Shown here: positions 1 through 64,000 of the stretch, one piece after another
How the letters are laid out: every line of letters begins with the position of its first letter
Position numbering within the stretch: position 1 is the first letter of the stretch
NCBI GenBank assembly: GCA_964610505.1
Contig: CAZSXU010000014.1
Location: forward strand, 4,652 to 68,651
DNA: 64,000 nucleotides
Reading direction: 5' to 3'
Source of the DNA: an uncultured bacterium
GTDB taxonomy: Bacteria > Arandabacterota > Arandabacteria > JAGLYR01
Position numbers and translations under genes: made by a program
The notes under the pieces: model-generated
Database searches by the model: none
Told to the model about the DNA's origin: nothing
The model's input: the letters and a program-made list of their open reading frames with translations, nothing else

Positions 1-1405
1 GATCTGCGACATGTACTGCGACGAGGCGAAGACCGCCCGCTACTCGGATCTGGAGAAGGAATTCAACGAGCTTCTCAAGGAACAGAAGAGCATCATCGTC
101 AAGGATGAGCTGAGTGAGATCTATCGGAAACACGGCGGGTTCTTCCTGAACGCTTTCACCTCTTACGACATGACCGCCTACTTCGTGCGGCTTCCCAAGA
201 ACAAGATCGAATTGTTCCTGTGGATGGAATCGGACCGAATGCAGAACGCCGTGTTCAGGGAGTTCTACTCGGAACGCGATGTGGTGCTGGAGGAGCGGCG
301 GATGTCCCTGGAATCCACACCGACGGGCAGGTTGGTGGAATCCTTCGACGCCGTGTTCTGGGAATCCGGCCCGTATGGGTGGGACGTCCTGGGATGGCCG
401 AGCGACATCCGGTCGATCTCCCGGGAGGACGCGGCCTGGTACCGGGATACGTATTACGCGCCGAACAACGCCACGGCCCTCTTCGTCGGAGACTTCGATC
501 CCGACGAGCTCTTCCGAAAGGTCAAGAAGTACTTCGCGCCCATTCCGCGCGGGAAGGAGGATCCCCCCGACGTGACGACGCTCGAAATCGAGCAGGTGGG
601 AGCGAAGCAGCTGGTGGGGGAAGCGGACACGTCTCCCCAGGCCGAGGTCCGATTCCACACGGTGGGCTTCCAGCATCCCGACAGCTATCCGCTCCAGGTG
701 CTGGCGGGAGTGCTGAGCGGAAAGTCGGGCCGCCTGTACAAGAAGATGGTCCTGGAAGACGGGATCGCCCTCTCGGGGACCGTTTCCGAGATGATGGGGC
801 CCAGGCTCCACGTCGACGCCGAACAGGACTCGAGAAAGTACGGCGGGTACTTCGCCGCCAGCGCAGAGGGAAAAGACGACGTTTCCCCCGAGCGGCTGCG
901 GGACGCCATCCTCGAGATTCTGGAGGATCTGAAGGACAGTCCCATCACGGAGTACGAGCTGGACAAAGTCAAGAACCAGGTGCTGGCCCGCAATGTGAAG
1001 ATGCTGCGGCGGTTTCAGGGCATCGGGCTGATGTTCTACCTCGGATCCTACGCCGCGCAGGGGGACTATCGGGAGATGAACACCGGCATGGACAAGGTCA
1101 TGGCCGTCACGCCCGAGGACGTTCAGCGGGTGGCAAACACCTACTTCGATCGCTGGAAGCGAAATGAGCTGCTCATCCACCCGAAGCAGAGGGAGGAAGG
1201 CGCCGTTCGACTCGACCCTGAAACTCAGCAGTTTCTTGGCATGATCGAGAGCTCGAACGACACCGATCGCCTGGGGGGAATGATCGGGATGATCCAGGCG
1301 AGGATGGAGAGCATGACCGAAGAGAAGGATCGCGAGCAGGCGAAGGTCCTGCTGGAAGCGGCCAAGAAGCGGCTTGAGGAGCTCAAGGCGAAGAAGGACT
1401 CGTAG
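1..1405 (+). CDS. M16 family peptidase homolog, C-terminal portion (5' end outside window)
   Basis: Reading frame is open to the window edge (codons before the ATG at 11 are in frame, no stop). Translation resembles the M16 middle/C-terminal domain (e.g. YYAPNNATALFVGDFDPDELF). A second M16 homolog follows 66 bp downstream. Confidence 0.75.
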   Translation, partial: ICDMYCDEAKTARYSDLEKEFNELLKEQKSIIVKDELSEIYRKHGGFFLNAFTSYDMTAYFVRLPKNKIELFLWMESDRMQNAVFREFYSERDVVLEERRMSLESTPTGRLVESFDAVFWESGPYGWDVLGWPSDIRSISREDAAWYRDTYYAPNNATALFVGDFDPDELFRKVKKYFAPIPRGKEDPPDVTTLEIEQVGAKQLVGEADTSPQAEVRFHTVGFQHPDSYPLQVLAGVLSGKSGRLYKKMVLEDGIALSGTVSEMMGPRLHVDAEQDSRKYGGYFAASAEGKDDVSPERLRDAILEILEDLKDSPITEYELDKVKNQVLARNVKMLRRFQGIGLMFYLGSYAAQGDYREMNTGMDKVMAVTPEDVQRVANTYFDRWKRNELLIHPKQREEGAVRLDPETQQFLGMIESSNDTDRLGGMIGMIQARMESMTEEKDREQAKVLLEAAKKRLEELKAKKDS

Positions 1406-1471
1406 CCTCGAAACGGTGAATGGGTGTGAGACCCGCGATGCGGAGCGGGTCCGGCAAGAAGGGAAGGGACC

Positions 1472-2953
1472 ATGAAGTCAGGCATAGAAGTCATGATCGT
1501 AGGGGTCGCGCTGGGCTGCGTGCTGGCGGCCGGTCCGGCCATGGCCGGGAAGGTTAAGCATCCGGATGATCTCAAGTTCCCCGATCTCGTGTACACGCCT
1601 CCCGAGGCGGAATCCTACCGAATGACCCTCCAATCGGGCGTTCCGGCCTTCATCGCCGAAGACCGGGAGGTGCCGACGTTCGACCTCCAGGTTCTCGTTC
1701 GTACGGGTACGATCTACGAACCTCCCGAGAAGACGGGTCTGGCCGACATGGTGGGGGATCTCCTGAGAAACGGCGGCACCCGATCCTTCACGGGCGAGGA
1801 GCTCGACGACCGCCTCGAGTACCTGGCCGGATCCATCTCGTGCCGAATGGGGATGACCTCGGCCACGGTGACCGTCTCGACTCTCAGCAAGGACATCGAC
1901 GAGGCTCTGGAGATTCTCAAGGAAGTGCTTCGGTATCCGGTCTTCGATCCTGAGGCGGTGGAGCGCTACCGCGCCGACCGGATCCAGAATATGAAGCTGC
2001 GTAACAGCGAGACGCGAACGATCGAGGCTCGGGAGTGGGCGTTCCTCGTCTATGGAGATCACGCGTACACCCGCCAGTTCCGCCAAACGCAGGCGTCGCT
2101 GGAATCCATCTCCATCGACGACCTCAGGGCATTCCATCGGAAGTACTTTTTCCCGAAGAACCTCGTCGTTGCCGCGGCCGGAGATTTTGATCCCCAGGCG
2201 CTTGCGCGGAAGTTGGATCGGGTATTCGAGGGGTGGGAGGATCATCCCCTCGATCTTCCGGACATCCCGGCCGTGACCTACCGGCCGAAGCCCGGCGTCT
2301 ACCTGGTTAACAAAGAGGACGTGAACCAGGCCCGGGTCCGGCTCGGGCACCTGGGAATCCGGCGGGACGATCCCGACTATTTCTCCGTGTCCCTCATGAA
2401 TTACCTTCTGGGGGGCGGAGGGTTCAGCTCCCGAATCACGCAGCGGGTCCGCTCGGACGAGGGACTCTCGTACAACCAGGGTAGCTATTTCGCCACGCCG
2501 GTTCTGTACGAGGGAGACTTCCGGGCCTATTTCCAGACCAAATCCTCGACGGTGGCTTTCGGAACCGCCATTATCCTGGAGGAGATCGACCGCATTCGGG
2601 AAGAGCGGGTGGATGAGGAAACGCTCGGGAACGCCAAGGAGAACATCCGGAGCATGTTGGTCAACAACTTCGTGGACAGATGGACGACCGTGAGAACCTT
2701 TGCCCTGGACTTCCTGACGGCCCGCCCGGCGGATTTCTGGCAGACGTATGAGGCGCGCTACGAGGCGGTATCGGCCAAGGACGTGCGCGACGCGGCGAGG
2801 AAGCACCTCCACCCGGAGGAGATGGTGTTCCTGGTTGTGGGCAATGCCGAGGACATCAAGAACGCCACGACGGAAAGGAGCCCGGCAACGATCGCCGATT
2901 TCGGGCGAATCGTCGATCTGCCTCTCCCGGATCCTTTGACGCTCGAACGGTAG
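1472..2953 (+). CDS. M16 family peptidase homolog with signal peptide; no HxxEH zinc motif seen (likely non-catalytic partner)
   Basis: ATG at 1472 preceded by GGGAAGGGA. N-terminal hydrophobic signal (MKSGIEVMIVGVALGCVLAAGPAMAG). M16-like fold motifs throughout; I could not find HxxEH in the N-terminal domain. Confidence 0.75.
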   Translation: MKSGIEVMIVGVALGCVLAAGPAMAGKVKHPDDLKFPDLVYTPPEAESYRMTLQSGVPAFIAEDREVPTFDLQVLVRTGTIYEPPEKTGLADMVGDLLRNGGTRSFTGEELDDRLEYLAGSISCRMGMTSATVTVSTLSKDIDEALEILKEVLRYPVFDPEAVERYRADRIQNMKLRNSETRTIEAREWAFLVYGDHAYTRQFRQTQASLESISIDDLRAFHRKYFFPKNLVVAAAGDFDPQALARKLDRVFEGWEDHPLDLPDIPAVTYRPKPGVYLVNKEDVNQARVRLGHLGIRRDDPDYFSVSLMNYLLGGGGFSSRITQRVRSDEGLSYNQGSYFATPVLYEGDFRAYFQTKSSTVAFGTAIILEEIDRIREERVDEETLGNAKENIRSMLVNNFVDRWTTVRTFALDFLTARPADFWQTYEARYEAVSAKDVRDAARKHLHPEEMVFLVVGNAEDIKNATTERSPATIADFGRIVDLPLPDPLTLER

Positions 2954-3111
2954 GGGAGAGGTCTCCGGTCCCGCGGGGGCGGGGCGTTCAGGAAACATCC
3001 GAGTGGAGGGTTCGCGGAGTCCCCGTGCCGGCGGAATGAAAGCGGGGAGATGCGCGTGTCGTGCCGTAATTCCCTAGGTTCGTGTTTTTCTCGGTTCCAT
3101 CCCTTCGTCGC

Positions 3112-4596
3112 CTATCCCAGTTGCTCGTCGGCGATGCGGACGGCCCATTCCTCGGCGTAGTACCGATTCCAGATGGGGTCGGCCAGCTCCTTCAGCCGCT
3201 CGTCGAACTCGCGCATGCGGACCCGGTATTCGGGATCCTCGAGGGCGAGTCCAGCGTTTTCCTCTTCGGGTTTGGCCTCCTCTGTCAGGATGTTCTCCCT
3301 GAAGTTGTCGTAGTGGTCCCGAATGGAGCAGGGCATCAACAGATTCCCGATCTTCACTCCATCCTGAAGGGGCCTCTGGGGGTGCCCCTGGTAGGAGCAC
3401 TGCCAGTTGCGGCCCCGGACCATCATGGGGGAGTCCAGGGCGTCGGTGATGGTTTTCCCGCGAGCGAAGAGATCCTGGACGGTCTGTTCGTAGTACGGGA
3501 CGAACACGCAGGGCATGATCTTGCCGTCCCAGTCGACGTAGATGTAGCCGTCCTGCTTGCCGTACGCGATGCATCCGTCCGCGAGGATCCCACTGTTCCA
3601 GAAATCGGCGATCGTGTACTGCTTCTCGACCGTGCATTTGAGGATTCGGTCGCGAATCGCCAGGCGCTGCTCCGGCGTGATCATGAGATCCATCGTATCT
3701 CTGGCCAGGCCGATGGGCATGAGGTGGAAGGACCACATGTAGAGGCTGCCCTGCTCCTCGAACCAGAAATCGTAGAACTCGTCGCCGGCCAGAATCCCCG
3801 CGTTCTCGAGCGTGGCCGTCACCGAGGTCCCGAAGGGGACTCCGTGGCGACGCAGCGTCTCCTGGGCCTTCAGGATTCTCGTGAAGGTCCCTTTGCCGCG
3901 CCGGGCATCGGTCTCCCTTTCGTAGCCCTCCACGGAAATCGCCGGCGTCACGTTTCCCAGCTCGGCCATTCGGGACGCCGCCTCGTCGTCGATCAACGTG
4001 CCGTTGGTGTAGTACATGAAGTACATGTCTCGATACGTCTCGAAAATGTCGAACACGGTCCGCCCGTTGTCGCGGTACATGAGAGGCTCGCCGCCGGAGA
4101 GAACGACGAAACCGGCGTTCCACAAGTCACGAACTTGCCCGACGATCCTGTCGAAGATCTCGAACGGCAGCTTCGAAATCGTCTGATTCTCGCACGCGGC
4201 GTAGCACCCCTTGCACCGGAGATTGCAGGCGTTGGTCGGTGAGATCACAATGAAGGACGGAGGCTCCATCCCGCGTTCCTTCTTGAACGTCTGCCGTAGG
4301 GCGGCGTTCTCCTCGCTCGTGTGGCGCGTGAAGAGAGGGAAGAAGTTGATGAGAGCCTTCTGAAGGTAGTCCGAGGAGATGTAGCCTCGATCCAGGTTCC
4401 GGCAACTGCCCCGAAGGATGCTCGAAATCCACCGCAGCTTCTCTTCCTGTATAAACGCGGGGTGCTGGAGGGGATCCTTGCGGACGAGGAGGTCTTCGAG
4501 CTTGGACTCAAAGATCCCCACGGCGCCGCGGCGCAGCCTCTTTGACGTGATCGCCGTCTTCACGGCATTGAAAAGGATCCGTTCCATCTTTGTCAT
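3112..4596 (-). CDS. Radical SAM enzyme with SPASM/twitch-like C-terminal region
   Basis: CX3CX2C cluster in ISPTNACNLRCKGCY. C-terminal GCIAYGKQDGYIYVDWDGKIMPC resembles the start of a SPASM/twitch auxiliary-cluster domain. Strong SD (GGAGGAGGGG) immediately upstream of the ATG at 4596. Confidence 0.8.
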   Translation of the reverse strand: MTKMERILFNAVKTAITSKRLRRGAVGIFESKLEDLLVRKDPLQHPAFIQEEKLRWISSILRGSCRNLDRGYISSDYLQKALINFFPLFTRHTSEENAALRQTFKKERGMEPPSFIVISPTNACNLRCKGCYAACENQTISKLPFEIFDRIVGQVRDLWNAGFVVLSGGEPLMYRDNGRTVFDIFETYRDMYFMYYTNGTLIDDEAASRMAELGNVTPAISVEGYERETDARRGKGTFTRILKAQETLRRHGVPFGTSVTATLENAGILAGDEFYDFWFEEQGSLYMWSFHLMPIGLARDTMDLMITPEQRLAIRDRILKCTVEKQYTIADFWNSGILADGCIAYGKQDGYIYVDWDGKIMPCVFVPYYEQTVQDLFARGKTITDALDSPMMVRGRNWQCSYQGHPQRPLQDGVKIGNLLMPCSIRDHYDNFRENILTEEAKPEEENAGLALEDPEYRVRMREFDERLKELADPIWNRYYAEEWAVRIADEQLG

Positions 4597-4703
4597 CGAT
4601 CCCCTCCTCCTGGATCATTTTGCCCGTCCCCAGTCCTCCCCCCATCAATAATCACAAACTGTGCCAATCTCGACGGCGTATTCCCAACGAGTTAGGTGAT
4701 TCT

Positions 4704-4796
4704 ATGCGGAAGCTTCGCAACGTTTCTGTTGCAGTGTTGCGCGACGTATGCTACGCTAGTTGCGTGGGCGGTCCACTGGGGGGATCCGGCCTTTGA
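4704..4796 (+). CDS. Candidate 30-aa small ORF (MRKLRNVSVAVLRDVCYASCVGGPLGGSGL); speculative
   Basis: ATG at 4704 with AGGTGA 5 nt upstream; stop TGA at 4794-4796. Lies in the intergenic gap between the radical SAM and the sigma-54 activator. Could be a chance ORF in GC-rich DNA. Confidence 0.15.
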   Translation: MRKLRNVSVAVLRDVCYASCVGGPLGGSGL

Positions 4797-4820
4797 AGGC
4801 CCCAAGACGAGGATGGAGAC

Positions 4821-6482
4821 ATGAACGAAGCGATGAAGGAATTCGCCTCCCTCTTCACCGTTGATCCGGGAAAGGGAGCCATTCATCTGTTTGGTGAGAG
4901 AATGGCCATCTTCAACACCGAAGCCCTGGGTCTCTGCCGGAAGGAGCTCATTGAGACCCTGGGGCCGGAGAAAAGCCGGCACGTTCTCACCCGCATCGGG
5001 TTCGTATTCGGACTGCACGACTATGAGGTGCTCAAGCGAGTTCTTCCCCAGGCCGAGGTCCTCTCCCTCGCCGGGATGACCAAGCGGCTCTTGAGTCTTC
5101 AGGGCATGGCCGGCATGGACGACATGGTGGCCACCGGGTCACTCACGGACGACGGCGGCCAGCAAATGATCATCGAATGGCAGAACTCCATAGAGGCCGA
5201 GCTGCAGCTTGCCCAGCTGGGACCGTCGGAAGAGCCGTCGTGCTCGATGATGACGGGCTACGCGTGCGGGTACGCGAGCGCGCTCCTCGACAGGAGGGTG
5301 CTTTTCATCGAGACGGAGTGCATGAGCCAAGGGGCCGCGCGCTGCCGTGTGGTCGGGCGACTCGATGAAGGCTGGGGCGACGAGGCCAACCTGGTCCGCA
5401 GCCATCTTCATCCCATCGATCTGGAGGCGATCCTGCGGGATCTCGCAGAGACCGTTGAGGCACAGCAGGCCACCCTCCGGAGGAGCGAAGCGGAACTCAC
5501 CCGCCTGCGGCTGAGCGCCAGACCTTCCTTCAGTTTCTCCCACATCATCGGCGAAAGCCACGCGATGCGGCAAGCCCTCTCCGTGGCCGAACGCGCCGCC
5601 AGGTTCGACACGACGGTGCTGGTCCAGGGGGCGAGCGGGACGGGCAAGGAGATGCTGGCCCGCGGCATTCACCGGGCGTCCGGCCGCAAAGACGGGCCCT
5701 TTATCGGCGTCAACTGCGGCGCGCTGACCGAGACGCTCCTGGAGAGCGAGCTGTTCGGATACAAACGGGGAGCCTTCACCGGAGCCGAGAAGGATTCGGA
5801 GGGGCTCTTTCGAGCTGCGAGCCGGGGGACGATTCTCCTGGACGAGATCAGCGAGATTTCCCCCGCGCTTCAGGTCAACCTGTTGCGGGTCCTGCAGGAG
5901 AGGGAGGTCCGTCCCGTGGGCAGCGCCACGCCCGTTCCCGTCGACGTCCGTGTGATCGCGGCCACCAACCGAGACCTCAAGGAGAGGGTCTTGAAAGGTC
6001 TGTTTCGGGACGATCTTTTCTACCGTCTGAACGTCATCTCGCTGCGCCTGCCCTCCCTGAGGGAGAGGGAGAACGACGTGCTTCTGCTGGCCGATCATTT
6101 TCTCACGGCGTTCTCGAAGAAACACGGTCGTGACGTCCAGGGGTTCACGGCCGGGGCGCGGCGCGCCCTTCTCTCGGCCCGGTGGCCGGGGAACGTCCGC
6201 CAGTTGCAGAACGCTATCGAGCGAGCGGTGATCCTGGGAGATGGCCCCGTGGTCGACGTCGTTCACCTGCCGGGCGATCTCATCTCATCCGCCGTGGACG
6301 ATTCTCCGGTGGGGTATCTCTCCGAGGCCGCCTTCGGCATCCGTTCCGCGGAGGAGCCGGAGGCGAGGGAGATCCTGGCGGTCCTGGCGCGATGCGGCGG
6401 GAGCCGGACTCGAGCCGCTGCCGCTCTTGGTGTCGCGCGCAGCACCCTGTGGAGACGGATGAAAAGACTGGATCTGTGCTAG
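4821..6482 (+). CDS. Sigma-54-dependent transcriptional activator, XylR/DmpR type (N-terminal ligand-sensing domain, AAA+ sigma-54 interaction domain, C-terminal HTH)
   Basis: Walker A GASGTGKE, GAFTGA motif (YKRGAFTGAEKD), RWPGNVRQLQN, C-terminal Fis-type HTH. N-terminal ~200 aa resemble the XylR_N/V4R effector-binding region. Confidence 0.9.
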   Translation: MNEAMKEFASLFTVDPGKGAIHLFGERMAIFNTEALGLCRKELIETLGPEKSRHVLTRIGFVFGLHDYEVLKRVLPQAEVLSLAGMTKRLLSLQGMAGMDDMVATGSLTDDGGQQMIIEWQNSIEAELQLAQLGPSEEPSCSMMTGYACGYASALLDRRVLFIETECMSQGAARCRVVGRLDEGWGDEANLVRSHLHPIDLEAILRDLAETVEAQQATLRRSEAELTRLRLSARPSFSFSHIIGESHAMRQALSVAERAARFDTTVLVQGASGTGKEMLARGIHRASGRKDGPFIGVNCGALTETLLESELFGYKRGAFTGAEKDSEGLFRAASRGTILLDEISEISPALQVNLLRVLQEREVRPVGSATPVPVDVRVIAATNRDLKERVLKGLFRDDLFYRLNVISLRLPSLRERENDVLLLADHFLTAFSKKHGRDVQGFTAGARRALLSARWPGNVRQLQNAIERAVILGDGPVVDVVHLPGDLISSAVDDSPVGYLSEAAFGIRSAEEPEAREILAVLARCGGSRTRAAAALGVARSTLWRRMKRLDLC

Positions 6483-6498
6483 TTCAAGAGGAAACGGC

Positions 6499-7053
6499 AT
6501 GGAATCGGGACAGCGGACTCTACGGGTGGGAAGAACCCGGGTACGCCTGGGTCGGGGCAAGGCTTTCGGCTCCGGTGAGCACGAAACCACGAGAAGCTGT
6601 CTCCACGTGCTAGAGCATCTCGCCCCCGCCGAGGGAGCCGCCGTGCTCGATGTCGGATGCGGCACGGGGATCCTGGGAATCGCGGCGCTCAAGCTGGGGG
6701 CCCGCTCGGTCGTGGCGTTCGACACCGATCCCGACGCGCTGGAGACCACCCGGGTCAACGCCGGTCTCAATGGTGTTTCCGGTCAAATGACGCTCTTTCT
6801 GGGGGAGGTCCACGCCCTTCGCAACGTCCGCTTCGATCTCATCCTGGCCAACCTCTACGGAGATCTTCTGCTCGCTTCCATGCGTTCCCTGGCGTCCCTC
6901 TTGATTCCCGGGGGCCACTTCCTGATGTCGGGGATCCGGTGGGAGGACAGGTTCGAGCTGGAAACGTCCGTTGGTCGGCAGGGTCTGAGCATCCGGAAGG
7001 TCTTCATGCTGCCGGAGTACGTGACGGTGCTTGCCCGGGCCGGCCGCGATTGA
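6499..7053 (+). CDS. PrmA-like class I SAM-dependent methyltransferase (ribosomal protein L11 methyltransferase catalytic domain only)
   Basis: KAFGSGEHETTRSCL and VLDVGCGTGILGIAALKLGA match the PrmA catalytic domain. Only 184 aa; the usual N-terminal substrate-binding domain has no room upstream because the activator ends at 6482. Confidence 0.6.
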   Translation: MESGQRTLRVGRTRVRLGRGKAFGSGEHETTRSCLHVLEHLAPAEGAAVLDVGCGTGILGIAALKLGARSVVAFDTDPDALETTRVNAGLNGVSGQMTLFLGEVHALRNVRFDLILANLYGDLLLASMRSLASLLIPGGHFLMSGIRWEDRFELETSVGRQGLSIRKVFMLPEYVTVLARAGRD

Positions 7054-7070
7054 GCCTACGTCTCGGAGGA

Positions 7071-7973
7071 TCAACCCGCCAGGAGAACCGCGATTCCGAT
7101 GAAGGCAACCACCGTGCCGAGGATGGCGCGCGGGGACACCCGCTCATTCAGCTGCCAGTAGGCAAGGGGGAGGATCAAGACGGGAGGAAGCGCCATGATG
7201 GTGGCCGCGACGCCCAGACGGGAGTATTGGATCGACACGAGAGAGAGCCAGATTCCCAGAGCGGCTCCAACGATGATGGCGCCGAACAGCGGTGCCAGAG
7301 CCTCGCGAGTGAAGATCGCACGAATGATTCGAGGCGCTCGGCCGCTCAACAACGAGACGCCCCACATCGTCGCGGCGGCGGCCACCATGCGGATGAGCGT
7401 GGCCGAGATGGCGGGAAAGTCTCCGGCCATTCCCTTTTTCGCCGCGACGAGTCCCAGCGCCTGACCCAGTGCGCCGGCGACGGCGAAGATTACCCCTCGA
7501 GCGTAGCGCTTCGGTCGCCCGGCGTCTTGCCCGTTGCCTCTCTCCATCACGACCCAGCCGATCCCCGCCACGGCGATGAGGACGCCGGTGAGTTCCAGCG
7601 GCAGGAGCCTCTCCCTCAGGAAGATCCAGGCGGCCGTGGTGCTCAGAATGGGCACCAGGGACATGATCAGAAGCGCGAGCCGGGGGCCGATGAGGGCAAA
7701 GGCATTGAACAGGAAAGAATCCCCGAGAACCAGGCCGATTACGCCGGAGAGGGCCAACCATCCCCACCGGTAGGACTCCACGTCCACGGGAAACCCGCGC
7801 CCGCACGTTACCAGGTGGATCCCCACCATGAAAGGAAGGGCCAGGATCACCCGGGCATGATTGACGGTCACGCCCCCGATGAGGCTGGACGCGCGCGTGA
7901 AGAACAGGGCGCTGACCGTCCAGCAGATCGCCGTGCCGAAGGCGGCCAGTTCCCCGATGCCTGTAAGGGTCAT
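7071..7973 (-). CDS. EamA/DMT-superfamily transporter
   Basis: 300 aa, about 10 predicted TM helices, two-repeat architecture typical of EamA permeases. Confidence 0.75.
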   Translation of the reverse strand: MTLTGIGELAAFGTAICWTVSALFFTRASSLIGGVTVNHARVILALPFMVGIHLVTCGRGFPVDVESYRWGWLALSGVIGLVLGDSFLFNAFALIGPRLALLIMSLVPILSTTAAWIFLRERLLPLELTGVLIAVAGIGWVVMERGNGQDAGRPKRYARGVIFAVAGALGQALGLVAAKKGMAGDFPAISATLIRMVAAAATMWGVSLLSGRAPRIIRAIFTREALAPLFGAIIVGAALGIWLSLVSIQYSRLGVAATIMALPPVLILPLAYWQLNERVSPRAILGTVVAFIGIAVLLAG

Positions 7974-8063
7974 TGCTCTCCGACGGTTCCATTGCTTCGC
8001 TGCTCGGCTGCTTCGCGTGGATTATACACCAATTCGGGGCGGGCGGTTCGTGAATAATTCAAC

Positions 8064-8744
8064 CTAGGCGGGTACGGGTCCGTCCGGGGTGATTCGGCCG
8101 TCCATCATGTGAACGATGCGTTTGGACTCCCGAGCGATGGAGGCATCATGGGTGATGATGATGACGGTCCGACCTTCTTTCCAGAGGTTGTGAAACAGAT
8201 TCAGAATCTCTCTCCCCGAGCCCGAGTCCAGATTGCCCGTCGGCTCATCCGCCAGAATAATGGCCGGAGCATTGGCCAGGGATCTCGCAATGGCAACCCG
8301 CTGCATTTCTCCCCCCGAGAGCTCGCCGGGTTTATGATCCAGGCGGTCGCCGAGCATCACCAGATCCAGCAACTCCGAAGACCTCCTCCTCCGTTCGCCG
8401 GCCGTCGTCCCCCGGAAAATCATGGGCATCTCGACGTTCTCCCGGGCGGTGGCATAGGGAAGAAGATTGAAATTCTGAAATACAAAGCCGATCTTTTCAT
8501 TCCGGATTTCCGCCAGCCGGTTGTGGTGGAGTCCCTGGACCTCCTCGCCGTCCAGCACGTACGTCCCGGAGCTCGGTACGTCGAGACATCCCATGATGTT
8601 CATAAGCGTGGACTTACCGGAACCGGAGGGGCCCATGATCGAGATGAAATCCCCCCGCTCGAACTCAATGTCGATCCCTCGAAGCGCCTCCACTTCGATT
8701 TTGCCTGTATCGTACACCTTGGTGATGTTTGTCATCGAGATCAT
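8064..8744 (-). CDS. ABC transporter ATP-binding protein (MacB/LolD-like)
   Basis: Walker [13 protein letters not shown] signature [15 protein letters not shown], Walker [12 protein letters not shown]. Confidence 0.9.
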
Positions 8745-8765
8745 CCGTGCGGGTCCTCCTCCCGT

Positions 8766-10016
8766 TTACTCGTAGCGCAGAGACTCGGCCGGGTTGATGC
8801 GAGACGCCTTGCGGGACGGGAACAGTCCGGCCACGGTGCCGATCAGGCCCAGGATGCAAACCGTAATGAGGCCGATCTCCCAGGAAATCTCGGGCTTGCC
8901 CAGGAATTGAAGGCCCTCGTTCTCGATTTCGATTCCCTGGAGGACCGAGACAAGGGCGGCCGAGACGGCCAGGCCCACGGCGCCTCCGACGAAGGCGATC
9001 AGCAGGGATTCGATCAGGAACTGGTGCATCACGTTGGAGGGTTTCGCCCCGATCGCCATCTTAATTCCGATTTCCCGAGTCCGCTCCTTGATCGTCACGT
9101 ACATGATGTTGGCGACCCCCACCCCGGCCACAAGCAGGGTCAGGCCGCCGATGACTCCGAGAAACACCTGAATGCCCATCATCATGTTGGACATGGATTT
9201 CTGACTTTCGATGGCGTCCCAGATGGAGAGAGCGGACTCGTCCGTCGGGTCAAACTGATGTTTGGTGCCGAGGACGCGATAGATCTCCCGCTCGACGCTC
9301 TTGCGCGCCTCCGGGTCCTTGGGCTGGTACACGAAATTGCCGAAGTACGATCGCTGGGCGAATAGCGTCTCCATCGTGGTGAGGGGGATCGCCGCCTTGT
9401 CCACGTCGGGCCCCGAATACATGCCCATTTGCAGTTTCTCCTTCATCACGCCGATGACCGTGAAGGGCATCCGGTCGATGACAATCTGTTCCCCAACGGC
9501 CTGGCGATCTCCGAAGAGTTCTTCTCTCAACTTCGATCCGAGGAAGACGACTCTCCGTTTTCTCTCCATGTCCTCTCGGTCGAAGAAACGCCCCCCCCGC
9601 TCGGCGATCCAGTTGCGCATCAGGCCGAATTCGGGGTTGACCCCCACCATATGGCGGCTGACGCTCTTGGCGCCGTGGGTGATCGGGGTTCCCCAGCGGC
9701 TGTACTCCCCGCTGATCCTCCGGATTCCCGGGATCCGCCGCCGCAGAAGGTCGATATCCTCGTCCGAAAGACGAACCGGGCGTCCCCTGGGTAATCCCTT
9801 GTAAGGGAGACTGGTCTGCCCTCCCCATACGATCACCAGGTCCTCGCCGAGTCCCTTGCGGGCCCTGAGAATCTGGTCTTTCATCCCCTCGCCGAAGGCC
9901 AGGAGCAGGACAATGGAGAGGGTTCCCCAAGCAATGGCGGCGACCGTCAGGGCGATCTTCTTTCGCTGTACCTTGAGCTCGCGGCCATAGTACCTAAGGA
10001 GGAAGATGCTTTTCAT
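8766..10016 (-). CDS. ABC transporter permease, FtsX/MacB-type
   Basis: N-terminal TM helix, large periplasmic domain, C-terminal FtsX-like 3-4 TM bundle. Same strand as the ATPase. Confidence 0.85.
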   Translation of the reverse strand: MKSIFLLRYYGRELKVQRKKIALTVAAIAWGTLSIVLLLAFGEGMKDQILRARKGLGEDLVIVWGGQTSLPYKGLPRGRPVRLSDEDIDLLRRRIPGIRRISGEYSRWGTPITHGAKSVSRHMVGVNPEFGLMRNWIAERGGRFFDREDMERKRRVVFLGSKLREELFGDRQAVGEQIVIDRMPFTVIGVMKEKLQMGMYSGPDVDKAAIPLTTMETLFAQRSYFGNFVYQPKDPEARKSVEREIYRVLGTKHQFDPTDESALSIWDAIESQKSMSNMMMGIQVFLGVIGGLTLLVAGVGVANIMYVTIKERTREIGIKMAIGAKPSNVMHQFLIESLLIAFVGGAVGLAVSAALVSVLQGIEIENEGLQFLGKPEISWEIGLITVCILGLIGTVAGLFPSRKASRINPAESLRYE

Positions 10017-10041
10017 CGCTTACCTGCCCGCCGGATCCCGG

Positions 10042-11274
10042 CTAGGGTTTGAGGGCTTGTACAGGGTGTAGCGACGCGGCCCGCCGGGCCGGGAAATAGC
10101 CCGAGATCATGCCCACGAGAAACAGCAGGCCGGCGGCGGCCATGGCTACGAACGAAGACACCCGGGGCACGCCCACGTATTCCTCGAGATGAAACGCGGG
10201 AAACACCGCCACGATTCCCCAGGAAATCAAGAACCCGACGGCGCCTCCCGCGACCGTGATCGTCAACGTCTCGGCCACGAACTGCCAGAGGACATACCGC
10301 CGCTTGGCCCCCAGGGCCATCTTGACGCCGATCTCACGCGTGCGCTCCTCGATGACCACATTCATGATGTTGGAGACGCCGATGCCCCCCACGATGAGCG
10401 TGAAAGAGCCGACCACGCCCAGGAACATCCGCATTCCGTAGAACAGCGCGTTGAACATCTTTTCCATTTCCGATGTGTCCCAGGTCATGAAAGCTTCCCG
10501 ATCCTCAGGATCGAAACGGAAACGGCGGGCGTAGAACCCGTACATCTTGTCGACAACGCCCTCCCCATCCAGTCCCTCTCGCGGCTTAAAGACGAAGTTG
10601 TTGACGTACTGCGATCCATAGAGAGATCGATAGGTCGTCCAGGGGATGAACAGCTTGTCGTTGTCCCGTCCGCTGTAGCTGGAGTCCTGTTCCTTGGGAA
10701 TGAGAACGCCGATGACCAGAAAAGGGACCGAATCGATGAAGACGTGCTGCCCGATCGGATCCTGATCCGCGAACAACTCGTTCTTGAGTTCATCCCCGAG
10801 AAACACGACACGCCGCTTGTCCTCGATATCGGTGGGATTGAAGAAGCGCCCTCCCATCTGAGGCACGACCCACCGCATGGGCCCGTAATCGGGGTCGACG
10901 CCGTGCAGCCGCTTCAGGAGGATGTTCTCGCCGTGCTTGACCTGAACCTGCCAGTTCGTGTACTCGGGGCTGGCGTATTGGATTTCGGGGATTTCCTTCT
11001 TGAGCAGGATGACGTCCTCCGGCTTGACGCGAATCGCCCGGCCCCGCTTGAGCCCCTCGAAAGCCTTCGCCGTCCTGGCGGGCCACACGATGACGATTCT
11101 CTCGCCCAGCGCCCGGGATTGCGCGGCCACGTTTCTGTGAAGACCCTGACCGAAAGCCAGAAGGAGGATGATGGCGGTCGTTCCCCAGACGATTCCGAAC
11201 ACGGTCATCAGGGTGCGGAACTTCTGAGACCGGACGTCCCTCCAGAGCTGCCCCAGGAACATCAGGAGGTGCAT
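10042..11274 (-). CDS. ABC transporter permease, FtsX/MacB-type (second copy)
   Basis: Same architecture as 8766..10016; paralogous. Confidence 0.85.
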   Translation of the reverse strand: MHLLMFLGQLWRDVRSQKFRTLMTVFGIVWGTTAIILLLAFGQGLHRNVAAQSRALGERIVIVWPARTAKAFEGLKRGRAIRVKPEDVILLKKEIPEIQYASPEYTNWQVQVKHGENILLKRLHGVDPDYGPMRWVVPQMGGRFFNPTDIEDKRRVVFLGDELKNELFADQDPIGQHVFIDSVPFLVIGVLIPKEQDSSYSGRDNDKLFIPWTTYRSLYGSQYVNNFVFKPREGLDGEGVVDKMYGFYARRFRFDPEDREAFMTWDTSEMEKMFNALFYGMRMFLGVVGSFTLIVGGIGVSNIMNVVIEERTREIGVKMALGAKRRYVLWQFVAETLTITVAGGAVGFLISWGIVAVFPAFHLEEYVGVPRVSSFVAMAAAGLLFLVGMISGYFPARRAASLHPVQALKP

Positions 11275-12362
11275 TACTCGATCTCCTTGGGAGGTTGTTC
11301 GACGACCCGATCCCCCTCCTCCAGACCTTCCACGATCTCAACCTGCAGGCCGTCGCTGAGGCCCGTGACCACGATCTTTCTTGAAATCACGCCGTGGGCG
11401 CCCTCCACCTCAACATAGGTGCTGTCCGCGTCAAAGTGAACCAGCCGCTCGGGCGTGACGAGAACATCCGACTTTTCCTGGATGATGATGTCGGCATTTG
11501 CCGAATACCCGGCCCGGAGAGGTTTGTCCCCGCTGGAGATGATGTGGATTTCCAGGTCGAAGAGAGTGGTGTTCTCCTCTTTCTTCGCCTGGGGGCTGAT
11601 TCGATACAGGATCCCCTCCACGGGTTGGTCCGGAAGAGCGCCGACCTTGATGCGGACCGGCATGCCCTCGTAGAGCTTTCCAACGTCGATTTCATCCACG
11701 GTGCCCGTGAAAATGAGATCATCCATGTCCGCCAGGGTGAAGAGGGCGGTGCCGGCTTGGTAGGAGGTGAGGGGAACCACCGGATCACCTTCGTCGACGA
11801 ACCTCTCGAGCACGATGCCCGCGATGGGCGACTTGATGACGTTCTCGATGTCCCGGTTGGCGATTCGCGTTCGACCGTCTTCAATCAGGGCCAGCTTCTC
11901 TTCGGCCAGCTGTTTCCGGAGGCGGCTCTCCCGGAACTCGCTCTCCGCCTGGTCGTATTCCCTTTGGGACACCAGCCCTTTACTTAGGAGACTCTGAACG
12001 CGGGCGAAGTTCGATTCGGCCGTTTCGAAGACGACGGTTGCGATCTCCATCGATCGTTTCGCGTCCGCGTATTCTACGGGAGTGGGGTCGGGCGCGATGC
12101 CGACGAGGATCTGGTCGATGGCGACCCGGTCTCCCATCTCGACGAAGACATCTCTCACGATTCCCGGAATCTTAGACTTCACGTCGATCCGGTGCTTCGG
12201 GCCAATCTCTCCAATGGCCAACGCCTTGTCGACAATGGTGCCTCGCTCGACGGGGAACGTCTTGATCCCGTTCTCATCTTTGCTTCCCTTGCCGTTCCTC
12301 ACGGCGAGGAGCACGACCACCGCGGCCACGAGGACAAGCAGAACAATACCGACCTTCTTCAT
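11274..12362 (-). CDS. Efflux periplasmic adaptor subunit (HlyD/MacA family)
   Basis: Start chosen at internal ATG 12362 (MKKVGIVLLVLVAAVVVLL membrane anchor) rather than the ORF-track start 12572. Coiled-coil and beta-barrel adaptor regions. Stop overlaps the permease start. Confidence 0.8.
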   Translation of the reverse strand: MKKVGIVLLVLVAAVVVLLAVRNGKGSKDENGIKTFPVERGTIVDKALAIGEIGPKHRIDVKSKIPGIVRDVFVEMGDRVAIDQILVGIAPDPTPVEYADAKRSMEIATVVFETAESNFARVQSLLSKGLVSQREYDQAESEFRESRLRKQLAEEKLALIEDGRTRIANRDIENVIKSPIAGIVLERFVDEGDPVVPLTSYQAGTALFTLADMDDLIFTGTVDEIDVGKLYEGMPVRIKVGALPDQPVEGILYRISPQAKKEENTTLFDLEIHIISSGDKPLRAGYSANADIIIQEKSDVLVTPERLVHFDADSTYVEVEGAHGVISRKIVVTGLSDGLQVEIVEGLEEGDRVVEQPPKEIE

Positions 12363-12939
12363 AACGATCCTCTCTCTGCGACTCCACAAAAAGCAGGGAC
12401 GATCTCGGATGTGTTCAACCCGGAATACGTGCGGGACGGGCAGGGGTTCTCCCGCATCCATCTCCATGAGGGTATACGAAACCGGGGCGGCCCGGTTTCG
12501 CCCGGATACGAGGAAAGATCCGGGCTCGCCAAGGGATTCTACCGACAGTTCGCCCGGAACGCAAGCTTGCATTCGGGTAGGGCAACGGAGAAGAAGAGAA
12601 ACAGGGAGGCCGGCACGTGAGGCCCGCCCCGGATCGAGCTTGCGGTTTTTTGCCTCAACGGGGCCGTTTTCTCGAGGGGTGGCCGGGGCGCGGTACTTGA
12701 GGGCCGGCGTCCGCCCGGCCCCTCCGGACGGCCAACAGAGCCGGAAGGGTCGCCGGAGCCGGCCGAGCGGCGGAGGTTGGTCTACAGGCCCGAAGGGGAC
12801 GTGCCGATGGTACGGTAGGATGCAGGCTCAGGGAGAGGGGCGTGCTCAACGAAGGCACTTTTGGCCGCGTGGCCCGCCTCTGGCCCCCCTTTTTCTGATC
12901 CGCACAGGGTTACCTCTTCCGTCGAAAGGGAGGACGCGA

Positions 12940-14157
12940 ATGCAGCGAACACAAACCACTCCTTCGGCCGGAGTCGGCACCAGCACTGCTCTTGACTCCG
13001 AACAGGCCGGGGCCGAGGCGGCCAAGACCGCGATGGAACATCTCGAAAGCGGGTCCTGCGATTTCGTTCTTGTCTTTGGCGGCATGGGCTACGAACACCG
13101 CGGTCTACTCCGGGGAGTCCGCTCGGTTACCGGAAACGCGCCGCTGGTCGGGTGCTCGACCCAGGGAGTCGTCGGCTCCCGGTGGGCGAGGGAATCGCCC
13201 AGGGCCGTTGCCGTCATGGCTCTGCGGTCCCGCGATCTCACCTTCACGCACGGCGTCTGCGAGGGGCTCAGCCGGGACTCCTATGAGGTTGGACGAAAGA
13301 TCGGGAGAGATCTCCTTGCCTCGCCTCCCGATCATCCCGTGGTTCTGTTCTGCGTATATGATCCGCTGACGGGCGTCAACGTCGATCGGCTCCTCGGGGG
13401 TCTCGAGAGCGTTCGATCGATCCCCGTCGTCGGCGGTGCGGCCTCTCAGCCCTGGGGTCGGTTTGTGGAAACGCGGCAGTACTTCGACGGCGAACCGCTT
13501 CAGGACGCGGCCGCCTGCGTTCTGGTGTCCGGTGCGGCCACGGCGGAAATCGGCGTCACCCATGGAGCGGTTCCGCTGGGGATGGAGGCGACCATCACCC
13601 GAGCGGAGGGCAACATCATCTATGAGATCGACGGACGTCCGGCCTACCGGGCATGGAGAGATCAGGTGTCCGCGCAGGACGACTTTTCCACCGAAGACAC
13701 CGCGCAATGGGCCATTGGGATTCGCCCGGCGGAGATTCTCCAGGGTGACTATGAAGGATGTGTGACGCGTTCTCTGTTCAAGGTGGACCCTGAGTCGGGC
13801 AGCATCTACCTCCAGTCGGAAATCCCCGAGGGATCTCGAGTCGTGTTTCATCGCCGGACCTTCGAAGCCGTCATCGATCGGGCCGCCCGCATGGGCGAGC
13901 GCCTGGGACAGCGAATCGGAGATCGGTCGCCCTATTTCGCACTGAGTTTCGAGTGCGGCGCGCGGTCGAGTCCCTTCTTAGGACATCCGGGTGCTCTGGA
14001 TGAGCTCTGCCGGGTCCAGGCCGCCATCGGCGCCGCCAGCGGCGCAGAGATACCCTGGCTGGGGATGTACGCCTGGGGTGAAATCGCTCCCCTGGGAGGC
14101 CGAAACTACTTTCACAATTACACGTTTCCCGTCTGTGTGCTGCTGCCGGATCGGTAG
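12940..14157 (+). CDS. FIST domain sensor protein
   Basis: ATG at 12940 preceded by AGGGAGGA. FIST N/C-like motifs (PLVGCSTQGVVGS, VVGGAASQPWG). The upstream 858 bp of the 691-aa track ORF lies antisense to the adaptor gene and is treated as shadow. Confidence 0.75.
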   Translation: MQRTQTTPSAGVGTSTALDSEQAGAEAAKTAMEHLESGSCDFVLVFGGMGYEHRGLLRGVRSVTGNAPLVGCSTQGVVGSRWARESPRAVAVMALRSRDLTFTHGVCEGLSRDSYEVGRKIGRDLLASPPDHPVVLFCVYDPLTGVNVDRLLGGLESVRSIPVVGGAASQPWGRFVETRQYFDGEPLQDAAACVLVSGAATAEIGVTHGAVPLGMEATITRAEGNIIYEIDGRPAYRAWRDQVSAQDDFSTEDTAQWAIGIRPAEILQGDYEGCVTRSLFKVDPESGSIYLQSEIPEGSRVVFHRRTFEAVIDRAARMGERLGQRIGDRSPYFALSFECGARSSPFLGHPGALDELCRVQAAIGAASGAEIPWLGMYAWGEIAPLGGRNYFHNYTFPVCVLLPDR

Positions 14158-14160
14158 GCG

Positions 14161-16548
14161 GTGTTTCGGGTACAAACCATGAATCCTTCAGCAAACAAGG
14201 TCGAAGTCGAAAGGCTCCAGGCTCAGGTCGAGGATCTCGAGAATCACGCGAGGGCTCTCCTGGTTGCCGAGCGGCGCGCCTATGAGGCCAAAGTCAGTCT
14301 GGGTCGGCAGCTGGAGCTTCTTCAGAAAGTCAACGAACTCGGGAAGATCCTTTCCGCCACCAGCGGTCCGGCCGACATCCTCAGGCAGGCCATCGAATTC
14401 ATGGTCAAGGAGTTCTCCTACGAGGCGGGGGCCGTCTTGCTGCTCGACGGAAGTCTGAAGAAAGCGTCGACGGTGGTGGCGGTCGGCGGAACGGGATCCG
14501 CTCCCGAGTCATTTGACGTGAGCCATCTGAAGCGAGAGCAAAGTGTACTCTGGGCGGCGCTCGCCGAGAACCGTCCGGTCCTGGTCAACGGAAATCTCGA
14601 GCCGGGGGATCCCGCTCGGGGTTTCGGTCTGGAAGATCTCTTCGTATTCCCGTTGGGAGTGGAGAGGTCCATTCCCACCGGGCTCTTCCTCCTGGGCAAC
14701 ACTCCCGACACCGGAGTCTACTACAGGGCGGTCAAGGATAGTGACGTCGCCCTCCTTTCCAACATTGCGGGACAGATGGCCCTCATGTTGGAAAAGGCCG
14801 AACTGTACGAGCACCTCCAGAAGGAAAAGGATGAACTCGAACGGGCGCAGATGGAACTGCGCAGCGTGAACGAGAGCCTGGAGGCGCGGGTTCGGGAGAA
14901 AACACAGGCTCTTCACGTCTCCATGGAAAAGCTCGAGGAGTCGAGGTTCCAGCTGGAAGAGTACAGCCGGGAACTCGAAGCGCAGGTGGAAGAGCGCACG
15001 TTGCGGCTGAGGGAATCCGAGCAGATCTACCGAAGCGTCATGGCCAATTCCAAGGCCGGCATGGCGGTGTACCGGGATGGATTGATTCTCGAAGTGAATC
15101 CGGCTTTGACCGAAATCGTGGGTGAGCACCTGGAGGGCCGCAATCTGTCCTGCTTCGCTTCACGGGTGGCGGATCCCACGCGGAGAAATGACCTCAACCG
15201 GGTTCTGAGCAACGAGCCGTTCGACAACGGCAACGCCGACGGGAGTTTCGAGGCCCAGGCGAAGCGCGGTGACGAGGAACGGATCTGGAACATCAGTGCC
15301 TTTCCGCTGGACTCCGAGAACAGACTGTTCGGGTTGCTCGTGTTGGATACCACGGAGTCCCGTCGGGTCGAGGAACAGCTGTTCGGGTCTCAGAAAATGG
15401 CGAGTCTCGGCAACCTGGCTGGCGGAATCGCTCACGAGTTCAACAACATTCTGGTGGGCATTCTGGGGAATGCATCGCTGCTCAAGACCCGCATTCCGGA
15501 GGAGAGCGGGTCGGGAAGCCTTGTCGATACGATTGAGAGTTCTGCGCTCCGGGCCGCCGAACTGGTGCAGCAGCTCCTGGGATTCGCCCGAAAAGGCAAG
15601 TACCGATCCGAATCGATGGATCTCAATGCGGTGGTCAGGGACACCCTGGAACTGGCCCTCCGTTCCTTCGGTCCGGGCATCGACATTCGAATGGATCTGG
15701 TGCCCGAGGTGTGTCCGGTGGAGGGAGACGCGACTCAGATCCAGCAGGTTGTTATGAATCTGGCCCTGAACGCGAAGGAGGCGATCGGAGAGAGCGGTGT
15801 TCTCGTGGCGAAGACCCGGTTGCTGACCCTCAACGAAGAGGAGGCCCGAACCATTCCAGGCTTGCATGCGGGCCGCTGGGCGAAAATCGAGATTCAGGAC
15901 ACGGGTCCCGGCATCGATGAAAACACGAGGCGGGTAATCTTCGAACCTTTCTTCTCCACGAAGGGCTCCGGGGCGACGGGGCTCGGCCTGCCCATGGTAT
16001 ACGGAATCGTCACCAACCACGGGGGGGCGGTCGACGTTCGGAGCGAGCCCGGAAAGGGAACGTCGATGCTCGTTTATCTCCCCCTGGCGGGGCCGAAGGA
16101 CCGGTCGGCCCCCTCGGCGAAAGAGAATCGAGTTCGGCCGAAGGCCAGCATTCTGGTGGTCGACGACGAGGAGATTCTCCGGCGGATGTGCCGGGATGCG
16201 CTGACCGAGTTTGGGTATGACGTTCACACGGTCGGAAGCGGGGACGCGGCCTGCGAGTACATTCGCACAGGACACTCGGCCGATCTCACGCTTCTCGATC
16301 TGGCCATGCCAGGGAAGAAGGCGGAGGACACCTTCCGGGAGCTTCGTCGGATGTGCCCGAAGATGAAGATCGTCATCTGTTCCGGAAGCGACGAAAGCGA
16401 GTGGCCCGAATCACTTTCGAAGGCCGCGGTACACGGGTCCTTCTCAAAGCCCTTCACTTGCCATGAACTCCGGGCCGCCGTTGAGCACGCGCTTTCGGAC
16501 GCCTCGGTTCCCCAAACCGAGCCGACGTTGCTCAAAGACTCGTCCTAG
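14161..16548 (+). CDS. Hybrid sensor histidine kinase / response regulator (GAF, PAS, HisKA, HATPase_c, REC)
   Basis: H-box LGNLAGGIAHEFNNIL, ATPase motifs (DTGPGIDE, GLGLPMVYGIV), C-terminal receiver ILVVDDEEILR..LLDLAMPG. Start begins 4 nt after the FIST stop; ATG 14179 is an alternative. Confidence 0.9.
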   Translation: MFRVQTMNPSANKVEVERLQAQVEDLENHARALLVAERRAYEAKVSLGRQLELLQKVNELGKILSATSGPADILRQAIEFMVKEFSYEAGAVLLLDGSLKKASTVVAVGGTGSAPESFDVSHLKREQSVLWAALAENRPVLVNGNLEPGDPARGFGLEDLFVFPLGVERSIPTGLFLLGNTPDTGVYYRAVKDSDVALLSNIAGQMALMLEKAELYEHLQKEKDELERAQMELRSVNESLEARVREKTQALHVSMEKLEESRFQLEEYSRELEAQVEERTLRLRESEQIYRSVMANSKAGMAVYRDGLILEVNPALTEIVGEHLEGRNLSCFASRVADPTRRNDLNRVLSNEPFDNGNADGSFEAQAKRGDEERIWNISAFPLDSENRLFGLLVLDTTESRRVEEQLFGSQKMASLGNLAGGIAHEFNNILVGILGNASLLKTRIPEESGSGSLVDTIESSALRAAELVQQLLGFARKGKYRSESMDLNAVVRDTLELALRSFGPGIDIRMDLVPEVCPVEGDATQIQQVVMNLALNAKEAIGESGVLVAKTRLLTLNEEEARTIPGLHAGRWAKIEIQDTGPGIDENTRRVIFEPFFSTKGSGATGLGLPMVYGIVTNHGGAVDVRSEPGKGTSMLVYLPLAGPKDRSAPSAKENRVRPKASILVVDDEEILRRMCRDALTEFGYDVHTVGSGDAACEYIRTGHSADLTLLDLAMPGKKAEDTFRELRRMCPKMKIVICSGSDESEWPESLSKAAVHGSFSKPFTCHELRAAVEHALSDASVPQTEPTLLKDSS

Positions 16549-16554
16549 CTGCGT

Positions 16555-18306
16555 CTACCCTCCGCCGTCCTGCAATCTCCCGGGAACCGGGATCTCGGCC
16601 TCCATCTTCGACACGCCGAGCGACAGCCGCCCGACATTGATGGGGGTCCGGAGAACGGCCTGGTGGAAGCCTCCCGGTGGATCCGCCAGGTCCATATCGA
16701 ACCTCCTCTCCAGGACCGTCCACAGAAAGCGGTTGATCCGCATGGGAGAACGCAGGATCAGGCAGCGGCGTCCCTTCCGGAGTTCTTCGACCAAGAAGTC
16801 CGACACGTCGTGCGCCTCTTGCTCCAAACGATCCTCATTCATCATGAGCGCCGACTCGTCGAGACTTCCCAGGTGGGCGGCCATTTCCGCGGGAAACGAT
16901 ACGAGGACGCGGGGTTGCCCCCGGGCCATGAAGTGGTATTCCGTCGAGGCGCGTGCGAAACCGGTGCAGACGATGATGTCGTAGGGACGGGTCAGCGCTT
17001 CCGCGTGTTCGGCGATCTCTCGGTCACCGGCCCGCCGGTTGGATCCGTAGTAGGGAACGAGGGTCAGCAGGGACAGTGTGGTGAACAGGGCAAGCGCCGC
17101 AGCGGCCACCGCACGCCTTCTCATTCGCAATCCGCCGGCGGTGAGCAGAATGAGAAACACCGGATAGACGACCGTGTCCGTACGACCCACGGCGTACACG
17201 GGCTGAACGACCCAGGAATAGAGAAACGGGAGGAAGAGGGGAACGATGAACGCGAGAGCCGGTAATTGCCCGCGCAGGGAGGTGGGTTCGCTTCGGTCGT
17301 TCGCTCCGCCGCGGCGTGGCGCGATTCCCATGATCAGAAACGCCAGGGCCAGAAGAGGAGACCACACCCGGGCCCAGGCCAGCCCGCCGAGGTCCGTGTA
17401 AGACGGCAGGAAGCCTCCGGGTACGAAGGCTTCCAGGGTTCGATACAGGGCGGCCCACGGCGGATAGGTGCTCCAGAAAAACTCGAACCAGCTGTAGTGC
17501 GTAGGGTTGCGAAGCTGCTGGTAAAGCACCGGTAGCCACGGCACGACCAGGAGCGGGATGATGGCCTGCCAGAGCAGCCATCGGCGGAAGGTCGTGGAAG
17601 GCCGGCGCACGCCCCACCAGAGGAGCGCGGCCGAGATCCACACGAAGATTCCGACGTTGTGCGTGTGAACACAACACACGGCGATCGCCAGGTAGGCGGC
17701 CAAGGCGCCGCGTCCCCCCCGGCGGAGGAACCTCAGGGCCGACCAGAACAGAAGGACCGTGAGAAACGGCAGGAGCGAATACATTCGCACTTCCCGAGCA
17801 TAGTAGATCGCCAGGGGAGCGACGGTGATGAGGCCCGAGGCCCACAGACCGGCCTTTCGCCCCGAGATTTCCCGGCCGAGGAGGTAGGTGGCGGGGATCA
17901 GGAGAGTTCCGAAGACGGCGGACAGAGATTTCACGGCCAGCGATCCCATCCCGAAGACCTGAATCCAGAAGTGGAGGATGAGGTAGTAGAGAATCGGAGA
18001 GGAATCCAGGCGAAGGCGTTGGACGATTCCGGGAAGACTCTCGGCTGCGATGATGACGGAGTTGGACTCGTCGAGCCAGAGTCCCATTCCGCCGAGCCCG
18101 AAAAAGCGAAGCAGCGCGCCCGCCGCCGTGAAAATCGCCACCGCAGCGAGTGCGCGTTCACGATCTCGGTGATCCGCAGTCTCTTGCACTGCCCGCTCCG
18201 TTCGACGGAATCTCAGGGGCAGGGGTATCGTCCCCGGATCGGAAGCATGAGCCCCCCGCCGTCGCGCCGGGCCGGCGGGGACCGTGTGTGAATCTTTCGC
18301 GCTCAC
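16555..18306 (-). CDS. GT39/GT83-like (PMT/ArnT-type) membrane glycosyltransferase; start uncertain
   Basis: Multi-TM protein with a DE-type motif after TM1 (GLWLDESNSV) and a soluble C-terminal domain. N-terminal ~45 aa of the track ORF may not be translated. Confidence 0.55.
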   Translation of the reverse strand: MSAKDSHTVPAGPARRRGAHASDPGTIPLPLRFRRTERAVQETADHRDRERALAAVAIFTAAGALLRFFGLGGMGLWLDESNSVIIAAESLPGIVQRLRLDSSPILYYLILHFWIQVFGMGSLAVKSLSAVFGTLLIPATYLLGREISGRKAGLWASGLITVAPLAIYYAREVRMYSLLPFLTVLLFWSALRFLRRGGRGALAAYLAIAVCCVHTHNVGIFVWISAALLWWGVRRPSTTFRRWLLWQAIIPLLVVPWLPVLYQQLRNPTHYSWFEFFWSTYPPWAALYRTLEAFVPGGFLPSYTDLGGLAWARVWSPLLALAFLIMGIAPRRGGANDRSEPTSLRGQLPALAFIVPLFLPFLYSWVVQPVYAVGRTDTVVYPVFLILLTAGGLRMRRRAVAAAALALFTTLSLLTLVPYYGSNRRAGDREIAEHAEALTRPYDIIVCTGFARASTEYHFMARGQPRVLVSFPAEMAAHLGSLDESALMMNEDRLEQEAHDVSDFLVEELRKGRRCLILRSPMRINRFLWTVLERRFDMDLADPPGGFHQAVLRTPINVGRLSLGVSKMEAEIPVPGRLQDGGG

Positions 18307-18522
18307 TGGATTCGGATAAAAAGCGCGGAATCCAAGTACGGGCGACTGTTGAAGAAGTGATCTTCGCGGTCCAAGGGTTCGTCGTGACGGTCCGCGTCCG
18401 GTGTGAGGGGGTGTTCAACAGCCCTCCGGCCCCGTCAAACAGGTCAAGGGTAACATAGACGGACGGTGGAAAGCCAGCTTTCGAGCTTTCCGGGGAATGC
18501 GGAGGCGGAAACAACACGGGGG

Positions 18523-19818
18523 TCAATCTCCACGACCGTCGACGACATCCTCCAGGTGTTTCTTCAGTCCTGCGAAGCGTTCCTCAAACTGGGGCGGAAT
18601 TCCCTGGGAGAGTGCCCGAGCCACCTGTGAGAGGGCTTCTTGGGGTTTGCCCCGGGCGGAGGTGATGAGGGCCAGGTAGTACGAGAAGGTAGCCATTGTC
18701 CCCGGGTCGCCGGGAAAACCGCAGGATTGACAGATCGAGTGGAGGGCGGCCTCGGCGTTGTCCAGGCTCCGCTCGTGCCGGAGGCAGAATTCCACGAAAG
18801 CCACGCGCCGCGCCGGGTTTCGGGAGTCGGTGGCGTAAGCGGCCTGGAAGGCCTTCTCGGCATTGTCCAAGTCGCCGGCCGCCTCGTGCGCGGTTGCGAA
18901 GAGATGCCACAGGTCGGGCGTGCCGTCGGGAATGGAGGTCCGCAGTTTCTCCAGCTCGGTCAGGGCTTTCTCGGGACGGTTGCGATGAATGTGGATCCCC
19001 GCCATGGACAGTCTCAGGGCGTATTCTCCCGCCGGGATCTCTTCGATTCCCGCGGCCAGGATCTCGAGGGCCTCGCGATCTTTGTTCTCGATCGAATCGA
19101 GGATGGCCCCCAGGGAGAGCCGGGCATCCTGTCGTCGCGGGTCGCGTTGGAGCGCTTTCTGATAGGCTCTGCGAGCTTCGGCGGAGCGCCCGGCCATTTC
19201 GAGCGCCTTACCCCATTGTTCGTAGGTGATGGCCGATTGGGGCCGCTCATGCGTGGCCCGCTCGAGTTCCTCGGCGGCCGTTTCGAAGTCTCCCTCGATC
19301 AGGCTCATGAATCCCTTCTGGAAGTGGGCGCCGTAGGACCGAGCCTCCTCGGCGTCTTCGGGTCCCAGGGTATGGAGTGCCTGTTCGAACTCGATGATCT
19401 CTTGCGTGACTTCTTCCTCCCGAAGCTCCTCCTGCATCTGTTCTTCGTACTGCTGGTGCGACGCCTGGATATCGGATTTGACCCGGGCCCCAATAGCGGC
19501 CTCCAGCTCTCGAAGCTGCTCGTCGTACTTCCCCGGGTGTTCACGGGCGAAGTTGTGGGCGATCTCCAGCTGCTCCCGGGCGACGTCGGGCTCGCCGTCC
19601 TCCAGATGCTCGCCGATGAGACGGACGAATTCCCGAATCACGCGGTCGTCGGCCTGTTCCATCTTTGCTTTGAGCCGCGGGGCGGCGTCGGGATCCTTCT
19701 TCTCGCACTTTCGGAGGGCGGACCGATAGGCTTGCGCGGCACCCGCGAAGTCCTCCTGCTCCAGCAACCGATCGCCCTTGGCTTCGAGCTTCTCAAATGA
19801 ACTTCCAAAGAGACCCAT
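18523..19818 (-). CDS. TPR repeat protein
   Basis: Start chosen at internal ATG 19818 (MGLFGSSFEKLE) with GGAGGG upstream. Repeated A-x-x-Y/F-x-x-A-L TPR helices. Confidence 0.65.
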   Translation of the reverse strand: MGLFGSSFEKLEAKGDRLLEQEDFAGAAQAYRSALRKCEKKDPDAAPRLKAKMEQADDRVIREFVRLIGEHLEDGEPDVAREQLEIAHNFAREHPGKYDEQLRELEAAIGARVKSDIQASHQQYEEQMQEELREEEVTQEIIEFEQALHTLGPEDAEEARSYGAHFQKGFMSLIEGDFETAAEELERATHERPQSAITYEQWGKALEMAGRSAEARRAYQKALQRDPRRQDARLSLGAILDSIENKDREALEILAAGIEEIPAGEYALRLSMAGIHIHRNRPEKALTELEKLRTSIPDGTPDLWHLFATAHEAAGDLDNAEKAFQAAYATDSRNPARRVAFVEFCLRHERSLDNAEAALHSICQSCGFPGDPGTMATFSYYLALITSARGKPQEALSQVARALSQGIPPQFEERFAGLKKHLEDVVDGRGD

Positions 19819-20102
19819 GAGAACCCTCCGTATGGATTTGCGTGATACGTAGATTCTAGTGTGCGAAGAAGGATCCGTAAATCGTAAATCGAGCGGGTTT
19901 GAGAATGAACGGCCGGGGGCTGCAAGGGGGTACCGTTTCGCAATCCGCTGCTGCATGCAGGCGTATTGGATACGGGATGAGGGATGGCGGGTGACGTCTC
20001 CGGGAACACTCCGTAATTGTCACGAGACCGTTGAACGCGTATGATGGGCGGGGAAGACATGGAGAGGAAGACCCGCAATCTCCCGTTTCAGCGTGACCGG
20101 CG

Positions 20103-20789
20103 ATGAGTGAGCGACCCAGCAGATTCGACTTCGGAGACTCGGCCGCTTCGTACGACGAGTGGTACGGCACAAGCCTCGGCCGCACCTATGATCTCTATGA
20201 AAAGCGAGCGATCGAACGAGTGCTTCCGGACCCGGCCACCGGGAATCGGTTGCTCGACATCGGCTGCGGGACCGGGCATTGGAGCGCCTTTTTCAGCCGG
20301 AGCGGCTTTGTCGTGAACGGGGTGGACGTCTCTCCGGAGATGATCGAGATTGCCCGCCGGAGGCGCATCCACAACGCATCCTTTGAGGTAGCCGACGCCC
20401 ACGCGCTTCCCCTTGAAGACGGGCGCTTTGACGTCACCGTGGCCATTACAGCCCTTGAGTTTGTTCGCAACGCCGAGGTGGTGGTTCGGGAAATGGCGCG
20501 CTGCACCCGTCGCCCCGGCGGGGTTCTGCTGGTCGGCGTGCTCAATGCGTTGGCCGCCGTCAACGTAGGGAGAAAGGCGGATGCGCGGCCGCCCTACGTG
20601 GATGCGCGGTTCTTCTCGCCGGAGGAGTTGAAAGCGCTCCTGGTTCCCTTTGGAAAGACCCGGGTCGCGGCTACCACGTTCGTCCCTCGCTCAGCGTGGG
20701 CCGTGCCGCTCGCTCCGCTTACGGATCTTCTAGGCCGCGTTTTCGGAACCCCGCACGGCGCGTTCGTCGTAGGGCAGGTCCTGCTATAG
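20103..20789 (+). CDS. Class I SAM-dependent methyltransferase
   Basis: Motif I LDIGCGTGHWS, Methyltransf_11-like layout. Confidence 0.8.
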   Translation: MSERPSRFDFGDSAASYDEWYGTSLGRTYDLYEKRAIERVLPDPATGNRLLDIGCGTGHWSAFFSRSGFVVNGVDVSPEMIEIARRRRIHNASFEVADAHALPLEDGRFDVTVAITALEFVRNAEVVVREMARCTRRPGGVLLVGVLNALAAVNVGRKADARPPYVDARFFSPEELKALLVPFGKTRVAATTFVPRSAWAVPLAPLTDLLGRVFGTPHGAFVVGQVLL

Positions 20790-20861
20790 GTTCTGCGCTT
20801 GACAGGCTTCCAACGCTCTTCTTCGGAATCGGCCGTCTACTCTCGAATTCCTTGTTTTCCC

Positions 20862-20901
20862 GCAGAGAGGGGTTCGGCTTCAGCCGAACCCCTCTCTCTG
20901 C
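20862..20901. terminator. Perfect 17-bp inverted repeat between convergent genes (putative bidirectional terminator)
   Basis: GCAGAGAGGGGTTCGGC-ttca-GCCGAACCCCTCTCTGC between the methyltransferase stop (20789) and the C25 peptidase stop (20920). The T-tract lies on the 5' side on the plus strand, so not a canonical intrinsic terminator. Confidence 0.4.
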
Positions 20902-20919
20902 TGGCAGGTCCATCAGCAC

Positions 20920-23900
20920 TTACTTCAACATGATCATCTTCTTGGTGAGGATCTTGCCGCCGGCCGTCAACCGGCAGAAATAGATGCCGGAAGATGCCTC
21001 CACCCCGCGGGTATCACGGCCCTCCCAGTGCGCGGCGTGGGTGCCGGCCTTGTACAGGCCGTCGGCCAGGGTTCTCACCAACCGCCCGTGAACGTCGTAG
21101 ACCGAGAGGTTCACGGCCGTGTCCTCGGGCAGTGCGAAGACGATCTCGGTTACCGGATTGAATGGGTTGGGCGAGTTCTGCGAAAGCGCCACTTCCGTGG
21201 GGTGCCGCCTTGTCCGATCCGCCACGTCGGTGGCATCGGTGATGGTGAAGTCGGCATCGCTCATGTCGCTCGCCGAGTTGCCGCCCCCGTCCCAGGCGTC
21301 GATCCGAATTCGGCACGTGGTCGCATCCACGTCCACCACCGGCCAGACGTACACGGAGTCGTTGACCTCTCCCATCGCCAGGGTGTCCGGGAAAGTGAGA
21401 CCGCTGTCATAGGACAGGAAGATGTTGACGGCGGTCACGCCCTCATTGTCCTCGGCATGCCAGAGGATCGGGTAGTCCGTCGTGCTCTCCAGCTCCTCGC
21501 CGCCGTTGGGATCGAGTACAACCACCGTGGGCGGCTCGGTGTCGCCGGGAAGCGGACACGCGAGGATCTGAAAGTCGTCCACACCCGCCTCCACGATGGA
21601 TCCCCCGCCGGCGTCCTCGGCCACGAAGCGGACCAGAACCTGCGTCGTGAGGTCCACGTAATCTCCGATGTTGAATTGCTGGAAAGCCCAGCTGCGATTC
21701 GAGACATTCGTCGTCTCCAGATTCTCCCAGCTGCCCCCTCCGTCATCGGAAATGTCCACCTTCCATACGTCCGTGCCGGGCTCGCTGCCCGTGTCGTTGG
21801 TGTACCAGCGATAGTAGGATACCAGAGCGCTCGAGTAATCGGAGAGGTCGATCGTGGGCGAGAAGAGCGTGGTCTTGCCGCCGTCGACGTCGTTGTCGCC
21901 CTGAGCTGCGCCCACAGGGGATTGCCCGGTGATGTAACACTGAGTTCCGGGAGCGACCGTGTGGTCGTCCTCCGGCTGGACCTGGTGGGTGCCGTCGTTG
22001 GTGCCGTTGGGATCGCACCGTTCCCAGATCCCGGTCGTGGCGCCGTCGTCACCGGCGCCGACCGTCCACCCCAAATCCGACTCGAGGTCATCGGCGAAGG
22101 CGGCCGTGTAGGTGATCTGGAAGTCGTGGTACGCCCCGGGAGCCAGATTCGGATCCGTCTCCCGATTGTGGGCGGTGTCGACGGCCAGGATGTAGTAGCT
22201 CACCACGGTTCCGCAGGTTTGTGCCGGGATGTCGGCGCGATACTCGTCGGGTGTTCCCGTACTCCACATCTGGATCGGTTCCCAGTCGCCGAAGGTCTTG
22301 AAGACGACGAAGAGAGAATCCGGATCCAGCGGCGCGGCCGTCGTCGTGATCTGGGCGACGACCGGGTATGGATGTGTAGCATCGCCCGTATCGGCCAGCG
22401 GTGTGTGGGTGATGAAAATCACCGGCGGCTGCTCGGGAGTGGCGCTCACCTCGTTCGAAAAGATACTGGGGTTGCCGTCGGTGTCCACGGCCTTGATGCG
22501 GTAGTGGTACGTGCTGTCGTTCTGGACGGCCGGGTCGAGGTACGTCGTGTCCGGGGCGTACACGACGTCCAGGGAATCGGTGGGTTCGGGTGCACGGTCC
22601 CGGAAGATGATGTAGTACGACAGGTTCGGCTCCGTGTTTGCGTCCCAGCTCAGAACCACCTCGGCATCGCCCGGTTCGGCCGTGAGGCCGGTTGGTTTGG
22701 AGGGACCGGAGCCGCCCACCGTCAACGTCGTGATATAGGGACTCTTGTTGTAGGCCGTCACCGTAAGAGTCGCGGTTTCTTCGGACAGGGTGCCCACGAT
22801 GGGAATGTCCACGTACCCGGAGGCGTTGGTGAAACCGTGGCCGTGATACTCTCCATCGCAGCAAGAGATCGCGCACCGGGCTCCCTCAATGCCCACGACG
22901 GTCACGGCAAACGTCGTTGCCTCGGGATCGATCGCCTCGTCGTGGTTCACGCTCATGGTCGCGGGCGTATCCGTCCGGACGGCCAGAGAGGGGTCGCCGA
23001 ACACGGTCCAGTACAGGAACTCGCCTTCCCCAAAGGACCCGTACTCGTCCATCATCTGGCAGGAACCGTTGAAACACAGGGCTCCGAACGTACGCTTCTC
23101 GTCGGCCACCAGGAGATCCACGCATTCGTCCTGTGCGCACATGGGCGGGTCCCAGGACTGGGAGATCGTGGATCCGTAGAACCCGATGGCGCCGGTCGGA
23201 ACGGATCCGTTGGTTGCCCTGAGCCACGACTCGGCGAAGCAGGTGTAACCGTCGAATTCGCCCACGTTGCAGGCCACGCTGAAGATGAACGGGAGCATAT
23301 CATGGTTGGTGAGGGCGTTGACGTGAGAGACGGAAAACCCGGTCGTGCTCCACCCCGTGACGCCGCCATGGCCGCAGTACGTGCCGATGCTCCGTCCGCC
23401 GTTGACGGCGATCGTGACCGACGACGACGATGCGCCCGGGTCGTAGATCTGATCGACTTCCGTGTACGTGTAGGCCAGGAGGTCGGCGCGAATGTTGTCG
23501 ATGTGCTCCCAATCATCCTCGCCGTCGTCACCGGGCCCCTCGGCGGAACCGATCCCGAATCCCTTGTGGTACCAGGAGGCCCCGGGCTGGGGGTCCCGCT
23601 CGTACTCCACCGTTCGCTCCACCTGGGTGTCCAGCTGCCCCGTGTTCTCCGCCGAGAACCGGCCGATCAAAATCTCGGGGTAGTTGTCGGACCCGGTAAT
23701 CAGGGAGTAGGAGGGATCCGAGGCGGCGGAACTCACGATCGGAGTGGGGCATTCGAGGTAGTCGCCCACCAACAGGACGTAGACCAGTTCTCCGCCGGAT
23801 GCATTGTACGCGTTGGTGATGTAGGTATCGATGGCGGAGGCCGATCCGCCGGCCTGGGTGACGGTGACCATCTCGGTCTCGAGGCCCATCTGGTTTTTCC

Positions 23901-24672
23901 AATCGACCAGAGGTTGCACGTTGGAGGTCCAGGCATCGTAGCAGATAACGAGCATCGTGCCTTCTTCGTCGACGGACGCGTAGCGATTCGGGTCATGATT
24001 GATGAAGTGCTCGCTATAGACCTGGTTGAAATCCCGCGTGAGCGTCTGTAGAGAATGAAGGCGTTCCAGCTCGTTCACGCCGGCGGAAAACGCCGGCCGA
24101 ACCTCGACGACTACATGCGTGTACACGCGAAGCGTCTGAGTTGCCGGGTTGTACTGGAAGGGATTCAGGACCACGACGGCGCCGCGAAAGTCTCTGAAAA
24201 TGTAAGGATCTCGATGGGTCGCGACCTCGGCCGGATACCAGGCATCGGTTTCGTAAAACGGATCGAAGGTGTAGGGAACGTCCTCCGGGTTCACGGTGCG
24301 CAGAAGGTTGCCCTTTGAGGGAGTGACGAGAACTCCGGAGATCTCGCGGTATGCGGACTCGAGAATCCGAAGATCGAGGCCTCCCGCATCGGCGAGAATT
24401 ACGCTTCGGCAGATGTTGGGAAGTTCGGGAAACCCGGCGGTGAGGTCCTTGCTCTCTCCTCCCAGGCCGATCCTATGGTAGGTCTCCCCGTCGATTTCGA
24501 CCGGAGTACGATCGAACCCGTTCACGCGGTACTCGATCACCGTATTGCCGATGTCGGCCCGAAGAACCTCCACGGAGAACGGCAGGGGTCCCTGTCCGAT
24601 CTCGATCCAGTCGGCCAGCGCCGGGGTCGCCGTGAATCCCGCCATGATGAGCACCACTAGCGCATTCCGCAT
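20920..24672 (-). CDS. C25 (gingipain-like) cysteine peptidase with C-terminal T9SS-type sorting domain
   Basis: Signal peptide MRNALVVLIMAGFTATPALA; catalytic-region motifs (YCGHGG, FSVACNVGEF); C-terminal ~80 aa (SPNPFNPVTEIVFALPEDTAVNLSVYDVHGRLVRTL...SGIYFCRLTAGGKILTKKMIMLK) match the Por-secretion/FlgD-Ig-like tail by recall. SD GAGGAGAGG before the ATG. Confidence 0.7.
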   Translation of the reverse strand: MRNALVVLIMAGFTATPALADWIEIGQGPLPFSVEVLRADIGNTVIEYRVNGFDRTPVEIDGETYHRIGLGGESKDLTAGFPELPNICRSVILADAGGLDLRILESAYREISGVLVTPSKGNLLRTVNPEDVPYTFDPFYETDAWYPAEVATHRDPYIFRDFRGAVVVLNPFQYNPATQTLRVYTHVVVEVRPAFSAGVNELERLHSLQTLTRDFNQVYSEHFINHDPNRYASVDEEGTMLVICYDAWTSNVQPLVDWKNQMGLETEMVTVTQAGGSASAIDTYITNAYNASGGELVYVLLVGDYLECPTPIVSSAASDPSYSLITGSDNYPEILIGRFSAENTGQLDTQVERTVEYERDPQPGASWYHKGFGIGSAEGPGDDGEDDWEHIDNIRADLLAYTYTEVDQIYDPGASSSSVTIAVNGGRSIGTYCGHGGVTGWSTTGFSVSHVNALTNHDMLPFIFSVACNVGEFDGYTCFAESWLRATNGSVPTGAIGFYGSTISQSWDPPMCAQDECVDLLVADEKRTFGALCFNGSCQMMDEYGSFGEGEFLYWTVFGDPSLAVRTDTPATMSVNHDEAIDPEATTFAVTVVGIEGARCAISCCDGEYHGHGFTNASGYVDIPIVGTLSEETATLTVTAYNKSPYITTLTVGGSGPSKPTGLTAEPGDAEVVLSWDANTEPNLSYYIIFRDRAPEPTDSLDVVYAPDTTYLDPAVQNDSTYHYRIKAVDTDGNPSIFSNEVSATPEQPPVIFITHTPLADTGDATHPYPVVAQITTTAAPLDPDSLFVVFKTFGDWEPIQMWSTGTPDEYRADIPAQTCGTVVSYYILAVDTAHNRETDPNLAPGAYHDFQITYTAAFADDLESDLGWTVGAGDDGATTGIWERCDPNGTNDGTHQVQPEDDHTVAPGTQCYITGQSPVGAAQGDNDVDGGKTTLFSPTIDLSDYSSALVSYYRWYTNDTGSEPGTDVWKVDISDDGGGSWENLETTNVSNRSWAFQQFNIGDYVDLTTQVLVRFVAEDAGGGSIVEAGVDDFQILACPLPGDTEPPTVVVLDPNGGEELESTTDYPILWHAEDNEGVTAVNIFLSYDSGLTFPDTLAMGEVNDSVYVWPVVDVDATTCRIRIDAWDGGGNSASDMSDADFTITDATDVADRTRRHPTEVALSQNSPNPFNPVTEIVFALPEDTAVNLSVYDVHGRLVRTLADGLYKAGTHAAHWEGRDTRGVEASSGIYFCRLTAGGKILTKKMIMLK

Positions 24673-24888
24673 GAGCCTCTCCTCGGGTGAGTTCTACCAG
24701 AAAATACTGCGAACCGGGCGCGGCCATTCGTCGGCCGAGCACGGTCAACGTTCGGCAGAGGGTTTGAGTGTACCCGCAATTCATCACAAAACTATCACGC
24801 GATGCGGCTTCCCTCGCGTTCCATTGCCTTCGCTGTTTGATTCTCGCGCCTGGAACGCTCATCGCAACCGTCTGCTGCAGGCGCTGCA

Positions 24889-24920
24889 CAATAGAAAAGG
24901 GCGGACCCGGAAGGCCGCCC
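24889..24920 (-). terminator. Putative intrinsic terminator of the polysaccharide operon
   Basis: Minus-strand reading: GGGCGG..(loop)..CCGCCC stem followed by TTTTCTATTG, about 190 nt downstream of the sulfatase-fold gene stop. Confidence 0.5.
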
Positions 24921-25040
24921 CTGAATTCGATATGATTATGCCACATTCGGCCGGAGAAGTCAATCGGGAAACCCGACAAGGGCAACCACGGATTTCACGG
25001 ATTCCAGAGAGCCATCTTTCCTGCAAGGTGACGAAGATGG

Positions 25041-25100
25041 GGCAAAGAACCGAAAGCCGAGAGCCGAAAGCCGGAACCCCCATGCCCCGGGCCGGCCGCG
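25041..25100. repeat. Copy A of a degenerate repeated element (AAAGCCGAGAGCC ... CGGGCCGGCCGCG)
   Basis: Shares AAAGCCGAGAGCC and CGGGCCGGCCGCG blocks with 35118..35159 and GCCGAAAGCCGG-N2-CCCCC-N-TGCCCC with 35341..35367. Confidence 0.6.
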
Positions 25101-25112
25101 CAGAGAGCGAGA

Positions 25113-27101
25113 TCACTGAAGGTATCCCAACGACCGGAGTCTTTCGGTCGTCCGTCCGTCGAGGTCCGTCGGCGTGGCCGACGAGGCGGGCACGGTGCCG
25201 GAGGCCTTTCGCCAGGCTGAGAGGATTTCGATCAGCTCCTCCGTCCGGTGCGGTTCGGTGGACACCCGGTTGACGAGTTCTCCGGGGTCATCGGCGAGGT
25301 CGTAAAGGTGGTGGACTTCTCCCCCGATTTGAATGAGCTTCCAGGCGCCGTCGAAGACGGCCGCCTGCTCTCGGCCCAGGTCCGGATTCCTCTTCACAAG
25401 ATCCGGTTCGGGATGCAGTTCGGCAAAACAGCGTCGATGGGTGAGCGAGTCGATGGGCCCCGGTCCCGTCCACAGGCGCGCGAGGCTCTTGCCCTCCGTC
25501 TCTTCGGGAGGATCCAGGCCGAGAATCTCCAGGACGGTGGGAACGATGTCGATGGTCTGGACCCGAGTATCGACGCGAACGTTGCCGGGAACGCCCGGAC
25601 CGGAGATGAGCAGAGGGACCCGAAGGGTCGGATTGTACAGAGATCCGCGGTGCCCCATCCGCCCGTGCTCTCCGAAGGACTCGCCGTGGTCGCCGGTTAC
25701 CACGACCAGCATCTCTCGCTCGGTTTCGCGCCCCTCCAGGGATCGGAGCAGGCGGTCCATGACGGTGTCCAGATAGAGCAGCTCTCCGTCGTAGAGATCG
25801 GTGATGTAGCGAAGGTCCCGAGTGGAAAGGCCGGCTTCGTCGGCCAGAATGAAGTCATCATGGGAAGCCGGGTTTCGTAGAGGGCCCGAGTACTCGGGGT
25901 TCGACAGGAACGCTCTTCGGAATTCCCCCGGGGGGTCGTACGGAGCGTGGGGGTCGTTGAAATTCACCAGCAGAAAATACGGACGGGTCTCCAGTCCGTC
26001 GATCCAGCGAAGGACCGATTCGGCCGTGTTCTGCGCGCGTCTCTCGGCGTATTCCGAACGGAAGAGAAACGACAAACCGACCTTGCTGGCGATCCTCCAG
26101 AGAGATGTCTTGCGGATCCAGGAATCCAGCTCGTCGTCGTAGACGTCGAAACCCTGATCCAGATTGAAGATCTTCGACAAGAACGGATTGCTCACGAAGG
26201 CGCCGGTTGCGTACCCGTTACCGGCCAGGGTCTCGGGCAGAGACACGTTCTCGTTCTCCAGCTTCCAGTGCTGCCAATGGGCTCCGTGACTCCGGGGAAA
26301 GCGACCGGTGAGAATGGACGCGTGGCCGGGCAGGGTCCAGGGTGACGGGGACACCGCGTCTTCGAACGTCACCCCCCGGGCGGCCAGGGTCTCCAGGAAA
26401 GGCGTCGTCCGGCGCTCGTAGCCGCAGCAGGAGAGGTGGTCGGCGCGGGTCGTGTCCATCACCCAAAGAAGAACGTTGGGAAGCAGAGGACTCCCACGTG
26501 CCGGTGGAAGGGGAGGCGTGTCCGAAGGCCCCGGCGCTCTCATTAGAAGGGGAGGAAGAAAGGACATCCCCAGGACCACCAGGACCGACATTCCCCCAAC
26601 GGCCATGCACGGGCGTACGGCGGGTCCGCTCCCGCGGGAGATTCCCGGGAAGAGGACTCGCAGGATCCGTCGCCAGAGGGGAAACAGTGCGGCGGATCCG
26701 AGCGCCAGTCCCGCTGTGGCCGCCAGGCTCACCCCCGCCAGTAGATCCGTGCCCGGAAGAAGAGAAACATGGACGTACGTGGCCAGGGGAAGGAAAACGA
26801 GCAGACTCAGAAGAGCGGCTCCGGCGTCTTCCGGCCGCGGCGCACGTCCCAGGCGCCCGAGGCCCGCGGCGTAGACAGGGCCCCAGAGAAGACCCAGGAG
26901 GCTTCCCAGCCCGGCATGAACGAGAAACGCCCAGAGCACGATGGGGGTCCGGGCGGGCCAGTGGATGAGATCCACCACGATGGAAACGCCTTGAAGGAGG
27001 CCCAGTCCGCCCCCTGCCGCCGCGCCGACGACAAGTCCCCACGCTGCGAACCGGGCCCGAGAGAACCGTGGCGCTTTCTCTCCGGGATTCAGCGCCCGCA
27101 C
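25113..27101 (-). CDS. Membrane-anchored sulfatase-fold (alkaline phosphatase superfamily) enzyme; probable phosphotransferase (EptA/LtaS-like) rather than true sulfatase
   Basis: N-terminal ~230 aa multi-TM region then sulfatase-like domain (PNVLLWVMDTTRADHL...ILTGRFP). By manual alignment to the arylsulfatase C-T-P-S-R signature, the formylglycine position is Thr (T-L-P-G-H). Start set near a GTG that overlaps the GT2 stop; the track ORF extends to 27233. Confidence 0.7.
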   Translation of the reverse strand: MRALNPGEKAPRFSRARFAAWGLVVGAAAGGGLGLLQGVSIVVDLIHWPARTPIVLWAFLVHAGLGSLLGLLWGPVYAAGLGRLGRAPRPEDAGAALLSLLVFLPLATYVHVSLLPGTDLLAGVSLAATAGLALGSAALFPLWRRILRVLFPGISRGSGPAVRPCMAVGGMSVLVVLGMSFLPPLLMRAPGPSDTPPLPPARGSPLLPNVLLWVMDTTRADHLSCCGYERRTTPFLETLAARGVTFEDAVSPSPWTLPGHASILTGRFPRSHGAHWQHWKLENENVSLPETLAGNGYATGAFVSNPFLSKIFNLDQGFDVYDDELDSWIRKTSLWRIASKVGLSFLFRSEYAERRAQNTAESVLRWIDGLETRPYFLLVNFNDPHAPYDPPGEFRRAFLSNPEYSGPLRNPASHDDFILADEAGLSTRDLRYITDLYDGELLYLDTVMDRLLRSLEGRETEREMLVVVTGDHGESFGEHGRMGHRGSLYNPTLRVPLLISGPGVPGNVRVDTRVQTIDIVPTVLEILGLDPPEETEGKSLARLWTGPGPIDSLTHRRCFAELHPEPDLVKRNPDLGREQAAVFDGAWKLIQIGGEVHHLYDLADDPGELVNRVSTEPHRTEELIEILSAWRKASGTVPASSATPTDLDGRTTERLRSLGYLQ

Positions 27102-28282
27102 GTGATTCTCCGCTCGTCCGCAGGTTGCTCCGGAATGCCGCCCGGTGCGGCGGGATCCGTCGACCCGCCGCCGGGATCCCCCCGCGGCGCCATCGGTCCG
27201 GGGACGGAGCTTTCGCTTCGCCTTCGGCTGCATTCTCGAACGAGCCCCCAGAACGATCCGATCGCAAAGGTAAGATTACCCATAAGAACGAAGACGGGCA
27301 CCGCGAGTCCCAACCGGGGCGAAACCCGAAAGGCCCTGGCCGAAAGCGGAGTGGAGAGAGCCAGCGAGGTGAGAACGAGACCCAGGCTCACCAGCCCCGC
27401 GAGTGGGAAGACCAGGGCCAGGGGAAGGAAGAGAAAGGCAAGGCCGAGGAGCAGAATCCCGGTTCTCCGGGACTGGGGAGTGCTCCTGTCCGTCGTGACC
27501 TTGTTCGGGTACCGGCGGTAGAGGGAAAACGCATACCTCGAGTACTCGAACTTCCTTCGCAGATAGATCCCCAGCGTCTCCGGATGGCGATGAAGGACAC
27601 GAGCGTCGGGAACGTAGATCATCCGGTGCCCGCCCTCCGCAAGCCGGAAGGACAACTCCACGTCCTCCAGCCGCCGGTAGCGCTCGTCGAACGGATGGTC
27701 GACAAGAAGCTGCCGCCGGAAGGCCGAGTTCCCCGATCCGACAAAGTCGGTCCGATCCCGCCCGGCCATTCGAGCATATCGCAGATCCAGCTCGAACTGA
27801 ACAAACCTCGCCATGACGGACTCTTGTTCCGAACTACACCGTCCCACCGTTCCTGCGAGCGTGGTGTCTTCCAGCAAAGGTCCCGTCAGTTTCCGCAGCC
27901 AATCCCGATCGGGGTCACAGTCCGCATCGATGAACGCGACAATGTCCCCTCTTGCCTCGAACACGCCTCGATTGCGGGCCCCGGCGGGTCCGTGTTTCTC
28001 CTGGCGGATAACACGGGCACCGAACGGGGATGCCGCATCGGAGACCCCTGCCGCGGAACCGTCATCCACGACCACGATTTCAAATTCTTCCGAAGGCACG
28101 GATTGGCGCCGGAGCGAGTGCAGACAGCGCACCAAGTCTTTCATCGCGTCTCGAACGGGAATGATGACGGAGATTCTCGGGTTCTGCGAAGTCACTGGGC
28201 CTCTCTCTCCCCTTCGGCGTCCGCTTCCGGCCGGTCTCGGCCTTTCCTCGAATAAGGTATCAGGTCCCGGCGGGCGGTACAA
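27089..28282 (-). CDS. Glycosyltransferase family 2
   Basis: ISVIIPVRDAM, VVVDDGSAAG, DADCDPDRDWL motifs; C-terminal TM helices. Confidence 0.8.
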   Translation of the reverse strand: MYRPPGPDTLFEERPRPAGSGRRRGERGPVTSQNPRISVIIPVRDAMKDLVRCLHSLRRQSVPSEEFEIVVVDDGSAAGVSDAASPFGARVIRQEKHGPAGARNRGVFEARGDIVAFIDADCDPDRDWLRKLTGPLLEDTTLAGTVGRCSSEQESVMARFVQFELDLRYARMAGRDRTDFVGSGNSAFRRQLLVDHPFDERYRRLEDVELSFRLAEGGHRMIYVPDARVLHRHPETLGIYLRRKFEYSRYAFSLYRRYPNKVTTDRSTPQSRRTGILLLGLAFLFLPLALVFPLAGLVSLGLVLTSLALSTPLSARAFRVSPRLGLAVPVFVLMGNLTFAIGSFWGLVRECSRRRSESSVPGPMAPRGDPGGGSTDPAAPGGIPEQPADERRITCGR

Positions 28283-28369
28283 CCCACAAGTGCGCCGGGC
28301 GCAAGTGCGCCGGGCGTCGATGCTCGGGTTCGCCGGCGGACGAAGGGCCCGACATTGAAAGTACAGAAC

Positions 28370-29509
28370 TCATGAGAATGGAGGCGGATGGCCCTCAGGG
28401 AGCCGGTCGAGGATTTCCGTGAGCGCCGCAATGACGTCGTCCGGCGAGATGGCTTCCATGCACTCGGGGTTCCCGCGCTCGCAGTCCTTCTGCGAGCAGG
28501 GCGAACAGGGAAGCCCGCCGTAGAGGACGATGTGATCGGGACCGAACGGTCCGAAACGCCGGGGATCCTGCGGCCCGATGAGGGCCACGACGGGGGTTCC
28601 GACGGCGGTTCCGACGTGCATGATCCCGGTGTCCACGGAGACCAGTGCGCTTGCCTGGGAGATCACGGCCACGGTTTTCTCAAGGTCGGACGAGCGGGCG
28701 ACGGACGCCGCTCCGATTCCCACCTCTTCGGCGATACTTTCCGTTTCCTCGGCTTCCTCGCGTGAACCGGTGATGATGACGCCCAGCCCGCGGCCGTCGC
28801 GGAGCCATCGGGCAACCTGCACGAACCGGTCCCGGGGCCATTTCCTCAAGGGAGAGGCCGCGCCGGGATGGATCACCGCAAATGTCTCAACGTCTCCCAC
28901 AAGGCCGGGTCTTTCCCGCTGGAACCACTCGAGCGCCTGTCCTGCAATCGGCAGAGAGGGCCGGACCCCGGACCCCGGCGGCTCGCAGTGTCCAACGATG
29001 CACAAGTTGGTTTCCACCTCGTGCGTCGGAATGAACCCGGGGTCGAAACCCAGTCGGGCCGCCCATCGCTTGATCTTCATCCGGATTCGAACGGTGCCGC
29101 GGTCGACGCGCTTCCCGGCGCCGGAGCGAGCGGCGTAGGCGAGCGATGCCCGGTCGTCCCGCAGGCCCACGATGAGATCGTAGGATCGTGACCGAAGCAC
29201 CGTCGAGAGGTTCGGGGCGACCCGCAACGGCGCGCCCCGGATGTATTCGGGGCTGGCATAGATCAGAATCCGATCCAGCGCCGGGTGGGCTTTCATCAGG
29301 GGCCGGGCCCAGGGACCGATCACTCCGGTGATCTCCGCCTCCGGATGGAGCGCCCGAAGATGGGAGAGGGCGGGCGTGGCCGTCACGACGTCTCCGAGGT
29401 GATCCAGCTTGAAGACCAGGATTTTCCTCACGGGGCGCCTGGAGAACCATCCTCGGGCGTTGACCAGGAGACTCACAAGAGCCGAGGCTATGAAGAAGGC
29501 ATACTCCAC
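28370..29509 (-). CDS. Glycosyltransferase family 9 (LPS heptosyltransferase-like)
   Basis: KILVFKLDHLGDVVTATPALSHLR start and overall GT9 layout. Confidence 0.8.
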   Translation of the reverse strand: MEYAFFIASALVSLLVNARGWFSRRPVRKILVFKLDHLGDVVTATPALSHLRALHPEAEITGVIGPWARPLMKAHPALDRILIYASPEYIRGAPLRVAPNLSTVLRSRSYDLIVGLRDDRASLAYAARSGAGKRVDRGTVRIRMKIKRWAARLGFDPGFIPTHEVETNLCIVGHCEPPGSGVRPSLPIAGQALEWFQRERPGLVGDVETFAVIHPGAASPLRKWPRDRFVQVARWLRDGRGLGVIITGSREEAEETESIAEEVGIGAASVARSSDLEKTVAVISQASALVSVDTGIMHVGTAVGTPVVALIGPQDPRRFGPFGPDHIVLYGGLPCSPCSQKDCERGNPECMEAISPDDVIAALTEILDRLPEGHPPPFS

Positions 29510-30672
29510 TCCGGGCTCCTCTCAGATTCCAACGTTCCGTCGAGCAAGCGGGCATACGTGTCCTTGTGCGCCTCGACCACGCGCCGCCAGGTGAAATGCC
29601 GAAGGACCCGCTCGCGCCCGGCCGCCGCCAGGCGGGCGCATGTCCGGGGATCGTGGTAGAGCTCCTCAAGGGCCCCGGCGAGCGCCACCGCATCTCCCTC
29701 CGGCACGACGACGCCTGCATCGCCGATCACCTCCGGAATAGCCCCCGAATCGGACCCGACGACGGGAACCTCGCACGCCATCGCCTCGATCAGCACCCGG
29801 CCGAACTGCTCCTTCCACGTGGGAGTCGTAAGCGAGGGGAGCACCAGGACGTCCATGAGGTTCATCCGGTCCGGGACCTCTCCGTGGGTGACGTTGTCGT
29901 CGATGACCAGACGATTCTCCCACCCCTCCGCCCGGGCGCGGGCCCGAACGGCGCCGGCCTCCGGTCCGCCTCCCACGACCAGCAGGCTCCAATCCATTCG
30001 GAGAAACGACAGGGCTTCGAGCAATACCCGGATTCCCTTGGCCGGAATCAGCCGGCCCGCGAACCCGATGACGAATTCCCGAATGCCCCGTTCGGATCCG
30101 GTTTTTTCCACCTCCCGTCTGCAGAACCGCTCCGGATCCACGCCGAAGGGGACGTGGCGGATGGGCCGGGTGAATCCTCGGGATTCAAGGACCCGTCGAG
30201 CTTCTCCCGAAGACACCAGTCCGCAATCCGACACCCTCTGGACGATCCGCTGAACTCCCCCGTAGAACCATGACGGGCGGCAGGGGTACCGGAAACCCGT
30301 GTTCAGGTTGTCGAAGGTGTAGAAGACAATCCGCGTCGCCGGACACATGCGTTTCGAGAGGAGCGCAACCTGGAGCGCCATCAGGCTGTAGGGTTCTTCC
30401 ATCAGCTGGAGCACGTCCGGGCGCGCGGCCCGAAGCGCCCGCCGAACGCCCGTGTAGAAGAATCCCCGGTTCTCGTATCCCCGGAATCCGGCCTTTCCCG
30501 TGAGAATCCTGTACCCCGACGCGTCTCTTCCGGCTCTGACCACCCTTCCTCCCTCGACCCACGTTTCGGGAACGAACACCGTCAGGTCGATGTCCGGGTC
30601 CGTCGAGAGAACGCGATACCGCTCTCTGAACACATCGACGCCACCCGTGTGATCCACCGCCAGAACCCGCAT
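29488..30672 (-). CDS. Glycosyltransferase family 4
   Basis: GT-B C-terminal domain with E-x7-E-like region (EQFGRVLIEAMACEVPVVGSDSGAIPEVI). Confidence 0.8.
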   Translation of the reverse strand: MRVLAVDHTGGVDVFRERYRVLSTDPDIDLTVFVPETWVEGGRVVRAGRDASGYRILTGKAGFRGYENRGFFYTGVRRALRAARPDVLQLMEEPYSLMALQVALLSKRMCPATRIVFYTFDNLNTGFRYPCRPSWFYGGVQRIVQRVSDCGLVSSGEARRVLESRGFTRPIRHVPFGVDPERFCRREVEKTGSERGIREFVIGFAGRLIPAKGIRVLLEALSFLRMDWSLLVVGGGPEAGAVRARARAEGWENRLVIDDNVTHGEVPDRMNLMDVLVLPSLTTPTWKEQFGRVLIEAMACEVPVVGSDSGAIPEVIGDAGVVVPEGDAVALAGALEELYHDPRTCARLAAAGRERVLRHFTWRRVVEAHKDTYARLLDGTLESERSPEWSMPSS

Positions 30673-30673
30673 C

Positions 30674-32119
30674 TCAATTCTCCGAACCGTTGTCCCGCCG
30701 GGAGAGAACGGCGTCCCGAATTTGTTTCCTCTCCTCCGGACGGATCGCCCGCGTCAGCAGAAGGGTCGCCGCATAGACACCGGCCCCCACGGCCACCGCC
30801 CCGGCCAGGTTGAGCGAATCCCAGGCGAGAAGGACGGCCGTCATGGTACATCCGGAGACGGCCAGCTTGACGAGCCGCGCGGGGCTCAGCCGAACGCCCG
30901 TGTAGCGGATCACCAGGAAGGAGAACAACCCGGCCAGAAGTACCTGAGTCACGAGCGTCGCCCGGGCCGCGCCCAGATGCGCGTACCTCGGAATCAGAAT
31001 CAGGTTCAGCGCCACGTTGACGACGACCCCGACCAGGGAACAGTAAAACGTGATCTTCTGCCGGTCGATCGCGCCCAGGACGACACCGAGGAAGTTGTTG
31101 ATGAAGACGAAAAAGAGGGCGGCGCCGATCCAGCGAAGCACGGGGATCGTCTCCACATATCCTTCGCCGAAGAGGGTCCACACGATGCGGTCGCTGACCA
31201 GAGCCAGTCCCAGGGCCATGGGCAGCCCGAAGGCCATCATGAATTCCCAGGCCCCCGCAACGGCCGTTCGCAGCCGGTCCTCCGAAGTCGTCTTGAGCTT
31301 TGAGAGGGTCGGGAACACGGTGTTGATGAAGGCGGCCGGCAGGTACACCAGTCCTTCCAGCAGCCGATATCCCGCGCTGTACCATCCGACGTGTCGGCTT
31401 CCCTTCATGGCCGAGAGCATCACCACGTCGATTTTGAAGTAGACCAGTCCGAGCACCAGCGCCAGGGCAAAGGGCGTGGCTTCTCGGATCAGCAGTCGCC
31501 AAAAGGCGAAATCTACTTTCGGTGTGAACCGGAATCCCATCTGGCGCGACAGAACGGGCATCGAAATAACGAGATTCAGGGCCGCCTCCAGAAGAAAAAC
31601 CAGAGCGATCCAGACCATCCCCAGACCCAGGTGAACCACGAGTAGCCCGACGAGAATGGCGACCAGTTTGCTCACGACCATGATGATGGACGGGAACTCC
31701 ATCTTTTCCCGGCCGAAGAAGACGGAGTTGGACGTGGCGTAGAGTCCCGCGATGGACGTCGAGATTGCGGCGATGTAGACCGGTCCGAGCGTGGCGGTCG
31801 TGGCGCCCGTGTGGAGAGCGATGAACACCGTCAACGGGATGGAGATCACCGAGAGGGTCATGCGGAGCGACAGGACGTTGGAGAAGTACCGCGCCGCCTC
31901 TTCCGGGCGCCGGGCCACGGCGCGCGTGATGACCGAAGAAAACCCGAACTCGACGAGAATGCCGATGAGACTTCCGAGAGAAAAGGCATAGGTCAGGTGT
32001 CCGAACCGGGCGTCTCCCAGGTGGCGGGCGATGATGGCCAGCCAAACCAGACCCAGGATTTTCACCGTGACCTGACCGGCGAACATCACGCTGGAATTGA
32101 ACAGGACCCTACGAAGCAT
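30674..32119 (-). CDS. Polysaccharide flippase (Wzx/MOP superfamily)
   Basis: 481 aa, about 12-14 TM helices, polysaccharide-biosynthesis-protein layout; between a GT and the ligase-like gene. Confidence 0.8.
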   Translation of the reverse strand: MLRRVLFNSSVMFAGQVTVKILGLVWLAIIARHLGDARFGHLTYAFSLGSLIGILVEFGFSSVITRAVARRPEEAARYFSNVLSLRMTLSVISIPLTVFIALHTGATTATLGPVYIAAISTSIAGLYATSNSVFFGREKMEFPSIIMVVSKLVAILVGLLVVHLGLGMVWIALVFLLEAALNLVISMPVLSRQMGFRFTPKVDFAFWRLLIREATPFALALVLGLVYFKIDVVMLSAMKGSRHVGWYSAGYRLLEGLVYLPAAFINTVFPTLSKLKTTSEDRLRTAVAGAWEFMMAFGLPMALGLALVSDRIVWTLFGEGYVETIPVLRWIGAALFFVFINNFLGVVLGAIDRQKITFYCSLVGVVVNVALNLILIPRYAHLGAARATLVTQVLLAGLFSFLVIRYTGVRLSPARLVKLAVSGCTMTAVLLAWDSLNLAGAVAVGAGVYAATLLLTRAIRPEERKQIRDAVLSRRDNGSEN

Positions 32120-33596
32120 GTTCCGAATTCCCGGCGACGGGGGTTATGGATTTCGCCCTCTGCTTCGCTATCCGCGCGCAGACGGCCACGGCTCCGACGA
32201 AGGTCCAGGCGGGCACAAGAACCTTGTCCCACGAAGGGTAGTAGTTGAACAGGCCGTGAATGGCGTAGCCGACCAGGCCGGCCGTCAGGGCGACGGTCAT
32301 CTGCGCCACGGGTTGACCTCTTGCGCCCGCATCGCGGCAGAGGTGTAGCGTGCGGCGAACCACCGAGAAGAAAGCGATGGCAAAGAAGAGTCCCACCGCG
32401 GCGCCCACGACCCCTGTCTCCGAAAGAACGCTCAGGTAGATGCTGTGCGCGCCCGCCTTGGGGCTGGATTCCGTGGTGGCCAGCTGGATTCGGCGAAATT
32501 CGTAGTAGTGGTGTTTGTACATTCCGAATCCCACTCCGCCCAGCGGATGGGCCCGGAACATATCCCAGGCGGCCGCCCAGCGGTTGAGGCGCTCCAGGTT
32601 GGAGATGTTGGTTTTCAAGTTTACCACGGACTGGGCGTGCTGGGACAGCATCGAGGTGGATCGCAGGAGGGTGGCGCCCATCACGATGAGGGCCAGCACC
32701 AGGATCACCACGACGAACCCTCGGCTCCTTCGAGACTTGAGCGAGTAGTACAGGAAGGTGGCGAACATTCCGAAGAAGCCCAACCACGCCGCGCGGGTGA
32801 GTGAGAACAGGATTCCAGCCAAGGTCATGAATCCCACACAGGCGAAGAAGAATCTTTCGATGCTCTTCTTCGCCCACAGGAGGGACACCGCGGCCATGGG
32901 GAACGCGAAACACAGATAGGCGGAGAAAGTCCCGTGCTCGGCGAAGAAGGGCAAGGCGCTCACGTTGCTGCTCTCGACGCTGAGGCCGCCCCGGGCCAGG
33001 TTCACGAGATAGTAGCCGCCGGCCGCCGCTGCCGGGACGGAGAATACGGCGGCAAACCTCCGCAGGTCTCTTATGTTTCTCAAGCTTAGAAGTGCCAGGA
33101 AATAGCCGAAGATCACGTACCAGGCCAGATTGGCCGAGGCTTTCAGGCAGGCCACGGGATGACGCGTGTAGAAACAGGAAACGAAGGCCAGCGCCAGGAT
33201 CAACGACACGGCCCGGGTCAACCGCCGCGAGGAGAGCAGGATTCTGGATCCCTGGAGGAGGCGGAAGAGCCAGATGCCTTCGAGGAGCAAGATCATGGGT
33301 TCCGTGGGCGCCTGGAGCGCCGAGCCGGTACCGGGAATCATGATTTCCAGGGAAAAGGGTACGAGCAGGGCGACGGTCAACCACGCGGCGGTGGGCCGGA
33401 GCCAGGCCAGCGTAAGGAAGGCCAGCCCTCCCATCACGAAGATTCCCGCCAGGGGTCCCTCGATTCCAAGGGCCAAGAGGACGGCGCATTCCCCGAGGAA
33501 CACGGCTGCGGGCAGGACCCATCGAACAGAGCCCGGAGGAGGCGTGGACGGAGCCCCCGGGATGGCGGCGTTCTGGACATTTGCCGAATCGGTCAT
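32109..33596 (-). CDS. O-antigen ligase/polymerase family membrane protein (Wzy_C-like)
   Basis: Multi-TM protein with a large periplasmic loop containing the ligase-type GAHSIYLSVLSETGVVG motif. Confidence 0.7.
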   Translation of the reverse strand: MTDSANVQNAAIPGAPSTPPPGSVRWVLPAAVFLGECAVLLALGIEGPLAGIFVMGGLAFLTLAWLRPTAAWLTVALLVPFSLEIMIPGTGSALQAPTEPMILLLEGIWLFRLLQGSRILLSSRRLTRAVSLILALAFVSCFYTRHPVACLKASANLAWYVIFGYFLALLSLRNIRDLRRFAAVFSVPAAAAGGYYLVNLARGGLSVESSNVSALPFFAEHGTFSAYLCFAFPMAAVSLLWAKKSIERFFFACVGFMTLAGILFSLTRAAWLGFFGMFATFLYYSLKSRRSRGFVVVILVLALIVMGATLLRSTSMLSQHAQSVVNLKTNISNLERLNRWAAAWDMFRAHPLGGVGFGMYKHHYYEFRRIQLATTESSPKAGAHSIYLSVLSETGVVGAAVGLFFAIAFFSVVRRTLHLCRDAGARGQPVAQMTVALTAGLVGYAIHGLFNYYPSWDKVLVPAWTFVGAVAVCARIAKQRAKSITPVAGNSEHAS

Positions 33597-33683
33597 CGTT
33601 TCAGGGACCCCCGGAACGGCCGGATGTGGCTCCGCGCGCTGCTCGGAACGGGCCGCGGGGATTGCGGCTACGGGGTCACGCGG

Positions 33684-34922
33684 CTACCCACGAGGCCCTC
33701 CCCCCCTGCTGAGGCGGTTCCAGTCTTCCGTGAGGGCCCGCGTGATGGCGTCCAGGCGCCGAACGTTCTCCGGATCGCGGCGCCAGCGATCGACCGAGTC
33801 CATCCCGAAGGCCAGGGCCACGCTGCCGAGAAAAGCGGCGGCGAACGCGATGACGACGATCAGCCATCTCTTCGGCCTGGATTTCTTCTCGGGCGGCGAG
33901 GCCCGGTCCAGGACTTGGATGGTCGGGGTATCGCGCGATTCCATGATCTTGGCCCGCTCGTACTCTTGGGCCAGAAACGCGTGGATCTTGGACTGCAATT
34001 CCACGTCCCGGAGCAGTCGGACATACTGCATCCCCAGGGACGGCAGCTCGCTCAACGAGGGGAAAGGTTTCGATTCACCGTTCTGAAGGAAAGCCTCCGT
34101 CAATTCCGAGGTCCCGAGGAGTTCCGTCAACTGCTTTTCGAGGTTTGCCTTTCGGTTTGCCAGGGATTTGATTTCCGGGTTGCTGTCGGTGGCATAGGTC
34201 GACAGCGTGGCCAGGCGGATTTCGGTCGTGCGGATCTGGGACTCGATCTCGGCGGCGGCCGAGATGAGCGCCTGGGTTTGCTCCGTGAGCTCGACGGCCC
34301 CGTATTCCTGCTGGTAGGCCTGCAGCGCCTGCTCGGACTCGCCAAGTTCCAGCCGGGTTTCTTTGAGGCGTTCCTCGACAAACATCCGGGTCTTCTTGCC
34401 CTCGGTCATTCGCGTGGTCCGGTTAAATTCGTCGAGCACTTCCAGAAAAGCATTGGCCATGTCGGCGGCGCGGTCGGGATCCTTGGCCTCCACGGCAATG
34501 GAGATCAGGCCCTCATCCACCACACGTACCCATCGGTGCTTCTCCAGCTTGCGGATGGCTTTCTCCATCGTCTTCGCTTTGTACAGGCGTTTGAGGTCGA
34601 ACTCGTCGATGATCTTCTCCGAAACGTAGCGGCTTCGGAGGATGGCCCCGTACACATCGGACGTCGTGGCGAACCACGGAAGGTTGGCCGTAGCGGCCGT
34701 CATTTGCAGCGCTCCGAGACTCATGAGCGGATCCATCGACGTCTCGGGCGGCAGGATCACGGCCGTGGTTCTGTACCACTTGGGAAGAACCAGCGAGAGG
34801 ACGACGGCGAGAAACACCACGGCCGCGACGTTGATGGCGATCAGCCGACGGCGCCTCACCAGCGTGTCCAGGGCGTCCAGGGACACAGATCCTTTTCCGG
34901 GCGTCGGGTTGGCATCCTGCAT
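33684..34922 (-). CDS. Polysaccharide chain-length determinant (Wzz/PCP family, no kinase domain)
   Basis: N-terminal TM, long coiled-coil periplasmic domain, C-terminal TM (RWLIVVIAFAAAFLGSVALAF). Confidence 0.7.
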   Translation of the reverse strand: MQDANPTPGKGSVSLDALDTLVRRRRLIAINVAAVVFLAVVLSLVLPKWYRTTAVILPPETSMDPLMSLGALQMTAATANLPWFATTSDVYGAILRSRYVSEKIIDEFDLKRLYKAKTMEKAIRKLEKHRWVRVVDEGLISIAVEAKDPDRAADMANAFLEVLDEFNRTTRMTEGKKTRMFVEERLKETRLELGESEQALQAYQQEYGAVELTEQTQALISAAAEIESQIRTTEIRLATLSTYATDSNPEIKSLANRKANLEKQLTELLGTSELTEAFLQNGESKPFPSLSELPSLGMQYVRLLRDVELQSKIHAFLAQEYERAKIMESRDTPTIQVLDRASPPEKKSRPKRWLIVVIAFAAAFLGSVALAFGMDSVDRWRRDPENVRRLDAITRALTEDWNRLSRGGGPRG

Positions 34923-35092
34923 GATCGGTCCGCGGCCCGGATCGACGGTGCGGGAACCGGGCGGTTGAAGAACCGTGAGTTCGACATCCGGGCGTTCGGC
35001 CGCCCGGAGCGTTCCCTTACTCTATCCGGGCCGGTGGGGCAAGTCAATTGTAAAGGGGCGCATGGGCGACCCGGAGACTGCGGAACAACGGG

Positions 35093-35159
35093 ATGGCGGG
35101 ACTGCGAGTCAACTGCCAAAAGCCGAGAGCCAGAACACACAGTCCTCGGGCCGGCCGCG
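35093..35159. repeat. Copy B of the degenerate repeated element
   Basis: ACTGCGAGTCAACTGCCAAAAGCCGAGAGCC...CGGGCCGGCCGCG; related to 25041..25100 and 35303..35367. Confidence 0.6.
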
Positions 35160-35302
35160 GTGAAGGTTCGCCGGATCGAAAGCCGCAGCGTGGCCTGTTC
35201 GCCCGAGTGAATCGTCGCCCTCCGTGCCGACCTGTATTCCCCTTCACGCTGCGGCAGAGAGACGCCGGACCTTTGCCGCGGCTGGGGGCCCGCGCAGGAA
35301 AC

Positions 35303-35367
35303 GAGACTGCTGGTCAACTACCCAGAAACCGATCGGCGAAGGCCGAAAGCCGGGTCCCCCTGCCCCC
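35303..35367. repeat. Copy C (partial) of the degenerate repeated element
   Basis: GAGACTGCTGGTCAACTACCCAGAAACCGATCGGCGAAGGCCGAAAGCCGGGTCCCCCTGCCCC; 5' half resembles copy B, 3' half resembles copy A. Confidence 0.5.
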
Positions 35368-35505
35368 GCGCCCCAATTCTCTCTCTTGGCTTTGTCCGCC
35401 GATTCGACTATCCTGAGGGCGGCTTCTCGGCACCGAGGCGCCGAGAAGGGATCTCCGTGAAATCCGCGCAATCTGCGGTTGCGCCGTCGGCCTTGAGAGG
35501 TCTTT

Positions 35506-36720
35506 GTGAAGATCCTCTTCGTCACAACCGAAGTCCCCTCCCCGCGCGGGAGCGGGGGGTTGATCGCCAACTACTACCACCTGCGCGGTTTGGTCAGGGA
35601 GGGCCACGAGGTCACCCTCGTTTCCCTGGCGCCGCGAGGCGCGGCCGGGGCGCGCGTTGACATCGACGGGCTCCATCGATCGATGCTCATCCCGGGCGTT
35701 CCGCCGACCACGGTCGGCGGGCTGATGGCGAACGTGTTCCAGAAGGAGCCGTTTCCCATCCGCAAGTACATGAAGGTGGACGCCGGATCGGGCCTTCGGA
35801 CTCTCGCCGTCGAGCATGTCTTCGATCTGGTTCACCTGGCCGGCCTCCACACGGCGCATCTCGCCGAGGATCTTCGAAACGTCGTGCACGGCCCGATGGT
35901 TCTCTACGAACACAACGTGCAGGCGAAAGTGCACGAGTTGTTCTACCGGATGCAGCGGGATCCGCTGAGGCGATGGTACGCACGGCTCCAGTGGAAGAGG
36001 ATGTTGGCTTACGAGGCGGAGGTGTGCCGGCGCTTCGATTGCGTGCTCACTTTCTCCGAGCCGGACGCGGGGAGACTGGCGGGGCTATCGAAGGGCGCCA
36101 GGGTCTCATGGTTGCCTCTTGCCGTGGACGCCGAGAGGTTGTCCAGAATTTCGACGAGCGAGGCGTTCGATGTGCTGTGGATCGGATCTCTCCGGTGGTT
36201 GCCGAACATCGACTCGCTCCGGTGGTTTGCGGATGAGATTGTGCCGAAGATCCTTGCGGGTCGGCCGGAGACATCCGTCGCCGTCGCGGGATCCTCGCCG
36301 CCGCCCTGGCTGAAGAAGCTCGCCGGGCGAAGTCCGCGAATTCGCGTTCTCGGTGAGGTCGATGACGCCTACGACCTCATGGGCCGCTCGAGGCTGATCG
36401 TGGTTCCGCTTCGCATCGGAAGCGGCGTTCGAGTAAAAATCCTCGAAGCGCTTGCGCTTCGCCGCGCGGTTCTGAGCACGACGCTCGGATGCGAGGGGAT
36501 CGAAGTCGAGTCGGGCAAACATCTGGTGGTGGCGGATGATCCGAAGGCGTTTGCCGGCGAGGCAATTCGTCTTCTGGACGACGACCGTCGGCGGAGTGAT
36601 CTCGCCGCGCGTGGTTACGATTTGGTTCTCGCGCGTCACGACTACCGCAAGGTCGGCGCGAAGATGTCGGCACTCTACGAGAGCCTGCGGCAAGGCGACA
36701 CGGTTCAGGCGACACGGTGA
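35506..36720 (+). CDS. Glycosyltransferase family 4
   Basis: GTG start per ORF track; GT-B fold with C-terminal GT4 signature region (RVKILEALALRRAVLSTTLGCEGIEV). Confidence 0.8.
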   Translation: MKILFVTTEVPSPRGSGGLIANYYHLRGLVREGHEVTLVSLAPRGAAGARVDIDGLHRSMLIPGVPPTTVGGLMANVFQKEPFPIRKYMKVDAGSGLRTLAVEHVFDLVHLAGLHTAHLAEDLRNVVHGPMVLYEHNVQAKVHELFYRMQRDPLRRWYARLQWKRMLAYEAEVCRRFDCVLTFSEPDAGRLAGLSKGARVSWLPLAVDAERLSRISTSEAFDVLWIGSLRWLPNIDSLRWFADEIVPKILAGRPETSVAVAGSSPPPWLKKLAGRSPRIRVLGEVDDAYDLMGRSRLIVVPLRIGSGVRVKILEALALRRAVLSTTLGCEGIEVESGKHLVVADDPKAFAGEAIRLLDDDRRRSDLAARGYDLVLARHDYRKVGAKMSALYESLRQGDTVQATR

Positions 36721-36781
36721 CACGGCGAAAGAGCCAAGCCCCGAGCCATAGATCTCGCAGAGGGCGGATGGAGGAACCGGG

Positions 36782-37345
36782 ATGAACGGCGAGAGTGAAT
36801 CCGGACGTGGGGAAGGAGCAGGGGTCGAGCGAGCCGAGGCATGCCTCAGACAATGCTTCGGTGAGATGCCCGGCCGGTGCCTGATCGTCAACGTGTCGGC
36901 CCAGCGGCTGGTGCTGTTGTCGGATGGCGCGGTGACAAACGGCTACGATGTATCCACCGCACGATCCGGTGTCAACGCCCGGGAAGGATCCCGCGGGACC
37001 CCCCCGGGAGTACATCGCATCGCCGAAAAAATCGGCGGCAAAATGCCGCCGGGAGCCATCTTCCGTTCCAGGGTTCCCACGGGTCGGATCTGGTTGCCCG
37101 GAGCAACCGATGATCCCGATCAGGATCTCATATTGAGCCGCATCTTGACCCTGGAAGGCGTGGAGGACGGCATCAACCGTGGTCCCGGCGTGGACACGTT
37201 GGCTCGCCACGTCTACATCCACGGAACCAATCACGAGAGAGACATCGGGGCACCTGTCTCCGGGGGGTGCATACGAATGACCAGTGCGGGCGTCATCGAT
37301 CTGTATGACCGTGTCGAACAGGGGGATCCAGTTGTCATCATCTGA
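36782..37345 (+). CDS. L,D-transpeptidase (YkuD domain) protein
   Basis: Catalytic region HGTNHERDIGAPVSGGCIRM (His...Cys). Confidence 0.75.
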   Translation: MNGESESGRGEGAGVERAEACLRQCFGEMPGRCLIVNVSAQRLVLLSDGAVTNGYDVSTARSGVNAREGSRGTPPGVHRIAEKIGGKMPPGAIFRSRVPTGRIWLPGATDDPDQDLILSRILTLEGVEDGINRGPGVDTLARHVYIHGTNHERDIGAPVSGGCIRMTSAGVIDLYDRVEQGDPVVII

Positions 37346-38711
37346 GAAGGGGGGCGAGACACTCCCCCGGTACCACTTTGTCGGCATCGCCGGAAGCGGC
37401 GTGAGCGCGCTGGCGCAATATCACGTCATGATGGGCGGAACCGCGTCCGGAAGCGATCGTGCTTTCGATCGGGGAGAAAACGGCGGCGTCCGGCGGCGAT
37501 TGGAATCCCTGGGTGTCGAAGTGGTTCCCCAGGATGCCAGCGGTCTGGGGTTGGGATGTGACGCCGTGATCGTGTCCGGCGCCGTCGAGGGAGCGGTCCC
37601 CGACCTTCACGTGGCGCGCCAGCAGAAGGTCCCCGTCCTTCACCGCTCCGAGCTCCTGGCCCGCTACGTGGCCGAGAGACACACGACGGCGGTTGGCGGC
37701 ACCAGCGGCAAGTCCACGGTGACGGCGATGATCTTCGAGATTCTCCGGGCGGGGGGGCGCGACCCGTCCCTCATCACGGGCGGCAATCTGATTTCCCTTC
37801 AGGAGGAAGGCTACGTGGGAAATGCCTGGGTCGGCGATTCGGACCTCCTGGTGATCGAGGCGGACGAGAGCGACGGCAGCCTGGTCCGTTACGAGCCGTG
37901 GATCGGGGTTCTCCTCAACCTCAGACGGGATCACCGGGAACCGGAGGAACTGGCCCGAGTGTTCCACGAGTTTCGGGAACAGACTCGAGGAGCGTTTCTG
38001 ATTGGAGAGGATGAGAATCTGGACGCGTTCTCCGCGGGGGCCGTGGTGTTCGGTCTGGATTCGGGCGCGGATTTTCGCGCGGAGTCGGTGGATCTCGAAC
38101 TCGAGGGTTCCCGGTTCTCGATTGCCGGAGTCGAATTTCGCCTCTTGGCGCCGGGACTTCACAACGTGCTGAACGCCACGGCTGCAGCGGCCGCGTGCCG
38201 GGCGTCGGGCGTGAGTCTCGAAGAGGCATCCAGCGCGCTCTCCCGATTCCGCGGCGTGGAACGGCGCTTTCAGATCGTCGGGCGGCGCGCCGGCGTCGAA
38301 GTGGTCGACGATTTCGCTCACAACCCGGACAAGATCCGTGCGGCCCTGGCCACCGCACGGTACCGGGCCGACCGGATCCTGGCCGTCTTTCAACCGCACG
38401 GCTACGGGCCGACACGTTTCATGCGCGAGGATCTGGTGGACATGCTGGCCCTGGGTCTGCGTCGTGCGGACCGGCTCTGGATGCCCGAGATCTATTACGC
38501 CGGCGGGACCGCCGAACGCGACATTTCATCCCGCGAGATCGTCGAGGAAGTGGCTCGGCTTGGCATTCCGGCCGCCTTTGCGGAGAGCCGGGACGATCTC
38601 ATCGACGAGGTCGTGGCCGAAGCGCGAAGCGGCGATATCGTCCTTGTCATGGGCGCCAGGGACCCGTCGTTACCGGAGGTCGCGCGCCGGATCTTCGAGC
38701 GACTGAGGTAG
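37305..38711 (+). CDS. Mur ligase family protein (MurC/Mpl-like); start uncertain
   Basis: HFVGIAGSGVSALA N-terminal Rossmann motif, ATP-binding GGTSGKSTVTAM, central and C-terminal Mur ligase domains. Possible starts: GTG 37284, ATG 37305, TTG 37332 (AGGGGGA upstream). Confidence 0.75.
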   Translation: MTVSNRGIQLSSSEKGGETLPRYHFVGIAGSGVSALAQYHVMMGGTASGSDRAFDRGENGGVRRRLESLGVEVVPQDASGLGLGCDAVIVSGAVEGAVPDLHVARQQKVPVLHRSELLARYVAERHTTAVGGTSGKSTVTAMIFEILRAGGRDPSLITGGNLISLQEEGYVGNAWVGDSDLLVIEADESDGSLVRYEPWIGVLLNLRRDHREPEELARVFHEFREQTRGAFLIGEDENLDAFSAGAVVFGLDSGADFRAESVDLELEGSRFSIAGVEFRLLAPGLHNVLNATAAAAACRASGVSLEEASSALSRFRGVERRFQIVGRRAGVEVVDDFAHNPDKIRAALATARYRADRILAVFQPHGYGPTRFMREDLVDMLALGLRRADRLWMPEIYYAGGTAERDISSREIVEEVARLGIPAAFAESRDDLIDEVVAEARSGDIVLVMGARDPSLPEVARRIFERLR

Positions 38712-38730
38712 GGGGGCAGGCGGAGACCCT

Positions 38731-38749
38731 CAGCCACAGATTCCACAGA
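38731..38749. repeat. 19-bp exact direct repeat, copy 1 (CAGCCACAGATTCCACAGA)
   Basis: Identical to 48320..48338; immediately 3' of the Mur ligase stop and 25 bp upstream of a consensus promoter. Confidence 0.9.
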
Positions 38750-38773
38750 GGTCACTATAGGTTTTTTGTTATG

Positions 38774-38802
38774 TTGACAAAGCATTCCGTCGAATGTATA
38801 CT
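38774..38802 (+). promoter_or_regulatory. Near-consensus sigma-70-type promoter (TTGACA-N17-TATACT)
   Basis: TTGACA at 38774-38779, 17-nt spacer, TATACT at 38797-38802, in an AT-rich patch upstream of the metal-efflux operon. Confidence 0.5.
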
Positions 38803-38845
38803 GTAGTGGTGGACTTGGAATGAGCCGCTTCAGGTTTTTCCGTGA

Positions 38846-39301
38846 ATGGAGCGTGATTCTTTGAAATCACAGCGGTTACCGGCATTCTTGATCTGGGTAT
38901 GTCTGGCGGCGTACCTCCCGGCGGCGGTTCCCGGAACGGCGGCGTCTCCCATGTTCTGCGTGAGGACGGACGGGCGCGTGGCCGTGGAGACCGGCGGGGA
39001 AAGCCACTGCAACCCGATCCCTGTTTCGGACGCCCACGCCTGCTGCTCTCACACCCAAGAGAGCGTCCAATTCCAGGATACGAGGTGCCACTGCGGTCCG
39101 TGTATCGACATCGCCGTCCCGCTCGATCAGAGCATTGTCGGAATCCCCGACGTTTCGTTCAATCCCGTGACGGTGCCTCTCGCCATTCATGCCGAGATCT
39201 TCGTTCCGGACCCCCTCTCGGGAGAGAGCGAGGTTCGCTCCGTCCCGCCTGATAGCCGGGATCCGCTCTCTTCCCTCCGCACGGTCGTTCTTCTGATCTG
39301 A
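38846..39301 (+). CDS. Hypothetical small secreted Cys/His-rich protein (possible periplasmic metal-binding protein)
   Basis: Signal-peptide-like N-terminus; cluster HCNPIPVSDAHACCSHTQESVQFQDTRCHCGPC. First ORF downstream of the promoter, upstream of the TolC/adaptor/RND genes. No SD seen, so start uncertain. Confidence 0.4.
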   Translation: MERDSLKSQRLPAFLIWVCLAAYLPAAVPGTAASPMFCVRTDGRVAVETGGESHCNPIPVSDAHACCSHTQESVQFQDTRCHCGPCIDIAVPLDQSIVGIPDVSFNPVTVPLAIHAEIFVPDPLSGESEVRSVPPDSRDPLSSLRTVVLLI

Positions 39302-39414
39302 TCCGTCGAAATCGGTTCGCCCATCCACGGACGCCGACCGAGCCACCGGTCTTCTGCCGACATGTCGGACGTGCGTCCCACCGAGTTGACACGAGCGGAT
39401 TTCGAGGGAATCTC

Positions 39415-40833
39415 ATGTCAAAGAACAACTCCATGTTTCATGTGCTCCAGATCCTTGCGATGGCTACCGGACTCGCGGCGGCCGCAGGCTGCGGGGGGGC
39501 TTCGAGTGGCCCCTGGCCCGAGGCCCGTCCTCTCGGGCGAGACCTCGACGCCTACCGGGCGCCTGCGCGTCCGACGTCGGCCTCCGACGCGCCGGCCCGG
39601 AGTTCGGGTGCCGATCCCCCTTCGACCGTCCTTTCCCTGAAAGATGCACTGGCGTTTGCGCTTGAGCGGAGTCCCGAGCTGGCGGCCTCCTCCTGGGAGG
39701 TTCGAGCCGCCGAAGCGAGAGCCGTTCAGGCGGCCTTAAGGCCGAACCCCGAAATCGAGCTGGAGGTCGAGGAATTCGGAGGCACCCACGGCCGGCGGGA
39801 CTTCGACGGGGCCGTCGTGATTCCGGCCGTCACTCAGGAGGTTGAGCTCGGCGGTAAACGCTCCAAGCGAAAGCGGGTTGCTCTCCTGGATACGCAGCTG
39901 GCCGGCTGGGACTACGAGTCCAAACGCCTCGATGTGTACACGGAGGTGAGGATGGCGTTCATTGCCGTACTCGCCGGCCAGGAACGGGTCCTCCTGGCCG
40001 AGGAACTGGTACGGCTGTCCGACGAGGTCTACTCGTCCGTTGCGGAAAGGGTGAACGCCGGGAAGGTTTCCCCGCTTGAAGAGACCAAGGCGAGCGTGAC
40101 TCTCTCCACCAGCCGCATCGAGCGGGACCATGCGAAACGCGATCTTGCCGTGGCGAGAAAGCGGCTTTCGATTACCTGGGGAAATCCATCGCCGACGTTT
40201 GAGAGGGTCGAGGGGCAGCTGGAGTCACCGGGCCAGGTTCCGCCCGTCGAGACGCTGGTCTCCCGGGTTGCCGGGAACCCCGAGGTGGCCCGCTGGACGA
40301 CGGCGATCGAGCAACGTCGTGCCGCCATCGAGATGGAGAAGGCCGGGAGGATTCCGGACCTGACCCTATCGGGCGGCGTCCAGCAGTTCAGGGAAACCGG
40401 CGATCGGGCATTCAAGGTGGGGATCTCCATTCCGTTTCCGATCTTTGATCGCAACCAGGGGGCGGTGAGGGAAACCGAGAGCGCCCTGGCCAAGGCGAAC
40501 GAAGAACGCCGGGCCGTCGAGGTACGGGTTCGCGGCCGGATTCTGGAAACACATGAATTGTTAACGGTAGCTCATTCGGAAGCCCGGAGTCTCGGCGAGG
40601 TGGTTCTTCCGGCCGCCCGCCGGGCGTTTGAGGCTGCCGAGGAGGGCTACCGGAGTGGGAAGCTGGGATACCTGGATGTCCTGGATGCCCAGCGGACCTA
40701 CTTCCAGGTGAAAGAACAGTGGGTCCAGGCGCTCTCGGCCTATCACGGGGCCGTGGCGGAAATGGAACGACTGATCGGCGGGTCCCTCCGGGAAGCGGGC
40801 GGGCTCGAACCAAACCAGGAGAATCAACGATGA
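39415..40833 (+). CDS. TolC-family outer membrane efflux protein (CzcC/CusC-like lipoprotein)
   Basis: Lipobox-like LAAAAGCGG; OEP-type coiled-coil repeats; stop overlaps the adaptor start (ATGA). Confidence 0.85.
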   Translation: MSKNNSMFHVLQILAMATGLAAAAGCGGASSGPWPEARPLGRDLDAYRAPARPTSASDAPARSSGADPPSTVLSLKDALAFALERSPELAASSWEVRAAEARAVQAALRPNPEIELEVEEFGGTHGRRDFDGAVVIPAVTQEVELGGKRSKRKRVALLDTQLAGWDYESKRLDVYTEVRMAFIAVLAGQERVLLAEELVRLSDEVYSSVAERVNAGKVSPLEETKASVTLSTSRIERDHAKRDLAVARKRLSITWGNPSPTFERVEGQLESPGQVPPVETLVSRVAGNPEVARWTTAIEQRRAAIEMEKAGRIPDLTLSGGVQQFRETGDRAFKVGISIPFPIFDRNQGAVRETESALAKANEERRAVEVRVRGRILETHELLTVAHSEARSLGEVVLPAARRAFEAAEEGYRSGKLGYLDVLDAQRTYFQVKEQWVQALSAYHGAVAEMERLIGGSLREAGGLEPNQENQR

Positions 40834-42299
40834 AACGAACGGAGACCTTGGCCCTGGCTGTGGCGGTCTTTCTTTTCGCAGTCTCGGGCGTCCTGTGGCT
40901 CACGAAGCCCGACTCGCCGGGTGTCCCCGCGGCGCACGACGGCGGGGATCATACCGGCGGCGGATTGTGCGGCCACGACCATTCCGCCGAGGCACCGGCG
41001 GACGCGAACGTGCCCGCGTGCGGCCACGACCATTCCGCCGAGGCACCGGCGGAAGACGGCGCACCCTCGTGCGATCATGACCATTCGGGGGAACACGCGC
41101 ACGGCGAAGGCGCGGCGGATCTTGAGATGTCGATCGATGAAATCATGACGACCGAATGCGAGCACGGAGTGGCCACGCATCTCTGCGATGACTGCCGGTA
41201 CGAAGTCGGTGTCGTCAAGGTGGACGAGTCGCTCATTCGAAATCACCCCACCTCCGAAGAGGGACTGATCCGCGTCATCCCGGCTTCCCGATCGGCAACG
41301 CCTTCCGTCTTGCGGGTCACGGGGGAGGTGGGACTCAATGAAAACCAGGCCGTTCGCATCAGCCCGCAGGTCCCCGGCATCATCCGATCGGTGCCCATTG
41401 ACATCGGTGCCCGGGTGAAGAGGGGGGACGTGCTCTTCGAGATCGAGAGCCGGGAGCTGGGGCGGGCCTTCAGTGAGTATGAGAGAAACCGGGCGATGGC
41501 GGATCTGGCCAGGCAGAACTTCGAGCGGGAGAAGACCCTTTTCGACAAGAAGATCTCCTCCGAGTGGGACATGATCGAGACGCAGATGGTCTATAAGGAG
41601 CACGAGACGAATCTCCAGGCGTCGGAGACGGCGCTCCGGGTTCTGGGATTTACGGACGAAGATCTACGGTCGCCGGCAGGACCGACGGGCGCGGCGCGGA
41701 CCGGGCGCCTCCCGGTTCGTTCGCCCATTGACGGCAGGGTCATCGAGAAACAAGCCGTGGTGGGAGAGCGGGTGGACGAAGGCGATGACCTGATGATGGT
41801 TGCGGATCTCGGTGCCGTCTGGGTGTGGGCCGACATCTATGAACAGGATCTGGCGACTCTCATCGAGGCCAGGCGGCACGGTCCGGTACCGGTCGAGGTA
41901 TCCGTGCACGCGTTTCCCGGGTTGGCGTTTCCGGGGGAGATCGACTACGTCGGCGCCGTGATGCAGGAACGAACCCGAACCGTGAAGGTGCGGGCGACGG
42001 TGGCCAACGGGGAAGAGCTTCTTCGCCCCGGGATGTTCTGCGAGATCCGGCTTCTCCTGGGAATCACCGATGCCGCCCTGGCCGTCCCCAAGGCCGCACT
42101 CCTCTCCGACGAGGGCGTCGATTTCATTTTCAAGCATCTGACGGGCAACTGTTTCGTCCGGAGACCGGTGGACCTAGGACGAGAGTTCGAGGGCCGGGTG
42201 GAGGTTCTCGCCGGACTCGGTGCCGGTGAGATGATCGTGACCGACGGCGCATTTCTTCTGAAATCGGATGTCCTGCGCTCGAAGATGGGCGCAGGCTGA
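40830..42299 (+). CDS. RND efflux periplasmic adaptor (CzcB/CusB-like) with His/Cys-rich N-terminal extension
   Basis: Start at ATG 40830 (MKRTETLALAVAVFLFAV). N-terminal CGHDHSAEAPA repeats, then HlyD-type adaptor domains. Confidence 0.85.
   Translation: MKRTETLALAVAVFLFAVSGVLWLTKPDSPGVPAAHDGGDHTGGGLCGHDHSAEAPADANVPACGHDHSAEAPAEDGAPSCDHDHSGEHAHGEGAADLEMSIDEIMTTECEHGVATHLCDDCRYEVGVVKVDESLIRNHPTSEEGLIRVIPASRSATPSVLRVTGEVGLNENQAVRISPQVPGIIRSVPIDIGARVKRGDVLFEIESRELGRAFSEYERNRAMADLARQNFEREKTLFDKKISSEWDMIETQMVYKEHETNLQASETALRVLGFTDEDLRSPAGPTGAARTGRLPVRSPIDGRVIEKQAVVGERVDEGDDLMMVADLGAVWVWADIYEQDLATLIEARRHGPVPVEVSVHAFPGLAFPGEIDYVGAVMQERTRTVKVRATVANGEELLRPGMFCEIRLLLGITDAALAVPKAALLSDEGVDFIFKHLTGNCFVRRPVDLGREFEGRVEVLAGLGAGEMIVTDGAFLLKSDVLRSKMGAG
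40967..41053 (+). repeat. In-frame 51-bp tandem repeat inside the adaptor gene
   Basis: GTGCGGCCACGACCATTCCGCCGAGGCACCGGCGGA occurs twice, 51 bp apart (40967 and 41018), encoding CGHDHSAEAPA twice; a third degenerate unit encodes CDHDHSGEHAHGE. Confidence 0.8.
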
Positions 42300-42341
42300 G
42301 CGGATTAGACGGCAGGCGTGCCCTGCCCTGTGGGGAGAACA

Positions 42342-45300
42342 ATGCTTGACGGCTTTATCAGACTCATACTTGCCCGGCGTTCTCTCGTGCTGATCGGAAC
42401 GGTCGTGCTCGTGATCGCTGGACTCTTCGCGTGGCGGCACCTGCCCGTCGACGCGTTCCCGGACGCCACGAACGTACAGGTGGTGATTCTCACCGAAGCG
42501 CCCGGTCTGGCGCCCGTGGATGTCGAACAACAGATTACGTTTCCCATCGAACTGGCGATGCAGGGTCTCCCGGACGTACGGGAGGTCCGCTCCCTGTCGA
42601 AATCGGCCCTCTCTCAGGTCATCGTGATCTTTGAGGACCATGTCGATACCTACTTCTCCAGACAGCTGGTGTTTGAACGTCTGGAGGCCGCCAAGGATGA
42701 TCTGCCGGATTGGGTCGAGCCCGAGATGGGGCCCATCAGTACAGGCCTGGGGGAGATCTACCAGTATACCCTGGAGAGCGACGTCCGGTCCCCGACCGAA
42801 CTCAGGACCATCCAGGACTGGCTCATCGCCCCCCAACTGCGCCCTGTGGCCGGAGTGAACGAGGTCAACAGCCTCGGCGGGTACGTAAAGCAGTACCACA
42901 TCCTGGTCGATCCCAACCGGTTGCTGAAGTACGGCGTCACGCTTCGAGATGTGGTCGAGGCGGTCGAGAACAACAACGCCAGCGCGGGCGGGAACTTCAT
43001 CGTCAAAGGATGGGAACAGGCCTACGTGCGATCCGTCGGCCTGGTCCAGACGCTGTCGGATATCGAACACATCGTTCTCAAGGCCGCGGACGGAGCGCCC
43101 GTGTTCCTGAGAGACGTGGCCGACGTGGAGGTTGGCGCGGAGACGCGGCAGGGTGCGGTCACGCGGGATGGAAAAGGGGAAACGGTGGCCGGGATGGCCA
43201 TCATGTTGAAGGGGTCAAATTCGAAAGAGGTCGTGGATCGCGTGAAGGAAGCGATCTCCAGAATCCAGGCGGGTCTGCCCGACGACGTGAGAATTTCACC
43301 CTTCTACGACCGGACGGCCCTCATCCAGGCATGCATTCATACCGTGAGCAACGCTCTCCTCCTGGGCGGGATTCTCGTCGTCCTGGTGCTTCTCCTCTTC
43401 TTGGGGAATCTCCGAGGAGCACTGGTTGTTGCGGCGTCTCTCCCGCTCACGGCGTTTATTGCCTTCATCCTCATGGGATGGAGCGGGGTGACCGCCAACC
43501 TCATGAGCCTGGGGGGGCTCGCCATCGCGATCGGCATGATCGTGGACGCGTCGATCATCGTGTCCGAGAACATCTCCCGCCACCTGGCGGAGCGGGGAAG
43601 GCGGACCTCGCCGACCGCCGAGATTGCCTTTGAGGCCGTGCGGGAAGTGGCGAGGCCCGTGATCTTCGCAATTCTGATCATTGTCATCGTGTTTGTTCCA
43701 CTGTTCACGCTGGAGCAGATGGAAGGCAAGATGTTCAAGCCCCTGGCCATGACCATGGTCTTCGCGCTGATCGGCTCACTCCTTGTGGCATTCACGGTGG
43801 TGCCGGCTCTAATGACATGGGTTCCGCGGGGGCGGAAAGGGGAGGAAGACAACCGGATCGTTCGCATGCTCAGGCGGGGATACCGGCCCGCCCTTTCCCT
43901 GGCACTGAAGCATCGATGGCCGACCGTGGTGATCGCCTTGGTCCTTCTCGTCGGGGTCATACTCCTCGTTCCCCATCTCGGCACAGAGTTTCTGCCGCAG
44001 CTCGACGAGGGGGCGATCGCGATCAACGCGACCCGCCTCCCCTCGGCTTCGCTGGACGGATCGGTTGCCGTAGGGACCTTCGTCGAGCAACGCCTCGCCG
44101 AGTTCCCGGAGGTGCAAACGGTCGTGACCAAGACCGGCCGCGCCGAGATCTCCGAAGACCCGATGGGCCCCGAGCAGAGCGACTTCGTCATCATGCTCCA
44201 TCCGAGGAACGAGTGGAAGACCGGTCGTTCCAAGGCGGATCTGGTGGCGGCGATCCAGGAGAACCTGAGCCAGATCCCCGGGCTCCGGCTCTCGTTCTCC
44301 CAGCCGATTGCCCTGCGTGTGAACGAGCTGATCTCCGGCATCAAGAGCGACCTGGCGGTCAAAGTGTTCGGGCCGGATCTGGAGGTTCTCAGGGATACGG
44401 CCAATGAAATCGCCGTCCGGATGCAGGGCGTTCGCGGAGCCGAAGACGTGAAGGTCGAGCAGATCTCCGGATTTGCACAGATTGAGGTCGATATCGATCG
44501 TCGTGAGATTGCCCGTCACAAAATCAACGTTGCGGACATCAACGAGATCATCGAGACGGCCGTCGGGGGCAGGGTGGCGACGACCATCGTAGAAGGGCAG
44601 ATGCGTTTCGCGGCGGCGGTGCGGTTCCCGGAGCCGTTTCGCCGGGACGCTGCTTCGTTGGCGCGAATTCTGGTGCCCGCGCCCGACGGGCGACGGATCC
44701 CCCTGGGGCAGCTGGCGGACATCCGGCAGGTGGAGGCGCCCGGGCAGATCAGCCGGGAGAACAACCTGCGTCGTGTGGTCGTGGAGTGCAATGTCCGCGG
44801 GCGTGACCTGGGCAGCTTCGTGGCGGAGGTTCGGGAGAAATCCCGATCCATCGTCGCGGGGATGCCGGCGGGATACTTCCTGGATTTCGGAGGTCAGTTC
44901 GAGAACCAGCAGCGCGCCATGCGGCGGTTGTCCATCGTCGTTCCCGTTTCCATTCTGCTTATCTTTCTGATGCTCTTTTCCGCCTTCGGTTCCCTCCGGT
45001 CGGCTCTTCTGGTTCTGGCCAATCTGCCGTTCGCTCTCGTTGGCGGAGTGCTGGCCATTTTCCTGTCCGGAATCAACCTCAGTGTCTCGGCCGCCATTGG
45101 CTTCATTGCCGTCTTCGGCATCGCGGTGGAGGACGGCACCGTCATGGTTTCGTTCTTCAACCGATTTCGCGACCAGGGATTGAGCCCGATGGATGCCGTA
45201 CGGAAGGGGTGCGAGGTCCGCTTCACCTCGGTTCTGATGACGACGCTCACGACTCTCCTGGGACTCATGCCCATGTTCTTTGCCCGGGGAAGCGGATCGG

Positions 45301-45428
45301 AAATTCAGCGTCCGCTGGCGGCCGTGGTGTTGGGCGGTCTGGCTTCGGCGCTCGTGCTGACGCTGCTGGTCCTGCCGGTGCTGTATTCCCTCGTGGAAGG
45401 TCGATCGGAGGCGGATGCGGAGACGTAG
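42342..45428 (+). CDS. Heavy-metal efflux RND transporter (CusA/CzcA family)
   Basis: About 1030 aa, 12 TM with two large periplasmic loops, HME-RND type; ATG 42342 with GGGGAG upstream. Confidence 0.9.
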   Translation: MLDGFIRLILARRSLVLIGTVVLVIAGLFAWRHLPVDAFPDATNVQVVILTEAPGLAPVDVEQQITFPIELAMQGLPDVREVRSLSKSALSQVIVIFEDHVDTYFSRQLVFERLEAAKDDLPDWVEPEMGPISTGLGEIYQYTLESDVRSPTELRTIQDWLIAPQLRPVAGVNEVNSLGGYVKQYHILVDPNRLLKYGVTLRDVVEAVENNNASAGGNFIVKGWEQAYVRSVGLVQTLSDIEHIVLKAADGAPVFLRDVADVEVGAETRQGAVTRDGKGETVAGMAIMLKGSNSKEVVDRVKEAISRIQAGLPDDVRISPFYDRTALIQACIHTVSNALLLGGILVVLVLLLFLGNLRGALVVAASLPLTAFIAFILMGWSGVTANLMSLGGLAIAIGMIVDASIIVSENISRHLAERGRRTSPTAEIAFEAVREVARPVIFAILIIVIVFVPLFTLEQMEGKMFKPLAMTMVFALIGSLLVAFTVVPALMTWVPRGRKGEEDNRIVRMLRRGYRPALSLALKHRWPTVVIALVLLVGVILLVPHLGTEFLPQLDEGAIAINATRLPSASLDGSVAVGTFVEQRLAEFPEVQTVVTKTGRAEISEDPMGPEQSDFVIMLHPRNEWKTGRSKADLVAAIQENLSQIPGLRLSFSQPIALRVNELISGIKSDLAVKVFGPDLEVLRDTANEIAVRMQGVRGAEDVKVEQISGFAQIEVDIDRREIARHKINVADINEIIETAVGGRVATTIVEGQMRFAAAVRFPEPFRRDAASLARILVPAPDGRRIPLGQLADIRQVEAPGQISRENNLRRVVVECNVRGRDLGSFVAEVREKSRSIVAGMPAGYFLDFGGQFENQQRAMRRLSIVVPVSILLIFLMLFSAFGSLRSALLVLANLPFALVGGVLAIFLSGINLSVSAAIGFIAVFGIAVEDGTVMVSFFNRFRDQGLSPMDAVRKGCEVRFTSVLMTTLTTLLGLMPMFFARGSGSEIQRPLAAVVLGGLASALVLTLLVLPVLYSLVEGRSEADAET

Positions 45429-45532
45429 GCGTGGAGTCGTCGCCGTTCGACGCGGGATCGTCGGCGCCCCCGGCTGTCGGGCCTTCTCGTTCTCTTCTTG
45501 GTTGTACGGAATCCGGATGCTCCGTACAATAG

Positions 45533-47188
45533 ATGACGGGAGGGTTCGGAGTGAGGGGCTTCGGAAGCCGTCCCGGGGCCGGGACTTCCCGGCGCGATCG
45601 GAGACGAAGGATGATCCCTGGGAAGAGGAGAGCCGCCGACAGTTTGCGCGAGGGGGATGCGGAGAGGGGGCGGTTCGGGTTTCACGGTAAGCCGGCGGCG
45701 CTCGTTGTGTCGGTCTTTGTCGTTTCCCGAGTTCTCTTCTTCCTCGCCGGGGTCCGATTCGAGGCCACCCCCCTCAACAGCTACTGGCAGTATCTCGATC
45801 CTCAATGGCTCAGGGAGGATCTTGTCCGGAGCCTGTTCTATCTCCACAGCCAACCCCCACTGTTCAATTGTTTTCTCGGGCTGGTGTTGAAAACGTTCCC
45901 GGGTCACGAGAGCGGAGCTTTCGCCGTCAGCTACATGGCTCTCGGCCTGGTCCTGGGCATCTCTCTCTATTTGCTGATGATCCGGCTGGGCGTTTCGCGA
46001 TGGCTGGGCGCGGTGCTTTCGATCCTGTTCCTCATCAGTCCGTCATGCATTCTCTACGAGAACTGGCTTTTCTATACGTGCCCGGTCACCGTCCTCCTCT
46101 GTGTGTCGGCGCTGTTCTTTCACAGATTTCTGAGCACCCGCAGTGTGGCGAATGGCATCGTGTTTTTCACACTCCTTGCCGCCGTGGTATTGACTCGGAG
46201 CATCTTCCACCTCTTCTGGTTTCTGTTGTTCGGGGTGATTCTGGTTCTCTCGCAGCCGAGGCATTGGAAAAAAGTGGTCGTCGCGGGGTGTGTGCCGCTG
46301 GCGCTTCTCATGTTCGTCTATGCGAAGAATCTGTACCTCTTCGGGAGTTTTTCCAGCAGCACGTGGCTCGGAATGAATTTCGCCAAGATCACGACGGTTC
46401 GAGTGCCCAAGGAGCTGCGATGGGAATGGGTGAGCACGGGCACGCTTTCCAGCTTGGCCCTTCACCACCCCTTCGCCGGCCCCGGGAGTAGATCCTACCG
46501 CGGCTATTTCAGCCAACGGCCGAGAATCGGCGTCTCGGTTCTGGACGACGAGCTGAAGTCGACGGGACACGCGAACTATAACAACATCGCCTATGTCCGG
46601 ATCTCCAAGCAGTACTTCAGGGACGCGATGACCGTGTTGGCGCTCGATCCTGTCCGCTACCTCGGGGGGGTTGCCAAAGCCTGTGAGATTTACCTGAGGC
46701 CCGGAAGTCATTCGGAACTGTTGCGGGAGAATCGCAGGCGGCTGCGCGATTTCGAGAGAGCCTATCACATCGTCTTTCACGGGCAGGTTTCCGACGAGCG
46801 TGGAATCCCCCTCCAGCGTGGCAGCATTGCCGAGTACTATGTGCATGCCCGGGGAAGTGCGGGGTGGTTCACCAGCAAGGCCTGGTTCCTGATTGTGGGC
46901 TGCCCGCTACTCACGTTGTTCGGATTCGTTCTGGGGATGCGGGTGCTGAGGACGAGGGCGGACGCTCCCTTTGCGCTCACGATGCTGTTTCTGGCGGCCA
47001 ACATCGCCTACGTGACGGTGGTCTCCAACGCCGTCGAGATCGGTGAGAACAACCGGTATCGCTTCATTGTTGATCCTTATCTTCTCGTCATCGCCGGCGT
47101 GTGCCTGGAGCGCGGGCTCGGCGCGCTTCGGCGCCGCAGATCGGACATGAGCAAAGTGTGTGGAGACGAGCCGGGATACGGAGGGTAG
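45533..47188 (+). CDS. Hypothetical integral membrane protein
   Basis: Multiple TM helices, no family recognised. Alternative start ATG 45611 (MIPGKRR) has a better SD. Confidence 0.5.
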   Translation: MTGGFGVRGFGSRPGAGTSRRDRRRRMIPGKRRAADSLREGDAERGRFGFHGKPAALVVSVFVVSRVLFFLAGVRFEATPLNSYWQYLDPQWLREDLVRSLFYLHSQPPLFNCFLGLVLKTFPGHESGAFAVSYMALGLVLGISLYLLMIRLGVSRWLGAVLSILFLISPSCILYENWLFYTCPVTVLLCVSALFFHRFLSTRSVANGIVFFTLLAAVVLTRSIFHLFWFLLFGVILVLSQPRHWKKVVVAGCVPLALLMFVYAKNLYLFGSFSSSTWLGMNFAKITTVRVPKELRWEWVSTGTLSSLALHHPFAGPGSRSYRGYFSQRPRIGVSVLDDELKSTGHANYNNIAYVRISKQYFRDAMTVLALDPVRYLGGVAKACEIYLRPGSHSELLRENRRRLRDFERAYHIVFHGQVSDERGIPLQRGSIAEYYVHARGSAGWFTSKAWFLIVGCPLLTLFGFVLGMRVLRTRADAPFALTMLFLAANIAYVTVVSNAVEIGENNRYRFIVDPYLLVIAGVCLERGLGALRRRRSDMSKVCGDEPGYGG

Positions 47189-47189
47189 C

Positions 47190-48290
47190 ATGAGACGTCG
47201 GGTTTTCATCTTGTTCCCGGTGGCGCTGTGGATCGGAATCTGTTGTCGAGGTGCCGTTGTCCTCTCCGGCGGCGTCCCGGATGTCCCGACCGTACGGGGG
47301 CTGGCGGACACCGTCGGATTCGCGTACACGCCGGAGCAGATCGAAGCGGTCGTGGAGCTATCGGAGCGGGTTGAGGACGAACGGTGGAATCGCTCTCTCG
47401 AGCAGGGGCCCTGGGTGGGAGCGGTCGCGCCCCACGACGACCATCTCTACGCGGGTCCGGTCTACGTCCACGTCATGCCCGGCGTTCGGGCGAAGACCGT
47501 AGTGGTGATCGGCGTGGCCCATCGCGCGCGAACGTGGGGGGAGAAAAACCGGCTGATCTTCGACAGGTTCTCGGCGTGGCGCGGCCCGTACGGGCCGATG
47601 CCGGTCTCGAGTTTGCGAGACGATATCCTGGAAAGGATGAACCCCGACGACTATGTGGTGTCCAACGAATTTCACGCCGAGGAGCACTCCATCGAGGGGC
47701 TCCTCCCGTTCCTGCAGTACTACAACCGGGACGCAGAGATCGTGCCGGTTCTCGTTCCCTACATGGATTGGGAGAGGATGGACGAGCTGGCTTTGGATCT
47801 CGGCCTCGCGCTCGCCGAGATCTCCCGGGAGCGCGAATGGATTCCGGGATCGGACCTGGCGATCCTGATCTCGGTCGATTGCGTGCATTACGGAGACGAG
47901 GGGTGGGGGGGGAAGAACTACGCCCCCTTCGGCAGCGACGGCGGGGGATACGACCTGGCCGTGGCGAGGGAACGAGATCTGATCGAAACGCATCTGGTGG
48001 GGACCGTCCGTCCCGACAAGTTGCAGGCGCTGATGCTCCGCCTGGTAGACGAGGAAGACGTCACGCAGTATCGCATCACGTGGTGCGGGCGATTCTCGGT
48101 CCCCTTCGGACTCGATTGCCTGTATCACTATATGACCGAGATCGGACAGCCGACGCCGGCCGGAGTCTTCCTCCGGTACGGGACGAGCATCGATCTCGGG
48201 AGGCTGCCCATCGATCACTTGGGTATCGGCGTGACCGCGCCGGCGTCGCTCCACCATTGGGTCGGTTACGCGGCGGTCGGCTATCGATAG
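47190..48290 (+). CDS. MEMO1/AmmeMemoRadiSam-B-like protein with signal peptide
   Basis: VAPHDDHLYAGPVY and FHAEEHSIEGLLPFLQYY resemble Memo-family motifs; N-terminus MRRRVFILFPVALWIGICC is signal/lipoprotein-like; GGAGGG before the ATG. Confidence 0.6.
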   Translation: MRRRVFILFPVALWIGICCRGAVVLSGGVPDVPTVRGLADTVGFAYTPEQIEAVVELSERVEDERWNRSLEQGPWVGAVAPHDDHLYAGPVYVHVMPGVRAKTVVVIGVAHRARTWGEKNRLIFDRFSAWRGPYGPMPVSSLRDDILERMNPDDYVVSNEFHAEEHSIEGLLPFLQYYNRDAEIVPVLVPYMDWERMDELALDLGLALAEISREREWIPGSDLAILISVDCVHYGDEGWGGKNYAPFGSDGGGYDLAVARERDLIETHLVGTVRPDKLQALMLRLVDEEDVTQYRITWCGRFSVPFGLDCLYHYMTEIGQPTPAGVFLRYGTSIDLGRLPIDHLGIGVTAPASLHHWVGYAAVGYR

Positions 48291-48319
48291 GCTCGGCCGC
48301 GGAGTGCCACGCGAAGAGC

Positions 48320-48338
48320 CAGCCACAGATTCCACAGA
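48320..48338. repeat. 19-bp exact direct repeat, copy 2 (CAGCCACAGATTCCACAGA)
   Basis: Identical to 38731..38749; 30 bp 3' of the Memo-like gene stop. Confidence 0.9.
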
Positions 48339-48474
48339 TTTTGACGAGAGGGACAAGGTCAAGGGCCATCCGCAGATGACGCAGATCAATGCGTAACCCC
48401 GATGCCCCTGTCCAAGCTCAACTTTCGACTGTCGACTTTCCATTTTCTCGGGCCGGCACTGCCCGGCCCGTTGG

Positions 48475-49029
48475 CTACTCGCGCAGGAATGCGAAGATTC
48501 TGGTGAAAGCCCAGATGGTGGGGATACCGGCGAGAAGCGTTGCGGCCACGGCCATGACCAGAGGACGAGACAACACCTCCAGCGCAGAGACCTGTTCCAG
48601 CGGCACATCCGCGGCTCGGGCCAAGAATCCCATGACCGCATCCCCGATCCATGCGACGGGTGCGGCAAGTCCCTGGACCACGGGCTCCATCAAAGCGGGG
48701 AGAATGCGCGCCAGGTCCGTTCTGAACACGAGAAGGAGTGCGGAACCGACGGCAAATGCAAATACCGGAACCAAATTGGCCCAACGTTGCGCCCTCTTCT
48801 CCGCCGCGCGATCGCTGATTGCTTTCTCGGTAACCCGCCGGGCGAAATCGGCCGATAGCCCGGAGGGCAACTCCTGGACCAGAGCCTCGTGGATTTTCTT
48901 CTGCAGGAGGAGTTCGGCCCGGCACCGGCGGCAGCCCGAGAGATGGGCCTCGAGCTCCGTCATCCGGCGCTCGGGGAGTGATCCCTCCAACATTCGGGCA
49001 ATCCACTCCGTGTAGTCGAGACAGGTCAT
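48475..49029 (-). CDS. Anti-sigma factor (zinc-finger HxxxCxxC type, membrane-spanning)
   Basis: HLSGCRRC motif near the N-terminus, TM helices in the C-terminal half; start overlaps the stop of the ECF sigma gene by 4 nt. Confidence 0.6.
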   Translation of the reverse strand: MTCLDYTEWIARMLEGSLPERRMTELEAHLSGCRRCRAELLLQKKIHEALVQELPSGLSADFARRVTEKAISDRAAEKRAQRWANLVPVFAFAVGSALLLVFRTDLARILPALMEPVVQGLAAPVAWIGDAVMGFLARAADVPLEQVSALEVLSRPLVMAVAATLLAGIPTIWAFTRIFAFLRE

Positions 49030-49769
49030 CCGGTCTGCCCCCCATTGCTCACCGCATCGCCCGAGGGTCCGGCGACGAGGTCGGCAAGGTCCGTACTGGC
49101 GAGGACCAGTTCCCTCAGGCGGAGCTTGGCCCGGTGGATGTAGGTTTTGACCGTTCCCAGGGGAATCCCCATGATCTCGGCGATCTCCTCGTAGCGGGCC
49201 TGGTTGACGTAGAAGAGCGTGAGTGCCGTCCGCTGCCGCGCCGGCAGCTGCTCCACCAGGGCCTGAATGTTCTCGGACAGATCCAGCTGCTCAATTTCCT
49301 CTTCGAGGTCGGTTCGCGACGGGGGAAGCAGGCGGTGGACTTTCTCGTCGCCCTCTTCCTCCAGTGAGAGATGCTCGCCGCGCCGCCCGCGCTTTCGGAG
49401 TTCCGAGAGGCAGAGGTTGTGAGCGATCTTGTAGATCCAGGTGCTGAACTTGCTCCCGCTCCTGAAACCGGGGATCGCACGATAGACTCTGAGAAACACT
49501 TCCTGAGTCAAGTCCTCACCCTCCAGGCTCCCCACCATCCGCCTCACGAGCCAGTGAATTCGATGTTGGTACCGCGTGACGATCTCGGCGAAAGCCTCGT
49601 GGTCCTCCTCCCGGCACCGCTCGACCAGTTCCTCGTCCGTCCGTTCCGCCACGGGTCTCTTGTCGTCCACCGTCGATTCCGGGTTAAGAGGCTCATGAGT
49701 CCAGTCCGCCGGGGGCGGTGAGATTGCTCCTGTTCCATCGTAATCGGCTTCGGCAGGACCTGCAAGCAC
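49026..49769 (-). CDS. ECF-subfamily RNA polymerase sigma-70 factor; start uncertain
   Basis: Region 2 (LTQEVFLRVYRAIPGFRSGSKFSTWIYKIAHNLCLSELRK) and region 4 (TALTLFYVNQARYEEIAEIMGIPLGTVKTYIHRA). Confidence 0.85.
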   Translation of the reverse strand: MLAGPAEADYDGTGAISPPPADWTHEPLNPESTVDDKRPVAERTDEELVERCREEDHEAFAEIVTRYQHRIHWLVRRMVGSLEGEDLTQEVFLRVYRAIPGFRSGSKFSTWIYKIAHNLCLSELRKRGRRGEHLSLEEEGDEKVHRLLPPSRTDLEEEIEQLDLSENIQALVEQLPARQRTALTLFYVNQARYEEIAEIMGIPLGTVKTYIHRAKLRLRELVLASTDLADLVAGPSGDAVSNGGQTG

Positions 49770-49811
49770 AGGATTTGTCGACTTCGCCCTTGCGACCCCG
49801 CTCCTGTCCCC

Positions 49812-49840
49812 ATAGACTCCGTGAGCGGCCGAAAGGTTTC
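49812..49840 (-). promoter_or_regulatory. Candidate ECF-type promoter (GAAACC-N17-GTCTAT)
   Basis: Minus-strand GAAACC (plus 49835-49840) and GTCTAT (plus 49812-49817), about 40 nt upstream of the sigma start. Confidence 0.3.
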
Positions 49841-49978
49841 ATAAATAAACGTGGAGGAAAACCGGCGGGGAGTGAAACAATTCTGCCCCGCGGGGAGTCT
49901 ACCTGGAGTGAGCGGACAATGGCCGGGCACCGGAGGGAGCCCGGATAAGCGGCAACATAAGGAGCAAGGGGGTGCAAC

Positions 49979-50368
49979 ATGAACTGGCTACCTTTTATGA
50001 TTCCCATTACCTTCATTCTGGGCGCTTTTGCCGTGGGCATCGTGGCGGTGATCATGAAGTCCAAGGCAAAGGATCGTCAGCACCAGGAGCGTATGTTCTT
50101 GGCCGAGAAAGGATTGCCGGTTCCCCCCGAGCTCTATGAGGTTTCCGAGGAAAAGAAACCCAGCGAGTTTCGGGGGTTTCGTGCGGTCCTCATGGTGCTC
50201 GGGTGCGTCACGACGCTCGTGGGGGTTTCGGTCATGATCGCACTGGGTGTTCGGGACGGCATGCAGGACGGCATAAACGGTGTGATTCCTCTTCTGATCG
50301 GCATCGGGATTCTGGTGGCCGAGAGGATGATCAACACCCTCATCGTGAAGCCCGGCAGGGAACAGTAA
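49979..50368 (+). CDS. Hypothetical small membrane protein
   Basis: 129 aa, 2-3 TM helices; SD-like GCAAGGGGGTG before the ATG. Its stop codon is the first base triplet of the 44-bp repeat array. Confidence 0.5.
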   Translation: MNWLPFMIPITFILGAFAVGIVAVIMKSKAKDRQHQERMFLAEKGLPVPPELYEVSEEKKPSEFRGFRAVLMVLGCVTTLVGVSVMIALGVRDGMQDGINGVIPLLIGIGILVAERMINTLIVKPGREQ

Positions 50369-50555
50369 GACACCGGTCAATCAGTGTGAAGCGCGCCGGC
50401 AAGGAAGGGTAAGACACCGGTCAATCAGTGTGAAGCGCGGCGGCAAGGAAGGGTAAGACACCGGTCAATTAGTGTGAAGCGCGGCGGCAAGGAAGGGTAA
50501 GACACCGGTCAATCAGTGTGAAGCGCGGCGGCAAGGAAAGGTAAGACACCGGTCA
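50366..50555 (+). repeat. 44-bp tandem direct repeat, 4 full copies plus a 14-bp partial fifth
   Basis: Units start at 50366, 50410, 50454, 50498, 50542: TAAGACACCGGTCAATCAGTGTGAAGCGCGGCGGCAAGGAAGGG, with 1-2 substitutions per copy. No spacers, so not CRISPR. Confidence 0.95.
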
Positions 50556-50578
50556 TCGATTTCGTACCCGCTAGTGGC

Positions 50579-50615
50579 GGGAGGCGCCCGGAATGGACGC
50601 CTCCCGTCTTCTTGT
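50579..50615 (+). terminator. Putative intrinsic terminator after the repeat array
   Basis: GGGAGGCG-(11-nt loop)-CGCCTCCC followed by GTCTTCTTGTATCG. Confidence 0.5.
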
Positions 50616-50711
50616 ATCGCCTACGCCCCCGAGGCCATTCCCTCCCGTACCCTGCAAGCGACCGACATGCGCGGCGCTTCGTCCGTATCGCCGTTCACGA
50701 TCTCGTCCCGC

Positions 50712-50727
50712 TGGCACCGAACCTGCA
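50712..50727 (+). promoter_or_regulatory. Candidate sigma-54 (-24/-12) promoter TGGCAC-N5-CTGCA
   Basis: TGGCACcgaacCTGCA; GG and GC dinucleotides correctly spaced. About 270 bp upstream of the CDS at 50998. One such match per window is expected by chance. Confidence 0.3.
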
Positions 50728-50997
50728 TAACACTCCTCCAAACGCGGAGGCAGGCGCCATCTTGAAATCCGTAGGACGTTACCCCGCAACACGTTTCGTC
50801 TTACGTCGGCGACCGACAGGTAGGGTGTTCTCACCCGGGAATCGGGGGATTTTACCCGCTGGAGTGGACTTGAGTCCATCGTTGGTATGGAAGGTATCCC
50901 CGGAGACCATCAAAGGAAAGGAGGGGTGCTCGACCGAATTCGACAGTTCCGGTGTTGTCCCTTTGGCTGAGTATCCGAGAACCATGAGGAGGTTCAC

Positions 50998-51663
50998 ATG
51001 AGGTTCGCTACGTTTCTGACCCTGATCTCTCTGTTTGGATTGACGGCGATTGCCCACGCGGGCGTTCCTCCGACCACGAACAGATTGGATGGGGACCCCG
51101 TCGCTGACGGCGTGGAGTGCATCGTGCTGGATTCCTGTGTCCAATGTCCGGCGGACGGCATTCCCGAGAACGAGGACCCCTGCTACGACTGGTATGCCAT
51201 CCCCGACATATGGAACGGCGGCTGCAATTCCGACCCGCCCATTTTCCAGATTCTCGACCCGACCTGCGAGGGGTCCATCTCCGTCTGCGGGTGGGGTGGG
51301 ACGGACCCGGGCGGCATGGGCTGGCGAGACACGGACTGGTATGAAATCACCCTGGTCGAGCCCAGCCAGATCACCGTGTGCGTGGTCGCCGAGATTCCCG
51401 TCAATCTGTTCATCATCGACGCCGCCGCCGGCTGCGCCACCACGGTGATCCTGCACGAGGCATATGCGACGGTCCCGTGTGAACCGGTGTGCATCCAGAC
51501 CGCGCTCGCCGCAGGAACCTACTGGCTGTGGGTCGGAGCCAACGACTTCTACAGCATCCCATGTGGGCAGTACCTGCTGACCGTTGATGGATACTACCCG
51601 GAAGGCGGACCGTCCGCCACGGAACGGACATCCTGGAGTACGATGAAGAACCAGTACAAGTAG
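50998..51663 (+). CDS. Secreted Cys-rich protein with PPC-like domain and conserved C-terminal tail
   Basis: Perfect SD GAGGAGG; signal peptide MRFATFLTLISLFGLTAIAHA; DTDWYEITL...NLFIID resembles a pre-peptidase C-terminal (PPC) domain; ends ...TSWSTMKNQYK. Confidence 0.55.
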   Translation: MRFATFLTLISLFGLTAIAHAGVPPTTNRLDGDPVADGVECIVLDSCVQCPADGIPENEDPCYDWYAIPDIWNGGCNSDPPIFQILDPTCEGSISVCGWGGTDPGGMGWRDTDWYEITLVEPSQITVCVVAEIPVNLFIIDAAAGCATTVILHEAYATVPCEPVCIQTALAAGTYWLWVGANDFYSIPCGQYLLTVDGYYPEGGPSATERTSWSTMKNQYK

Positions 51664-51814
51664 ACCAAACACGAACCTCAGCAATCCGGAAAAGGAGCCC
51701 CGCGGGTGCGGGGCTCCTTTTCTGTGACGGGGCGCCTTGTCCCCTCTAAGTGAAGGATCTGCAAGACCCCAATGATGATGCGTAGCCCGTCGCTGCGGGA
51801 ATCCACGATCTCGT

Positions 51815-52558
51815 TCAGCGGGTGGAAGAGCTGCGGGATTCTGACGATCGGTCCCCTGGGGGATAGATCTTGGTGGCCTCGTGGATGGCGGCGGCGCCGA
51901 AGAGCAGGGGAGTCCACGTGACCCTCGCAAAACCCGCCTCTCGAAGCATCGCCGCCAGTTCCTCTGCCCCGTAGAACCTGGGGATCGTATGGGAAAGATA
52001 CCGGTATCCGGCGCCGGAACCCGAGATGAGTGTACCGAGGGGGCGGACGGTGAGCCCGACGTAGAAATGGAACAACGTGCGGATGAGGCGGGATTGCGGC
52101 CGGCTCGTTTCAAGGTTCACGAAACGTCCCCCGGGCTTGAGGACTCGCGAGTACTCACGAAAGGCGCCAACGAGCGCCCCGCGGTTGACGTTCAGATTGC
52201 GCGTGGCGAAGGACATGGTGACGGCGTCGAAGGTATCGCCGGCAAACGGAAGCGCCCGGGCGTCGCCGAGAACCGGATCGACGCCCCGCCCCTCGGGCTT
52301 CTCCACCAGCGGGCGGAGCATGGGCAGACAGAAGTCGCAGGCGACGACGGTCGTTTCGTTTCCTCCCAGGCGCCGAAGATAGGCGGCCGTCTCACCCGTC
52401 CCGGTGCATATGTCCAGCCACCGCTCGCCCCCCCGGCGCGCCGCGAGCGCCGCAGCGCGCTTGCGCCACAGAATATCCATGCCCAGCGTCAAGACGTGAT
52501 TCACCGTCTCGTAGGTGCGGGGTACTTCGGAAAAGATCTTCTGAATGCCGTGGTTCAC
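51815..52558 (-). CDS. ubiE: Demethylmenaquinone/ubiquinone methyltransferase (UbiE/MenG)
   Basis: Start at GTG 52558. Matches E. coli UbiE by recall across the length: YETVNHVLTLGMDILWRKR, LDICTGTGE, ARALPFAGDTFDAVTMSFATRNL, RVLKPGGRF, YRYLSHTI. Confidence 0.85.
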   Translation of the reverse strand: MNHGIQKIFSEVPRTYETVNHVLTLGMDILWRKRAAALAARRGGERWLDICTGTGETAAYLRRLGGNETTVVACDFCLPMLRPLVEKPEGRGVDPVLGDARALPFAGDTFDAVTMSFATRNLNVNRGALVGAFREYSRVLKPGGRFVNLETSRPQSRLIRTLFHFYVGLTVRPLGTLISGSGAGYRYLSHTIPRFYGAEELAAMLREAGFARVTWTPLLFGAAAIHEATKIYPPGDRSSESRSSSTR

Positions 52559-52793
52559 GGGTTGCCGCCTTCGCGGGCCGGGAGCGGCCGCTTCTACACA
52601 TTCCGAGCCGACAGAGTGTAGCAAAGAACCGAAACAAGCAAAAGCAATCCTGAAAAAAGACAAAAGGTCCGAGGATTCGGTGCCGATAAGGAACACGAAG
52701 GGGCGTTCGTGGGGAGAATCGAGAACCGCAGACCGGCCCGCCCGAGACCGTGTGGGGGGCCTGCATCCGAACACGAGATGAGGGGATCTGCTC

Positions 52794-53453
52794 ATGAAGA
52801 TGGTCATCGGGATCTGCATTTGGGCGTTTTTCGGATTGAGTCCGGTGAGTTCTGCTGTGGGGGCTCTGGAGGTTTTTCATCTGGAGAGCGACGAGGCACT
52901 GCTCGAGATTCTCCCGGAGGAAAACGTAGCTTTTGTCGCGGAGGGGAGAATCGGGGATCTGGGCGGAGCCGCCATGTTTGAACTGGATCTCGGTCAATCC
53001 GTCGGCGCCCCGGCCGTTACGGATCAGCACGACTGGCAAAGCGGCGTGACGGAGGCGTTCTCTCTCACCTATGACAAGACGTGGAACCGGGTCGACTTCA
53101 CGATCGGAGAGACGATGCTCCAATACACGCCCGGCCAGCTCTTCATGGAAATCTTCGTTCGAGCTTGGGCCGAGGATGCCGGCACGTCCATCTCTCTCGA
53201 GGATCTGATCCTCAACGGAGAGAGTGTGCCCGCGACCTGCGAAGCGACCGGCGCCGCCGGCCTGGACATCCTCCGAATCCGGGGCGGGACCCTACTTGAC
53301 GGATTCGTTCTCACCGGAACGGCGACGATGGAATGGTCGGCAAGCCCGCCGACGGAGTCCGGGCTCTCTTTCCAAATCAACGCCGGATCCCCGGACACCC
53401 AGGTTGCTACGGCAAAAGTCACCTGGGGACAGATCAAGAATCGATTCCGGTAG
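52794..53453 (+). CDS. Secreted hypothetical protein sharing the C-terminal tail of 50998..51663
   Basis: Signal peptide MKMVIGICIWAFFGLSPVSSAVGA; ends ...VTWGQIKNRFR; SD-like GAGGGG upstream. Confidence 0.5.
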   Translation: MKMVIGICIWAFFGLSPVSSAVGALEVFHLESDEALLEILPEENVAFVAEGRIGDLGGAAMFELDLGQSVGAPAVTDQHDWQSGVTEAFSLTYDKTWNRVDFTIGETMLQYTPGQLFMEIFVRAWAEDAGTSISLEDLILNGESVPATCEATGAAGLDILRIRGGTLLDGFVLTGTATMEWSASPPTESGLSFQINAGSPDTQVATAKVTWGQIKNRFR

Positions 53454-53534
53454 CCAAGGATGTGTTCCCATCCTCGGCGTCCTCGATCTCGATATGTCCA
53501 TCTGTGAAGTCTGTGGTTTTCCCTTCGGCGGTGG

Positions 53535-54833
53535 CTATTCGGGACTTTCCGTGCGGAGCACGTATCCCTCGGAGCGGGCCACGTATGCGGCGGCCGTGAT
53601 GTCGCCGGTCACGTTCAGGACCGTCCGGCACATGTCCAACAGGCGGTCGATGCCGAGGATGATTCCGATGCCTTCTCCGGGGACCCCCACGCTCTCCAGA
53701 ACGAGGACGATAACGGGGAGGGACCCGCCCGGCACGCCTGCGGTTCCGATTCCCGCAAGAACGGACATCAAGACGACCGTCACCTGCTGTGCGAAGGTCA
53801 GATCCACCCCGAAGAACTGGGCGAGGAAGAGAACGGTGACGCCCTCGTAGAGAGCGGTCCCGTTCTGGTTCGCCGTAGATCCCAGGGTCAGGACGAAGCC
53901 GGTGATGTGTCGGGGAACGCCGAGATTTCGTTCCGTGACGCGAATGGCGGTGGGGAGGGTGGCGTTGCTGGAGCTGGTCGAGAAGGCCGTGATCATGACC
54001 TCGCGAACGCCGCGGAAAAACCCGAGAGGGCTCATTCGGGCGAGGGACCGTACGAGAAGCGAGTAGACCACGAATTGGTGAATCGCCAATCCTGCGACGA
54101 CCACGAGCACGTACTTCGCCAACAGCCGGACGACGTCGAAGCCCAGGCGAGCCGTCACGGAGAACAGGAGGGCGGCGACTCCGTAAGGGGCCAACTTCAT
54201 GGCGAATCCGATGATCTTCATCACGGCTTCATAGAGCCCCTCCAGGAAAGCGATGAAGGTCGCCGTTTTCTCGCGATCGCCGATCGCCAGAGCCACGCCG
54301 AGGACGAGGGAGAAGAACATGACGGACAGGATCCCCCCGCCGGTGTAGTTGGAATCGAAGGCGCCCACGACGTCTTCAAAGGGATTCCTGGGGATGATGT
54401 CCACAAGGGTCTGGATGGGGGTCTTTGCCTCGGCCGCGCGCTCGACTTTCTCCGCCGCCTGGGATGCAAACGTTTCCAGCAGAATCGCCTGCGATTCCTC
54501 CGGAAGCCCGGTACCCGGGCGGATCACGTTGACCAGCGTCAATCCGATCGCCACCGAGATCGTCGTGACAATGAGCGTGTAGCCAAAGGTCTTGAGACCC
54601 ACCCTTCCGAGGCGACGCACGTCCCCCAGCTCGGCCACCCCCAGGGTGAGGGCCGAGAAGATCAGGGGAATGACCACCATGAAGATCATTCGGAGGAAGA
54701 TCTGACCGACCGGATAGGTGACGTTCCGGACGGTCCACTCGACCGCCGGGTGGGAACCCGCGATGAGATTGACGGTGATCCCCGCGGCCCCGCCCAGGAT
54801 GAGGCCGATGAGGATTTTTGTGTGAAGCGGCAT
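53535..54833 (-). CDS. Dicarboxylate/amino acid:cation symporter (DAACS; GltP/DctA-like)
   Basis: Start chosen at ATG 54833 (MPLHTKILIGLILGGAAGI). DAACS conserved regions (SSSNATLPT, GTALYEGV, GIDRLLDMCRTVLNVTGD). Confidence 0.85.
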   Translation of the reverse strand: MPLHTKILIGLILGGAAGITVNLIAGSHPAVEWTVRNVTYPVGQIFLRMIFMVVIPLIFSALTLGVAELGDVRRLGRVGLKTFGYTLIVTTISVAIGLTLVNVIRPGTGLPEESQAILLETFASQAAEKVERAAEAKTPIQTLVDIIPRNPFEDVVGAFDSNYTGGGILSVMFFSLVLGVALAIGDREKTATFIAFLEGLYEAVMKIIGFAMKLAPYGVAALLFSVTARLGFDVVRLLAKYVLVVVAGLAIHQFVVYSLLVRSLARMSPLGFFRGVREVMITAFSTSSSNATLPTAIRVTERNLGVPRHITGFVLTLGSTANQNGTALYEGVTVLFLAQFFGVDLTFAQQVTVVLMSVLAGIGTAGVPGGSLPVIVLVLESVGVPGEGIGIILGIDRLLDMCRTVLNVTGDITAAAYVARSEGYVLRTESPE

Positions 54834-55063
54834 GCAGCGATGGCGGTGATCCTGTGGGTCCAAGACGGTATCCTCGACGGTGGCGGACGCATCTATTGGT
54901 ACGTGATCCGCTCGCCGAGGACAAGGACAAAGTGCGGGCGGAGCCGAAGGGCAGAACAATAGAGCAATAGAGCAACTGGATCGATGGACCGCAATGGGGC
55001 CGGGTGTGTTTCTCTATGATGCTTCTCACCAGAATCTACTTGCTCGATTGCTCCATTGCTCTG

Positions 55064-55110
55064 CCTGGATGAATCCGGGCTCCGGTACCCGGCGCCCGGA
55101 TTCATCCAGG
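55064..55110 (-). terminator. 17-bp perfect inverted repeat abutting the lipid kinase stop (putative terminator or RNA element)
   Basis: CCTGGATGAATCCGGGC-(13 nt)-GCCCGGATTCATCCAGG directly 3' of the stop at 55111-55113; no U-tract follows. Confidence 0.45.
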
Positions 55111-56082
55111 CTACGACCGGTCCCACAGTTTCGTGATGGGATTGCTCTGAATGAGATGCAGAATCTCGGCCCGGAGGTCCGGGAGGCCCGTGCGTTTGAA
55201 ATCCGGAGGGGGAACGACGAGACGAAGAGCGCCCGGTGCACAGCGGATATCCACGGGCGTGGTGCCGACGATCTCACAGTCGGCGTGCACGGGCAGTTTC
55301 TCGGGCGAGCGGATCCGGACGGCGCCGGCCTGGACGTATTCGACGTCCTCGAGGTCGAGCTGTTTGAGTTGTGCGGTGGCGACCACGTAGCGGAGAAGGT
55401 CCGCCAGGCCACGCCGCTTGAAAACACAGATGTCCAGCTTTCCGTCGTCCAGGCGCGCCAGCGGCGTCACCTTGAACCCGGCGGCGTAGTTTCGTGAATT
55501 GCCTACGATCACGAAGTATCCCCGGCGGGGTTCGCTCTCCCCCTCGACGGAGAGTTCCATTTCGCACGGCTCGAACGTAATCACGGTCTGGAGAGCGGTG
55601 AGGGGGTACGCGGCCGATCCGAAGATTCTCTTCATGAGAGGATCCACCTCACTGGCCACCTGCGCGTCGAGACCGATCCCCACCATGAGCAGGAAGTTCC
55701 GATCCCGGACCACGCCCAGATCGACGGTCACCGTGTATCCCTCGAACATGACGTCCGTGGCGTGAGAGAGATCGAGCGGGATGGAGAATTCCTGTGCGAG
55801 GACGTTCTCCGTTCCCTGCGGGAGAATGGCCAGAGGGACCTCGCTGCCGGCCAGACCATTGATAACCTCATTGATGGTTCCGTCTCCTCCCGCGGCGATC
55901 ACGAGATCCAGGCCCTCGCGAACCGCCCTCCCTGCCGCCTCGGTTGCATCCCCGGGCGCACGGGTCCGGTGCACGCGAAGAGAAATTCCCCGCCGGGCCA
56001 TTCTCCCGCGGATGACGTCCGCGTCGACGCGCGGCAACCACGTGCCCGAAGCCGGATTGATGATGAGATATGCCTGGTTCAT
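55111..56082 (-). CDS. Diacylglycerol-kinase-family lipid kinase (YegS/DagK-like)
   Basis: LIINPASG and VIAAGGDGTINEV catalytic-domain motifs. Confidence 0.8.
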   Translation of the reverse strand: MNQAYLIINPASGTWLPRVDADVIRGRMARRGISLRVHRTRAPGDATEAAGRAVREGLDLVIAAGGDGTINEVINGLAGSEVPLAILPQGTENVLAQEFSIPLDLSHATDVMFEGYTVTVDLGVVRDRNFLLMVGIGLDAQVASEVDPLMKRIFGSAAYPLTALQTVITFEPCEMELSVEGESEPRRGYFVIVGNSRNYAAGFKVTPLARLDDGKLDICVFKRRGLADLLRYVVATAQLKQLDLEDVEYVQAGAVRIRSPEKLPVHADCEIVGTTPVDIRCAPGALRLVVPPPDFKRTGLPDLRAEILHLIQSNPITKLWDRS

Positions 56083-56084
56083 AG

Positions 56085-56153
56085 GAACGAACCTCGGAAC
56101 CTCAGAACTCAGAACCGAGAACTCAGAACTGGGACCTTAGAACTCAGAACCTG
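56085..56153. repeat. Tandem heptamer repeat (GAACTCA)n, about 9 imperfect units
   Basis: GAAC recurs with exact 7-bp period from 56105 to 56153 (gaactca gaaccga gaactca gaactgg gacctta gaactca gaacctg), preceded by two 8-bp variants. Fills the 72-bp gap between the GWxTD-like gene stop and the lipid kinase start. Confidence 0.85.
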
Positions 56154-56154
56154 T

Positions 56155-58242
56155 TCACCGTGTGACATAGAACGTCGTACTTGTCCCCGTCTCGGTACCG
56201 GCCACGGTGTCCTGAATGCTTAGCGTCAGAACGTATCGACCGAACCGCAGGGGCGCGAGATCCAGCGACAGCCGCCGGGGCGAGAATGAGGACGCGCCCT
56301 CGTATGTGAAGGTATTGGCGATGTGAGGTGGGGTTGAGGGCTTTCTCCGGAAGAGCCGGCGGATTCCTTCCCAGAGACCCCCGGCATCTTCGACGTCGAT
56401 CGGAATGACCCGCACGGTTGCCTTGAAACTCGAGCGGCCGCTCCCGTCCAGCGCCAGGCCGTAGACCTCGTAGTAGAAATGGACAGGCTTCGCGCGGCGG
56501 AAGCGGCGGGTCGGCTCCGGCTCGACGGTCAGATCCCCTTTATCGAACGGAGTTCTTCCGGGGGAGGGGCGGATGGCTCTTGCCAGCTGGATGTCGCTGA
56601 TCATCAGACTCGAAGAATCAAAGGCCCTGACGTCAAGCGCCACCTCCGTAAGGCCGATCAGTTCCTCTCGCTCATCCTCCACCGAGATGGCCGCCAGGTA
56701 TCGGCCCGGGAGTAGATTGTAGTCGCTCTGATGAATGAGCGCCCCTCTTCGCACATTCGTCAGCGTGCCGGAGACCTGGGTGATGACGGTGGTGGTTTCG
56801 CGGGCCACGATCTCCCAGTCTTCGTTGTAGATGAGGATTCGTCTCAGGAGTTTCTCCGTCCAGACATCGCCCTCCTTCACGAACCCCAGATCCTCCGCAG
56901 GGACGGCATAGTAGATTTCCTGCCGGGTGATTCCGGGATCGCGGAGGAATGAGCAGGCGTCCGCGATCATTCGAATCTGTGTCCCCTCGTACAGTGGAAG
57001 ATGGAATTCCGGAATCTCGCGGATCATCGTCTCCCAACGCCTCGCATCCGTTCTCCCCTCGTCGAAGGCGAAGCCGAACTGCCCGTCGAGGAAGCGATCG
57101 CGAAACGTGAGCTGGAAATGCTTGCCCTCCATCTCGTAGGTCCACACCTCAACCGGGCGGGGATTGCGCTCGACCTGGTCGTCCTCCATCCCGAGGGCAA
57201 TTTCGTCCTTTCTCAGTTTCCTTTTTGTCTCATCGAGGAAGGAAGCCCGTTCCAGCGGGGGGCCGTACCGGATGTGGGACTGGCCCCGTGCGGAATCCCG
57301 GCCTCGAAGACCGGCCCTGGGAGCTTCGAATCGAAGATCGGCCTGAAGGATACGCCGCCAGTGTTCGAGAAGACGTTCGTTTGCCTCCGTGCTCAGGTCG
57401 GGATCGCGGTTCCGCCACAACCGGCGCCCGAACTCCGCCACGACTGCGGCGTCGGCCTCCCCGGATCCGAGTCCGAGGTTCTCCGCGTACCCGTCGATCC
57501 CGAGAAACAGGGCTCGGCTCTCGCGACTCGTCTCAAGGATGGCGTTCCAGTACGCCTCCTCCGCTTCCTCCAGTTTCCCCCGGCCCTGGAGGGCCGCGCC
57601 ATACTGGAAAAGCGCTTCCGTGTCGGAGGGATCGTCCACGAGGATCCGGAGGAGAGCTTCCTCGGCCATGCCATATTCCTCCAGCTCGTTGGACACCCGG
57701 CCCAGGGTATAGAGCAGATCCCGGTCGGTGGAGCCCTTGTCGTAACCTTGGACAAGGAGGTCGTATGCCTTCCGCAGGTCCTTGTCCTGGTCCCGCCAGC
57801 GCCGGATGTAGATGGCGCCGCATTCCACGTAGGCCTCGGGTCTCTCGGGGGCCACCTCGATGGTCTTCAGAAAAGATTTCTCCGCATACCGGTCGAAGGA
57901 CTGGGCGGCCTGGACCCGACCGAGCGCCAGATGGTAGTCGGCGTTCTGCGGATCGTACCGAATGGCGAGCTCGTATGCCTCGGCCGCCAATCTTCGCGCC
58001 TCGATGGTGTTCAGCCGGAAATAGGCCTCGGCCAGCCGGGCGTGAGCATCGGCGAACTTGTAGTCCTCGTGGACGGCCGCACGGAATTCCTCGATGGCCT
58101 TGTGGGTGTCTCCCTGTTCAAGAAGAGCCACGCCGGCATCGTAGTGAGGGCGGGGTTTTTCGTCCCTGGCCTCGGCCGCGTGGCCGAGACAAATCGCAAA
58201 TGCGATCAGAGAGATCACGACCGCTTGTCGAGAAGTGACCAT
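56155..58242 (-). CDS. TPR + GWxTD-like domain protein (paralog 1), secreted
   Basis: Signal peptide MVTSRQAVVISLIAFAICLGHA; N-terminal TPRs; central FGRRLWRNRDPDL...GLRGRDSARGQSHIRYGPP resembles the GWxTD domain core with W replaced by R. Confidence 0.65.
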   Translation of the reverse strand: MVTSRQAVVISLIAFAICLGHAAEARDEKPRPHYDAGVALLEQGDTHKAIEEFRAAVHEDYKFADAHARLAEAYFRLNTIEARRLAAEAYELAIRYDPQNADYHLALGRVQAAQSFDRYAEKSFLKTIEVAPERPEAYVECGAIYIRRWRDQDKDLRKAYDLLVQGYDKGSTDRDLLYTLGRVSNELEEYGMAEEALLRILVDDPSDTEALFQYGAALQGRGKLEEAEEAYWNAILETSRESRALFLGIDGYAENLGLGSGEADAAVVAEFGRRLWRNRDPDLSTEANERLLEHWRRILQADLRFEAPRAGLRGRDSARGQSHIRYGPPLERASFLDETKRKLRKDEIALGMEDDQVERNPRPVEVWTYEMEGKHFQLTFRDRFLDGQFGFAFDEGRTDARRWETMIREIPEFHLPLYEGTQIRMIADACSFLRDPGITRQEIYYAVPAEDLGFVKEGDVWTEKLLRRILIYNEDWEIVARETTTVITQVSGTLTNVRRGALIHQSDYNLLPGRYLAAISVEDEREELIGLTEVALDVRAFDSSSLMISDIQLARAIRPSPGRTPFDKGDLTVEPEPTRRFRRAKPVHFYYEVYGLALDGSGRSSFKATVRVIPIDVEDAGGLWEGIRRLFRRKPSTPPHIANTFTYEGASSFSPRRLSLDLAPLRFGRYVLTLSIQDTVAGTETGTSTTFYVTR

Positions 58243-58248
58243 GGATTC

Positions 58249-58276
58249 ATTATCCGACTGTAGCCGGGCATGTCAA
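58249..58276 (-). promoter_or_regulatory. Candidate promoter TTGACA-N16-GATAAT ending 6 nt before the ATG (near-leaderless)
   Basis: Minus strand: TTGACA (plus 58271-58276), 16-nt spacer, GATAAT (plus 58249-58254), then gaatcc, then ATG at 58242. Confidence 0.4.
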
Positions 58277-58417
58277 GGTCCGGATACGGACGGGACGGCG
58301 GGTCTGCGAATGGACCCGACGAGGCAACCATTCTGTCATTAAACCCGGCAGTAGCCCGGGCATCCTGCCCGGGATGGCGTCCCCAAGATCCCAGAGGTTT
58401 CGTCGTGTTCGCCTGTT

Positions 58418-58852
58418 TCACAAATGCCTGACGTCGAGGCCGGTTCGGCGCGAAACCGTCTCGGCGAGACGGCTGCGATGACAGCGCCGCACGTCCTTTT
58501 CCACGCAGACGAGAACAGAGGGGGTGGTCTTCACGAGCTCGGCCAGTCGCTCAAGGGCGTCTTCCTGTTCGGGCAGGATTTCGTGCTCGTACTTGTCGAG
58601 GAGATGCTGGTATGACGCGTCATCTGTGAGATTCTTCCGGAGCTCTTTCGGCACGCCGAGGTCCGGCATGTGTACGTACCCGAGGCCGAGCTTCTCTCCG
58701 GTTTCGCTGAATTGCCTCTTGGAGAAACCATATCGCCGGGACACCGGATCGGCTCGCACGTCGACGATACACCGGATGCCCTCTTTCAGAAGCGGGTCGA
58801 AGAAGGCATCAACCGACTTTCCCTCGTAACCCGCTGTGTACACGGCAGGCAT
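58418..58852 (-). CDS. DUF488 family protein
   Basis: 144 aa; YTAGYEGKS...IRCIVDVRADPVSRRYGFSK resembles DUF488 (YeaO-like) by recall. Confidence 0.6.
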   Translation of the reverse strand: MPAVYTAGYEGKSVDAFFDPLLKEGIRCIVDVRADPVSRRYGFSKRQFSETGEKLGLGYVHMPDLGVPKELRKNLTDDASYQHLLDKYEHEILPEQEDALERLAELVKTTPSVLVCVEKDVRRCHRSRLAETVSRRTGLDVRHL

Positions 58853-58884
58853 GGTCTCCTCCTGTGTGTGCTCTGTGCACGCTG

Positions 58885-60933
58885 CTAGCGCGTGATATAC
58901 AGCGATGTGCTCCGCGCGGTTCGTGTGTCGGCCACCAGATCATGCACGCCCACGGTCACACGGTAGACGCCGGGTTTCAGCGTCGTAAGATCCAGCGACA
59001 GGTGCAGGGGGGCGGAGCCGGATGGATACCGGTGCGTGAAAGTACTGGCGATGTGCGGGGGCGTGGACGGTTTCCGGCCGAACAGCCGTCGTGCGGCATC
59101 CCAGAAGCTCTCTTCCTCTTCGACGTCCAGAGGAATCACGCGCACCGTGGACTTGAAGTGGGATTGCGCGCTCTCATCCAGGGCGAGTCCATAGACCTCG
59201 TAGTAGAGATTCACGGGCTTGGAGCGCCGGAAGCGGTGAGAGGGCTCGGGTTCCACGCGCAGGGAGACCTTATTGAACCGGCTCTTGCCCGTGGCGGGCT
59301 TGATCGAGCGGGCCAGCTCGATGTCGCTGATCTCCAGTTCCCGGCCTTCGAAGGTCCGGGCGACGATTCCGACCTCGGTCACTCCCAGCACCTCGGCGGC
59401 GGCGTCTTCCACCTGAACGGCCGCAAGGTAGGTCCCGGGTTTGAGATCGAAGTGGCACTGGTCGACGATCTGGGCGTCCCTCAGCAGCTCAAGGGAACCG
59501 GCCGGCTCGGTGATCACGGTCGTGGATTCCGCCGCCACCACGTGCCAATCCCGATCGTAGATCACGATTCGCCTCTCGAGTTTGCTGCTCCACCCCTCGG
59601 GGTCCTTCCGGAAGTGGAGCTCCCGTCCCGGCACCGTGTAGTAGATTTCCTGGTGTGTCTCACCCCGGATGCGGGAGAAAGAACAGGCGTCCGCGATCAG
59701 GCGAATCTCCTTGCCCTCGTATTCGGGCACGTAGAATTCAGGCAGCTGCCGAACGAGGATCTGCCAGCGCTTGGCCGACCCTCCGTCCTTTTCGGGTTCG
59801 AAGTCGAACGGAAAGCCGAATTCTCCGTTCAAGAAGCGGTCTTCGAATCGGAAGCGGAACCTGTGGCCTCCGATGTGGTAGCTCCACATCTCGTTGGGCC
59901 GGAGATTCTCGGCGATGTAGCAGGTCATCTCCGTCGGCGGACCGTAGCGGACGTAGGATCGGCCCCGGTCGGAGTACCGGCCCTTGAGCCCCGTCTTCTC
60001 CGAGGTGAAGTAGAGGTCCGCCTTGAGAATCCTCCGGTAGTGCTCGAGAAGCCGTTCGTTGACCTGGGTGGCGAGATACGGATCGTGCTCCCGCCAGAAT
60101 CGCCGCGCCAGCTCCGCCGTGCTGTCCGGATCGATCTTGCGAAGAAACCTCTGCAGCGGCTGGGACGCCACCTCTTCGATTCCGAGGAAGACCAACTTGT
60201 CCTGCACGTCCATTGCGGAGATCGCCCGGGCGTACTGAGTTTCCGCCTCCTCCAGCCGCTCCAGGTCATGGAGCGCCAGGGCCATCACGAAGCGCATTTC
60301 CGTGTCGTCCGGGTTCATCTCAAGCGTTCGCGTCGCGATGTCCAGCGCGGTCTCGGGATCCTCCCTCTCTATCGAAAGCCGGGCGAGATGGAACAGGATG
60401 TCGCGATCGGTGGAGCCCCGGTCGGAGGCTTCTTGAAAGCAGTCGTGGGCTCGCTCCAGATCGTCGTCGTACTGGCGGAAGGTGAGCCAGCGACGGATGT
60501 AAATGAGGCCCCGTTCGAGGTAAGCCTCGGTCAGTTCGGGGTCGATCTCGATGGCCTTGCGGAAGCAGGCCTCCGCGTACCGATCGAATGTCTGGTTCAC
60601 GTAGACTCTGCCCAGCGCAAGCTGGTAGTCGGCGTTGTCGGAATCGTACCGAAGGGCCAGACGATACTCTTCGACGGCGAGGCGGCGGCCTTCGATCGTG
60701 TCGAGAGCCGCGTAGGCCTCGGCCAGCTTCGCGTGAGCGTCGGCGAACTTGAAATCCTCGTGTACGGCCCGGCGGAGAGTCTCGATTGCTTCGCTGAAGT
60801 TGCCCTGGTCCAGGAATCTGAGGCCAAGATGGTAGCTGCGCAGGGCCTCGTCGCGGCCGGCGTGCGCCTGCCCTGTGAGAAGAAACACAAGGACTGCCAA
60901 GACTAAGCCAACGTACCGGTGATGGCGGTTCAT
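58885..60933 (-). CDS. TPR + GWxTD-like domain protein (paralog 2), secreted
   Basis: Start set at first ATG 60933 (MNRHHRYVGLVLAVLVFLLTGQAHA) rather than the upstream GTG at 60960, because the conserved promoter lies in between. Core ARRFWREHDPYL...GLKGRYSDRGRSYVRYGPP. Confidence 0.65.
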   Translation of the reverse strand: MNRHHRYVGLVLAVLVFLLTGQAHAGRDEALRSYHLGLRFLDQGNFSEAIETLRRAVHEDFKFADAHAKLAEAYAALDTIEGRRLAVEEYRLALRYDSDNADYQLALGRVYVNQTFDRYAEACFRKAIEIDPELTEAYLERGLIYIRRWLTFRQYDDDLERAHDCFQEASDRGSTDRDILFHLARLSIEREDPETALDIATRTLEMNPDDTEMRFVMALALHDLERLEEAETQYARAISAMDVQDKLVFLGIEEVASQPLQRFLRKIDPDSTAELARRFWREHDPYLATQVNERLLEHYRRILKADLYFTSEKTGLKGRYSDRGRSYVRYGPPTEMTCYIAENLRPNEMWSYHIGGHRFRFRFEDRFLNGEFGFPFDFEPEKDGGSAKRWQILVRQLPEFYVPEYEGKEIRLIADACSFSRIRGETHQEIYYTVPGRELHFRKDPEGWSSKLERRIVIYDRDWHVVAAESTTVITEPAGSLELLRDAQIVDQCHFDLKPGTYLAAVQVEDAAAEVLGVTEVGIVARTFEGRELEISDIELARSIKPATGKSRFNKVSLRVEPEPSHRFRRSKPVNLYYEVYGLALDESAQSHFKSTVRVIPLDVEEEESFWDAARRLFGRKPSTPPHIASTFTHRYPSGSAPLHLSLDLTTLKPGVYRVTVGVHDLVADTRTARSTSLYITR

Positions 60934-60939
60934 ATTCCC

Positions 60940-60967
60940 ATTATCCGCCCGATCACGCACTCGTCAA
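60940..60967 (-). promoter_or_regulatory. Candidate promoter TTGACG-N16-GATAAT ending 6 nt before the ATG (paralogous to 58249..58276)
   Basis: Minus strand: TTGACG (plus 60962-60967), 16-nt spacer, GATAAT (plus 60940-60945), then gggaat, then ATG at 60933. Confidence 0.4.
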
Positions 60968-60984
60968 GGGCGTCTGGAGAATCG

Positions 60985-62631
60985 TCAGAAGGGAACTCGC
61001 ACGCCGAGGGTCAGCATGCCCGTCGACGGATCGCCCGTCAGGCTGAGCCCTGCCGAGGCGGATTCGGGACGTTCGGGAACGAGGAGCGCGGCGTCCACCA
61101 GGCTGTAGAGGTAGATTCCCACGGAGGCGGCCAGGAACATCCGGCGGGTCGCCTTTCGGTCCTCGACGCGGTCGTGCCGCCGGTGGGCCTCATCCCAGGC
61201 CGAGGAAATGGTCTCCGGAGACACCTGGTTCAGGTACCGGTTCCAAGCGGTGTCGTATTCCTTCACCGCTTCGTTGTACGCGTCCGTCGTGATGAGGAGA
61301 CCGAACAGGGAACCCAACTGGGCCGCGGGGAGGAGAATGCTCCGAATTCTCTTTTCCTGGTGCCGCTGGCTCCAGCCGGGGATCAGGATTCGATAGAATC
61401 CACCTTCGTCGGACTTCGGGGCCCACTCCGGCTCAAGAAGAATCTCCTCGTTGGGAAGCACGTTTGCCTCGATCTCGATGGTCCGGTAGCCTGGAGCCCG
61501 AAGGCGGAAGGTCCGCATCCCCGCTACGACCGGCTGAGCCAGGACGGGCGCCCGCCACGTTTCCCTGCTCTCATCGAGCAGCGCCACGGTCGCCCCCGCC
61601 GGCGACGTGCCCCGAAGGGTGACGTATCCCCTGAGAGGATTGAGCGTCACGCGGAGATCGGAATTCGCCCCCGGGAGGACATCCGTCCTCAACCGGTACT
61701 CCTCGTACCCGGGAAGGCGGAAGACGAACCGCCGCTCTCCGAGCGGGACCGCCCACCTGAGCGGTGTGGTTCCAAGCAGCTCGCCGTCCATTTCGATCCG
61801 CGCTCCCGGAGGGCTCGAGAGGAGATGAATCGAGGTTCGCTCGGCCTCCAGCTCAACCGCCAGTGTCTCCGAGGCCCCTTCGGTGAATTCGATCGTCTGC
61901 GTCCACACCTGGTGATTCTCGAGATTCAGGGTGACCTCCGTCCGGCCCGGCCGCACGGAGTTGATGATCGCGGGGGTTTGTCCCTTGGGGTGGTCTCCGA
62001 AGTAGACCCGGGCGCCGGCGGGTTCGGATCGAACGACCAGCTTGGCCGGAACCAGAAGACGCGCATCGAGTCTCGATTCCTCCCCGGCCCGAATCTCCAC
62101 GGTTGCACGGTAGTCGGCGAATCCTTCGTGGTGGATTCGAAGATCGTGATCCCCGGCGGGGATCACGGGAAGGTGGAGAGGAGTGTGTCCTTTCTCCTCG
62201 CCGTCCAGAATGACGAGAGCGTCCTCGGGCGTCGAGAACACCCAGAAGGTTCCTCGGCCATCATTGAGCGTGAGTTCAACCGTCGTGAGTTCACCCACAC
62301 CCACGCGCACGCGAGTGGAGGCAAAGAGGCCGGCCTTTTCCGCTTGTACCAGGTGCCATCCCGACTTGAGCGGGAGGGGGGCCAGGGGAGTGACCCCCTG
62401 AAGTTCCGAATCGACTCGAACCCGGGCGCCCGCAGGGTACGTTGTGACGAGGAGATTCCCCAGATCGAGCAGCAGGTCTCCCGGAGGCGGCCCGAACGAA
62501 TTCGCTCCCGCATCCCGGCCGCCGCCCTCAGGGGCCGAGTCGAAACCGAATACCGGCAACGCTGCGAGAACGCCCATCAGCAGGATGAAAGTTCCCGGAA
62601 GCGTCTTGTTGCCGAGCCTGAGAATCTGCAT
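60985..62631 (-). CDS. PEGA domain-containing protein
   Basis: Signal/anchor then at least five P-x-G-A-x-V repeats (YPAGARVRV, PEDALVILDGEEKGHTP, PAGARVYFGDHPKGQTP, PPGARIEMDGELLGTTP, PAGATVALLD) and a C-terminal TM segment. Confidence 0.7.
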   Translation of the reverse strand: MQILRLGNKTLPGTFILLMGVLAALPVFGFDSAPEGGGRDAGANSFGPPPGDLLLDLGNLLVTTYPAGARVRVDSELQGVTPLAPLPLKSGWHLVQAEKAGLFASTRVRVGVGELTTVELTLNDGRGTFWVFSTPEDALVILDGEEKGHTPLHLPVIPAGDHDLRIHHEGFADYRATVEIRAGEESRLDARLLVPAKLVVRSEPAGARVYFGDHPKGQTPAIINSVRPGRTEVTLNLENHQVWTQTIEFTEGASETLAVELEAERTSIHLLSSPPGARIEMDGELLGTTPLRWAVPLGERRFVFRLPGYEEYRLRTDVLPGANSDLRVTLNPLRGYVTLRGTSPAGATVALLDESRETWRAPVLAQPVVAGMRTFRLRAPGYRTIEIEANVLPNEEILLEPEWAPKSDEGGFYRILIPGWSQRHQEKRIRSILLPAAQLGSLFGLLITTDAYNEAVKEYDTAWNRYLNQVSPETISSAWDEAHRRHDRVEDRKATRRMFLAASVGIYLYSLVDAALLVPERPESASAGLSLTGDPSTGMLTLGVRVPF

Positions 62632-62645
62632 CGAAGTCGGCCCTT

Positions 62646-64000
62646 CTACTGCCTTTCGAAGACGAGGATGCGGTGTTGATACGTATCCGCGATCCAGACC
62701 AAGTTGCCCGCCGGGTCCACCCAGAGCCCGTCGGCGGGGTTTCCGATGTCGCCGTCGCCCCAGGTTGAGAGAAGCAACCCTTCGGAATCAAACTTGTGCA
62801 CGACCCCGTCGCTCTTCAGAACGAATACGTTGCCGCTTGCATCCGCGGCAATGGCTCCCGGAACGCTGCCCGTCCCGAATCCGCCCCAGGAACCGGAGAA
62901 CACCCCGGTGTCGCTGAACTTCTGAATCCTCCGGTTGAAGCTGTCGGCCACGAAGACCGAGCCTTGCGCCACGGCCAGACCGTACGGCGTATCGAATTCG
63001 CCCGAGGCCGTGCCTCGCCCGCCCCACTGGCCGAGGTACACGCCGTTGGGGTCGAACTTCTGGACCCGGTGATTCCCCGTGTCCAACACGTAGAGGTTGT
63101 CGGAATCATCTGCACAGACGTCCCGGGGAAATTGGAACTGGCCGTTCCCGGTTCCCCGCCCCCCGATGCTCCAGATGTACGCGCCGGCGGAATCGAACTT
63201 GGCCACGCGGTGATTGTTCTGGTCGGTGACGAGGAGTGCTCCCTGGGCATCGGTTGCCAGCCCATAAGGGCTCTGAAACGGCGTTGCGCCGGCCAGGGTG
63301 ATGTTTCCGAGATAAACCTCGGGACGGGAGAATATTTGCACTCTGGCGTTATTGAGATCGCTGGCATAGATATGGCCGCGCGCATCCAGGGCCACGTCGC
63401 GAACCACCTCGAACTCTCCGGGTCCGGATCCCCGCGCTCCGTAGGAGGCGACAAGGACGTAGCCGTGGCCCGAAGGAACATGGGTCGAGAACGACCACGT
63501 GGACCGAGTGCTTTCGGCGCCCATCCCGTCGGTTGCCGCTACGGACCAGTAATACGTATGCCCGGGTTCGAGAACGGGCACCGGAGCCGTCGTGTCCGGT
63601 AGATCGGCCGCCAGGACATCCGTCGGGTCGGGGTCCGTCCCGAAGTAGACGGTGTAGGTGATCGGGTCCTGTTCGACATCCTCACTCTCGCCCCATGAGA
63701 GGCGAGGCAGGAGGGACCGGTCGGCGGAGCCGTCAGCCGGAAACGGGCGTGCCGGCGCCGCCGGAGCCCGGTTCACCGCCGTGAAGACACATGCCAGCGT
63801 GTCCGTTCGCCCAGCGCCGTCCTTCACGATGAGGCGAATCGTTTTCGACCCGAACACGCCGTACGTATGTGCGGCCGTTCTCTCCGTGGCCCACGGTGTC
63901 CAGGATTCTCCCTCATCCCACTGCCATGCGAACAGGAGGTTCTCGCCGGGCGTCACGCCCAACGAATCGTACGACGCGGACGCGTCGACAGTGAACCCTC
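62646..64000 (-). CDS. NHL-repeat (beta-propeller) protein with N-terminal PKD/Fn3-like region; 5' end outside window
   Basis: Repeated NHRVQKFD / NRRIQKF / QHRILVF NHL motifs; frame remains open from 63962 to the window edge, so the track TTG start at 63962 is probably internal. Confidence 0.7.
   Translation of the reverse strand, partial: GFTVDASASYDSLGVTPGENLLFAWQWDEGESWTPWATERTAAHTYGVFGSKTIRLIVKDGAGRTDTLACVFTAVNRAPAAPARPFPADGSADRSLLPRLSWGESEDVEQDPITYTVYFGTDPDPTDVLAADLPDTTAPVPVLEPGHTYYWSVAATDGMGAESTRSTWSFSTHVPSGHGYVLVASYGARGSGPGEFEVVRDVALDARGHIYASDLNNARVQIFSRPEVYLGNITLAGATPFQSPYGLATDAQGALLVTDQNNHRVAKFDSAGAYIWSIGGRGTGNGQFQFPRDVCADDSDNLYVLDTGNHRVQKFDPNGVYLGQWGGRGTASGEFDTPYGLAVAQGSVFVADSFNRRIQKFSDTGVFSGSWGGFGTGSVPGAIAADASGNVFVLKSDGVVHKFDSEGLLLSTWGDGDIGNPADGLWVDPAGNLVWIADTYQHRILVFERQ

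What the first reader, a model, noticed from the sequence alone, without database searches (positions are those of the whole stretch)
25041..35367. Degenerate repeated element at both ends of the ~10-kb minus-strand polysaccharide operon
Copy A (25041..25100) lies in the 3' UTR just after the last gene; copies B (35093..35159) and C (35303..35367) lie in the 583-bp leader region upstream of the first gene (Wzz-like). Shared blocks are AAAGCCGAGAGCC, CGGGCCGGCCGCG and GCCGAAAGCCGG-N2-CCCCC-N-TGCCCC. Such bracketing could mark cassette boundaries (recombination or horizontal replacement of the polysaccharide locus), operon-specific leader elements analogous to JUMPstart/ops, or small-RNA genes.
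Basis: seen in the sequence. Interest (0 to 1): 0.45.

Follow-up and report, generated by a model that had tools for sequence, protein, structure and literature searches.

The report
Dispersed structured intergenic repeat, not operon-specific
The three look-alike sequences flanking the polysaccharide operon are real, but they are pieces of an undescribed multi-copy intergenic repeat (a purine-rich heptamer linker plus a conserved ~150-nt hairpin) found next to many unrelated genes in this uncultured Eisenbacteria-like bacterium, so their position around the operon is most likely coincidence.

Summary
A, B and C are significantly similar and are the only such copies in the window. The operon-specific interpretation is not supported.

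The three copies are fragments of a 188-nt repeat unit. The unit is a linker L (3-4 GNNGARA heptamers followed by CCGGAACACACC..CCCC) plus a ~150-nt hairpin H. Units form arrays of the type (L-H)n-L'.
- B is the L of one full unit, whose H lies at 35144-35295.
- C is that unit's degenerate terminal L'.
- A is a solo L.

A metagenome pattern scan, an HMM and a covariance model found 19 arrays (22 full H copies in the search that also covered L106). They lie on 13 other contigs with the same tetranucleotide signature as the window. All are intergenic, in every orientation relative to their neighbours, next to functionally unrelated genes, at about one array per 30 kb.

H shows strong covariation (92-93% of cells paired against 37-50% in slid controls) and G·U pairs mainly on one strand. 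One H copy occurs in a second MAG. None was found in 92 kb from four other Eisenbacteria assemblies, in Rfam, in viral contigs or in plasmids. The orthologous Wzz|GT4 spacer in the closest syntenic relative is 187 nt, against 583 nt here.

Best reading: a lineage-restricted family of REP/BIME-, BOX- or MITE-like structured repeats. A family of structured RNAs remains possible.

The parts
24983..25013 (+). Module M2 (CAACCACGGATTTCACGGATTCCAGAGAGCC; a CRCRGATT tandem motif). It precedes the repeat in several family copies.
   Evidence: The same module order M2-M3-L is seen in L007, L026, L033 and L085 (alignment; flanks). M2-like matches are listed.
25014..25042 (+). Module M3 (..TTTCCTGCAAGGTGACGAAGATGGGG; resembles a Shine-Dalgarno sequence plus ATG).
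   Evidence: Conserved in front of L in A, L007, L026 and L085. In L109 the equivalent AGGTGA-N6-ATG is the start of a real kinase gene.
25043..25106 (+). It corresponds to unit positions 1-56 and ends 6 nt from the sulfatase stop codon (25113-25115).
   Evidence: nhmmer match 25051-25106 to HMM positions 1-56, E 5.6e-9. Exact 30-mers at 25046-25077 are shared with L031/L043, L055 and L085. TRF reports a 14-nt period at 25046-25078.
35097..35117 (+). Locus-specific segment (CGGGACTGCGAGTCAACTGCC). It is repeated at 35302-35322, which marks a local ~1.3-fold tandem duplication.
   Evidence: The segment is absent from the family consensus.
35112..35143 (+).
   Evidence: nhmmer match 35112-35295 to HMM positions 3-187, E 2.4e-44; alignment A1.
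35144..35295 (+). Hairpin H: a ~150-nt, covariation-supported stem-loop. Invariant features are the GGGCC/GGCCC base, the CGCCGGA/GACGCCG internal motif and the C-rich apical sequences CCNCCCTCC and CCCCTTC.
   Evidence: Covariance model R1 scores 121.4 bits, E 3.8e-21, on the + strand only. Structure and covariation. Fold z-score is -2.2 on the + strand and -0.1 on the minus strand.
35302..35322 (+). Second copy of the locus-specific segment (CGAGACTGCTGGTCAACTACC).
35327..35372 (+).
   Evidence: blastn-short vs A: 46 nt, 76% identity, E 3.6e-5. It sits where terminal partial units (positions 1 to ~45-65) end most other arrays.
35449..35482 (-). Inverted M2-like module (reverse complement of CAACCGCAGATTGCGCGGATTTCACGGAGATCCC) just upstream of the GT4 start codon.
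   Evidence: The 13-mer CGGATTTCACGGA is shared in inverted orientation with 24989-25001. M2-like regex match at 35463(-).

Best explanation
A, B and C are parts of a multi-copy, non-coding, mosaic intergenic repeat family of the host genome, which is an uncultured bacterium related to Candidatus Eisenbacteria.

The unit (188 nt) has two parts:
- a purine-rich linker L made of 3-4 heptamers GNNGARA followed by CCGGAACACACC..CCCC;
- a ~150-nt imperfect hairpin H.

Units occur singly or in same-orientation arrays (L-H)n that usually end in a partial L'. Accessory modules (M1 heptamers, M2 CRCAGATT repeats, M3) are sometimes present.

Shown by the analyses:
- The family exists, is intergenic and is dense (about one array per 30 kb).
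- It is not tied to any gene function or gene orientation.
- It is missing from orthologous spacers in relatives.
- The hairpin is maintained by compensatory changes, with G·U pairs favouring one strand.

Inferred:
- The hairpin matters in a single-stranded form, either ssDNA during replication or recombination, or RNA when transcribed through.
- Arrays grow and shrink in place by tandem duplication or slippage between L linkers. The B..C pair duplicates a locus-specific 18-mer, which supports this.
- Hairpins may be lost by deletion, leaving solo L copies such as A.
- Spread to new intergenic sites uses an unidentified trans-acting function.

For the polysaccharide operon the element is most likely a passenger. 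B-H-C sits between the divergent promoters, and A is a hairpin-less linker read antisense in the 3' region.
For: Family and architecture:
- The metagenome scan with a degenerate pattern matching A, B and C gave 88 loci. The only ones whose flanks also align come from the two metagenomes that contain the window's own contig.
- nhmmer found 44 matches, and unit boundaries are reproducible. Covariance model R1 found 22 full H copies at 116-158 bits, only one of them in the window.
- Family contigs have tetranucleotide correlations of 0.965-0.988 with the window, against 0.88 or less for GC-matched unrelated contigs.

Context:
- All 19 arrays are intergenic. They occur in divergent, convergent, sense and antisense settings.
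- Neighbouring genes are functionally diverse, and no transposase gene was seen.

Structure:
- 33-34 base pairs, 14-17 of them with compensatory changes.
- 92-93% of cells are paired, against 37-50% for slid controls, and 0 of 500 shuffles reach the observed values.
- 60 G·U cells against 14 A·C cells.

Not conserved by position:
- The orthologous spacer is 187 nt in the closest syntenic relative and 141 nt without the element in L107.
- No H copy in 92 kb from four other Eisenbacteria assemblies.
- One H copy at a different site in MAG GCA_964568945.1.

Multi-copy nature seen in assembly:
- A Logan k=31 contig ends exactly at 25048 and 35174, inside A and inside the B unit. A's 30-mers are shared with four other contigs.

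No known family:
- No Rfam match, no viral-contig match, no plasmid match.
Against: - No transposase, target-site duplication or other mobility signature was found, so how the element spreads is unknown.
- The degree of covariation, the invariant internal-loop motif (CGCCGGA/GACGCCG, which I read as a C·C mismatch next to tandem G·A pairs), the conserved C-rich apical sequences and the one-strand G·U bias are more typical of a functional RNA than of inert repeated DNA.
- All six contigs carrying two arrays have both in the same orientation. This hints at a directional process that the explanation does not specify.
- Only about 200 kb of the lineage was sampled. Assignment of the other contigs to the same genome rests on composition only.
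Confidence: 0.72

Rival explanations
1. H, with or without L, is a multi-copy structured RNA. It could be a family of small regulatory RNAs whose C-rich apical sequences (CCNCCCUCCU, CCCCCCUUC) pair with Shine-Dalgarno regions, or a protein-binding or sponge RNA whose GNNGARA heptamers and invariant internal loop are protein sites.
For: - Strong covariation and a strand-specific excess of G·U pairs.
- The + strand folds better than shuffled sequence (z -2.2) while the minus strand does not (z -0.1).
- The covariance model scores about 150 bits on one strand and about 25 on the other.
- Loop and internal-loop sequences are invariant across about 7 diverged subfamilies and in a second MAG.
Against: - No sigma70-like promoter or intrinsic terminator is associated with the unit, although the organism clearly uses TTGACA/TATAAT promoters (flanks).
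- In several sense-upstream cases the neighbouring gene's promoter lies downstream of the array, so the array would not be transcribed from it.
- Orientation relative to flanking genes is arbitrary: between co-directional genes, 2 arrays are sense and 6 antisense.
- The element is not positionally conserved and is absent from four related genomes.
- Dozens of copies in heterogeneous tandem arrays are unusual for small-RNA genes.
Confidence: 0.2
2. The copies mark recombination boundaries of a replaceable polysaccharide gene cassette. Direct repeats at both ends would mediate excision or exchange of the 10-kb locus.
For: - A and B/C are in direct orientation at both ends of the operon.
- Relatives differ in operon content: a different glycosyltransferase before the sulfatase in the P0004 contig, and a relocated sulfatase in L107.
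- A Logan contig spans exactly the A-to-B interval.
Against: - The A/B similarity is 45 nt at 80% identity, with no exact run longer than 13 nt.
- Relatives with a different gene order lack the element at these junctions.
- Pairs of same-orientation arrays 2-10 kb apart also flank unrelated gene sets in L021, L028, L033, L055 and L059.
- The contig break is explained by 30-mers shared with copies elsewhere.
Confidence: 0.05
3. An operon-specific cis-regulatory leader analogous to JUMPstart/ops, recruiting an RfaH or NusG paralogue.
For: Only its position near the start of a long polysaccharide operon.
Against: - No GGCGGTAG in the spacer.
- The element is on the opposite strand and upstream of the predicted promoter.
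- The same element is found at many unrelated loci and is absent from the orthologous spacer.
Confidence: 0.02

Closest known systems
REP / BIME elements of Enterobacteria and Pseudomonas (including REPINs)
   Same: - High-copy, strictly extragenic palindromic repeats clustered into mosaic arrays in which hairpins alternate with specific linker motifs.
- Hairpins are thought to act in single-stranded form.
- No coding capacity.
Features of REP/BIME are taken from the abstracts of PMC3333891, PMC2817692, PMC3733652 and PMC3116915.
   Different: - REPs are 20-40 nt, whereas H is about 150 nt.
- BIMEs alternate REP orientation, whereas here all units in an array, and both arrays on every two-array contig, point the same way.
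- No GTAG or CGTC tag and no RAYT gene was seen in the sampled sequence.
- The linker here is a heptamer run.
- There is no sequence similarity.
BOX elements of Streptococcus pneumoniae (boxA-(boxB)n-boxC); comparison from my own knowledge
   Same: Modular, intergenic and able to form stable secondary structure, with a variable number of tandem internal modules and defined terminal modules.
   Different: Different phylum, sequence and module sizes. BOX has three module types, whereas here the units are L-H with a terminal partial L'. No homology.
Hairpin-forming MITEs (Correia/NEMIS, ERIC/IRU, RUP)
   Same: 100-200-nt intergenic elements whose long imperfect inverted-repeat arms fold into one hairpin. 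Dozens to hundreds of copies, lineage-restricted, with presence/absence differences between relatives (reviews and examples: PMC3184786, PMC2759123).
   Different: - No target-site duplication and no parent insertion sequence was found.
- The arms are not simply conserved as transposase-binding inverted repeats; they covary with a one-strand G·U bias.
- Units are embedded in heptamer linkers and form head-to-tail arrays that mix subfamilies.
JUMPstart/ops leader of polysaccharide operons; comparison from my own knowledge
   Same: Located near the 5' end of a long polysaccharide operon.
   Different: The ops octamer is absent, the strand is wrong, the element is upstream of the predicted promoter, and it is not specific to polysaccharide loci.

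Membership tests
JUMPstart/ops | The 8-nt ops element GGCGGTAG within a ~39-nt JUMPstart in the transcribed leader, on the sense strand | tested here: not met
   The only GGCGGTAG in the window is at 27514(+), inside the operon on the opposite strand. None lies in 34923-35505.
JUMPstart/ops | Located downstream of the operon promoter, in the 5' UTR | tested here: not met
   The only sigma70-like minus-strand site is at 35047..35019. B and C lie upstream of it and on the + strand. This rests on a consensus prediction only.
JUMPstart/ops | Restricted to polysaccharide, conjugation or virulence operons | tested here: not met
   Other copies flank genes for an OPT transporter, radical SAM enzyme, tRNA synthetase, GntR regulator, Dus, HAD hydrolase, histidine kinase, peptidases and symporters.
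REP/BIME | Extragenic and high copy number | tested here: met
   19 arrays, all intergenic, in about 200 kb of compositionally matching sequence.
REP/BIME | Short (20-40 nt) GC-rich palindrome with a GTAG or CGTC tag | tested here: not met
   The hairpin is about 150 nt. Its consensus starts GGGCCGG and carries no GTAG or CGTC tag.
REP/BIME | Alternating orientation of the palindromes within clusters | tested here: not met
   All units in every array are head-to-tail on one strand.
REP/BIME | A cognate RAYT (Y1 transposase) gene flanked by the repeats | not testable with these tools
   No such gene lies next to the sampled arrays, but the whole genome is not available.
MITE (Correia/ERIC-like) | Terminal inverted repeats that allow a single long hairpin, length 100-400 nt | tested here: met
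   Arms of about 47 nt pair across H.
MITE (Correia/ERIC-like) | Target-site duplication flanking each copy | tested here: inconclusive
   H is almost always embedded in the same L context, so its flanks are not independent. The one L-less copy (L106) shows an extension of the stem (CTTC/GAAG), not a direct duplication.
MITE (Correia/ERIC-like) | A related autonomous insertion sequence with the same termini | not testable with these tools
   None in the sampled loci, none in viral contigs, none in plasmids.
Any Rfam RNA family | Covariance-model match at or near the gathering score | tested here: not met
   The whole window gave 0 matches at gathering thresholds. Region 34900-35520 at E up to 10 gave only a chance 13-bit hit to a vertebrate UTR element.
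Independent small-RNA gene | Own promoter and terminator delimiting the structured part | tested here: not met
   No sigma70-like promoter or terminator-like site lies within or at the unit borders in the window. None is visible in the conserved flanks of other copies. Other promoter types are not covered by these scans.

The most novel reading that the evidence does not exclude
H is a previously undescribed class of functional structured nucleic acid in Candidatus Eisenbacteria. Either it is a multi-copy ~150-nt RNA with an invariant protein-binding internal loop and C-rich anti-Shine-Dalgarno-like apical sequences, with the GNNGARA heptamer linker serving as a protein-binding platform. Or it is the single-strand recombination substrate of a new, orientation-specific mobile-element system that builds head-to-tail arrays. 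In support of a broader class, a heptamer run followed by a long hairpin recurs with an unrelated hairpin sequence in another Eisenbacteria genome (L109).
Probability: 0.25. Interest if true: 0.65.

Novelty: new member of a known kind. Interest (0 to 1): 0.38.

Why it matters
For the operon it means little. The flanking copies should not be read as regulatory or cassette signals, and annotation pipelines should mask them.

More broadly, this gives a first description of an abundant structured repeat family in an uncultured phylum (Eisenbacteria-like). It comes with a usable covariance model and a specific search pattern.

Such repeats break metagenome assemblies, as the Logan contig here shows. 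They can serve as strain markers. With their unusually strong strand-specific covariation and heptamer linkers, they are a reasonable candidate for either a new mobile-element mechanism or a new RNA class.

Tried and rejected
- Rfam search of the whole window at gathering thresholds and of the spacer at E up to 10 found nothing.
- The genome-contig scan with a pattern covering A, B and the canonical copies gave 13 scattered hits in unrelated taxa, which I take to be chance. The source species is therefore not among the GTDB representatives, or its copies differ from the pattern.
- Viral-contig scans with the L pattern and with a 26-base H pattern gave 0 hits. A blastn search of plasmids gave no match.
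- Most of the 88 metagenome hits outside the two source metagenomes are coding sequence or unrelated (GCCGARA)n runs in soil contigs. Their flanks do not align with the family.
- GC skew and coding-strand bias against element orientation were inconclusive: the element strand is the C-rich strand in 10 of 14 loci, and it lies on the minority coding strand in 7 contigs against 4.
- An integron attC reading was considered because of the same-orientation, structure-conserved hairpins. I rejected it: no GTTRRRY/RYYYAAC core sites appear at the H borders in the consensus, arrays contain no cassette ORFs, and the flanking genes are ordinary chromosomal genes.
- A coding reading of M3-L (AAGGTGA-N5-ATG...) was considered. 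The 7-nt periodicity, the many copies lacking M3 and the antisense overlap with the sulfatase gene argue against it.
- An apical helix (alignment A2 columns 65-69 with 81-85) is only moderately supported, at 77% paired.
- The P0004 contig could not be read because no DNA was returned, so only gene coordinates were used.


Full report
**1. The observation**

- AAAGCCGAGAGCC occurs exactly twice in 64 kb; 0.14 matches are expected.
- The long A/C block matches only at 25063 and 35342; 0.00 expected.
- CGGGCCGGCCGCG alone is not significant: three matches, and 9 of 100 shuffles do as well.
- The repeat finder groups 25056-25100, 35115-35159 and 35335-35379 as one family at 80% and 64% identity.
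- In a short-word blastn of both spacers against the window, A/B (E about 1e-6) and A/C (E about 4e-5) stand far above everything else.

- B and C share a further 18-mer, GACTGCnnGTCAACTnCC.
- A 42-nt imperfect inverted repeat lies between B and C.

**2. Gene context**

The minus-strand genes, in order of transcription, are Wzz/GNVR (33684-34922), Wzy_C, Wzx, GT1, GT9, GT2 and sulfatase (25113-27233). They are followed by a C25 peptidase with a T9SS sorting domain (20920-24672). On the other side lies a divergent GT4 gene (35506-36720).

So B and C lie in a divergent spacer, not simply in a leader. The only sigma70-like minus-strand site there is TTGACT-17-TAGAGT at 35047..35019, which puts B and C upstream of it.

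A begins 6 nt beyond the sulfatase stop codon, on the antisense strand. It is followed on the minus strand by TTGACT-17-(TG)GCATAAT at 24963..24935. After that comes a GC hairpin with a T run at 24925-24890. I read this hairpin from the sequence; the terminator scan did not call it.

**3. What the copies belong to**

Source of the window:
- It comes from a metagenome contig recovered identically from ENA and JGI assemblies (0-4 mismatches).
- A Logan k=31 contig, seen in four samples, spans exactly 25048-35174. It ends inside A and just inside the B unit.

The pattern scan:
- The degenerate pattern GSCRARRGCCGARAGCCRGNNCNCNC matches A, B and C and nothing else in the window. It had no hits in viral contigs.
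- In metagenome contigs it gave 88 loci. Most are unrelated coding sequence or plain (GCCGARA)n runs.
- About a dozen distinct contigs from Ga0180431 and Ga0180432, the metagenomes that also hold the window's contig, align far beyond the pattern on both sides.

The unit:
- Iterated nhmmer defines a 188-nt unit and finds 44 matches.
- The unit is a linker L plus a long hairpin H. L consists of 3-4 heptamers GNNGARA (types GCCGARA, GTYGARA, GGTGARA) followed by CCGGAACACACC..CCCC.
- Arrays have the form (L-H)n, n = 1-3. They usually end in a partial unit covering positions 1 to about 45-65.

In the window:
- B is the L of the single full unit (35112-35295).
- C is the degenerate terminal partial L.
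- A is a solo partial (positions 1-56), preceded by modules M2 and M3. The same modules precede L in L007, L026, L033 and L085.
- Covariance model R1, built from 19 H copies, finds exactly one H in the window (35144-35295, 121 bits). It finds 22 full copies overall, scoring about 150 bits on one strand and about 25 on the other.

**4. Is the family linked to polysaccharide operons?**

No.
- All 19 arrays are intergenic. They lie between divergent, convergent and co-directional genes, in sense or antisense orientation.
- Their neighbours include an OPT transporter, a radical-SAM enzyme, a class I tRNA synthetase, a GntR regulator, an esterase, a Na:alanine symporter, an aldehyde dehydrogenase, an S49 peptidase, Dus, a HAD hydrolase, a SPOR protein, a histidine kinase, an M14 peptidase, a TPR/PMT_2 protein and an SSF symporter. 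No transposase gene was seen.
- The family contigs match the window in tetranucleotide composition (r = 0.965-0.988). The window's two halves give 0.99, and GC-matched unrelated contigs give 0.88 or less. They are therefore the same genome or close relatives.

Density:
- Apart from the array that brought each locus in, there are 5 further arrays in 139 kb. The window has 2 in 64 kb. Both figures give about one array per 30 kb.
- At that density, a second array within 10 kb is expected about 29% of the time.
- Five of 13 other contigs do show two arrays 2-10 kb apart, around unrelated genes.

The contig break at A is explained by exact 30-mers (25046-25077) shared with copies on four other contigs.

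**5. Relatives**

The closest named homologues are Candidatus Eisenbacteria MAG proteins: GT4 at 67% identity and CzcA at 76%.
- In the closest syntenic contig (GT4 66%; Wzz-Wzy-Wzx-GT1-GT9-GT-sulfatase conserved), the Wzz|GT4 spacer is 187 nt, against 583 nt here. That is too short to hold the array.
- In L107 the order differs (sulfatase next to GT4), the spacer is 141 nt, and nhmmer finds no copy in the 16.5 kb.
- MAG GCA_964568945.1 (GT4 70%) has one clear H (137 bits) downstream of its Mur ligase gene. It lacks a heptamer linker but keeps all the invariant motifs.
- Four other Eisenbacteria assemblies (92 kb in all, including part of a 2.69-Mb closed contig) have no H.
- Two of those assemblies do have (GCCGARA)7-8 runs and CACAGATT-type repeats. 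One run is followed by an unrelated 84-nt near-perfect hairpin (z = -4.2). Another is followed by the AGGTGA-N6-ATG start of a kinase gene.

The family is therefore restricted to a narrow lineage and is not conserved by position. The layout of a heptamer run plus a long hairpin may be more general in the phylum.

**6. Structure**

- RNAalifold on 19 units (mean identity 74-76%) predicts a rod of 29-33 pairs, 14 of them with compensatory changes.
- For the named structure, 92.9% of cells are paired, against 37-50% when partners are slid by 1-3 columns. There are 83 double-change cells against 4-15 in the slid controls. No shuffle out of 500 reaches the observed pairing or covariation score.
- Adding an apical helix gives 34 pairs, 17 of them with compensatory changes.
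- The helix at alignment A2 columns 44-51/103-110 exists in at least four different sequence versions that all pair.
- G·U cells outnumber A·C cells 60 to 14. This means 92.9% of cells are pairable on the element strand, against 85.6% on the complement.
- The window copy folds better than shuffled sequence only on the + strand (z -2.2 vs -0.1).
- Invariant non-covarying features are the GGGCC/GGCCC base, CGCCGGA opposite GACGCCG, and the C-rich apical sequences CCNCCCTCC and CCCCCCTTC. I read the CGCCGGA/GACGCCG motif as a C·C mismatch next to tandem G·A pairs.

**7. How it most likely works**

Shown: this is a dense, intergenic, lineage-restricted repeat whose hairpin is kept by selection or templated copying on one strand, with no tie to neighbouring gene function.

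Inferred:
- (a) Arrays change in place by tandem duplication or slippage between linkers. In the window the B..C duplication includes a locus-specific 18-mer that is absent from the family consensus.
- (b) Solo L copies such as A may be units that lost the hairpin. A's tail, GGCCGCGCAGAGAGCGAG, resembles the 3' tail plus junction of the neighbouring unit, GGCCCGCGCAGGAAACGAG. The covariance model also finds an H with its interior deleted in L055.
- (c) Arrays mix subfamilies and linker types (L021, L026, L059). Both arrays on all six two-array contigs share the same orientation. This suggests directional insertion next to existing copies, but no mobilising gene was found.

The unit contains no sigma70-like promoter or terminator. 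In several loci the neighbouring gene's promoter lies between the array and the gene. This argues against a cis-acting mRNA element, and argues weakly against independent small-RNA genes.

**8. Comparison with known systems, and verdict**

The element works like the structured extragenic repeats of other bacteria: REP/BIME, BOX, and Correia- or ERIC-type MITEs. It fails the defining features of each family on size, orientation pattern, tags and target-site duplication. It has no sequence or model match anywhere searched. It is not JUMPstart/ops.

I classify it as a new member of the known kind "dispersed structured intergenic repeats". About one chance in four remains that H is a functional RNA or the substrate of a new mobile system.

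The significance attached to the copies bracketing the operon is not supported.

Noticed in passing
window 50353-50555: 4.6 copies of a 44-nt tandem repeat (95% identity). It begins inside the last codons and stop codon of ORF 49979-50368(+) and extends into the intergenic region, so each unit repeats the gene's 3' end.
   Followed up: partly
window 56089-56152: A run of about 7-9 CTCAGAA heptamers in the spacer between two minus-strand genes. A similar CAGAAC/CTCAGAA run sits next to a solo L in L043. Heptamer runs of several sequences (GCCGARA, GTYGARA, GGTGARA, CTCAGAA; GTGACAG in L106; TAGTCCC in L107) look like a general trait of these genomes' intergenic DNA.
   Followed up: partly
window 38731-38749 and 48320-48338; also 48371-48385 and 48418-48472: The exact 19-mer CAGCCACAGATTCCACAGA (module M2) occurs 20-35 nt after the stop codons of two + strand genes. 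The second site is followed by CGCAGATGACGCAGA, a reverse-complement T-type heptamer block (CTCAACTTTCGACTGTCGACTTTCC) and a GC hairpin. These are further fragments of the same mosaic repeat system.
   Followed up: partly
window 24963-24890 (minus strand): A strong sigma70-like promoter, TTGACT-17-(TG)GCATAAT (10 of 12 matches), is followed within about 10 nt by a GC-rich hairpin and a T run. This is about 220 nt upstream of the C25 peptidase start codon. It is either a terminator for the operon overlapping the next promoter, or a very short transcript or attenuator.
   Followed up: no
window 25024-25039; L109 18672-18700; L033, L059, L032: Module M3 reads AAGGTGA-N5-ATG, like a ribosome-binding site plus start codon. 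In L109 the same layout (heptamers, then CACAGATT repeats, then AGGTGA-N6-ATG) precedes a real kinase gene. In three family loci the ATG opens a conserved 10-codon ORF, M(G/E)PWARA(K/N)A(P/L).
   Followed up: no
L109 13140-13345 (and the same in L111): Seven GCCGARA heptamers followed by an unrelated, near-perfect 84-nt hairpin (fold z = -4.2), downstream of czcA in another Eisenbacteria MAG. This is the same layout as L-H but with a different hairpin sequence.
   Followed up: partly
L021, L028, L033, L055, L059 and the window: On every contig that carries two separate arrays, both arrays are in the same orientation (6 of 6). The relation to replication direction could not be established from local skew.
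   Followed up: partly
window 40967-41086: A 51-nt tandem repeat (2.4 copies, 85% identity) inside the membrane-fusion-protein gene of the RND efflux operon.
   Followed up: no
window 34957-35007 and 35423-35448: Two further palindromes in the divergent spacer. One is a 51-nt imperfect palindrome in the predicted 5' UTR of Wzz. The other is the 26-nt hairpin CTTCTCGGCACCGAGGCGCCGAGAAG upstream of GT4. Neither is part of the repeat family.
   Followed up: no

What the first reader, a model, noticed from the sequence alone, without database searches (positions are those of the whole stretch)
38846..39301. Small secreted Cys/His-rich protein as first gene of the metal-efflux operon
The 151-aa ORF has a signal-peptide-like N-terminus and a dense HC...H.CC.H...C.C.PC cluster, with no family I recognise. 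Its position is where periplasmic metallochaperones (CusF-like) or metal-sensing leaders are sometimes found, but the sequence does not resemble CusF.
Basis: inference. Interest (0 to 1): 0.45.

Follow-up and report, generated by a model that had tools for sequence, protein, structure and literature searches.

The report
Exported cysteine-rich leader gene of metal pump
The small gene is real and belongs to an undescribed protein family that sits in front of heavy-metal efflux pump genes in many bacterial phyla; it most likely acts as a secreted metal-sensing leader that unmasks the ribosome-binding site of the pump genes, rather than as a folded metal chaperone.

Summary
Window 38846-39301 (+) encodes a 151-aa protein with a signal-peptide-like N-terminus and the stated Cys/His cluster. 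It lies behind a near-consensus sigma-70 promoter and in front of an OEP / CzcB-type adaptor / CusA-CzcA RND operon.

The ORF has no Pfam, NCBIfam or PDB match. A profile search nevertheless finds a family of about 145-aa proteins in at least eight phyla. In nearly every locus the gene sits directly upstream of OEP-MFP-RND.

Family signature:
- a signal peptide;
- C-x17-C, then HCGPCxD;
- an unconserved linker of nearly fixed length (CxxC to the C-terminus is 68-69 aa);
- PP(P), then LRTVVLLI-stop.

AlphaFold predicts mostly disorder. In the window, the last six codons, the stop codon and 14 nt pair with the SD, AUG and first codons of the OEP gene. The same topology recurs in three clades.

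The best reading is a CutF-like (Ozturk et al. 2023, 2025) cis-acting exported nascent-chain metal sensor that controls pump translation. This is inferred, not shown. The family has no detectable homology to DUF2946 or CzcI, so I rate it a new variant of a known kind. The main rival is a trans-acting periplasmic modulator like CzcI, or a chaperone.

The parts
38774..38802 (+). Sigma-70-type promoter, TTGACA (38774-38779), 17-nt spacer, TATACT (38797-38802). It lies about 44 nt upstream of the ORF start.
   Evidence: 11 of 12 matches, with 0.1 sites expected in shuffles. The promoter is identical in the 85%-identity relative L001 while the flanks differ.
38846..39301 (+). The 151-aa ORF, stop codon included. 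It is the first gene of the efflux operon and a member of an uncurated family of about 145-aa proteins.
38846..38944 (+). Signal-peptide-like region, residues 1 to about 33. It has K/R in the n-region, the hydrophobic core LPAFLIWVCLAAYLPAAV, then PGTAAS. The cleavage site is approximate.
   Evidence: AlphaFold helix 13-27, the most confident part of the model. Family-wide there are 2-3 K/R, a 12-aa window with mean hydropathy about 2.9, and about 10 residues to the first conserved Cys. The residue before that Cys is L/W/F, so this is not a lipobox. SignalP was not available.
38957..39010 (+). Conserved motif 1: C38-x4-G43-(H/R)44-x3-E48 ... C55. The family consensus is VLCxGxDGHVAxE...C, with the C-to-C spacing fixed at 17.
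   Evidence: C38, G43 and C55 invariant; E48 nearly so. for the spacing. Predicted beta-hairpin 36-39/45-48.
39035..39052 (+). H64-A-C-C-S-H69: extra Cys/His found only in the window's own lineage. It is shared with P0001, P0003 and P0004 and is not family-wide.
39086..39109 (+). Conserved motif 2: C81-H-C83-G-P-C86-I-D88. The family consensus is HCGPCxD(I/V)P.
   Evidence: C83, C86 and D88 invariant; G84 and P85 nearly so.
39110..39244 (+). Linker that is unconserved in sequence but constrained in length, and predicted disordered.
   Evidence: from CxxC to the C-terminus the interquartile range is 68-69 aa (65 in the window), and from CxxC to the last PP it is 48-52 aa. pLDDT is below 50 for residues 95-131.
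39245..39250 (+). P134-P135. In most family members this is PPP, followed by 16-17 residues.
39266..39301 (+). C-terminal motif L141-S-S-L-R-T-V-V-L-L-I151 plus the TGA stop. It is the most conserved stretch of the family.
   Evidence: T146 and L149 invariant; R145, V147, V148 and L150 at 90% or more. Thr uses all four codons, and the Leu codons are 91% CUN.
39283..39315 (+). 5' arm of the long-range RNA helix: the last six codons, the stop codon and 14 nt downstream.
   Evidence: MFE -60.8 kcal/mol, z = -2.73. The helix is conserved in L001, L091 and L092, with 5 compensatory pairs.
39396..39430 (+). 3' arm of the helix. It contains the Shine-Dalgarno GAGGG (39404-39408), the ATG (39415-39417) and the first five codons of the OEP gene.
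39415..40833 (+). Outer-membrane efflux protein (CzcC/TolC-like) with a lipoprotein-like N-terminus.
   Evidence: PF02321, E = 6e-51..
40830..42299 (+). CzcB-type periplasmic adaptor. Its start overlaps the OEP stop by 4 nt, and its N-terminus is rich in His and Cys.
42342..45428 (+). CusA/CzcA-family heavy-metal RND permease. The longest ORF starts at 42318. The closest solved relatives are ZneA, then CusA.

Best explanation
The ORF encodes a Sec-exported, largely unstructured, cysteine-rich leader protein. It acts in cis as a periplasmic metal sensor for the pump operon, in the manner of CutF.

Proposed sequence of events:
1. Transcription starts at a strong, apparently unregulated promoter.
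2. In the mRNA, the Shine-Dalgarno sequence, AUG and first codons of the OEP gene are locked in a long-range helix with the last codons, the stop codon and the proximal 3' flank of the small ORF. The pump genes can therefore only be translated when a ribosome occupies the end of the small ORF.
3. While that ribosome decodes the C-terminal PP...LRTVVLLI-stop segment, the four-cysteine module (C38, C55, C83xxC86) lies 48-69 residues back. That places it just outside SecYEG in the periplasm.
4. Metal binding to those thiols, or the resulting failure to form disulfides, is proposed to alter the pulling force on the nascent chain. This would lengthen the pause at the ORF end and keep the OEP ribosome-binding site open.
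5. OEP translation is passed on to the adaptor gene through its ATGA overlap.

Shown here by computation: a real conserved gene, the family architecture, linkage to OEP-MFP-RND, the length ruler, predicted disorder, and the helix with its recurrence in other clades.

Inferred only: export, metal binding, pausing, and the direction of regulation.
For: (1) Conserved module.
- 78 representative proteins at E<=1e-3, 224 clusters and 154 loci among GTDB species representatives.
- In three distant annotated loci the gene lies directly upstream of OEP / CzcB-type MFP / ACR_tran, with unrelated flanking genes.
- tblastn finds OEP-MFP-RND downstream on the same strand in nearly all of about 85 loci. 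The gap is always at least 42 nt and never overlapping, unlike the OEP/MFP junction.

(2) Architecture parallel to CutF. CutF has a Sec signal peptide, Cys5, Cys12, C41xxxC45 and a C-terminal PPP (preprint 10.1101/2025.02.05.636593; PMC9973294). This family has a signal peptide, C-x17-C, CxxC, and PP(P) 48-52 aa after the CxxC.

(3) Length ruler. The distance from CxxC to the C-terminus has an interquartile range of 68-69 aa, although the linker sequence is unconserved. The C2-C3 linker varies more, 24-27 with a range of 18-34.

(4) Disorder. AlphaFold with 120 sequences gives confidence only for the N-terminal helix and one hairpin; residues 95-131 are disordered.

(5) RNA helix in the window.
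- 39283-39315 pairs with 39396-39430, which holds the SD and AUG.
- MFE is -60.8 kcal/mol, z = -2.73, and 4 of 200 shuffles fold as well.
- RNAalifold on the four loci of this lineage returns the same helix: 88% of cells paired against 32-56% when slid, and 5 compensatory pairs reached by 1 of 500 shuffles.

(6) The same topology in other clades.
- 11 Planctomycetota loci: 93% of cells paired against 27-50% when slid.
- 12 Poribacteria loci: this is the only consensus pairing found.
- Across 74 loci, 34% of the pairing probability of the OEP translation-initiation region goes to the 51-nt ORF-end window. This falls to 14% when that window is shuffled (Wilcoxon p = 5e-7).

(7) Codon usage. The terminal Leu codons are 91% CUN against 69% elsewhere in the ORF, which suggests an anti-SD constraint on the RNA. 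Thr146 uses all four codons evenly, which indicates selection on the peptide.

(8) Regulators. A crude tblastn screen (single queries, E<1e-8) of about 85 loci (up to 6-10 kb of flank each side) found 1 response-regulator, 0 histidine-kinase, 4 MerR and 1 ArsR hits.
Against: - There is no experiment of any kind. Export, metal binding and pausing are all inferred.
- The helix is not universal. Only 32 of 74 loci put 40% or more of the initiation region's pairing on the ORF end. The Desulfuromonas and Methylomonas loci score low.
- The simple duplex shuffle test is only marginal for the window itself (p = 0.06).
- Covariation support rests on 4 sequences in the window's lineage and is absent in the Planctomycetota alignment.
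- The loci are not phylogenetically independent, so the pooled p-values are optimistic.
- The PP motif lies 48 nt or more before the stop codon. A stall at PP, as in CutF, would not reach the helix, so a pause would have to occur at the terminal LRTVVLLI-stop. No arrest peptide known to me resembles that sequence.
- A plain helix of this kind could give ordinary translational coupling with no sensing.
- The conserved hydrophobic C-terminus could equally be a docking motif of a mature protein.
- H44, nearly invariant in the family, is Arg in the window's protein.
Confidence: 0.5

Rival explanations
1. The mature protein works in trans in the periplasm. It would be either a CzcI-like modulator that damps or gates the pump, or a metal-binding chaperone or adaptor that hands ions to the adaptor or RND. 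The four Cys (plus His, Glu, Asp) would form the metal site. The flexible fixed-length linker and the hydrophobic free C-terminus (VVLLI-COOH) would dock onto a pump subunit. The RNA helix would then only ensure stoichiometric co-translation.
For: - CzcI occupies the same position upstream of czcC. It is reported to be a periplasmic protein that quenches CzcCBA activity for Zn and Co (PMC10127602).
- Strict co-occurrence with OEP-MFP-RND also fits a fourth pump component.
- An invariant extreme C-terminus with a free carboxylate is typical of docking motifs (general knowledge).
- The adaptor here carries its own His/Cys-rich N-terminal extension that could exchange metal with it.
Against: - There is no folded domain: mean pLDDT is 57 and about 40% of the chain is disordered.
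- There is no similarity to CusF, CzcI or any solved structure.
- This reading does not explain why the ORF end specifically pairs with the OEP ribosome-binding site in three clades.
- It does not explain the CUN bias of the terminal Leu codons.
- It does not explain why the gene is never translationally overlapped with the OEP gene, unlike the other junctions.
Confidence: 0.3
2. The N-terminal hydrophobic segment is an uncleaved signal anchor. The protein would then be a small inner-membrane-tethered accessory subunit or sensor, comparable in concept to small RND partners such as AcrZ. Alternatively it regulates transcription termination (a CruR-like, Rho-dependent mechanism) rather than translation initiation.
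For: - The h-region is long and very hydrophobic: mean Kyte-Doolittle hydropathy is about 2.9 over 12 aa, and the window has an 18-aa core.
- The helix 13-27 is the most confident part of the model.
- CruR, a CutF-like uORF, is reported to act through Rho-dependent termination with a 162-nt intergenic region (PMC9973294). The gap here is 113 nt, and 42-610 nt across the family.
Against: - Many members have canonical small-x-small sites right before the first conserved Cys, for example VHA|A, SNA|A and AFG|A.
- No intrinsic terminator lies in the gap.
- The conserved parts of the gap are the two helix arms, not a C-rich unstructured tract.
Confidence: 0.12
3. The ORF is a chance open frame in GC-rich DNA. 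The region would be only a long 5' leader of the pump operon.
For: High-GC windows carry many long spurious ORFs (one search lists dozens). There is no obvious Shine-Dalgarno sequence before the ATG at 38846.
Against: - Protein-level conservation across at least eight phyla, with invariant Cys and a conserved C-terminus.
- Codon-position GC pattern like real genes.
- Thr146 is kept through all four synonymous codons.
Confidence: 0.01

Closest known systems
CutF of Rhodobacter capsulatus and the 'CutF-like' / DUF2946 proteins (Ozturk et al., mBio 2023, PMC9973294; bioRxiv 10.1101/2025.02.05.636593)
   Same: - A small exported protein encoded as the first gene upstream of a metal-homeostasis gene on the same strand.
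- A Sec signal peptide.
- Four cysteines arranged as two single Cys plus a CxxC/CxxxC motif.
- A proline motif in the C-terminal part.
- An mRNA structure that hides the Shine-Dalgarno sequence of the next gene.
- OEP genes of RND systems are the commonest downstream neighbours of CutF-like genes.
   Different: - No DUF2946 Pfam hit in any of 79 members.
- CxxC (HCGPC) instead of CxxxC.
- PP lies 16-18 residues from the end, not within the last 15. It is followed by a second, non-proline invariant motif, LRTVVLLI-stop.
- The masking helix is long-range (about 80-600 nt apart) and uses the ORF's own last codons as one arm.
- The family is found mainly outside Pseudomonadota: Poribacteria, Planctomycetota, Verrucomicrobiota, Hydrogenedentota, Desulfuromonas and others.
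- The partner is an RND pump rather than a multicopper oxidase.
- No experimental data exist.
CzcI / CzcI2 of Cupriavidus metallidurans (first gene of czcICBA)
   Same: - The same position: a small signal-peptide protein directly upstream of the czcC-type OEP gene. The gap is 75 nt in pMOL30 and 113 nt here.
- A Cys right after the signal peptide and a later C-G-x-C motif.
- A conserved extreme C-terminus.
   Different: - Profile-profile comparison gives 5.4% probability, with only 15 columns aligned around CGxC.
- CzcI has a His-rich HxGHHxH block, no PP motif and a different C-terminal motif (PDRPQW).
- CzcI is reported to act as a mature periplasmic protein that quenches pump activity (PMC10127602).
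CruR of Bordetella pertussis and CopL of Xanthomonas (CutF-like upstream ORFs)
   Same: They are cis-acting small upstream ORFs with Cys motifs that make expression of a downstream metal gene copper-dependent. CruR has a long (162 nt) intergenic region.
   Different: - CruR is reported to be signal-sequence independent and to act through Rho-dependent termination on a TonB-dependent transporter.
- CopL precedes a copper oxidase.
- Neither was compared directly; no DUF2946 Pfam hit was found in 79 members.
Secretion-monitoring arrest peptides SecM, MifM and VemP
   Same: They are exported leader proteins with a conserved C-terminal segment of about 17-20 aa. A ribosome paused at the ORF end melts a stem that hides the Shine-Dalgarno sequence of the downstream gene (as summarised in PMC9973294).
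   Different: They monitor Sec/YidC activity, not metals, and lack cysteine motifs. They have no sequence resemblance. Arrest by LRTVVLLI is purely hypothetical.
CusF periplasmic metallochaperone
   Same: It is a small periplasmic protein encoded within a heavy-metal RND operon.
   Different: CusF is a folded five-stranded beta-barrel (PF11604) with a Met/His/Trp site. Here there is no Pfam hit and no predicted globular fold.

Membership tests
DUF2946 (PF11162), the Pfam family of CutF | Significant match to the Pfam HMM | tested here: not met
   The window protein has no family at E<=1. None of 79 family members hits PF11162 at E<=0.1. For comparison, CzcI gives a weak hit (E = 0.026, 15.7 bits against a cut-off of 23.7).
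CutF-like proteins, rule-based definition of Ozturk et al. 2023 | Length of 150 aa or less | tested here: not met
   The window protein is 151 aa. The family median is 147 aa, so most relatives pass.
CutF-like proteins, rule-based definition of Ozturk et al. 2023 | N-terminal Sec (SPase I) signal peptide | tested here: met
   This is a heuristic test only; SignalP was not available. There are 2-3 K/R, a 12-aa hydrophobic window with mean hydropathy about 2.9, and about 10 residues to the first Cys. Small-x-small sites occur in many members, and there is no lipobox. AlphaFold gives helix 13-27.
CutF-like proteins, rule-based definition of Ozturk et al. 2023 | PP motif within 15 residues of the C-terminus | tested here: not met
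   In the window, P134-P135 are followed by 16 residues. In the family, the last PP is followed by 16-17 residues in most members.
CutF-like proteins, rule-based definition of Ozturk et al. 2023 | [quoted passage not shown] | tested here: met
   Four invariant or near-invariant Cys: C38, C55 and C83xxC86. The motif is CxxC rather than CxxxC. Metal binding itself cannot be tested here.
CutF-like proteins, rule-based definition of Ozturk et al. 2023 | [quoted passage not shown] | tested here: met
   The gap to the OEP gene is 113 nt. Across the related loci it is 42-610 nt.
CutF mechanism (functional class) | mRNA stem that sequesters the Shine-Dalgarno sequence of the downstream gene | tested here: met
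   Prediction only. The helix is 39283-39315 with 39396-39430. It is conserved with compensatory changes in the lineage and has the same topology in two other clades. It is not universal: 32 of 74 loci show it.
CutF mechanism (functional class) | Acts only in cis; metal-dependent ribosome stalling during co-translational export | not testable with these tools
   This needs genetics, pulse-labelling, toeprinting or ribosome profiling.
CzcI family | Sequence or profile homology to CzcI (YCxHE...HxGHHxH...DCGxCH...PDRPQW) | tested here: not met
   hhalign of the 120-sequence family alignment against 44 CzcI relatives gives probability 5.4%, with 15 aligned columns.
CzcI family | Small signal-peptide protein encoded directly upstream of the czcC-type OEP gene | tested here: met
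.
CusF (PF11604) metallochaperone | CusF Pfam match and beta-barrel fold | tested here: not met
   No Pfam hit. No PDB sequence hit with the family profile. AlphaFold gives one hairpin and otherwise disorder.

The most novel reading that the evidence does not exclude
This is an evolutionarily independent (convergent) family of trans-membrane nascent-chain metal sensors, widespread outside the Proteobacteria.

In this reading, a new non-proline termination/arrest motif (LRTVVLLI-stop) and a fixed 65-69-residue ruler couple thiol-metal chemistry at the periplasmic mouth of SecYEG to the opening of a long-range anti-Shine-Dalgarno helix. The ORF's own last codons encode one arm of that helix. These RND metal pumps would then be regulated with no transcription factor at all.
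Probability: 0.3. Interest if true: 0.75.

Novelty: new variant of a known kind. Interest (0 to 1): 0.55.

Why it matters
Heavy-metal RND pumps are usually described as controlled by two-component systems or by MerR/ArsR regulators. A crude homology screen found almost none of those regulators next to these operons. The operons instead carry this conserved leader gene.

If the cis-sensor model holds:
- The recently discovered CutF principle, in which extracytoplasmic metal is sensed by a nascent exported chain, would extend to a sequence-unrelated family. That family occurs in Poribacteria, Planctomycetota, Verrucomicrobiota, Hydrogenedentota, Desulfuromonas, methanotrophs and others.
- It would supply a second type of pause motif and a measurable ruler, which would help test how force across SecYEG is read by the ribosome.

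On the practical side:
- The family has no Pfam or NCBIfam model, and automatic gene callers often truncate it, as in the 116-aa call for this locus. A family model would improve annotation of metal-resistance loci in metagenomes.
- Cultured carriers exist for experiments: Desulfuromonas soudanensis (DSOUD_2902), Desulfuromonas sp. AOP6 and Methylomonas methanica.

Tried and rejected
- AlphaFold with the 3-sequence alignment gave pLDDT 36 and was unusable. With 120 sequences it was still mostly low confidence, so no fold search was run; the matches would have been meaningless.
- The word-indexed homology search with the single protein found only 3 relatives. The first genome scan found nothing, and the metagenome scan returned only the window's own contigs.
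A 7-sequence subset worked.
- Rfam found no family anywhere in the window.
- Searching the PDB by sequence with the family profile gave nothing at E<=10.
- I first thought the gap of about 110 nt to the OEP gene was conserved in length (109-113 nt in four loci). That idea is rejected: across the related loci the gap ranges from 42 to 610 nt.
- RNAduplex with shuffled arms is noisy, because it allows large loops and GC-rich shuffles also bind well. It gave 17 of 74 loci at p<=0.05, and p = 0.06 for the window. I replaced it with partition-function partner analysis.
- A preference in stop-codon identity, which might hint at a release-factor-specific pause, was not found: TGA 35, TAA 31, TAG 19.
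- A lipoprotein reading is rejected because the residue before the first Cys is L/W/F.
- A thioredoxin-like reading of CGPC is rejected: there is no Pfam hit and no predicted fold.
- The protein list of the CutF paper (its File S1) is not held in the library. I could not check whether any member of this family was already in their list D.
Full report
**1. Observation.**
The ORF at 38846-39301 (+) exists as described: ATG start, 151 aa, TGA stop. Its product begins MERDSLKSQRLPAFLIWVCLAAYLPAAVPGTAAS.

- A near-consensus sigma-70 promoter (TTGACA-17-TATACT, 38774-38802) lies 44 nt upstream. The scan expects 0.1 such sites in shuffles.
- Downstream on the same strand lie three genes:
  - an outer-membrane efflux protein (39415-40833, PF02321);
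  - a CzcB/HlyD_D23 adaptor (40830-42299, overlapping the OEP stop by 4 nt);
  - a CusA/CzcA RND permease (to 45428; TIGR00914 at 1179.7 bits against a cut-off of 701).
- The closest solved relatives of the permease are ZneA (745 bits) and CusA (660 bits).

So the 'first gene of a metal-efflux operon' is confirmed.

**2. It is a real gene and defines a family.**
The protein has no Pfam or NCBIfam hit at E<=1. The word-indexed search finds only three relatives:
- an 85%-identical protein;
- the same protein called from M36;
- a 43%-identical protein in a fully syntenic locus (glycosyltransferase, YkuD, Mur ligase, ORF, OEP, MFP, RND).

A profile of these three was scored against 1.84 billion representative proteins. 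It finds 78 proteins at E<=1e-3, almost all 130-170 aa and aligned end to end. A second profile search finds 224 clusters, all unnamed or 'hypothetical' and with no Pfam domain.

A scan of GTDB species representatives gives 154 loci. They come from Poribacteria, Planctomycetota, Verrucomicrobiota, Hydrogenedentota, Desulfuromonas and other 'Deltaproteobacteria', methanotrophic Gammaproteobacteria (Methylomonas, Methylobacter, Crenothrix), Acidobacteriota, Latescibacterota and Sumerlaeia.

Coding signals agree:
- GC at codon positions 1/2/3 is 0.63/0.50/0.75, like the neighbouring genes.
- Differences from the 85% relative peak at third positions.

None of 79 members hits any relevant Pfam family. 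The family profile hits nothing in the PDB.

**3. Family anatomy.**
The alignments give this consensus: a basic and hydrophobic N-terminus; V-L-C-x-G-x-D-G-H-V-A-x-E ... C; a variable Ser-rich stretch; H-C-G-P-C-x-D-(I/V)-P; a long variable stretch; P-P-P; then x-x-S-x-x-L-x-x-L-R-T-V-V-L-L-I at the very C-terminus.

- Invariant positions are C38, G43, C55, C83, C86, D88, T146 and L149.
- Positions at 90% or more are G40, H44, E48, G84, P85, R145, V147, V148 and L150. H44 is Arg in the window.
- The HACCSH block and the extra C81 are specific to the window's lineage.

Spacings:

| Interval | Spacing (aa) |
|---|---|
| C1 to C2 | 17, fixed |
| C2 to CxxC | 24-27 (range 18-34) |
| CxxC to last PP | 48-52 |
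| After PP | 16-17 |
| CxxC to C-terminus | 68-69 interquartile (65 in the window) |

The last of these holds even though that linker has no sequence conservation.

The N-terminus behaves as a Sec signal peptide:
- It has 2-3 K/R and a 12-residue window of mean hydropathy about 2.9.
- About 10 residues separate that window from the first Cys.
- Many members have small-x-small sites immediately before the conserved V-L-C.
- The residue before that Cys is L/W/F, so it is not a lipobox.

AlphaFold2 with 120 sequences is confident only for helix 13-27 and a hairpin at 36-39/45-48. Residues 95-131 are predicted disordered, and mean pLDDT is 57.

**4. Genomic linkage.**
In Desulfuromonas sp. AOP6, D. 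soudanensis (DSOUD_2902) and a 208-kb metagenomic contig, the gene lies directly upstream of OEP, a CzcB-type adaptor and ACR_tran. The surrounding genes are unrelated between these loci.

tblastn with the window's pump proteins shows OEP-MFP-RND, or a subset of it, downstream on the same strand in nearly all of about 85 non-redundant loci that have enough sequence. The gap to the OEP gene is 42-610 nt. It is never an overlap or a short junction, unlike the OEP/adaptor junction.

A crude tblastn screen found 1 response-regulator, 0 histidine-kinase, 4 MerR and 1 ArsR hits in the 6-10 kb of flank held for each locus.

**5. An RNA helix links the ORF end to the next gene's ribosome-binding site.**
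*The window's lineage.* Folding 39272-39435 gives one dominant structure (MFE -60.8 kcal/mol, z = -2.73, 4 of 200 shuffles as good). In it, 39283-39315 (the last six codons, the TGA and 14 nt) pair with 39396-39430 (GAGGG at 39404-39408, ATG at 39415, and five codons of the OEP gene).

RNAalifold on the window plus its three closest relatives returns the same helix, although the roughly 85-nt loop between the arms is unalignable (L001; L091 and L092, fetched). On that alignment 88% of cells pair, against 32-56% when the partner is slid. Five pairs show compensatory change, a value reached by 1 of 500 shuffles. With four sequences this is suggestive, not proof.

*Other clades.*
- In 11 Planctomycetota loci, the codons for L-R-T-V-I-L-L pair with UAGGAUUACUGUxAUG, which is the SD and AUG of the OEP gene. 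There 93% of cells pair against 27-50% when slid, but there is no significant covariation.
- In 12 Poribacteria loci, the only consensus pairing in a 310-column alignment is CU(C/G)CUCAU (codons L-L-I) with GUGAGGAG (the SD).

*All loci.* Over 74 loci, 34% of the pairing probability of the OEP initiation region goes to the 51-nt window around the ORF stop. Another 18% goes to the 120 nt upstream and 7% to the rest of the gap. Shuffling the ORF-end window lowers the 34% to 14% (Wilcoxon p = 5e-7, 50 of 69 loci). The loci are not independent, so this is optimistic.

The helix is not universal. 32 of 74 loci reach 40% or more, and the Desulfuromonas and Methylomonas loci score low.

*Codon usage fits a dual constraint*:
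- Leu codons in the last six positions are 91% CUN against 69% elsewhere in the ORF.
- Thr146 uses all four codons about equally.
- The peptide motif is the same whether its codons pair with the SD (Planctomycetota, Poribacteria) or with the first OEP codons (the window).

The peptide itself is therefore also under selection.

**6. Comparison with what is known.**
A literature search for CzcI led to Ozturk et al. 2023 (PMC9973294) and their 2025 preprint (10.1101/2025.02.05.636593).

*CutF.* CutF of Rhodobacter capsulatus is a small Sec/SRP-exported protein with two single Cys, a CxxxC motif and a C-terminal PPP. According to those authors, periplasmic Cu prolongs ribosome stalling on the nascent chain. 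[quoted passage not shown] The mature protein is undetectable, and the gene works only in cis. Their rule-based 'CutF-like' set most often has an OEP gene of an RND system as its downstream neighbour.

The present family matches that architecture point by point. It nevertheless fails the sequence tests and two of the filters:
- There is no DUF2946 hit in 79 members.
- PP lies 16-18 residues from the end rather than within 15.
- The window protein is 151 aa.

I could not check their protein list, because it is not held in the library.

*CzcI.* CzcI of pMOL30 occupies the same position and has a weak DUF2946 hit. Profile-profile comparison with 44 CzcI relatives gives only 5.4% probability. CzcI is reported to act as a mature periplasmic protein that quenches CzcCBA (PMC10127602). 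That report is the basis of the main rival explanation.

**7. Mechanism and its weak points.**
The best-supported model is a cis-acting exported leader. Only a ribosome at the end of the small ORF opens the OEP ribosome-binding site. At that moment the four-Cys module is 48-69 residues behind the peptidyl-transferase centre. From general knowledge, the ribosome tunnel plus SecYEG hold roughly 50-70 residues, so the module would sit at the periplasmic exit of the translocon. Its metal or redox state could then modulate dwell time.

Weak points:
- A stall at PP would leave the ribosome's leading edge about 18 nt or more short of the helix in the window. The pause therefore has to be at the terminal motif, which resembles no arrest peptide known to me.
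- The direction of regulation is assumed from CutF and from the logic of an efflux pump.
- The helix alone would also fit ordinary translational coupling.
- The conserved hydrophobic C-terminus would also fit a docking motif of a mature, CzcI-like or chaperone-like protein.

I therefore give the cis-sensor model 0.5, the trans-acting periplasmic protein 0.3, an anchored subunit or Rho-type attenuation 0.12, and a chance ORF 0.01.

**8. Verdict.**
The finding is real and its descriptive interpretation is right. The ORF is not an orphan. It represents an uncurated, phylogenetically broad family that is tightly linked to heavy-metal RND operons.

In kind it belongs with the recently described CutF-like exported leader/sensor proteins. 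It is a distinct variant in four respects: no detectable homology, a different Cys motif and C-terminal motif, a long-range anti-SD helix, and a different taxonomic range. Novelty: new variant of a known kind. Interest: 0.55.

Noticed in passing
window 40967-41086 (within the adaptor gene 40830-42299): The N-terminus of the CzcB-type adaptor carries 2.4 tandem copies of a 51-nt unit that encodes a His-rich repeat (CGHDHSAEAPA...). A C-x9-C-x2-C cluster (CEHGVATHLCDDC) follows. This looks like a likely metal-binding extension of the adaptor, next to the Cys-rich leader protein.
   Followed up: partly
window 38951-39301; public proteins P0002: Public gene calls for this exact locus start the ORF at Met36 (116 aa), which removes the signal peptide. 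The family alignment and relatives P0001 and P0004 support the 151-aa form. Automatic annotation probably truncates or misses members of this family often.
   Followed up: yes
window 48475-49029 (-) and 49026-49769 (-): An anti-sigma factor (zf-HC2) and an ECF sigma factor lie on the opposite strand, about 3 kb downstream of the RND gene. They are not conserved next to the module in the three distant annotated loci, so they are probably unrelated to its control.
   Followed up: partly
window 45611-47188 (+) and 47190-48290 (+): A 525-aa protein with no Pfam hit on record, hydrophobic by eye in its translation, and a Memo-family protein follow the RND gene on the same strand. Whether they belong to the operon was not examined.
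   Followed up: no
L093:2340-2696 (Xanthomonas citri plasmid pXAC219, NZ_CP075326.1): A 118-aa 'hypothetical protein' lies directly upstream of a TolC/adaptor/CusA-CzcA operon. It has a hydrophobic N-terminus, a His-rich stretch, a CC pair and a C-terminal PFRPPIAG. It has no Pfam hit. It is another uncurated CutF-like leader candidate, unrelated in sequence to the family studied here.
   Followed up: partly
L094:15177-15524 (czcI, pMOL30) and alignment A8: The CzcI family also has a nearly invariant extreme C-terminus (P-D-R-P-Q-W-x-x-L-A) and only a 75-nt gap to czcC. Some relatives carry a newer Pfam accession, PF28244, in the precomputed annotations, which did not appear in the hmmscan output for CzcI.
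   Followed up: no
Alignment A7 columns 65-89 and 119-167 (Planctomycetota loci, e.g. L053:573-773): Two further conserved hairpins lie inside the loop between the ORF end and the OEP ribosome-binding site. The second has two compensatory pairs. Together with the long-range helix they would form a three-way junction. Their role is unknown.
   Followed up: no
window 38774-38802 and L001 upstream region: The promoter block TTGACAAAGCATTCCGTCGAATGTATACT is identical in the 85%-identity relative L001, while the sequence on both sides has diverged. No operator-like inverted repeat was noticed by eye in it.
   Followed up: partly

What the first reader, a model, noticed from the sequence alone, without database searches (positions are those of the whole stretch)
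40967..41053. In-frame 51-bp tandem repeat encoding CxHDHS metal-binding motifs in the RND adaptor
Two identical 36-bp cores 51 bp apart, plus a third degenerate unit, give CGHDHSAEAPA-CGHDHSAEAPA-CDHDHSGEHAHGE at the adaptor N-terminus. This is a His/Cys-rich metal-capture extension generated by recent tandem duplication, and its copy number may vary between strains.
Basis: seen in the sequence. Interest (0 to 1): 0.45.

Follow-up and report, generated by a model that had tools for sequence, protein, structure and literature searches.

The report
Repeated metal-binding arm on efflux adaptor
The 51-bp in-frame repeat is real and adds extra Cys/His metal-binding motifs to a flexible arm of a metal-efflux pump adaptor, which is ordinary for this protein family; the same gene also appears to encode selenocysteine at its tail, which has not been reported for this kind of pump.

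Summary
Two identical 36-nt cores lie at 40967-41002 and 41018-41053, with a third degenerate unit at 41070-41120. All are in frame in the periplasmic adaptor gene of an OMF-adaptor-RND heavy-metal efflux operon.

The repeat encodes three C-x-H-D-H motifs (aa 47-97) inside a segment predicted to be disordered, between the membrane anchor and a conserved Cys3His knuckle.

A His-rich linker is typical of the family: His is enriched 6-fold, and 96 of 118 homologues have at least 3 His. Other members carry independent in-frame tandem repeats of 24 and 39 bp at the same place. The repeat is therefore a lineage-specific expansion of a known kind of metal-capture arm.

- "Recent duplication" is only partly right. 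All 8 differences between units 1 and 2 fall in the last 16 nt.
- Strain-level copy-number variation was not seen. Three independent assemblies are identical.

One thing was found in passing. The called stop TGA (42297-42299) sits where about 90% of homologues have Cys in a C-terminal G-x-G-C-A-D tail. It is followed by Ala-Asp-stop and a SECIS-like hairpin. Six other loci show the same arrangement, so this is a probable selenocysteine. It is not in the selenoprotein catalogues I could read.

The parts
39415..40833 (+). Outer-membrane factor gene (CzcC/TolC-like). Its TGA stop overlaps the adaptor's ATG (ATGA).
   Evidence: Pfam OEP 6.4e-51; NCBIfam IhpA-like 5e-68, below cutoff.
40830..42308 (+). 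Periplasmic adaptor (membrane fusion protein) gene. It is called as 40830-42299 (489 aa). The proposed true CDS has 492 codons, with UGA at 42297 read as selenocysteine and a TAG stop at 42306-42308.
   Evidence: HlyD_D23 9e-46; TIGR01730 scores 161 bits against a cutoff of 94.9. ZneB is the best solved relative. AF2 mean pLDDT 87. C-terminal extension.
40830..40904 (+). N-terminal membrane anchor or signal segment (aa 1-25, MKRTETLALAVAVFLFAVSGVLWLT). There is no lipobox.
   Evidence: AF2 helix 2-24 and the sequence itself. The topology is inferred.
40917..41105 (+). Disordered linker rich in His, Cys, Asp and Glu (aa 30-92; 10 His and 3 Cys in aa 29-97).
   Evidence: pLDDT below 50 for aa 30-90. 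Across the family, linker His is 11.1% against 1.8% in the rest of the protein.
40968..41018 (+). Repeat unit 1 in codon register: CGHDHSAEAPADANVPA (aa 47-63). The identical core is 40967-41002.
41019..41069 (+). Repeat unit 2: CGHDHSAEAPAEDGAPS (aa 64-80). The identical core is 41018-41053.
41070..41120 (+). Repeat unit 3, degenerate and probably ancestral: CDHDHSGEHAHGEGAAD (aa 81-97). It differs from units 1 and 2 at 23-24 of 51 nt.
   Evidence: It aligns with the single CAHDH unit of P0003 and P0006.
41157..41195 (+). Conserved knuckle C110-E-H112-x6-C119-x2-C122, directly followed by RYEVGVVKV, the first beta-strand of the adaptor body.
   Evidence: C110, C119 and C122 are invariant and H112 is at least 90% conserved in 69 sequences. 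118 of 118 full-length homologues have it, 4 of them with Cys in place of His. pLDDT 95-97. No Pfam family matches.
42039..42041 (+). Codon of C404, a fourth invariant cysteine (GMFCEIR) in the beta-barrel region.
   Evidence: ZneB has Ala at this position.
42297..42299 (+). TGA that was called as the stop; candidate selenocysteine codon (U490) in the tail G-A-G-U-A-D.
   Evidence: 114 of 120 homologues end in G-x-G-C-A-[DH]. A further 47 of 52 long representatives do the same (42 matching G[AS]GC[AS]x automatically plus 5 read by eye as GEGCAH). Seven of seven loci called as truncated have TGA here.
42300..42308 (+). GCG GAT TAG, which reads Ala-Asp-stop after the TGA.
   Evidence: Across seven loci the Ala codon is GCG, GCT or GCA and the Asp codon is GAT or GAC. 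Only synonymous positions vary.
42311..42327 (+). Hairpin GGCAGG-CGUGC-CCUGCC, starting 11 nt after the UGA; candidate bacterial SECIS element.
   Evidence: Centroid structure -10.3 kcal/mol. Equivalent hairpins occur in all seven loci, with UGA-to-loop distances of 16-20 nt and a G in the first two loop positions. Stem changes are compensatory. The bSECIS criteria are quoted in PMC13188914.
42342..45428 (+). CusA/CzcA-family heavy-metal RND pump gene.
   Evidence: TIGR00914 scores 1179.7 bits against a cutoff of 701. ZneA 745 bits and CusA 660 bits.
38951..39301 (+). Small exported Cys-rich protein upstream of the operon, with a CHCGPC-DI motif. It may be an accessory protein; membership in the system is uncertain.
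   Evidence: Conserved in the syntenic relative L022. No Pfam or NCBIfam hit.

Best explanation
The repeat lies in the adaptor subunit of a three-gene heavy-metal efflux pump (outer-membrane factor, adaptor, CusA/CzcA-type RND pump).

After its membrane anchor, the adaptor has a flexible periplasmic arm of about 65 residues that is rich in His, Asp and Glu. In this lineage a C-x-H-D-H unit on that arm has been copied in tandem. An old copy gave unit 2. A later event, either a duplication or a homogenisation, gave units 1 and 2 their identical 36-nt cores. Each adaptor chain now carries three Cys/His sites instead of one.

The most likely job of the arm is to catch thiophilic or borderline metal ions in the periplasm. 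It would then pass them to, or signal their presence to, the conserved Cys3His knuckle at the base of the arm, and so to the pump entrance. This would be the Cys/His counterpart of the Met-based N-terminal region of CusB.

Shown here: the repeat, its reading frame, the gene and operon identity, predicted disorder, family-wide His enrichment, and recurrent independent repeats in homologues.

Inferred: metal binding, which metal, and hand-off as opposed to sensing.

Separately, the same protein very probably ends in G-A-G-Sec-A-D, which would add a selenolate to this set of thiol ligands.
For: The gene and operon are identified.

The repeat is in frame and is reproduced in three assemblies.

Residues 30-90 have pLDDT below 50, while the knuckle and the adaptor body score 95-98.

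The linker composition is conserved even though the sequence is not:
- His is 11.1% in linkers against 1.8% in the rest of the protein.
- Met is depleted to 0.3-fold.
- 96 of 118 linkers have at least 3 His.

Independent in-frame DNA tandem repeats occur at the same place in homologues:
- 24 bp x 2.3 in L019.
- 39 bp x 3.6 in L023.
- 14 of 118 linkers contain an exact internal repeat of at least 5 aa, against 7 of 118 in the roughly 7-fold longer remainder of the protein.

The C-x-H-[DE]-H copy number is 1 in P0003 and P0006, 2 in P0002, 3 here, and 4 related C-A-H-[DE]-x motifs in P0060.

The knuckle is invariant in 118 of 118 homologues. Four of them have Cys in place of His, a swap expected for a metal ligand.

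Published precedent: HME adaptors can carry extra N- or C-terminal metal-handling regions, and the first 61 residues of CusB bind and transfer metal (PMC4446572).
Against: No metal-binding data exist and no tool here predicts affinity.

Seven of 118 family members have no His at all in the linker, so the arm is not essential to the family.

Cysteines in an oxidising periplasm would tend to form disulfides. The model needs a reducing or anaerobic envelope, which was not tested.

The spacers of units 1 and 2 differ at 5 of 6 residues, which shows little constraint there.

Substrate prediction is ambiguous:
- The pump's TM4 motif is CusA-like.
- The CusA Met triad aligns to Asn, Gln and Glu, and overall similarity is higher to ZneA.

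No copy-number polymorphism was found.
Confidence: 0.55

Rival explanations
1. The repeat is a neutral low-complexity expansion in a disordered tether. Replication slippage changes the length of the arm and nothing selects for the motifs themselves. Only the tether function, spacing the adaptor from the membrane, matters.
For: The region is predicted disordered. It is hypervariable in length and sequence among homologues. Some homologues have no His in it. Repeats of several unit lengths occur in the family.
Against: His is enriched 6-fold across 118 diverged linkers, and Lys, Arg and Met are depleted, which argues for selection on composition. C-x-H-[DE]-H is kept in each of the four closest relatives. 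The 12 core codons are identical while the spacer has diverged.
Confidence: 0.2
2. The arm is a metal sensor or switch rather than a carrier. Metal binding to the Cys/His units and the knuckle changes the adaptor's conformation and activates the pump, as has been proposed for CusB and ZneB, without the bound ion itself being transported.
For: The review cited reports that CusB directly activates CusA and that Zn binding changes ZneB conformation. The knuckle sits directly before the first strand of the adaptor body.
Against: A switch would not obviously benefit from three copies. Nothing in the sequence separates this reading from hand-off, and the two are not exclusive.
Confidence: 0.2
3. The cysteines, together with the candidate selenocysteine, serve a redox role rather than a binding role. 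Examples would be reducing Cu(II), or handling metalloids or oxidised periplasmic thiols, with the repeat units acting as extra redox-active arms.
For: There are four invariant Cys plus a Cys/Sec tail position. Most known bacterial selenoproteins are redox enzymes (PMC13188914).
Against: The units have one Cys each, with no CxxC pair. They are flanked by His and Asp, which is typical of metal sites. The operon is a heavy-metal efflux type. The same review notes Sec acting as a metal ligand in transport proteins.
Confidence: 0.08
4. The array is an assembly or sequencing artefact.
For: Short tandem repeats can be mis-assembled in metagenomes.
Against: The whole array is 120-153 bp and is spanned by single k-mers or reads. 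Three assemblies from different samples and pipelines give identical DNA. The reading frame and downstream homology are intact.
Confidence: 0.02

Closest known systems
N-terminal metal-binding region of CusB (E. coli CusCFBA Cu/Ag efflux)
   Same: It is a flexible N-terminal region of an HME-RND adaptor, lying between the membrane anchor and the adaptor body. It binds the substrate metal and passes it on or activates the pump; the first 61 residues are sufficient (PMC4446572).
   Different: CusB uses a methionine cluster for Cu(I)/Ag(I) and works with the CusF chaperone. Here the ligands would be Cys, His and Asp, and Met is depleted 3-fold in the family's linkers. No CusF-like gene is adjacent. 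The CusA Met triad is absent from the pump. The N-terminal regions show no sequence similarity.
ZneB / CzcB-type adaptors of Cupriavidus (Zn/Co/Cd efflux)
   Same: ZneB is the best solved relative of the adaptor body: 3LNN, E 6.6e-36 from aa 147, and the top Foldseek hit. The operon type is the same. The ZneB Zn ligand E328 aligns with the invariant E458 here.
   Different: ZneB His220 and His284 align to Thr and Asp. ZneB lacks the His/Cys arm, the Cys3His knuckle, C404 and the Cys/Sec tail. A plasmid protein annotated czcB (KJ680225.1) has a different, folded N-terminal domain. TIGR00999 (CzcB/NccB) scores 168.7 bits against a cutoff of 319.3.
Lineage-specific His-rich repeat insertions in other metal-handling proteins (for example the GHS/GDS repeats in CopA of Cupriavidus neocaledonicus, and His-rich leaders of P-type ATPases)
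   Same: These are short His-containing units repeated in tandem within a metal-resistance protein, present in one lineage and absent from close relatives. They are interpreted as extra metal-binding sites (PMC7060636).
   Different: They occur in a different protein family and cell compartment. Their units are tripeptides without Cys. They have also not been tested experimentally.
Selenoprotein forms of metal transport proteins (SO_0444 Cu/Zn efflux transporter with U-x-C, MerT-like proteins, SaoB/SaoP) and C-terminal 'star' selenoproteins (KCU-star, UXX-star)
   Same: Sec replaces a conserved Cys that probably ligates metal. In the star families Sec lies within 0-2 residues of the C-terminus, so the SECIS must lie beyond the stop codon, as it does here (bioRxiv 10.1101/2022.07.06.499078; PMC13188914).
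   Different: None of the listed families is an RND adaptor. The NCBIfam model NF041211 (UXX-star family 2, motif GxGU) does not match this protein.

Membership tests
HME-RND tripartite efflux system, periplasmic adaptor (MFP/PAP) | Adaptor fold: lipoyl/barrel-sandwich domain, alpha-hairpin, beta-barrel and membrane-proximal domain. | tested here: met
   Pfam HlyD_D23 9.2e-46 and HlyD_3 1.5e-19. TIGR01730 scores 161 against a cutoff of 94.9. AF2 model pLDDT 87. Foldseek top hit is ZneB at 1e-26.
HME-RND tripartite efflux system, periplasmic adaptor (MFP/PAP) | Encoded next to an outer-membrane factor and a CusA/CzcA-family RND pump. | tested here: met
   OEP gene at 39415-40833, overlapping the adaptor start. 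TIGR00914 scores 1179.7 against a cutoff of 701 for the gene at 42342-45428.
HME-RND tripartite efflux system, periplasmic adaptor (MFP/PAP) | Actual export of a metal cation. | not testable with these tools
   The pump shows mixed signatures. TM4 is CusA-like, but the CusA Met triad is replaced by Asn, Gln and Glu, and overall similarity is closest to ZneA.
CzcB/NccB subfamily (TIGR00999) | Score above the curated cutoff of the subfamily model. | tested here: not met
   168.7 bits against a cutoff of 319.3.
CusB-type N-terminal metal site | Methionine cluster (M21/M36/M38 in CusB) in the N-terminal region, with a partner CusF chaperone. | tested here: not met
   There is no Met in aa 26-97. 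Linker Met is 0.3-fold of the rest of the protein in the family. No CusF-like gene is in the called neighbourhood.
Variable-number coding tandem repeat (strain-level length polymorphism) | Near-identical tandem units whose length is a multiple of 3. | tested here: met
   51-bp period, 36-nt identical cores.
Variable-number coding tandem repeat (strain-level length polymorphism) | Different copy numbers among closely related strains. | tested here: not met
   The gene is identical in 3 assemblies. The 90% cluster has 1 member. The metagenome scan found two-copy arrays only in the same strain. Read-level data were not available.
Bacterial selenoprotein gene | In-frame UGA aligned with a conserved Cys of homologues (a Cys/Sec pair). 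| tested here: met
   114 of 120 homologues, and 47 of 52 long representatives (42 by regex plus 5 GEGCAH read by eye), have Cys at this position. TGA is present in 7 of 7 loci called as truncated.
Bacterial selenoprotein gene | Conserved coding sequence downstream of the UGA. | tested here: met
   Ala-Asp-stop in 7 of 7 loci, with only synonymous variation: GCG/GCT/GCA and GAT/GAC.
Bacterial selenoprotein gene | bSECIS element: 3-9 nt loop, 4-16 bp stem, G in the first two loop positions, 16-37 nt from UGA to loop, and MFE at or below -7.5 kcal/mol (PMC13188914). | tested here: met
   Seven of seven loci have stems of 6-8 bp, loops of 3-5 nt beginning G or NG, and spacing of 16-20 nt. The window hairpin is -10.3 kcal/mol. 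The energy z-scores are weak, because GC-rich sequence folds anyway.
Bacterial selenoprotein gene | Genome encodes selA, selB, selC (tRNA-Sec) and selD. | not testable with these tools
   The 64-kb window has no tRNA and no Sel proteins among about 40 ORFs scanned. The rest of the genome is not available.
[quoted passage not shown] | Match to the family HMM. | tested here: not met
   The model is not among the NCBIfam hits for the full protein or for the tail with U changed to C at E up to 10.

The most novel reading that the evidence does not exclude
The adaptor is an undescribed selenoprotein. UGA at 42297-42299 would be read as selenocysteine, giving a C-terminal G-A-G-Sec-A-D tail directed by a hairpin that lies just beyond the true stop codon. 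Together with the repeated C-x-H-D-H arm, the invariant Cys3His knuckle and C404, this would form a thiolate/selenolate metal relay in the periplasm of an anaerobe. It would be the first component of an RND tripartite efflux pump known to use selenocysteine. The Cys-bearing arms occur in the same clade that carries the UGA.
Probability: 0.55. Interest if true: 0.75.

Novelty: new variant of a known kind. Interest (0 to 1): 0.5.

Why it matters
By itself the repeat matters little. It is one more example of a metal-efflux adaptor gaining binding sites by slippage in a disordered arm. It does offer a natural series of 1, 2, 3 and 4 units for testing whether site number tunes metal capture.

The family features around the repeat matter more. 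These are an unannotated, invariant Cys3His knuckle and a Cys/Sec C-terminal tail, found in more than 100 sequence clusters of metal-efflux adaptors from uncultivated bacteria.

If the selenocysteine is real, two things follow:
- It would extend selenium use to RND efflux machinery.
- Current gene calls would be cutting these proteins short by three residues, which include a probable ligand.

Tried and rejected
- Exact 24-mer scan of genome contigs: 4 hits, in Streptomyces and a Thermoanaerobaculia MAG. All are chance matches in unrelated frames or genes.
- Degenerate scan of metagenome contigs for CGHDHSAEA: only the same strain has two copies. The other 9 hits are unrelated proteins.
- Pfam on aa 1-180 and on the knuckle alone at E up to 10: no hits.
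- Rfam on 42200-42420: only a chance viral hit, because no bacterial SECIS model exists in Rfam.
- NCBIfam on the tail and on the small upstream protein: nothing specific.
- A search for Sec machinery and tRNA-Sec in the window found none.
- DNA for P0060 (four motifs) and P0101 was unavailable.
- These papers are not held in the library: Rensing 1997 on CzcB His-rich motifs, Pak 2013 on ZneA, De Angelis 2010 on ZneB, Mealman 2012 on CusB-NT, and Haft & Tolstoy 2025. Statements about CzcB His motifs and ZneA site residues therefore rest on memory and are given little weight.
- One literature search was wasted on ambiguous terms.
- The hairpin was considered as an intrinsic terminator and rejected. 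It has no U-run and is followed by the pump's ribosome-binding site and ATG.
- Genome-wide TGA reassignment was considered and rejected. TGA is the commonest stop of long ORFs in the window (31 of 67), and it ends full-length domain matches.
- Model coordinates are not exposed, so I could not test whether the knuckle, C404 and the tail lie close together in the model.
Full report
**1. The observation**

Tandem Repeats Finder reports an array at 40967-41086 with period 51, 2.4 copies and 85% matches. The repeat finder pairs 40967-41017 with 41018-41068 at 84% identity.

The first 36 nt of the two units are identical. This 36-mer occurs only at 40967 and 41018 in the window; none is expected by chance, even allowing three mismatches.

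A third unit at 41070 shares the codon pattern for C-[GD]-H-D-H-S. That pattern is found three times in the window, against 0.02 expected. C-x-H-[DE]-H occurs nowhere else in any of the six frames.

The gene DNA is identical in three assemblies made from different samples: ENA ERZ27256778, JGI 3300017987 and JGI 3300017989. The array is therefore not an assembly artefact.

**2. The gene and its setting**

The repeat lies in a 489-codon ORF that starts at ATG 40830. An AGGAG lies upstream, and the ATG overlaps the stop of the preceding gene.

The protein is an RND periplasmic adaptor: HlyD_D23 at 9e-46, and TIGR01730 above its cutoff. Its best solved relative is the zinc-efflux adaptor ZneB, by sequence from aa 147 and by fold.

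Upstream is an outer-membrane factor gene (39415-40833). Downstream is a CusA/CzcA-family pump gene (42342-45428; TIGR00914 scores 1179.7 bits against a cutoff of 701).

The pump gives mixed signals about its substrate:
- It is more similar to ZneA (745 bits) than to CusA (660 bits).
- Its TM4 motif, AIAIGMIVDASIIVSEN, resembles that of CusA.
- The three CusA methionines that relay Cu(I) align to Asn, Gln and Glu.

For these reasons I do not name the metal.

The locus is chromosomal and syntenic with that of a 55%-identical relative. The shared gene order is YkuD, Mur ligase, small protein, OMF, adaptor, pump, Memo.

**3. Anatomy of the N-terminal part of the adaptor**

- Residues 1-25 are a hydrophobic anchor, modelled as a helix.
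- Residues 30-90 have pLDDT below 50, so they are predicted to be disordered.
- Residues 29-97 contain 10 His, 3 Cys and many Asp and Glu.
- The three repeat units are aa 47-63, 64-80 and 81-97.
- After them come two short helices and a motif C110-E-H112-x6-C119-x2-C122-R-Y-E-V-G-V-V-K-V, modelled at pLDDT 95-97.

The motif is very well conserved:
- C110, C119 and C122 are invariant in an alignment of 69 homologues, and H112 is at least 90% conserved.
- All 118 full-length homologues retrieved have the motif. Four carry Cys in place of the His, a swap typical of metal ligands.
- Pfam has no model for this region.
- A search of 1.84 billion representative proteins with aa 93-160 found 111 clusters. 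Nearly all are adaptors of this type, and a few carry extra upstream copies of a similar C-x-E-H...C-x-x-C module.

**4. The repeat in the context of the family**

The stretch between the anchor and the knuckle is hypervariable in sequence and length; its median is 49 aa. Its composition, however, is conserved:
- His is 11.1% in linkers against 1.8% elsewhere in the protein.
- Met, Lys and Arg are depleted.
- 96 of 118 linkers have at least three His, and seven have none.

Tandem repeats recur at this site. L019 has a 24-bp unit x 2.3 (DGHAHLEN), and L023 has a 39-bp unit x 3.6. At the protein level, 14 of 118 linkers contain an exact internal repeat of 5 or more residues. Only 7 of 118 do so in the much longer remainder of the protein.

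The C-x-H-[DE]-H motif is found in the closest relatives at different copy numbers:
- one in P0003 and P0006;
- two in the syntenic relative P0002, with no DNA-level repeat;
- three in the window protein;
- four related C-A-H-[DE]-x motifs in P0060.

Unit 3 aligns with the single unit of P0003 and P0006 and is therefore the ancestral copy.

**5. How recent the duplication is**

Units 1 and 2 differ at 8 nt, and all 8 lie in the last 16 of 51 positions (P about 2e-5 if they were placed evenly). All five differing codons change the amino acid. Unit 3 differs from units 1 and 2 at 23-24 nt, with 3-4 codons that differ only synonymously.

A single recent 51-bp duplication would leave two identical 51-bp units, which is not what is seen. 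One possibility is that the cores were homogenised later, by gene conversion or slippage between the units. The other is that the spacers diverged unusually fast.

"Recent tandem duplication" is therefore partly right.

**6. Strain-level variation**

No evidence for strain-level variation was found:
- The protein's 90% identity cluster has one member.
- The next relative is 61% identical.
- DNA scans found two-copy arrays only in the same strain.

Read-level data could not be examined.

**7. Likely mechanism**

The review PMC4446572 states three relevant points:
- Adaptors of heavy-metal pumps may carry extra N- or C-terminal metal-handling regions.
- The N-terminal 61 residues of CusB bind metal, receive it from CusF and pass it on, and CusB activates CusA.
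- Zinc binding changes the conformation of ZneB.

By analogy, I propose that the disordered arm captures periplasmic metal at its Cys/His/Asp units. It would then deliver the metal, or signal its presence, to the conserved knuckle at the base of the arm, next to the part of the adaptor that contacts the pump. Three units per chain would raise local capacity.

This is inference from composition, position and precedent. No binding was measured. The ligand chemistry differs from CusB (no Met), and the protein does not reach the cutoff of the CzcB/NccB subfamily model. A plasmid protein annotated czcB has a different, folded N-terminal domain.

I therefore file this as working like the CusB N-terminal region, not as a member of that family.

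**8. A probable selenocysteine codon in the same gene (found in passing)**

The alignment consensus ends ...K-M-G-A-G-C-A-D, whereas the window protein stops at ...K-M-G-A-G. The tail G-x-G-C-A-[DH] is seen in 114 of 120 homologues, and in 47 of 52 long representatives (42 matched automatically plus 5 with GEGCAH read by eye from the same output).

The called stop is TGA (42297-42299). It is followed in frame by GCG GAT TAG, which reads Ala-Asp-stop.

I obtained DNA for six other loci whose proteins are called as ending just before the Cys position (P0002, P0003, P0006, P0056, P0189, P0192). All six show the same arrangement: TGA, then an Ala codon (GCG, GCT or GCA), an Asp codon (GAT or GAC), and a stop. 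Variation is limited to synonymous positions, although these proteins share only about 45-60% identity.

All seven loci then have a perfect 6-8 bp hairpin that starts 9-12 nt after the UGA. The loops are CGUGC, CGUGA, GUG, CGUGA, GGC, GGUC and GGUCA, and they lie 16-20 nt from the UGA.

This meets all four criteria of the bacterial SECIS model quoted in PMC13188914:
- a loop of 3-9 nt and a stem of 4-16 bp;
- a G in the first two loop positions;
- 16-37 nt between the UGA and the loop;
- a folding energy of -7.5 kcal/mol or lower.

Among the five stems that align in register, three of six pairs change on both sides while keeping the pairing.

Two homologues with Cys at this position, checked as controls, have TGC at the site. 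RNA folding of their downstream sequence places no hairpin at the equivalent distance.

TGA is otherwise the commonest stop codon in the window, so this is not a reassigned genetic code.

Weak points:
- The hairpin energies are not unusual for GC-rich sequence (z-scores from +0.5 to -2.2).
- The selenocysteine machinery is not in the window, and the rest of the genome was not available.
- I could not read Haft & Tolstoy 2025.

The 2026 review table of prokaryotic selenoprotein families and the BSepDB paper do not mention any RND adaptor, HlyD or efflux adaptor family. The NCBIfam model for the 'UXX-star family 2 (GxGU)' selenoproteins does not match this protein.

I rate the codon as a true selenocysteine site at about 0.8. 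I rate it as both true and undescribed at about 0.55.

**9. Verdict**

However, the repeat is a lineage-specific expansion in a region that is His-rich and repeat-prone across the whole family. On its own it is of low to moderate interest, about 0.25.

The surrounding features raise the value of the locus. These are the unannotated invariant knuckle and, above all, the probable selenocysteine tail. Overall interest is 0.5.

Noticed in passing
window 42297-42327 (also L021 5477, L025 4384, L026 4387, L027 3592, L028 2995, L029 2899): The adaptor's called TGA stop aligns with the conserved Cys of the family's C-terminal G-x-G-C-A-D tail. It is followed by Ala-Asp-stop and a SECIS-like hairpin, in 7 of 7 loci examined. 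This is a probable selenocysteine, and current gene calls cut the protein short by 3 residues.
   Followed up: yes
window 41157-41222 (aa 110-131) and 42039-42041 (C404): An invariant C-x-H-x6-C-x2-C knuckle lies directly before the first strand of the adaptor body, and there is a fourth invariant Cys at position 404. No Pfam or NCBIfam model covers the knuckle. It occurs in 111 representative clusters, and some adaptors have extra upstream copies (WCAEHGV..C..C).
   Followed up: partly
window 38951-39301 (+); L022 2065-2490; compare L014 1044-1460: A small exported Cys-rich protein sits immediately upstream of the efflux operon, with a CHCGPC-DI motif and a hydrophobic C-terminus. It is conserved in the syntenic relative and has no family assignment. 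An unrelated metagenome contig also has a small Cys/His-rich ORF just upstream of a His-rich lipoprotein. It may be an accessory metal-binding or regulatory protein.
   Followed up: partly
window 42342-45428: The pump combines a CusA-like TM4 motif (AIAIGMIVDASIIVSEN) with the absence of the CusA methionine triad, which aligns to N, Q and E. Its overall similarity is higher to ZneA. It does not fit the usual TM4-based substrate classes cleanly.
   Followed up: partly
window 45611-47188 (+): A 525-aa polytopic membrane protein with no Pfam or NCBIfam match lies between the pump gene and the Memo gene. It is absent from the same position in the syntenic locus L021.
   Followed up: no
L008 215-240, L014 1559-1584, L018 6830-6855, L011 5110-5135: The peptide CGHDHSAEA recurs in unrelated proteins from other metagenomes. 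These include His-rich lipoprotein N-termini, a multi-pass membrane protein with CGHDHGHMHHH, and a DUF-like cytoplasmic protein. This suggests convergent use of the same Cys/His motif.
   Followed up: partly
window 8766-12572 (-): A second efflux-type module is present: two MacB-like permease genes (MacB_PCD plus FtsX domains) and a HlyD-family adaptor without the knuckle.
   Followed up: no
window 48386-49769 (-): An ECF-type sigma factor gene is followed by an overlapping 219-aa ORF with no family match, possibly an anti-sigma factor. The pair lies just beyond the Memo gene. No two-component czcRS-type regulator is next to the efflux operon.
   Followed up: no
window 20920-24672 (-): A 1250-aa gingipain-like protease (Peptidase_C25 with propeptide) has a C-terminal FlgD Ig-like domain.
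   Followed up: no
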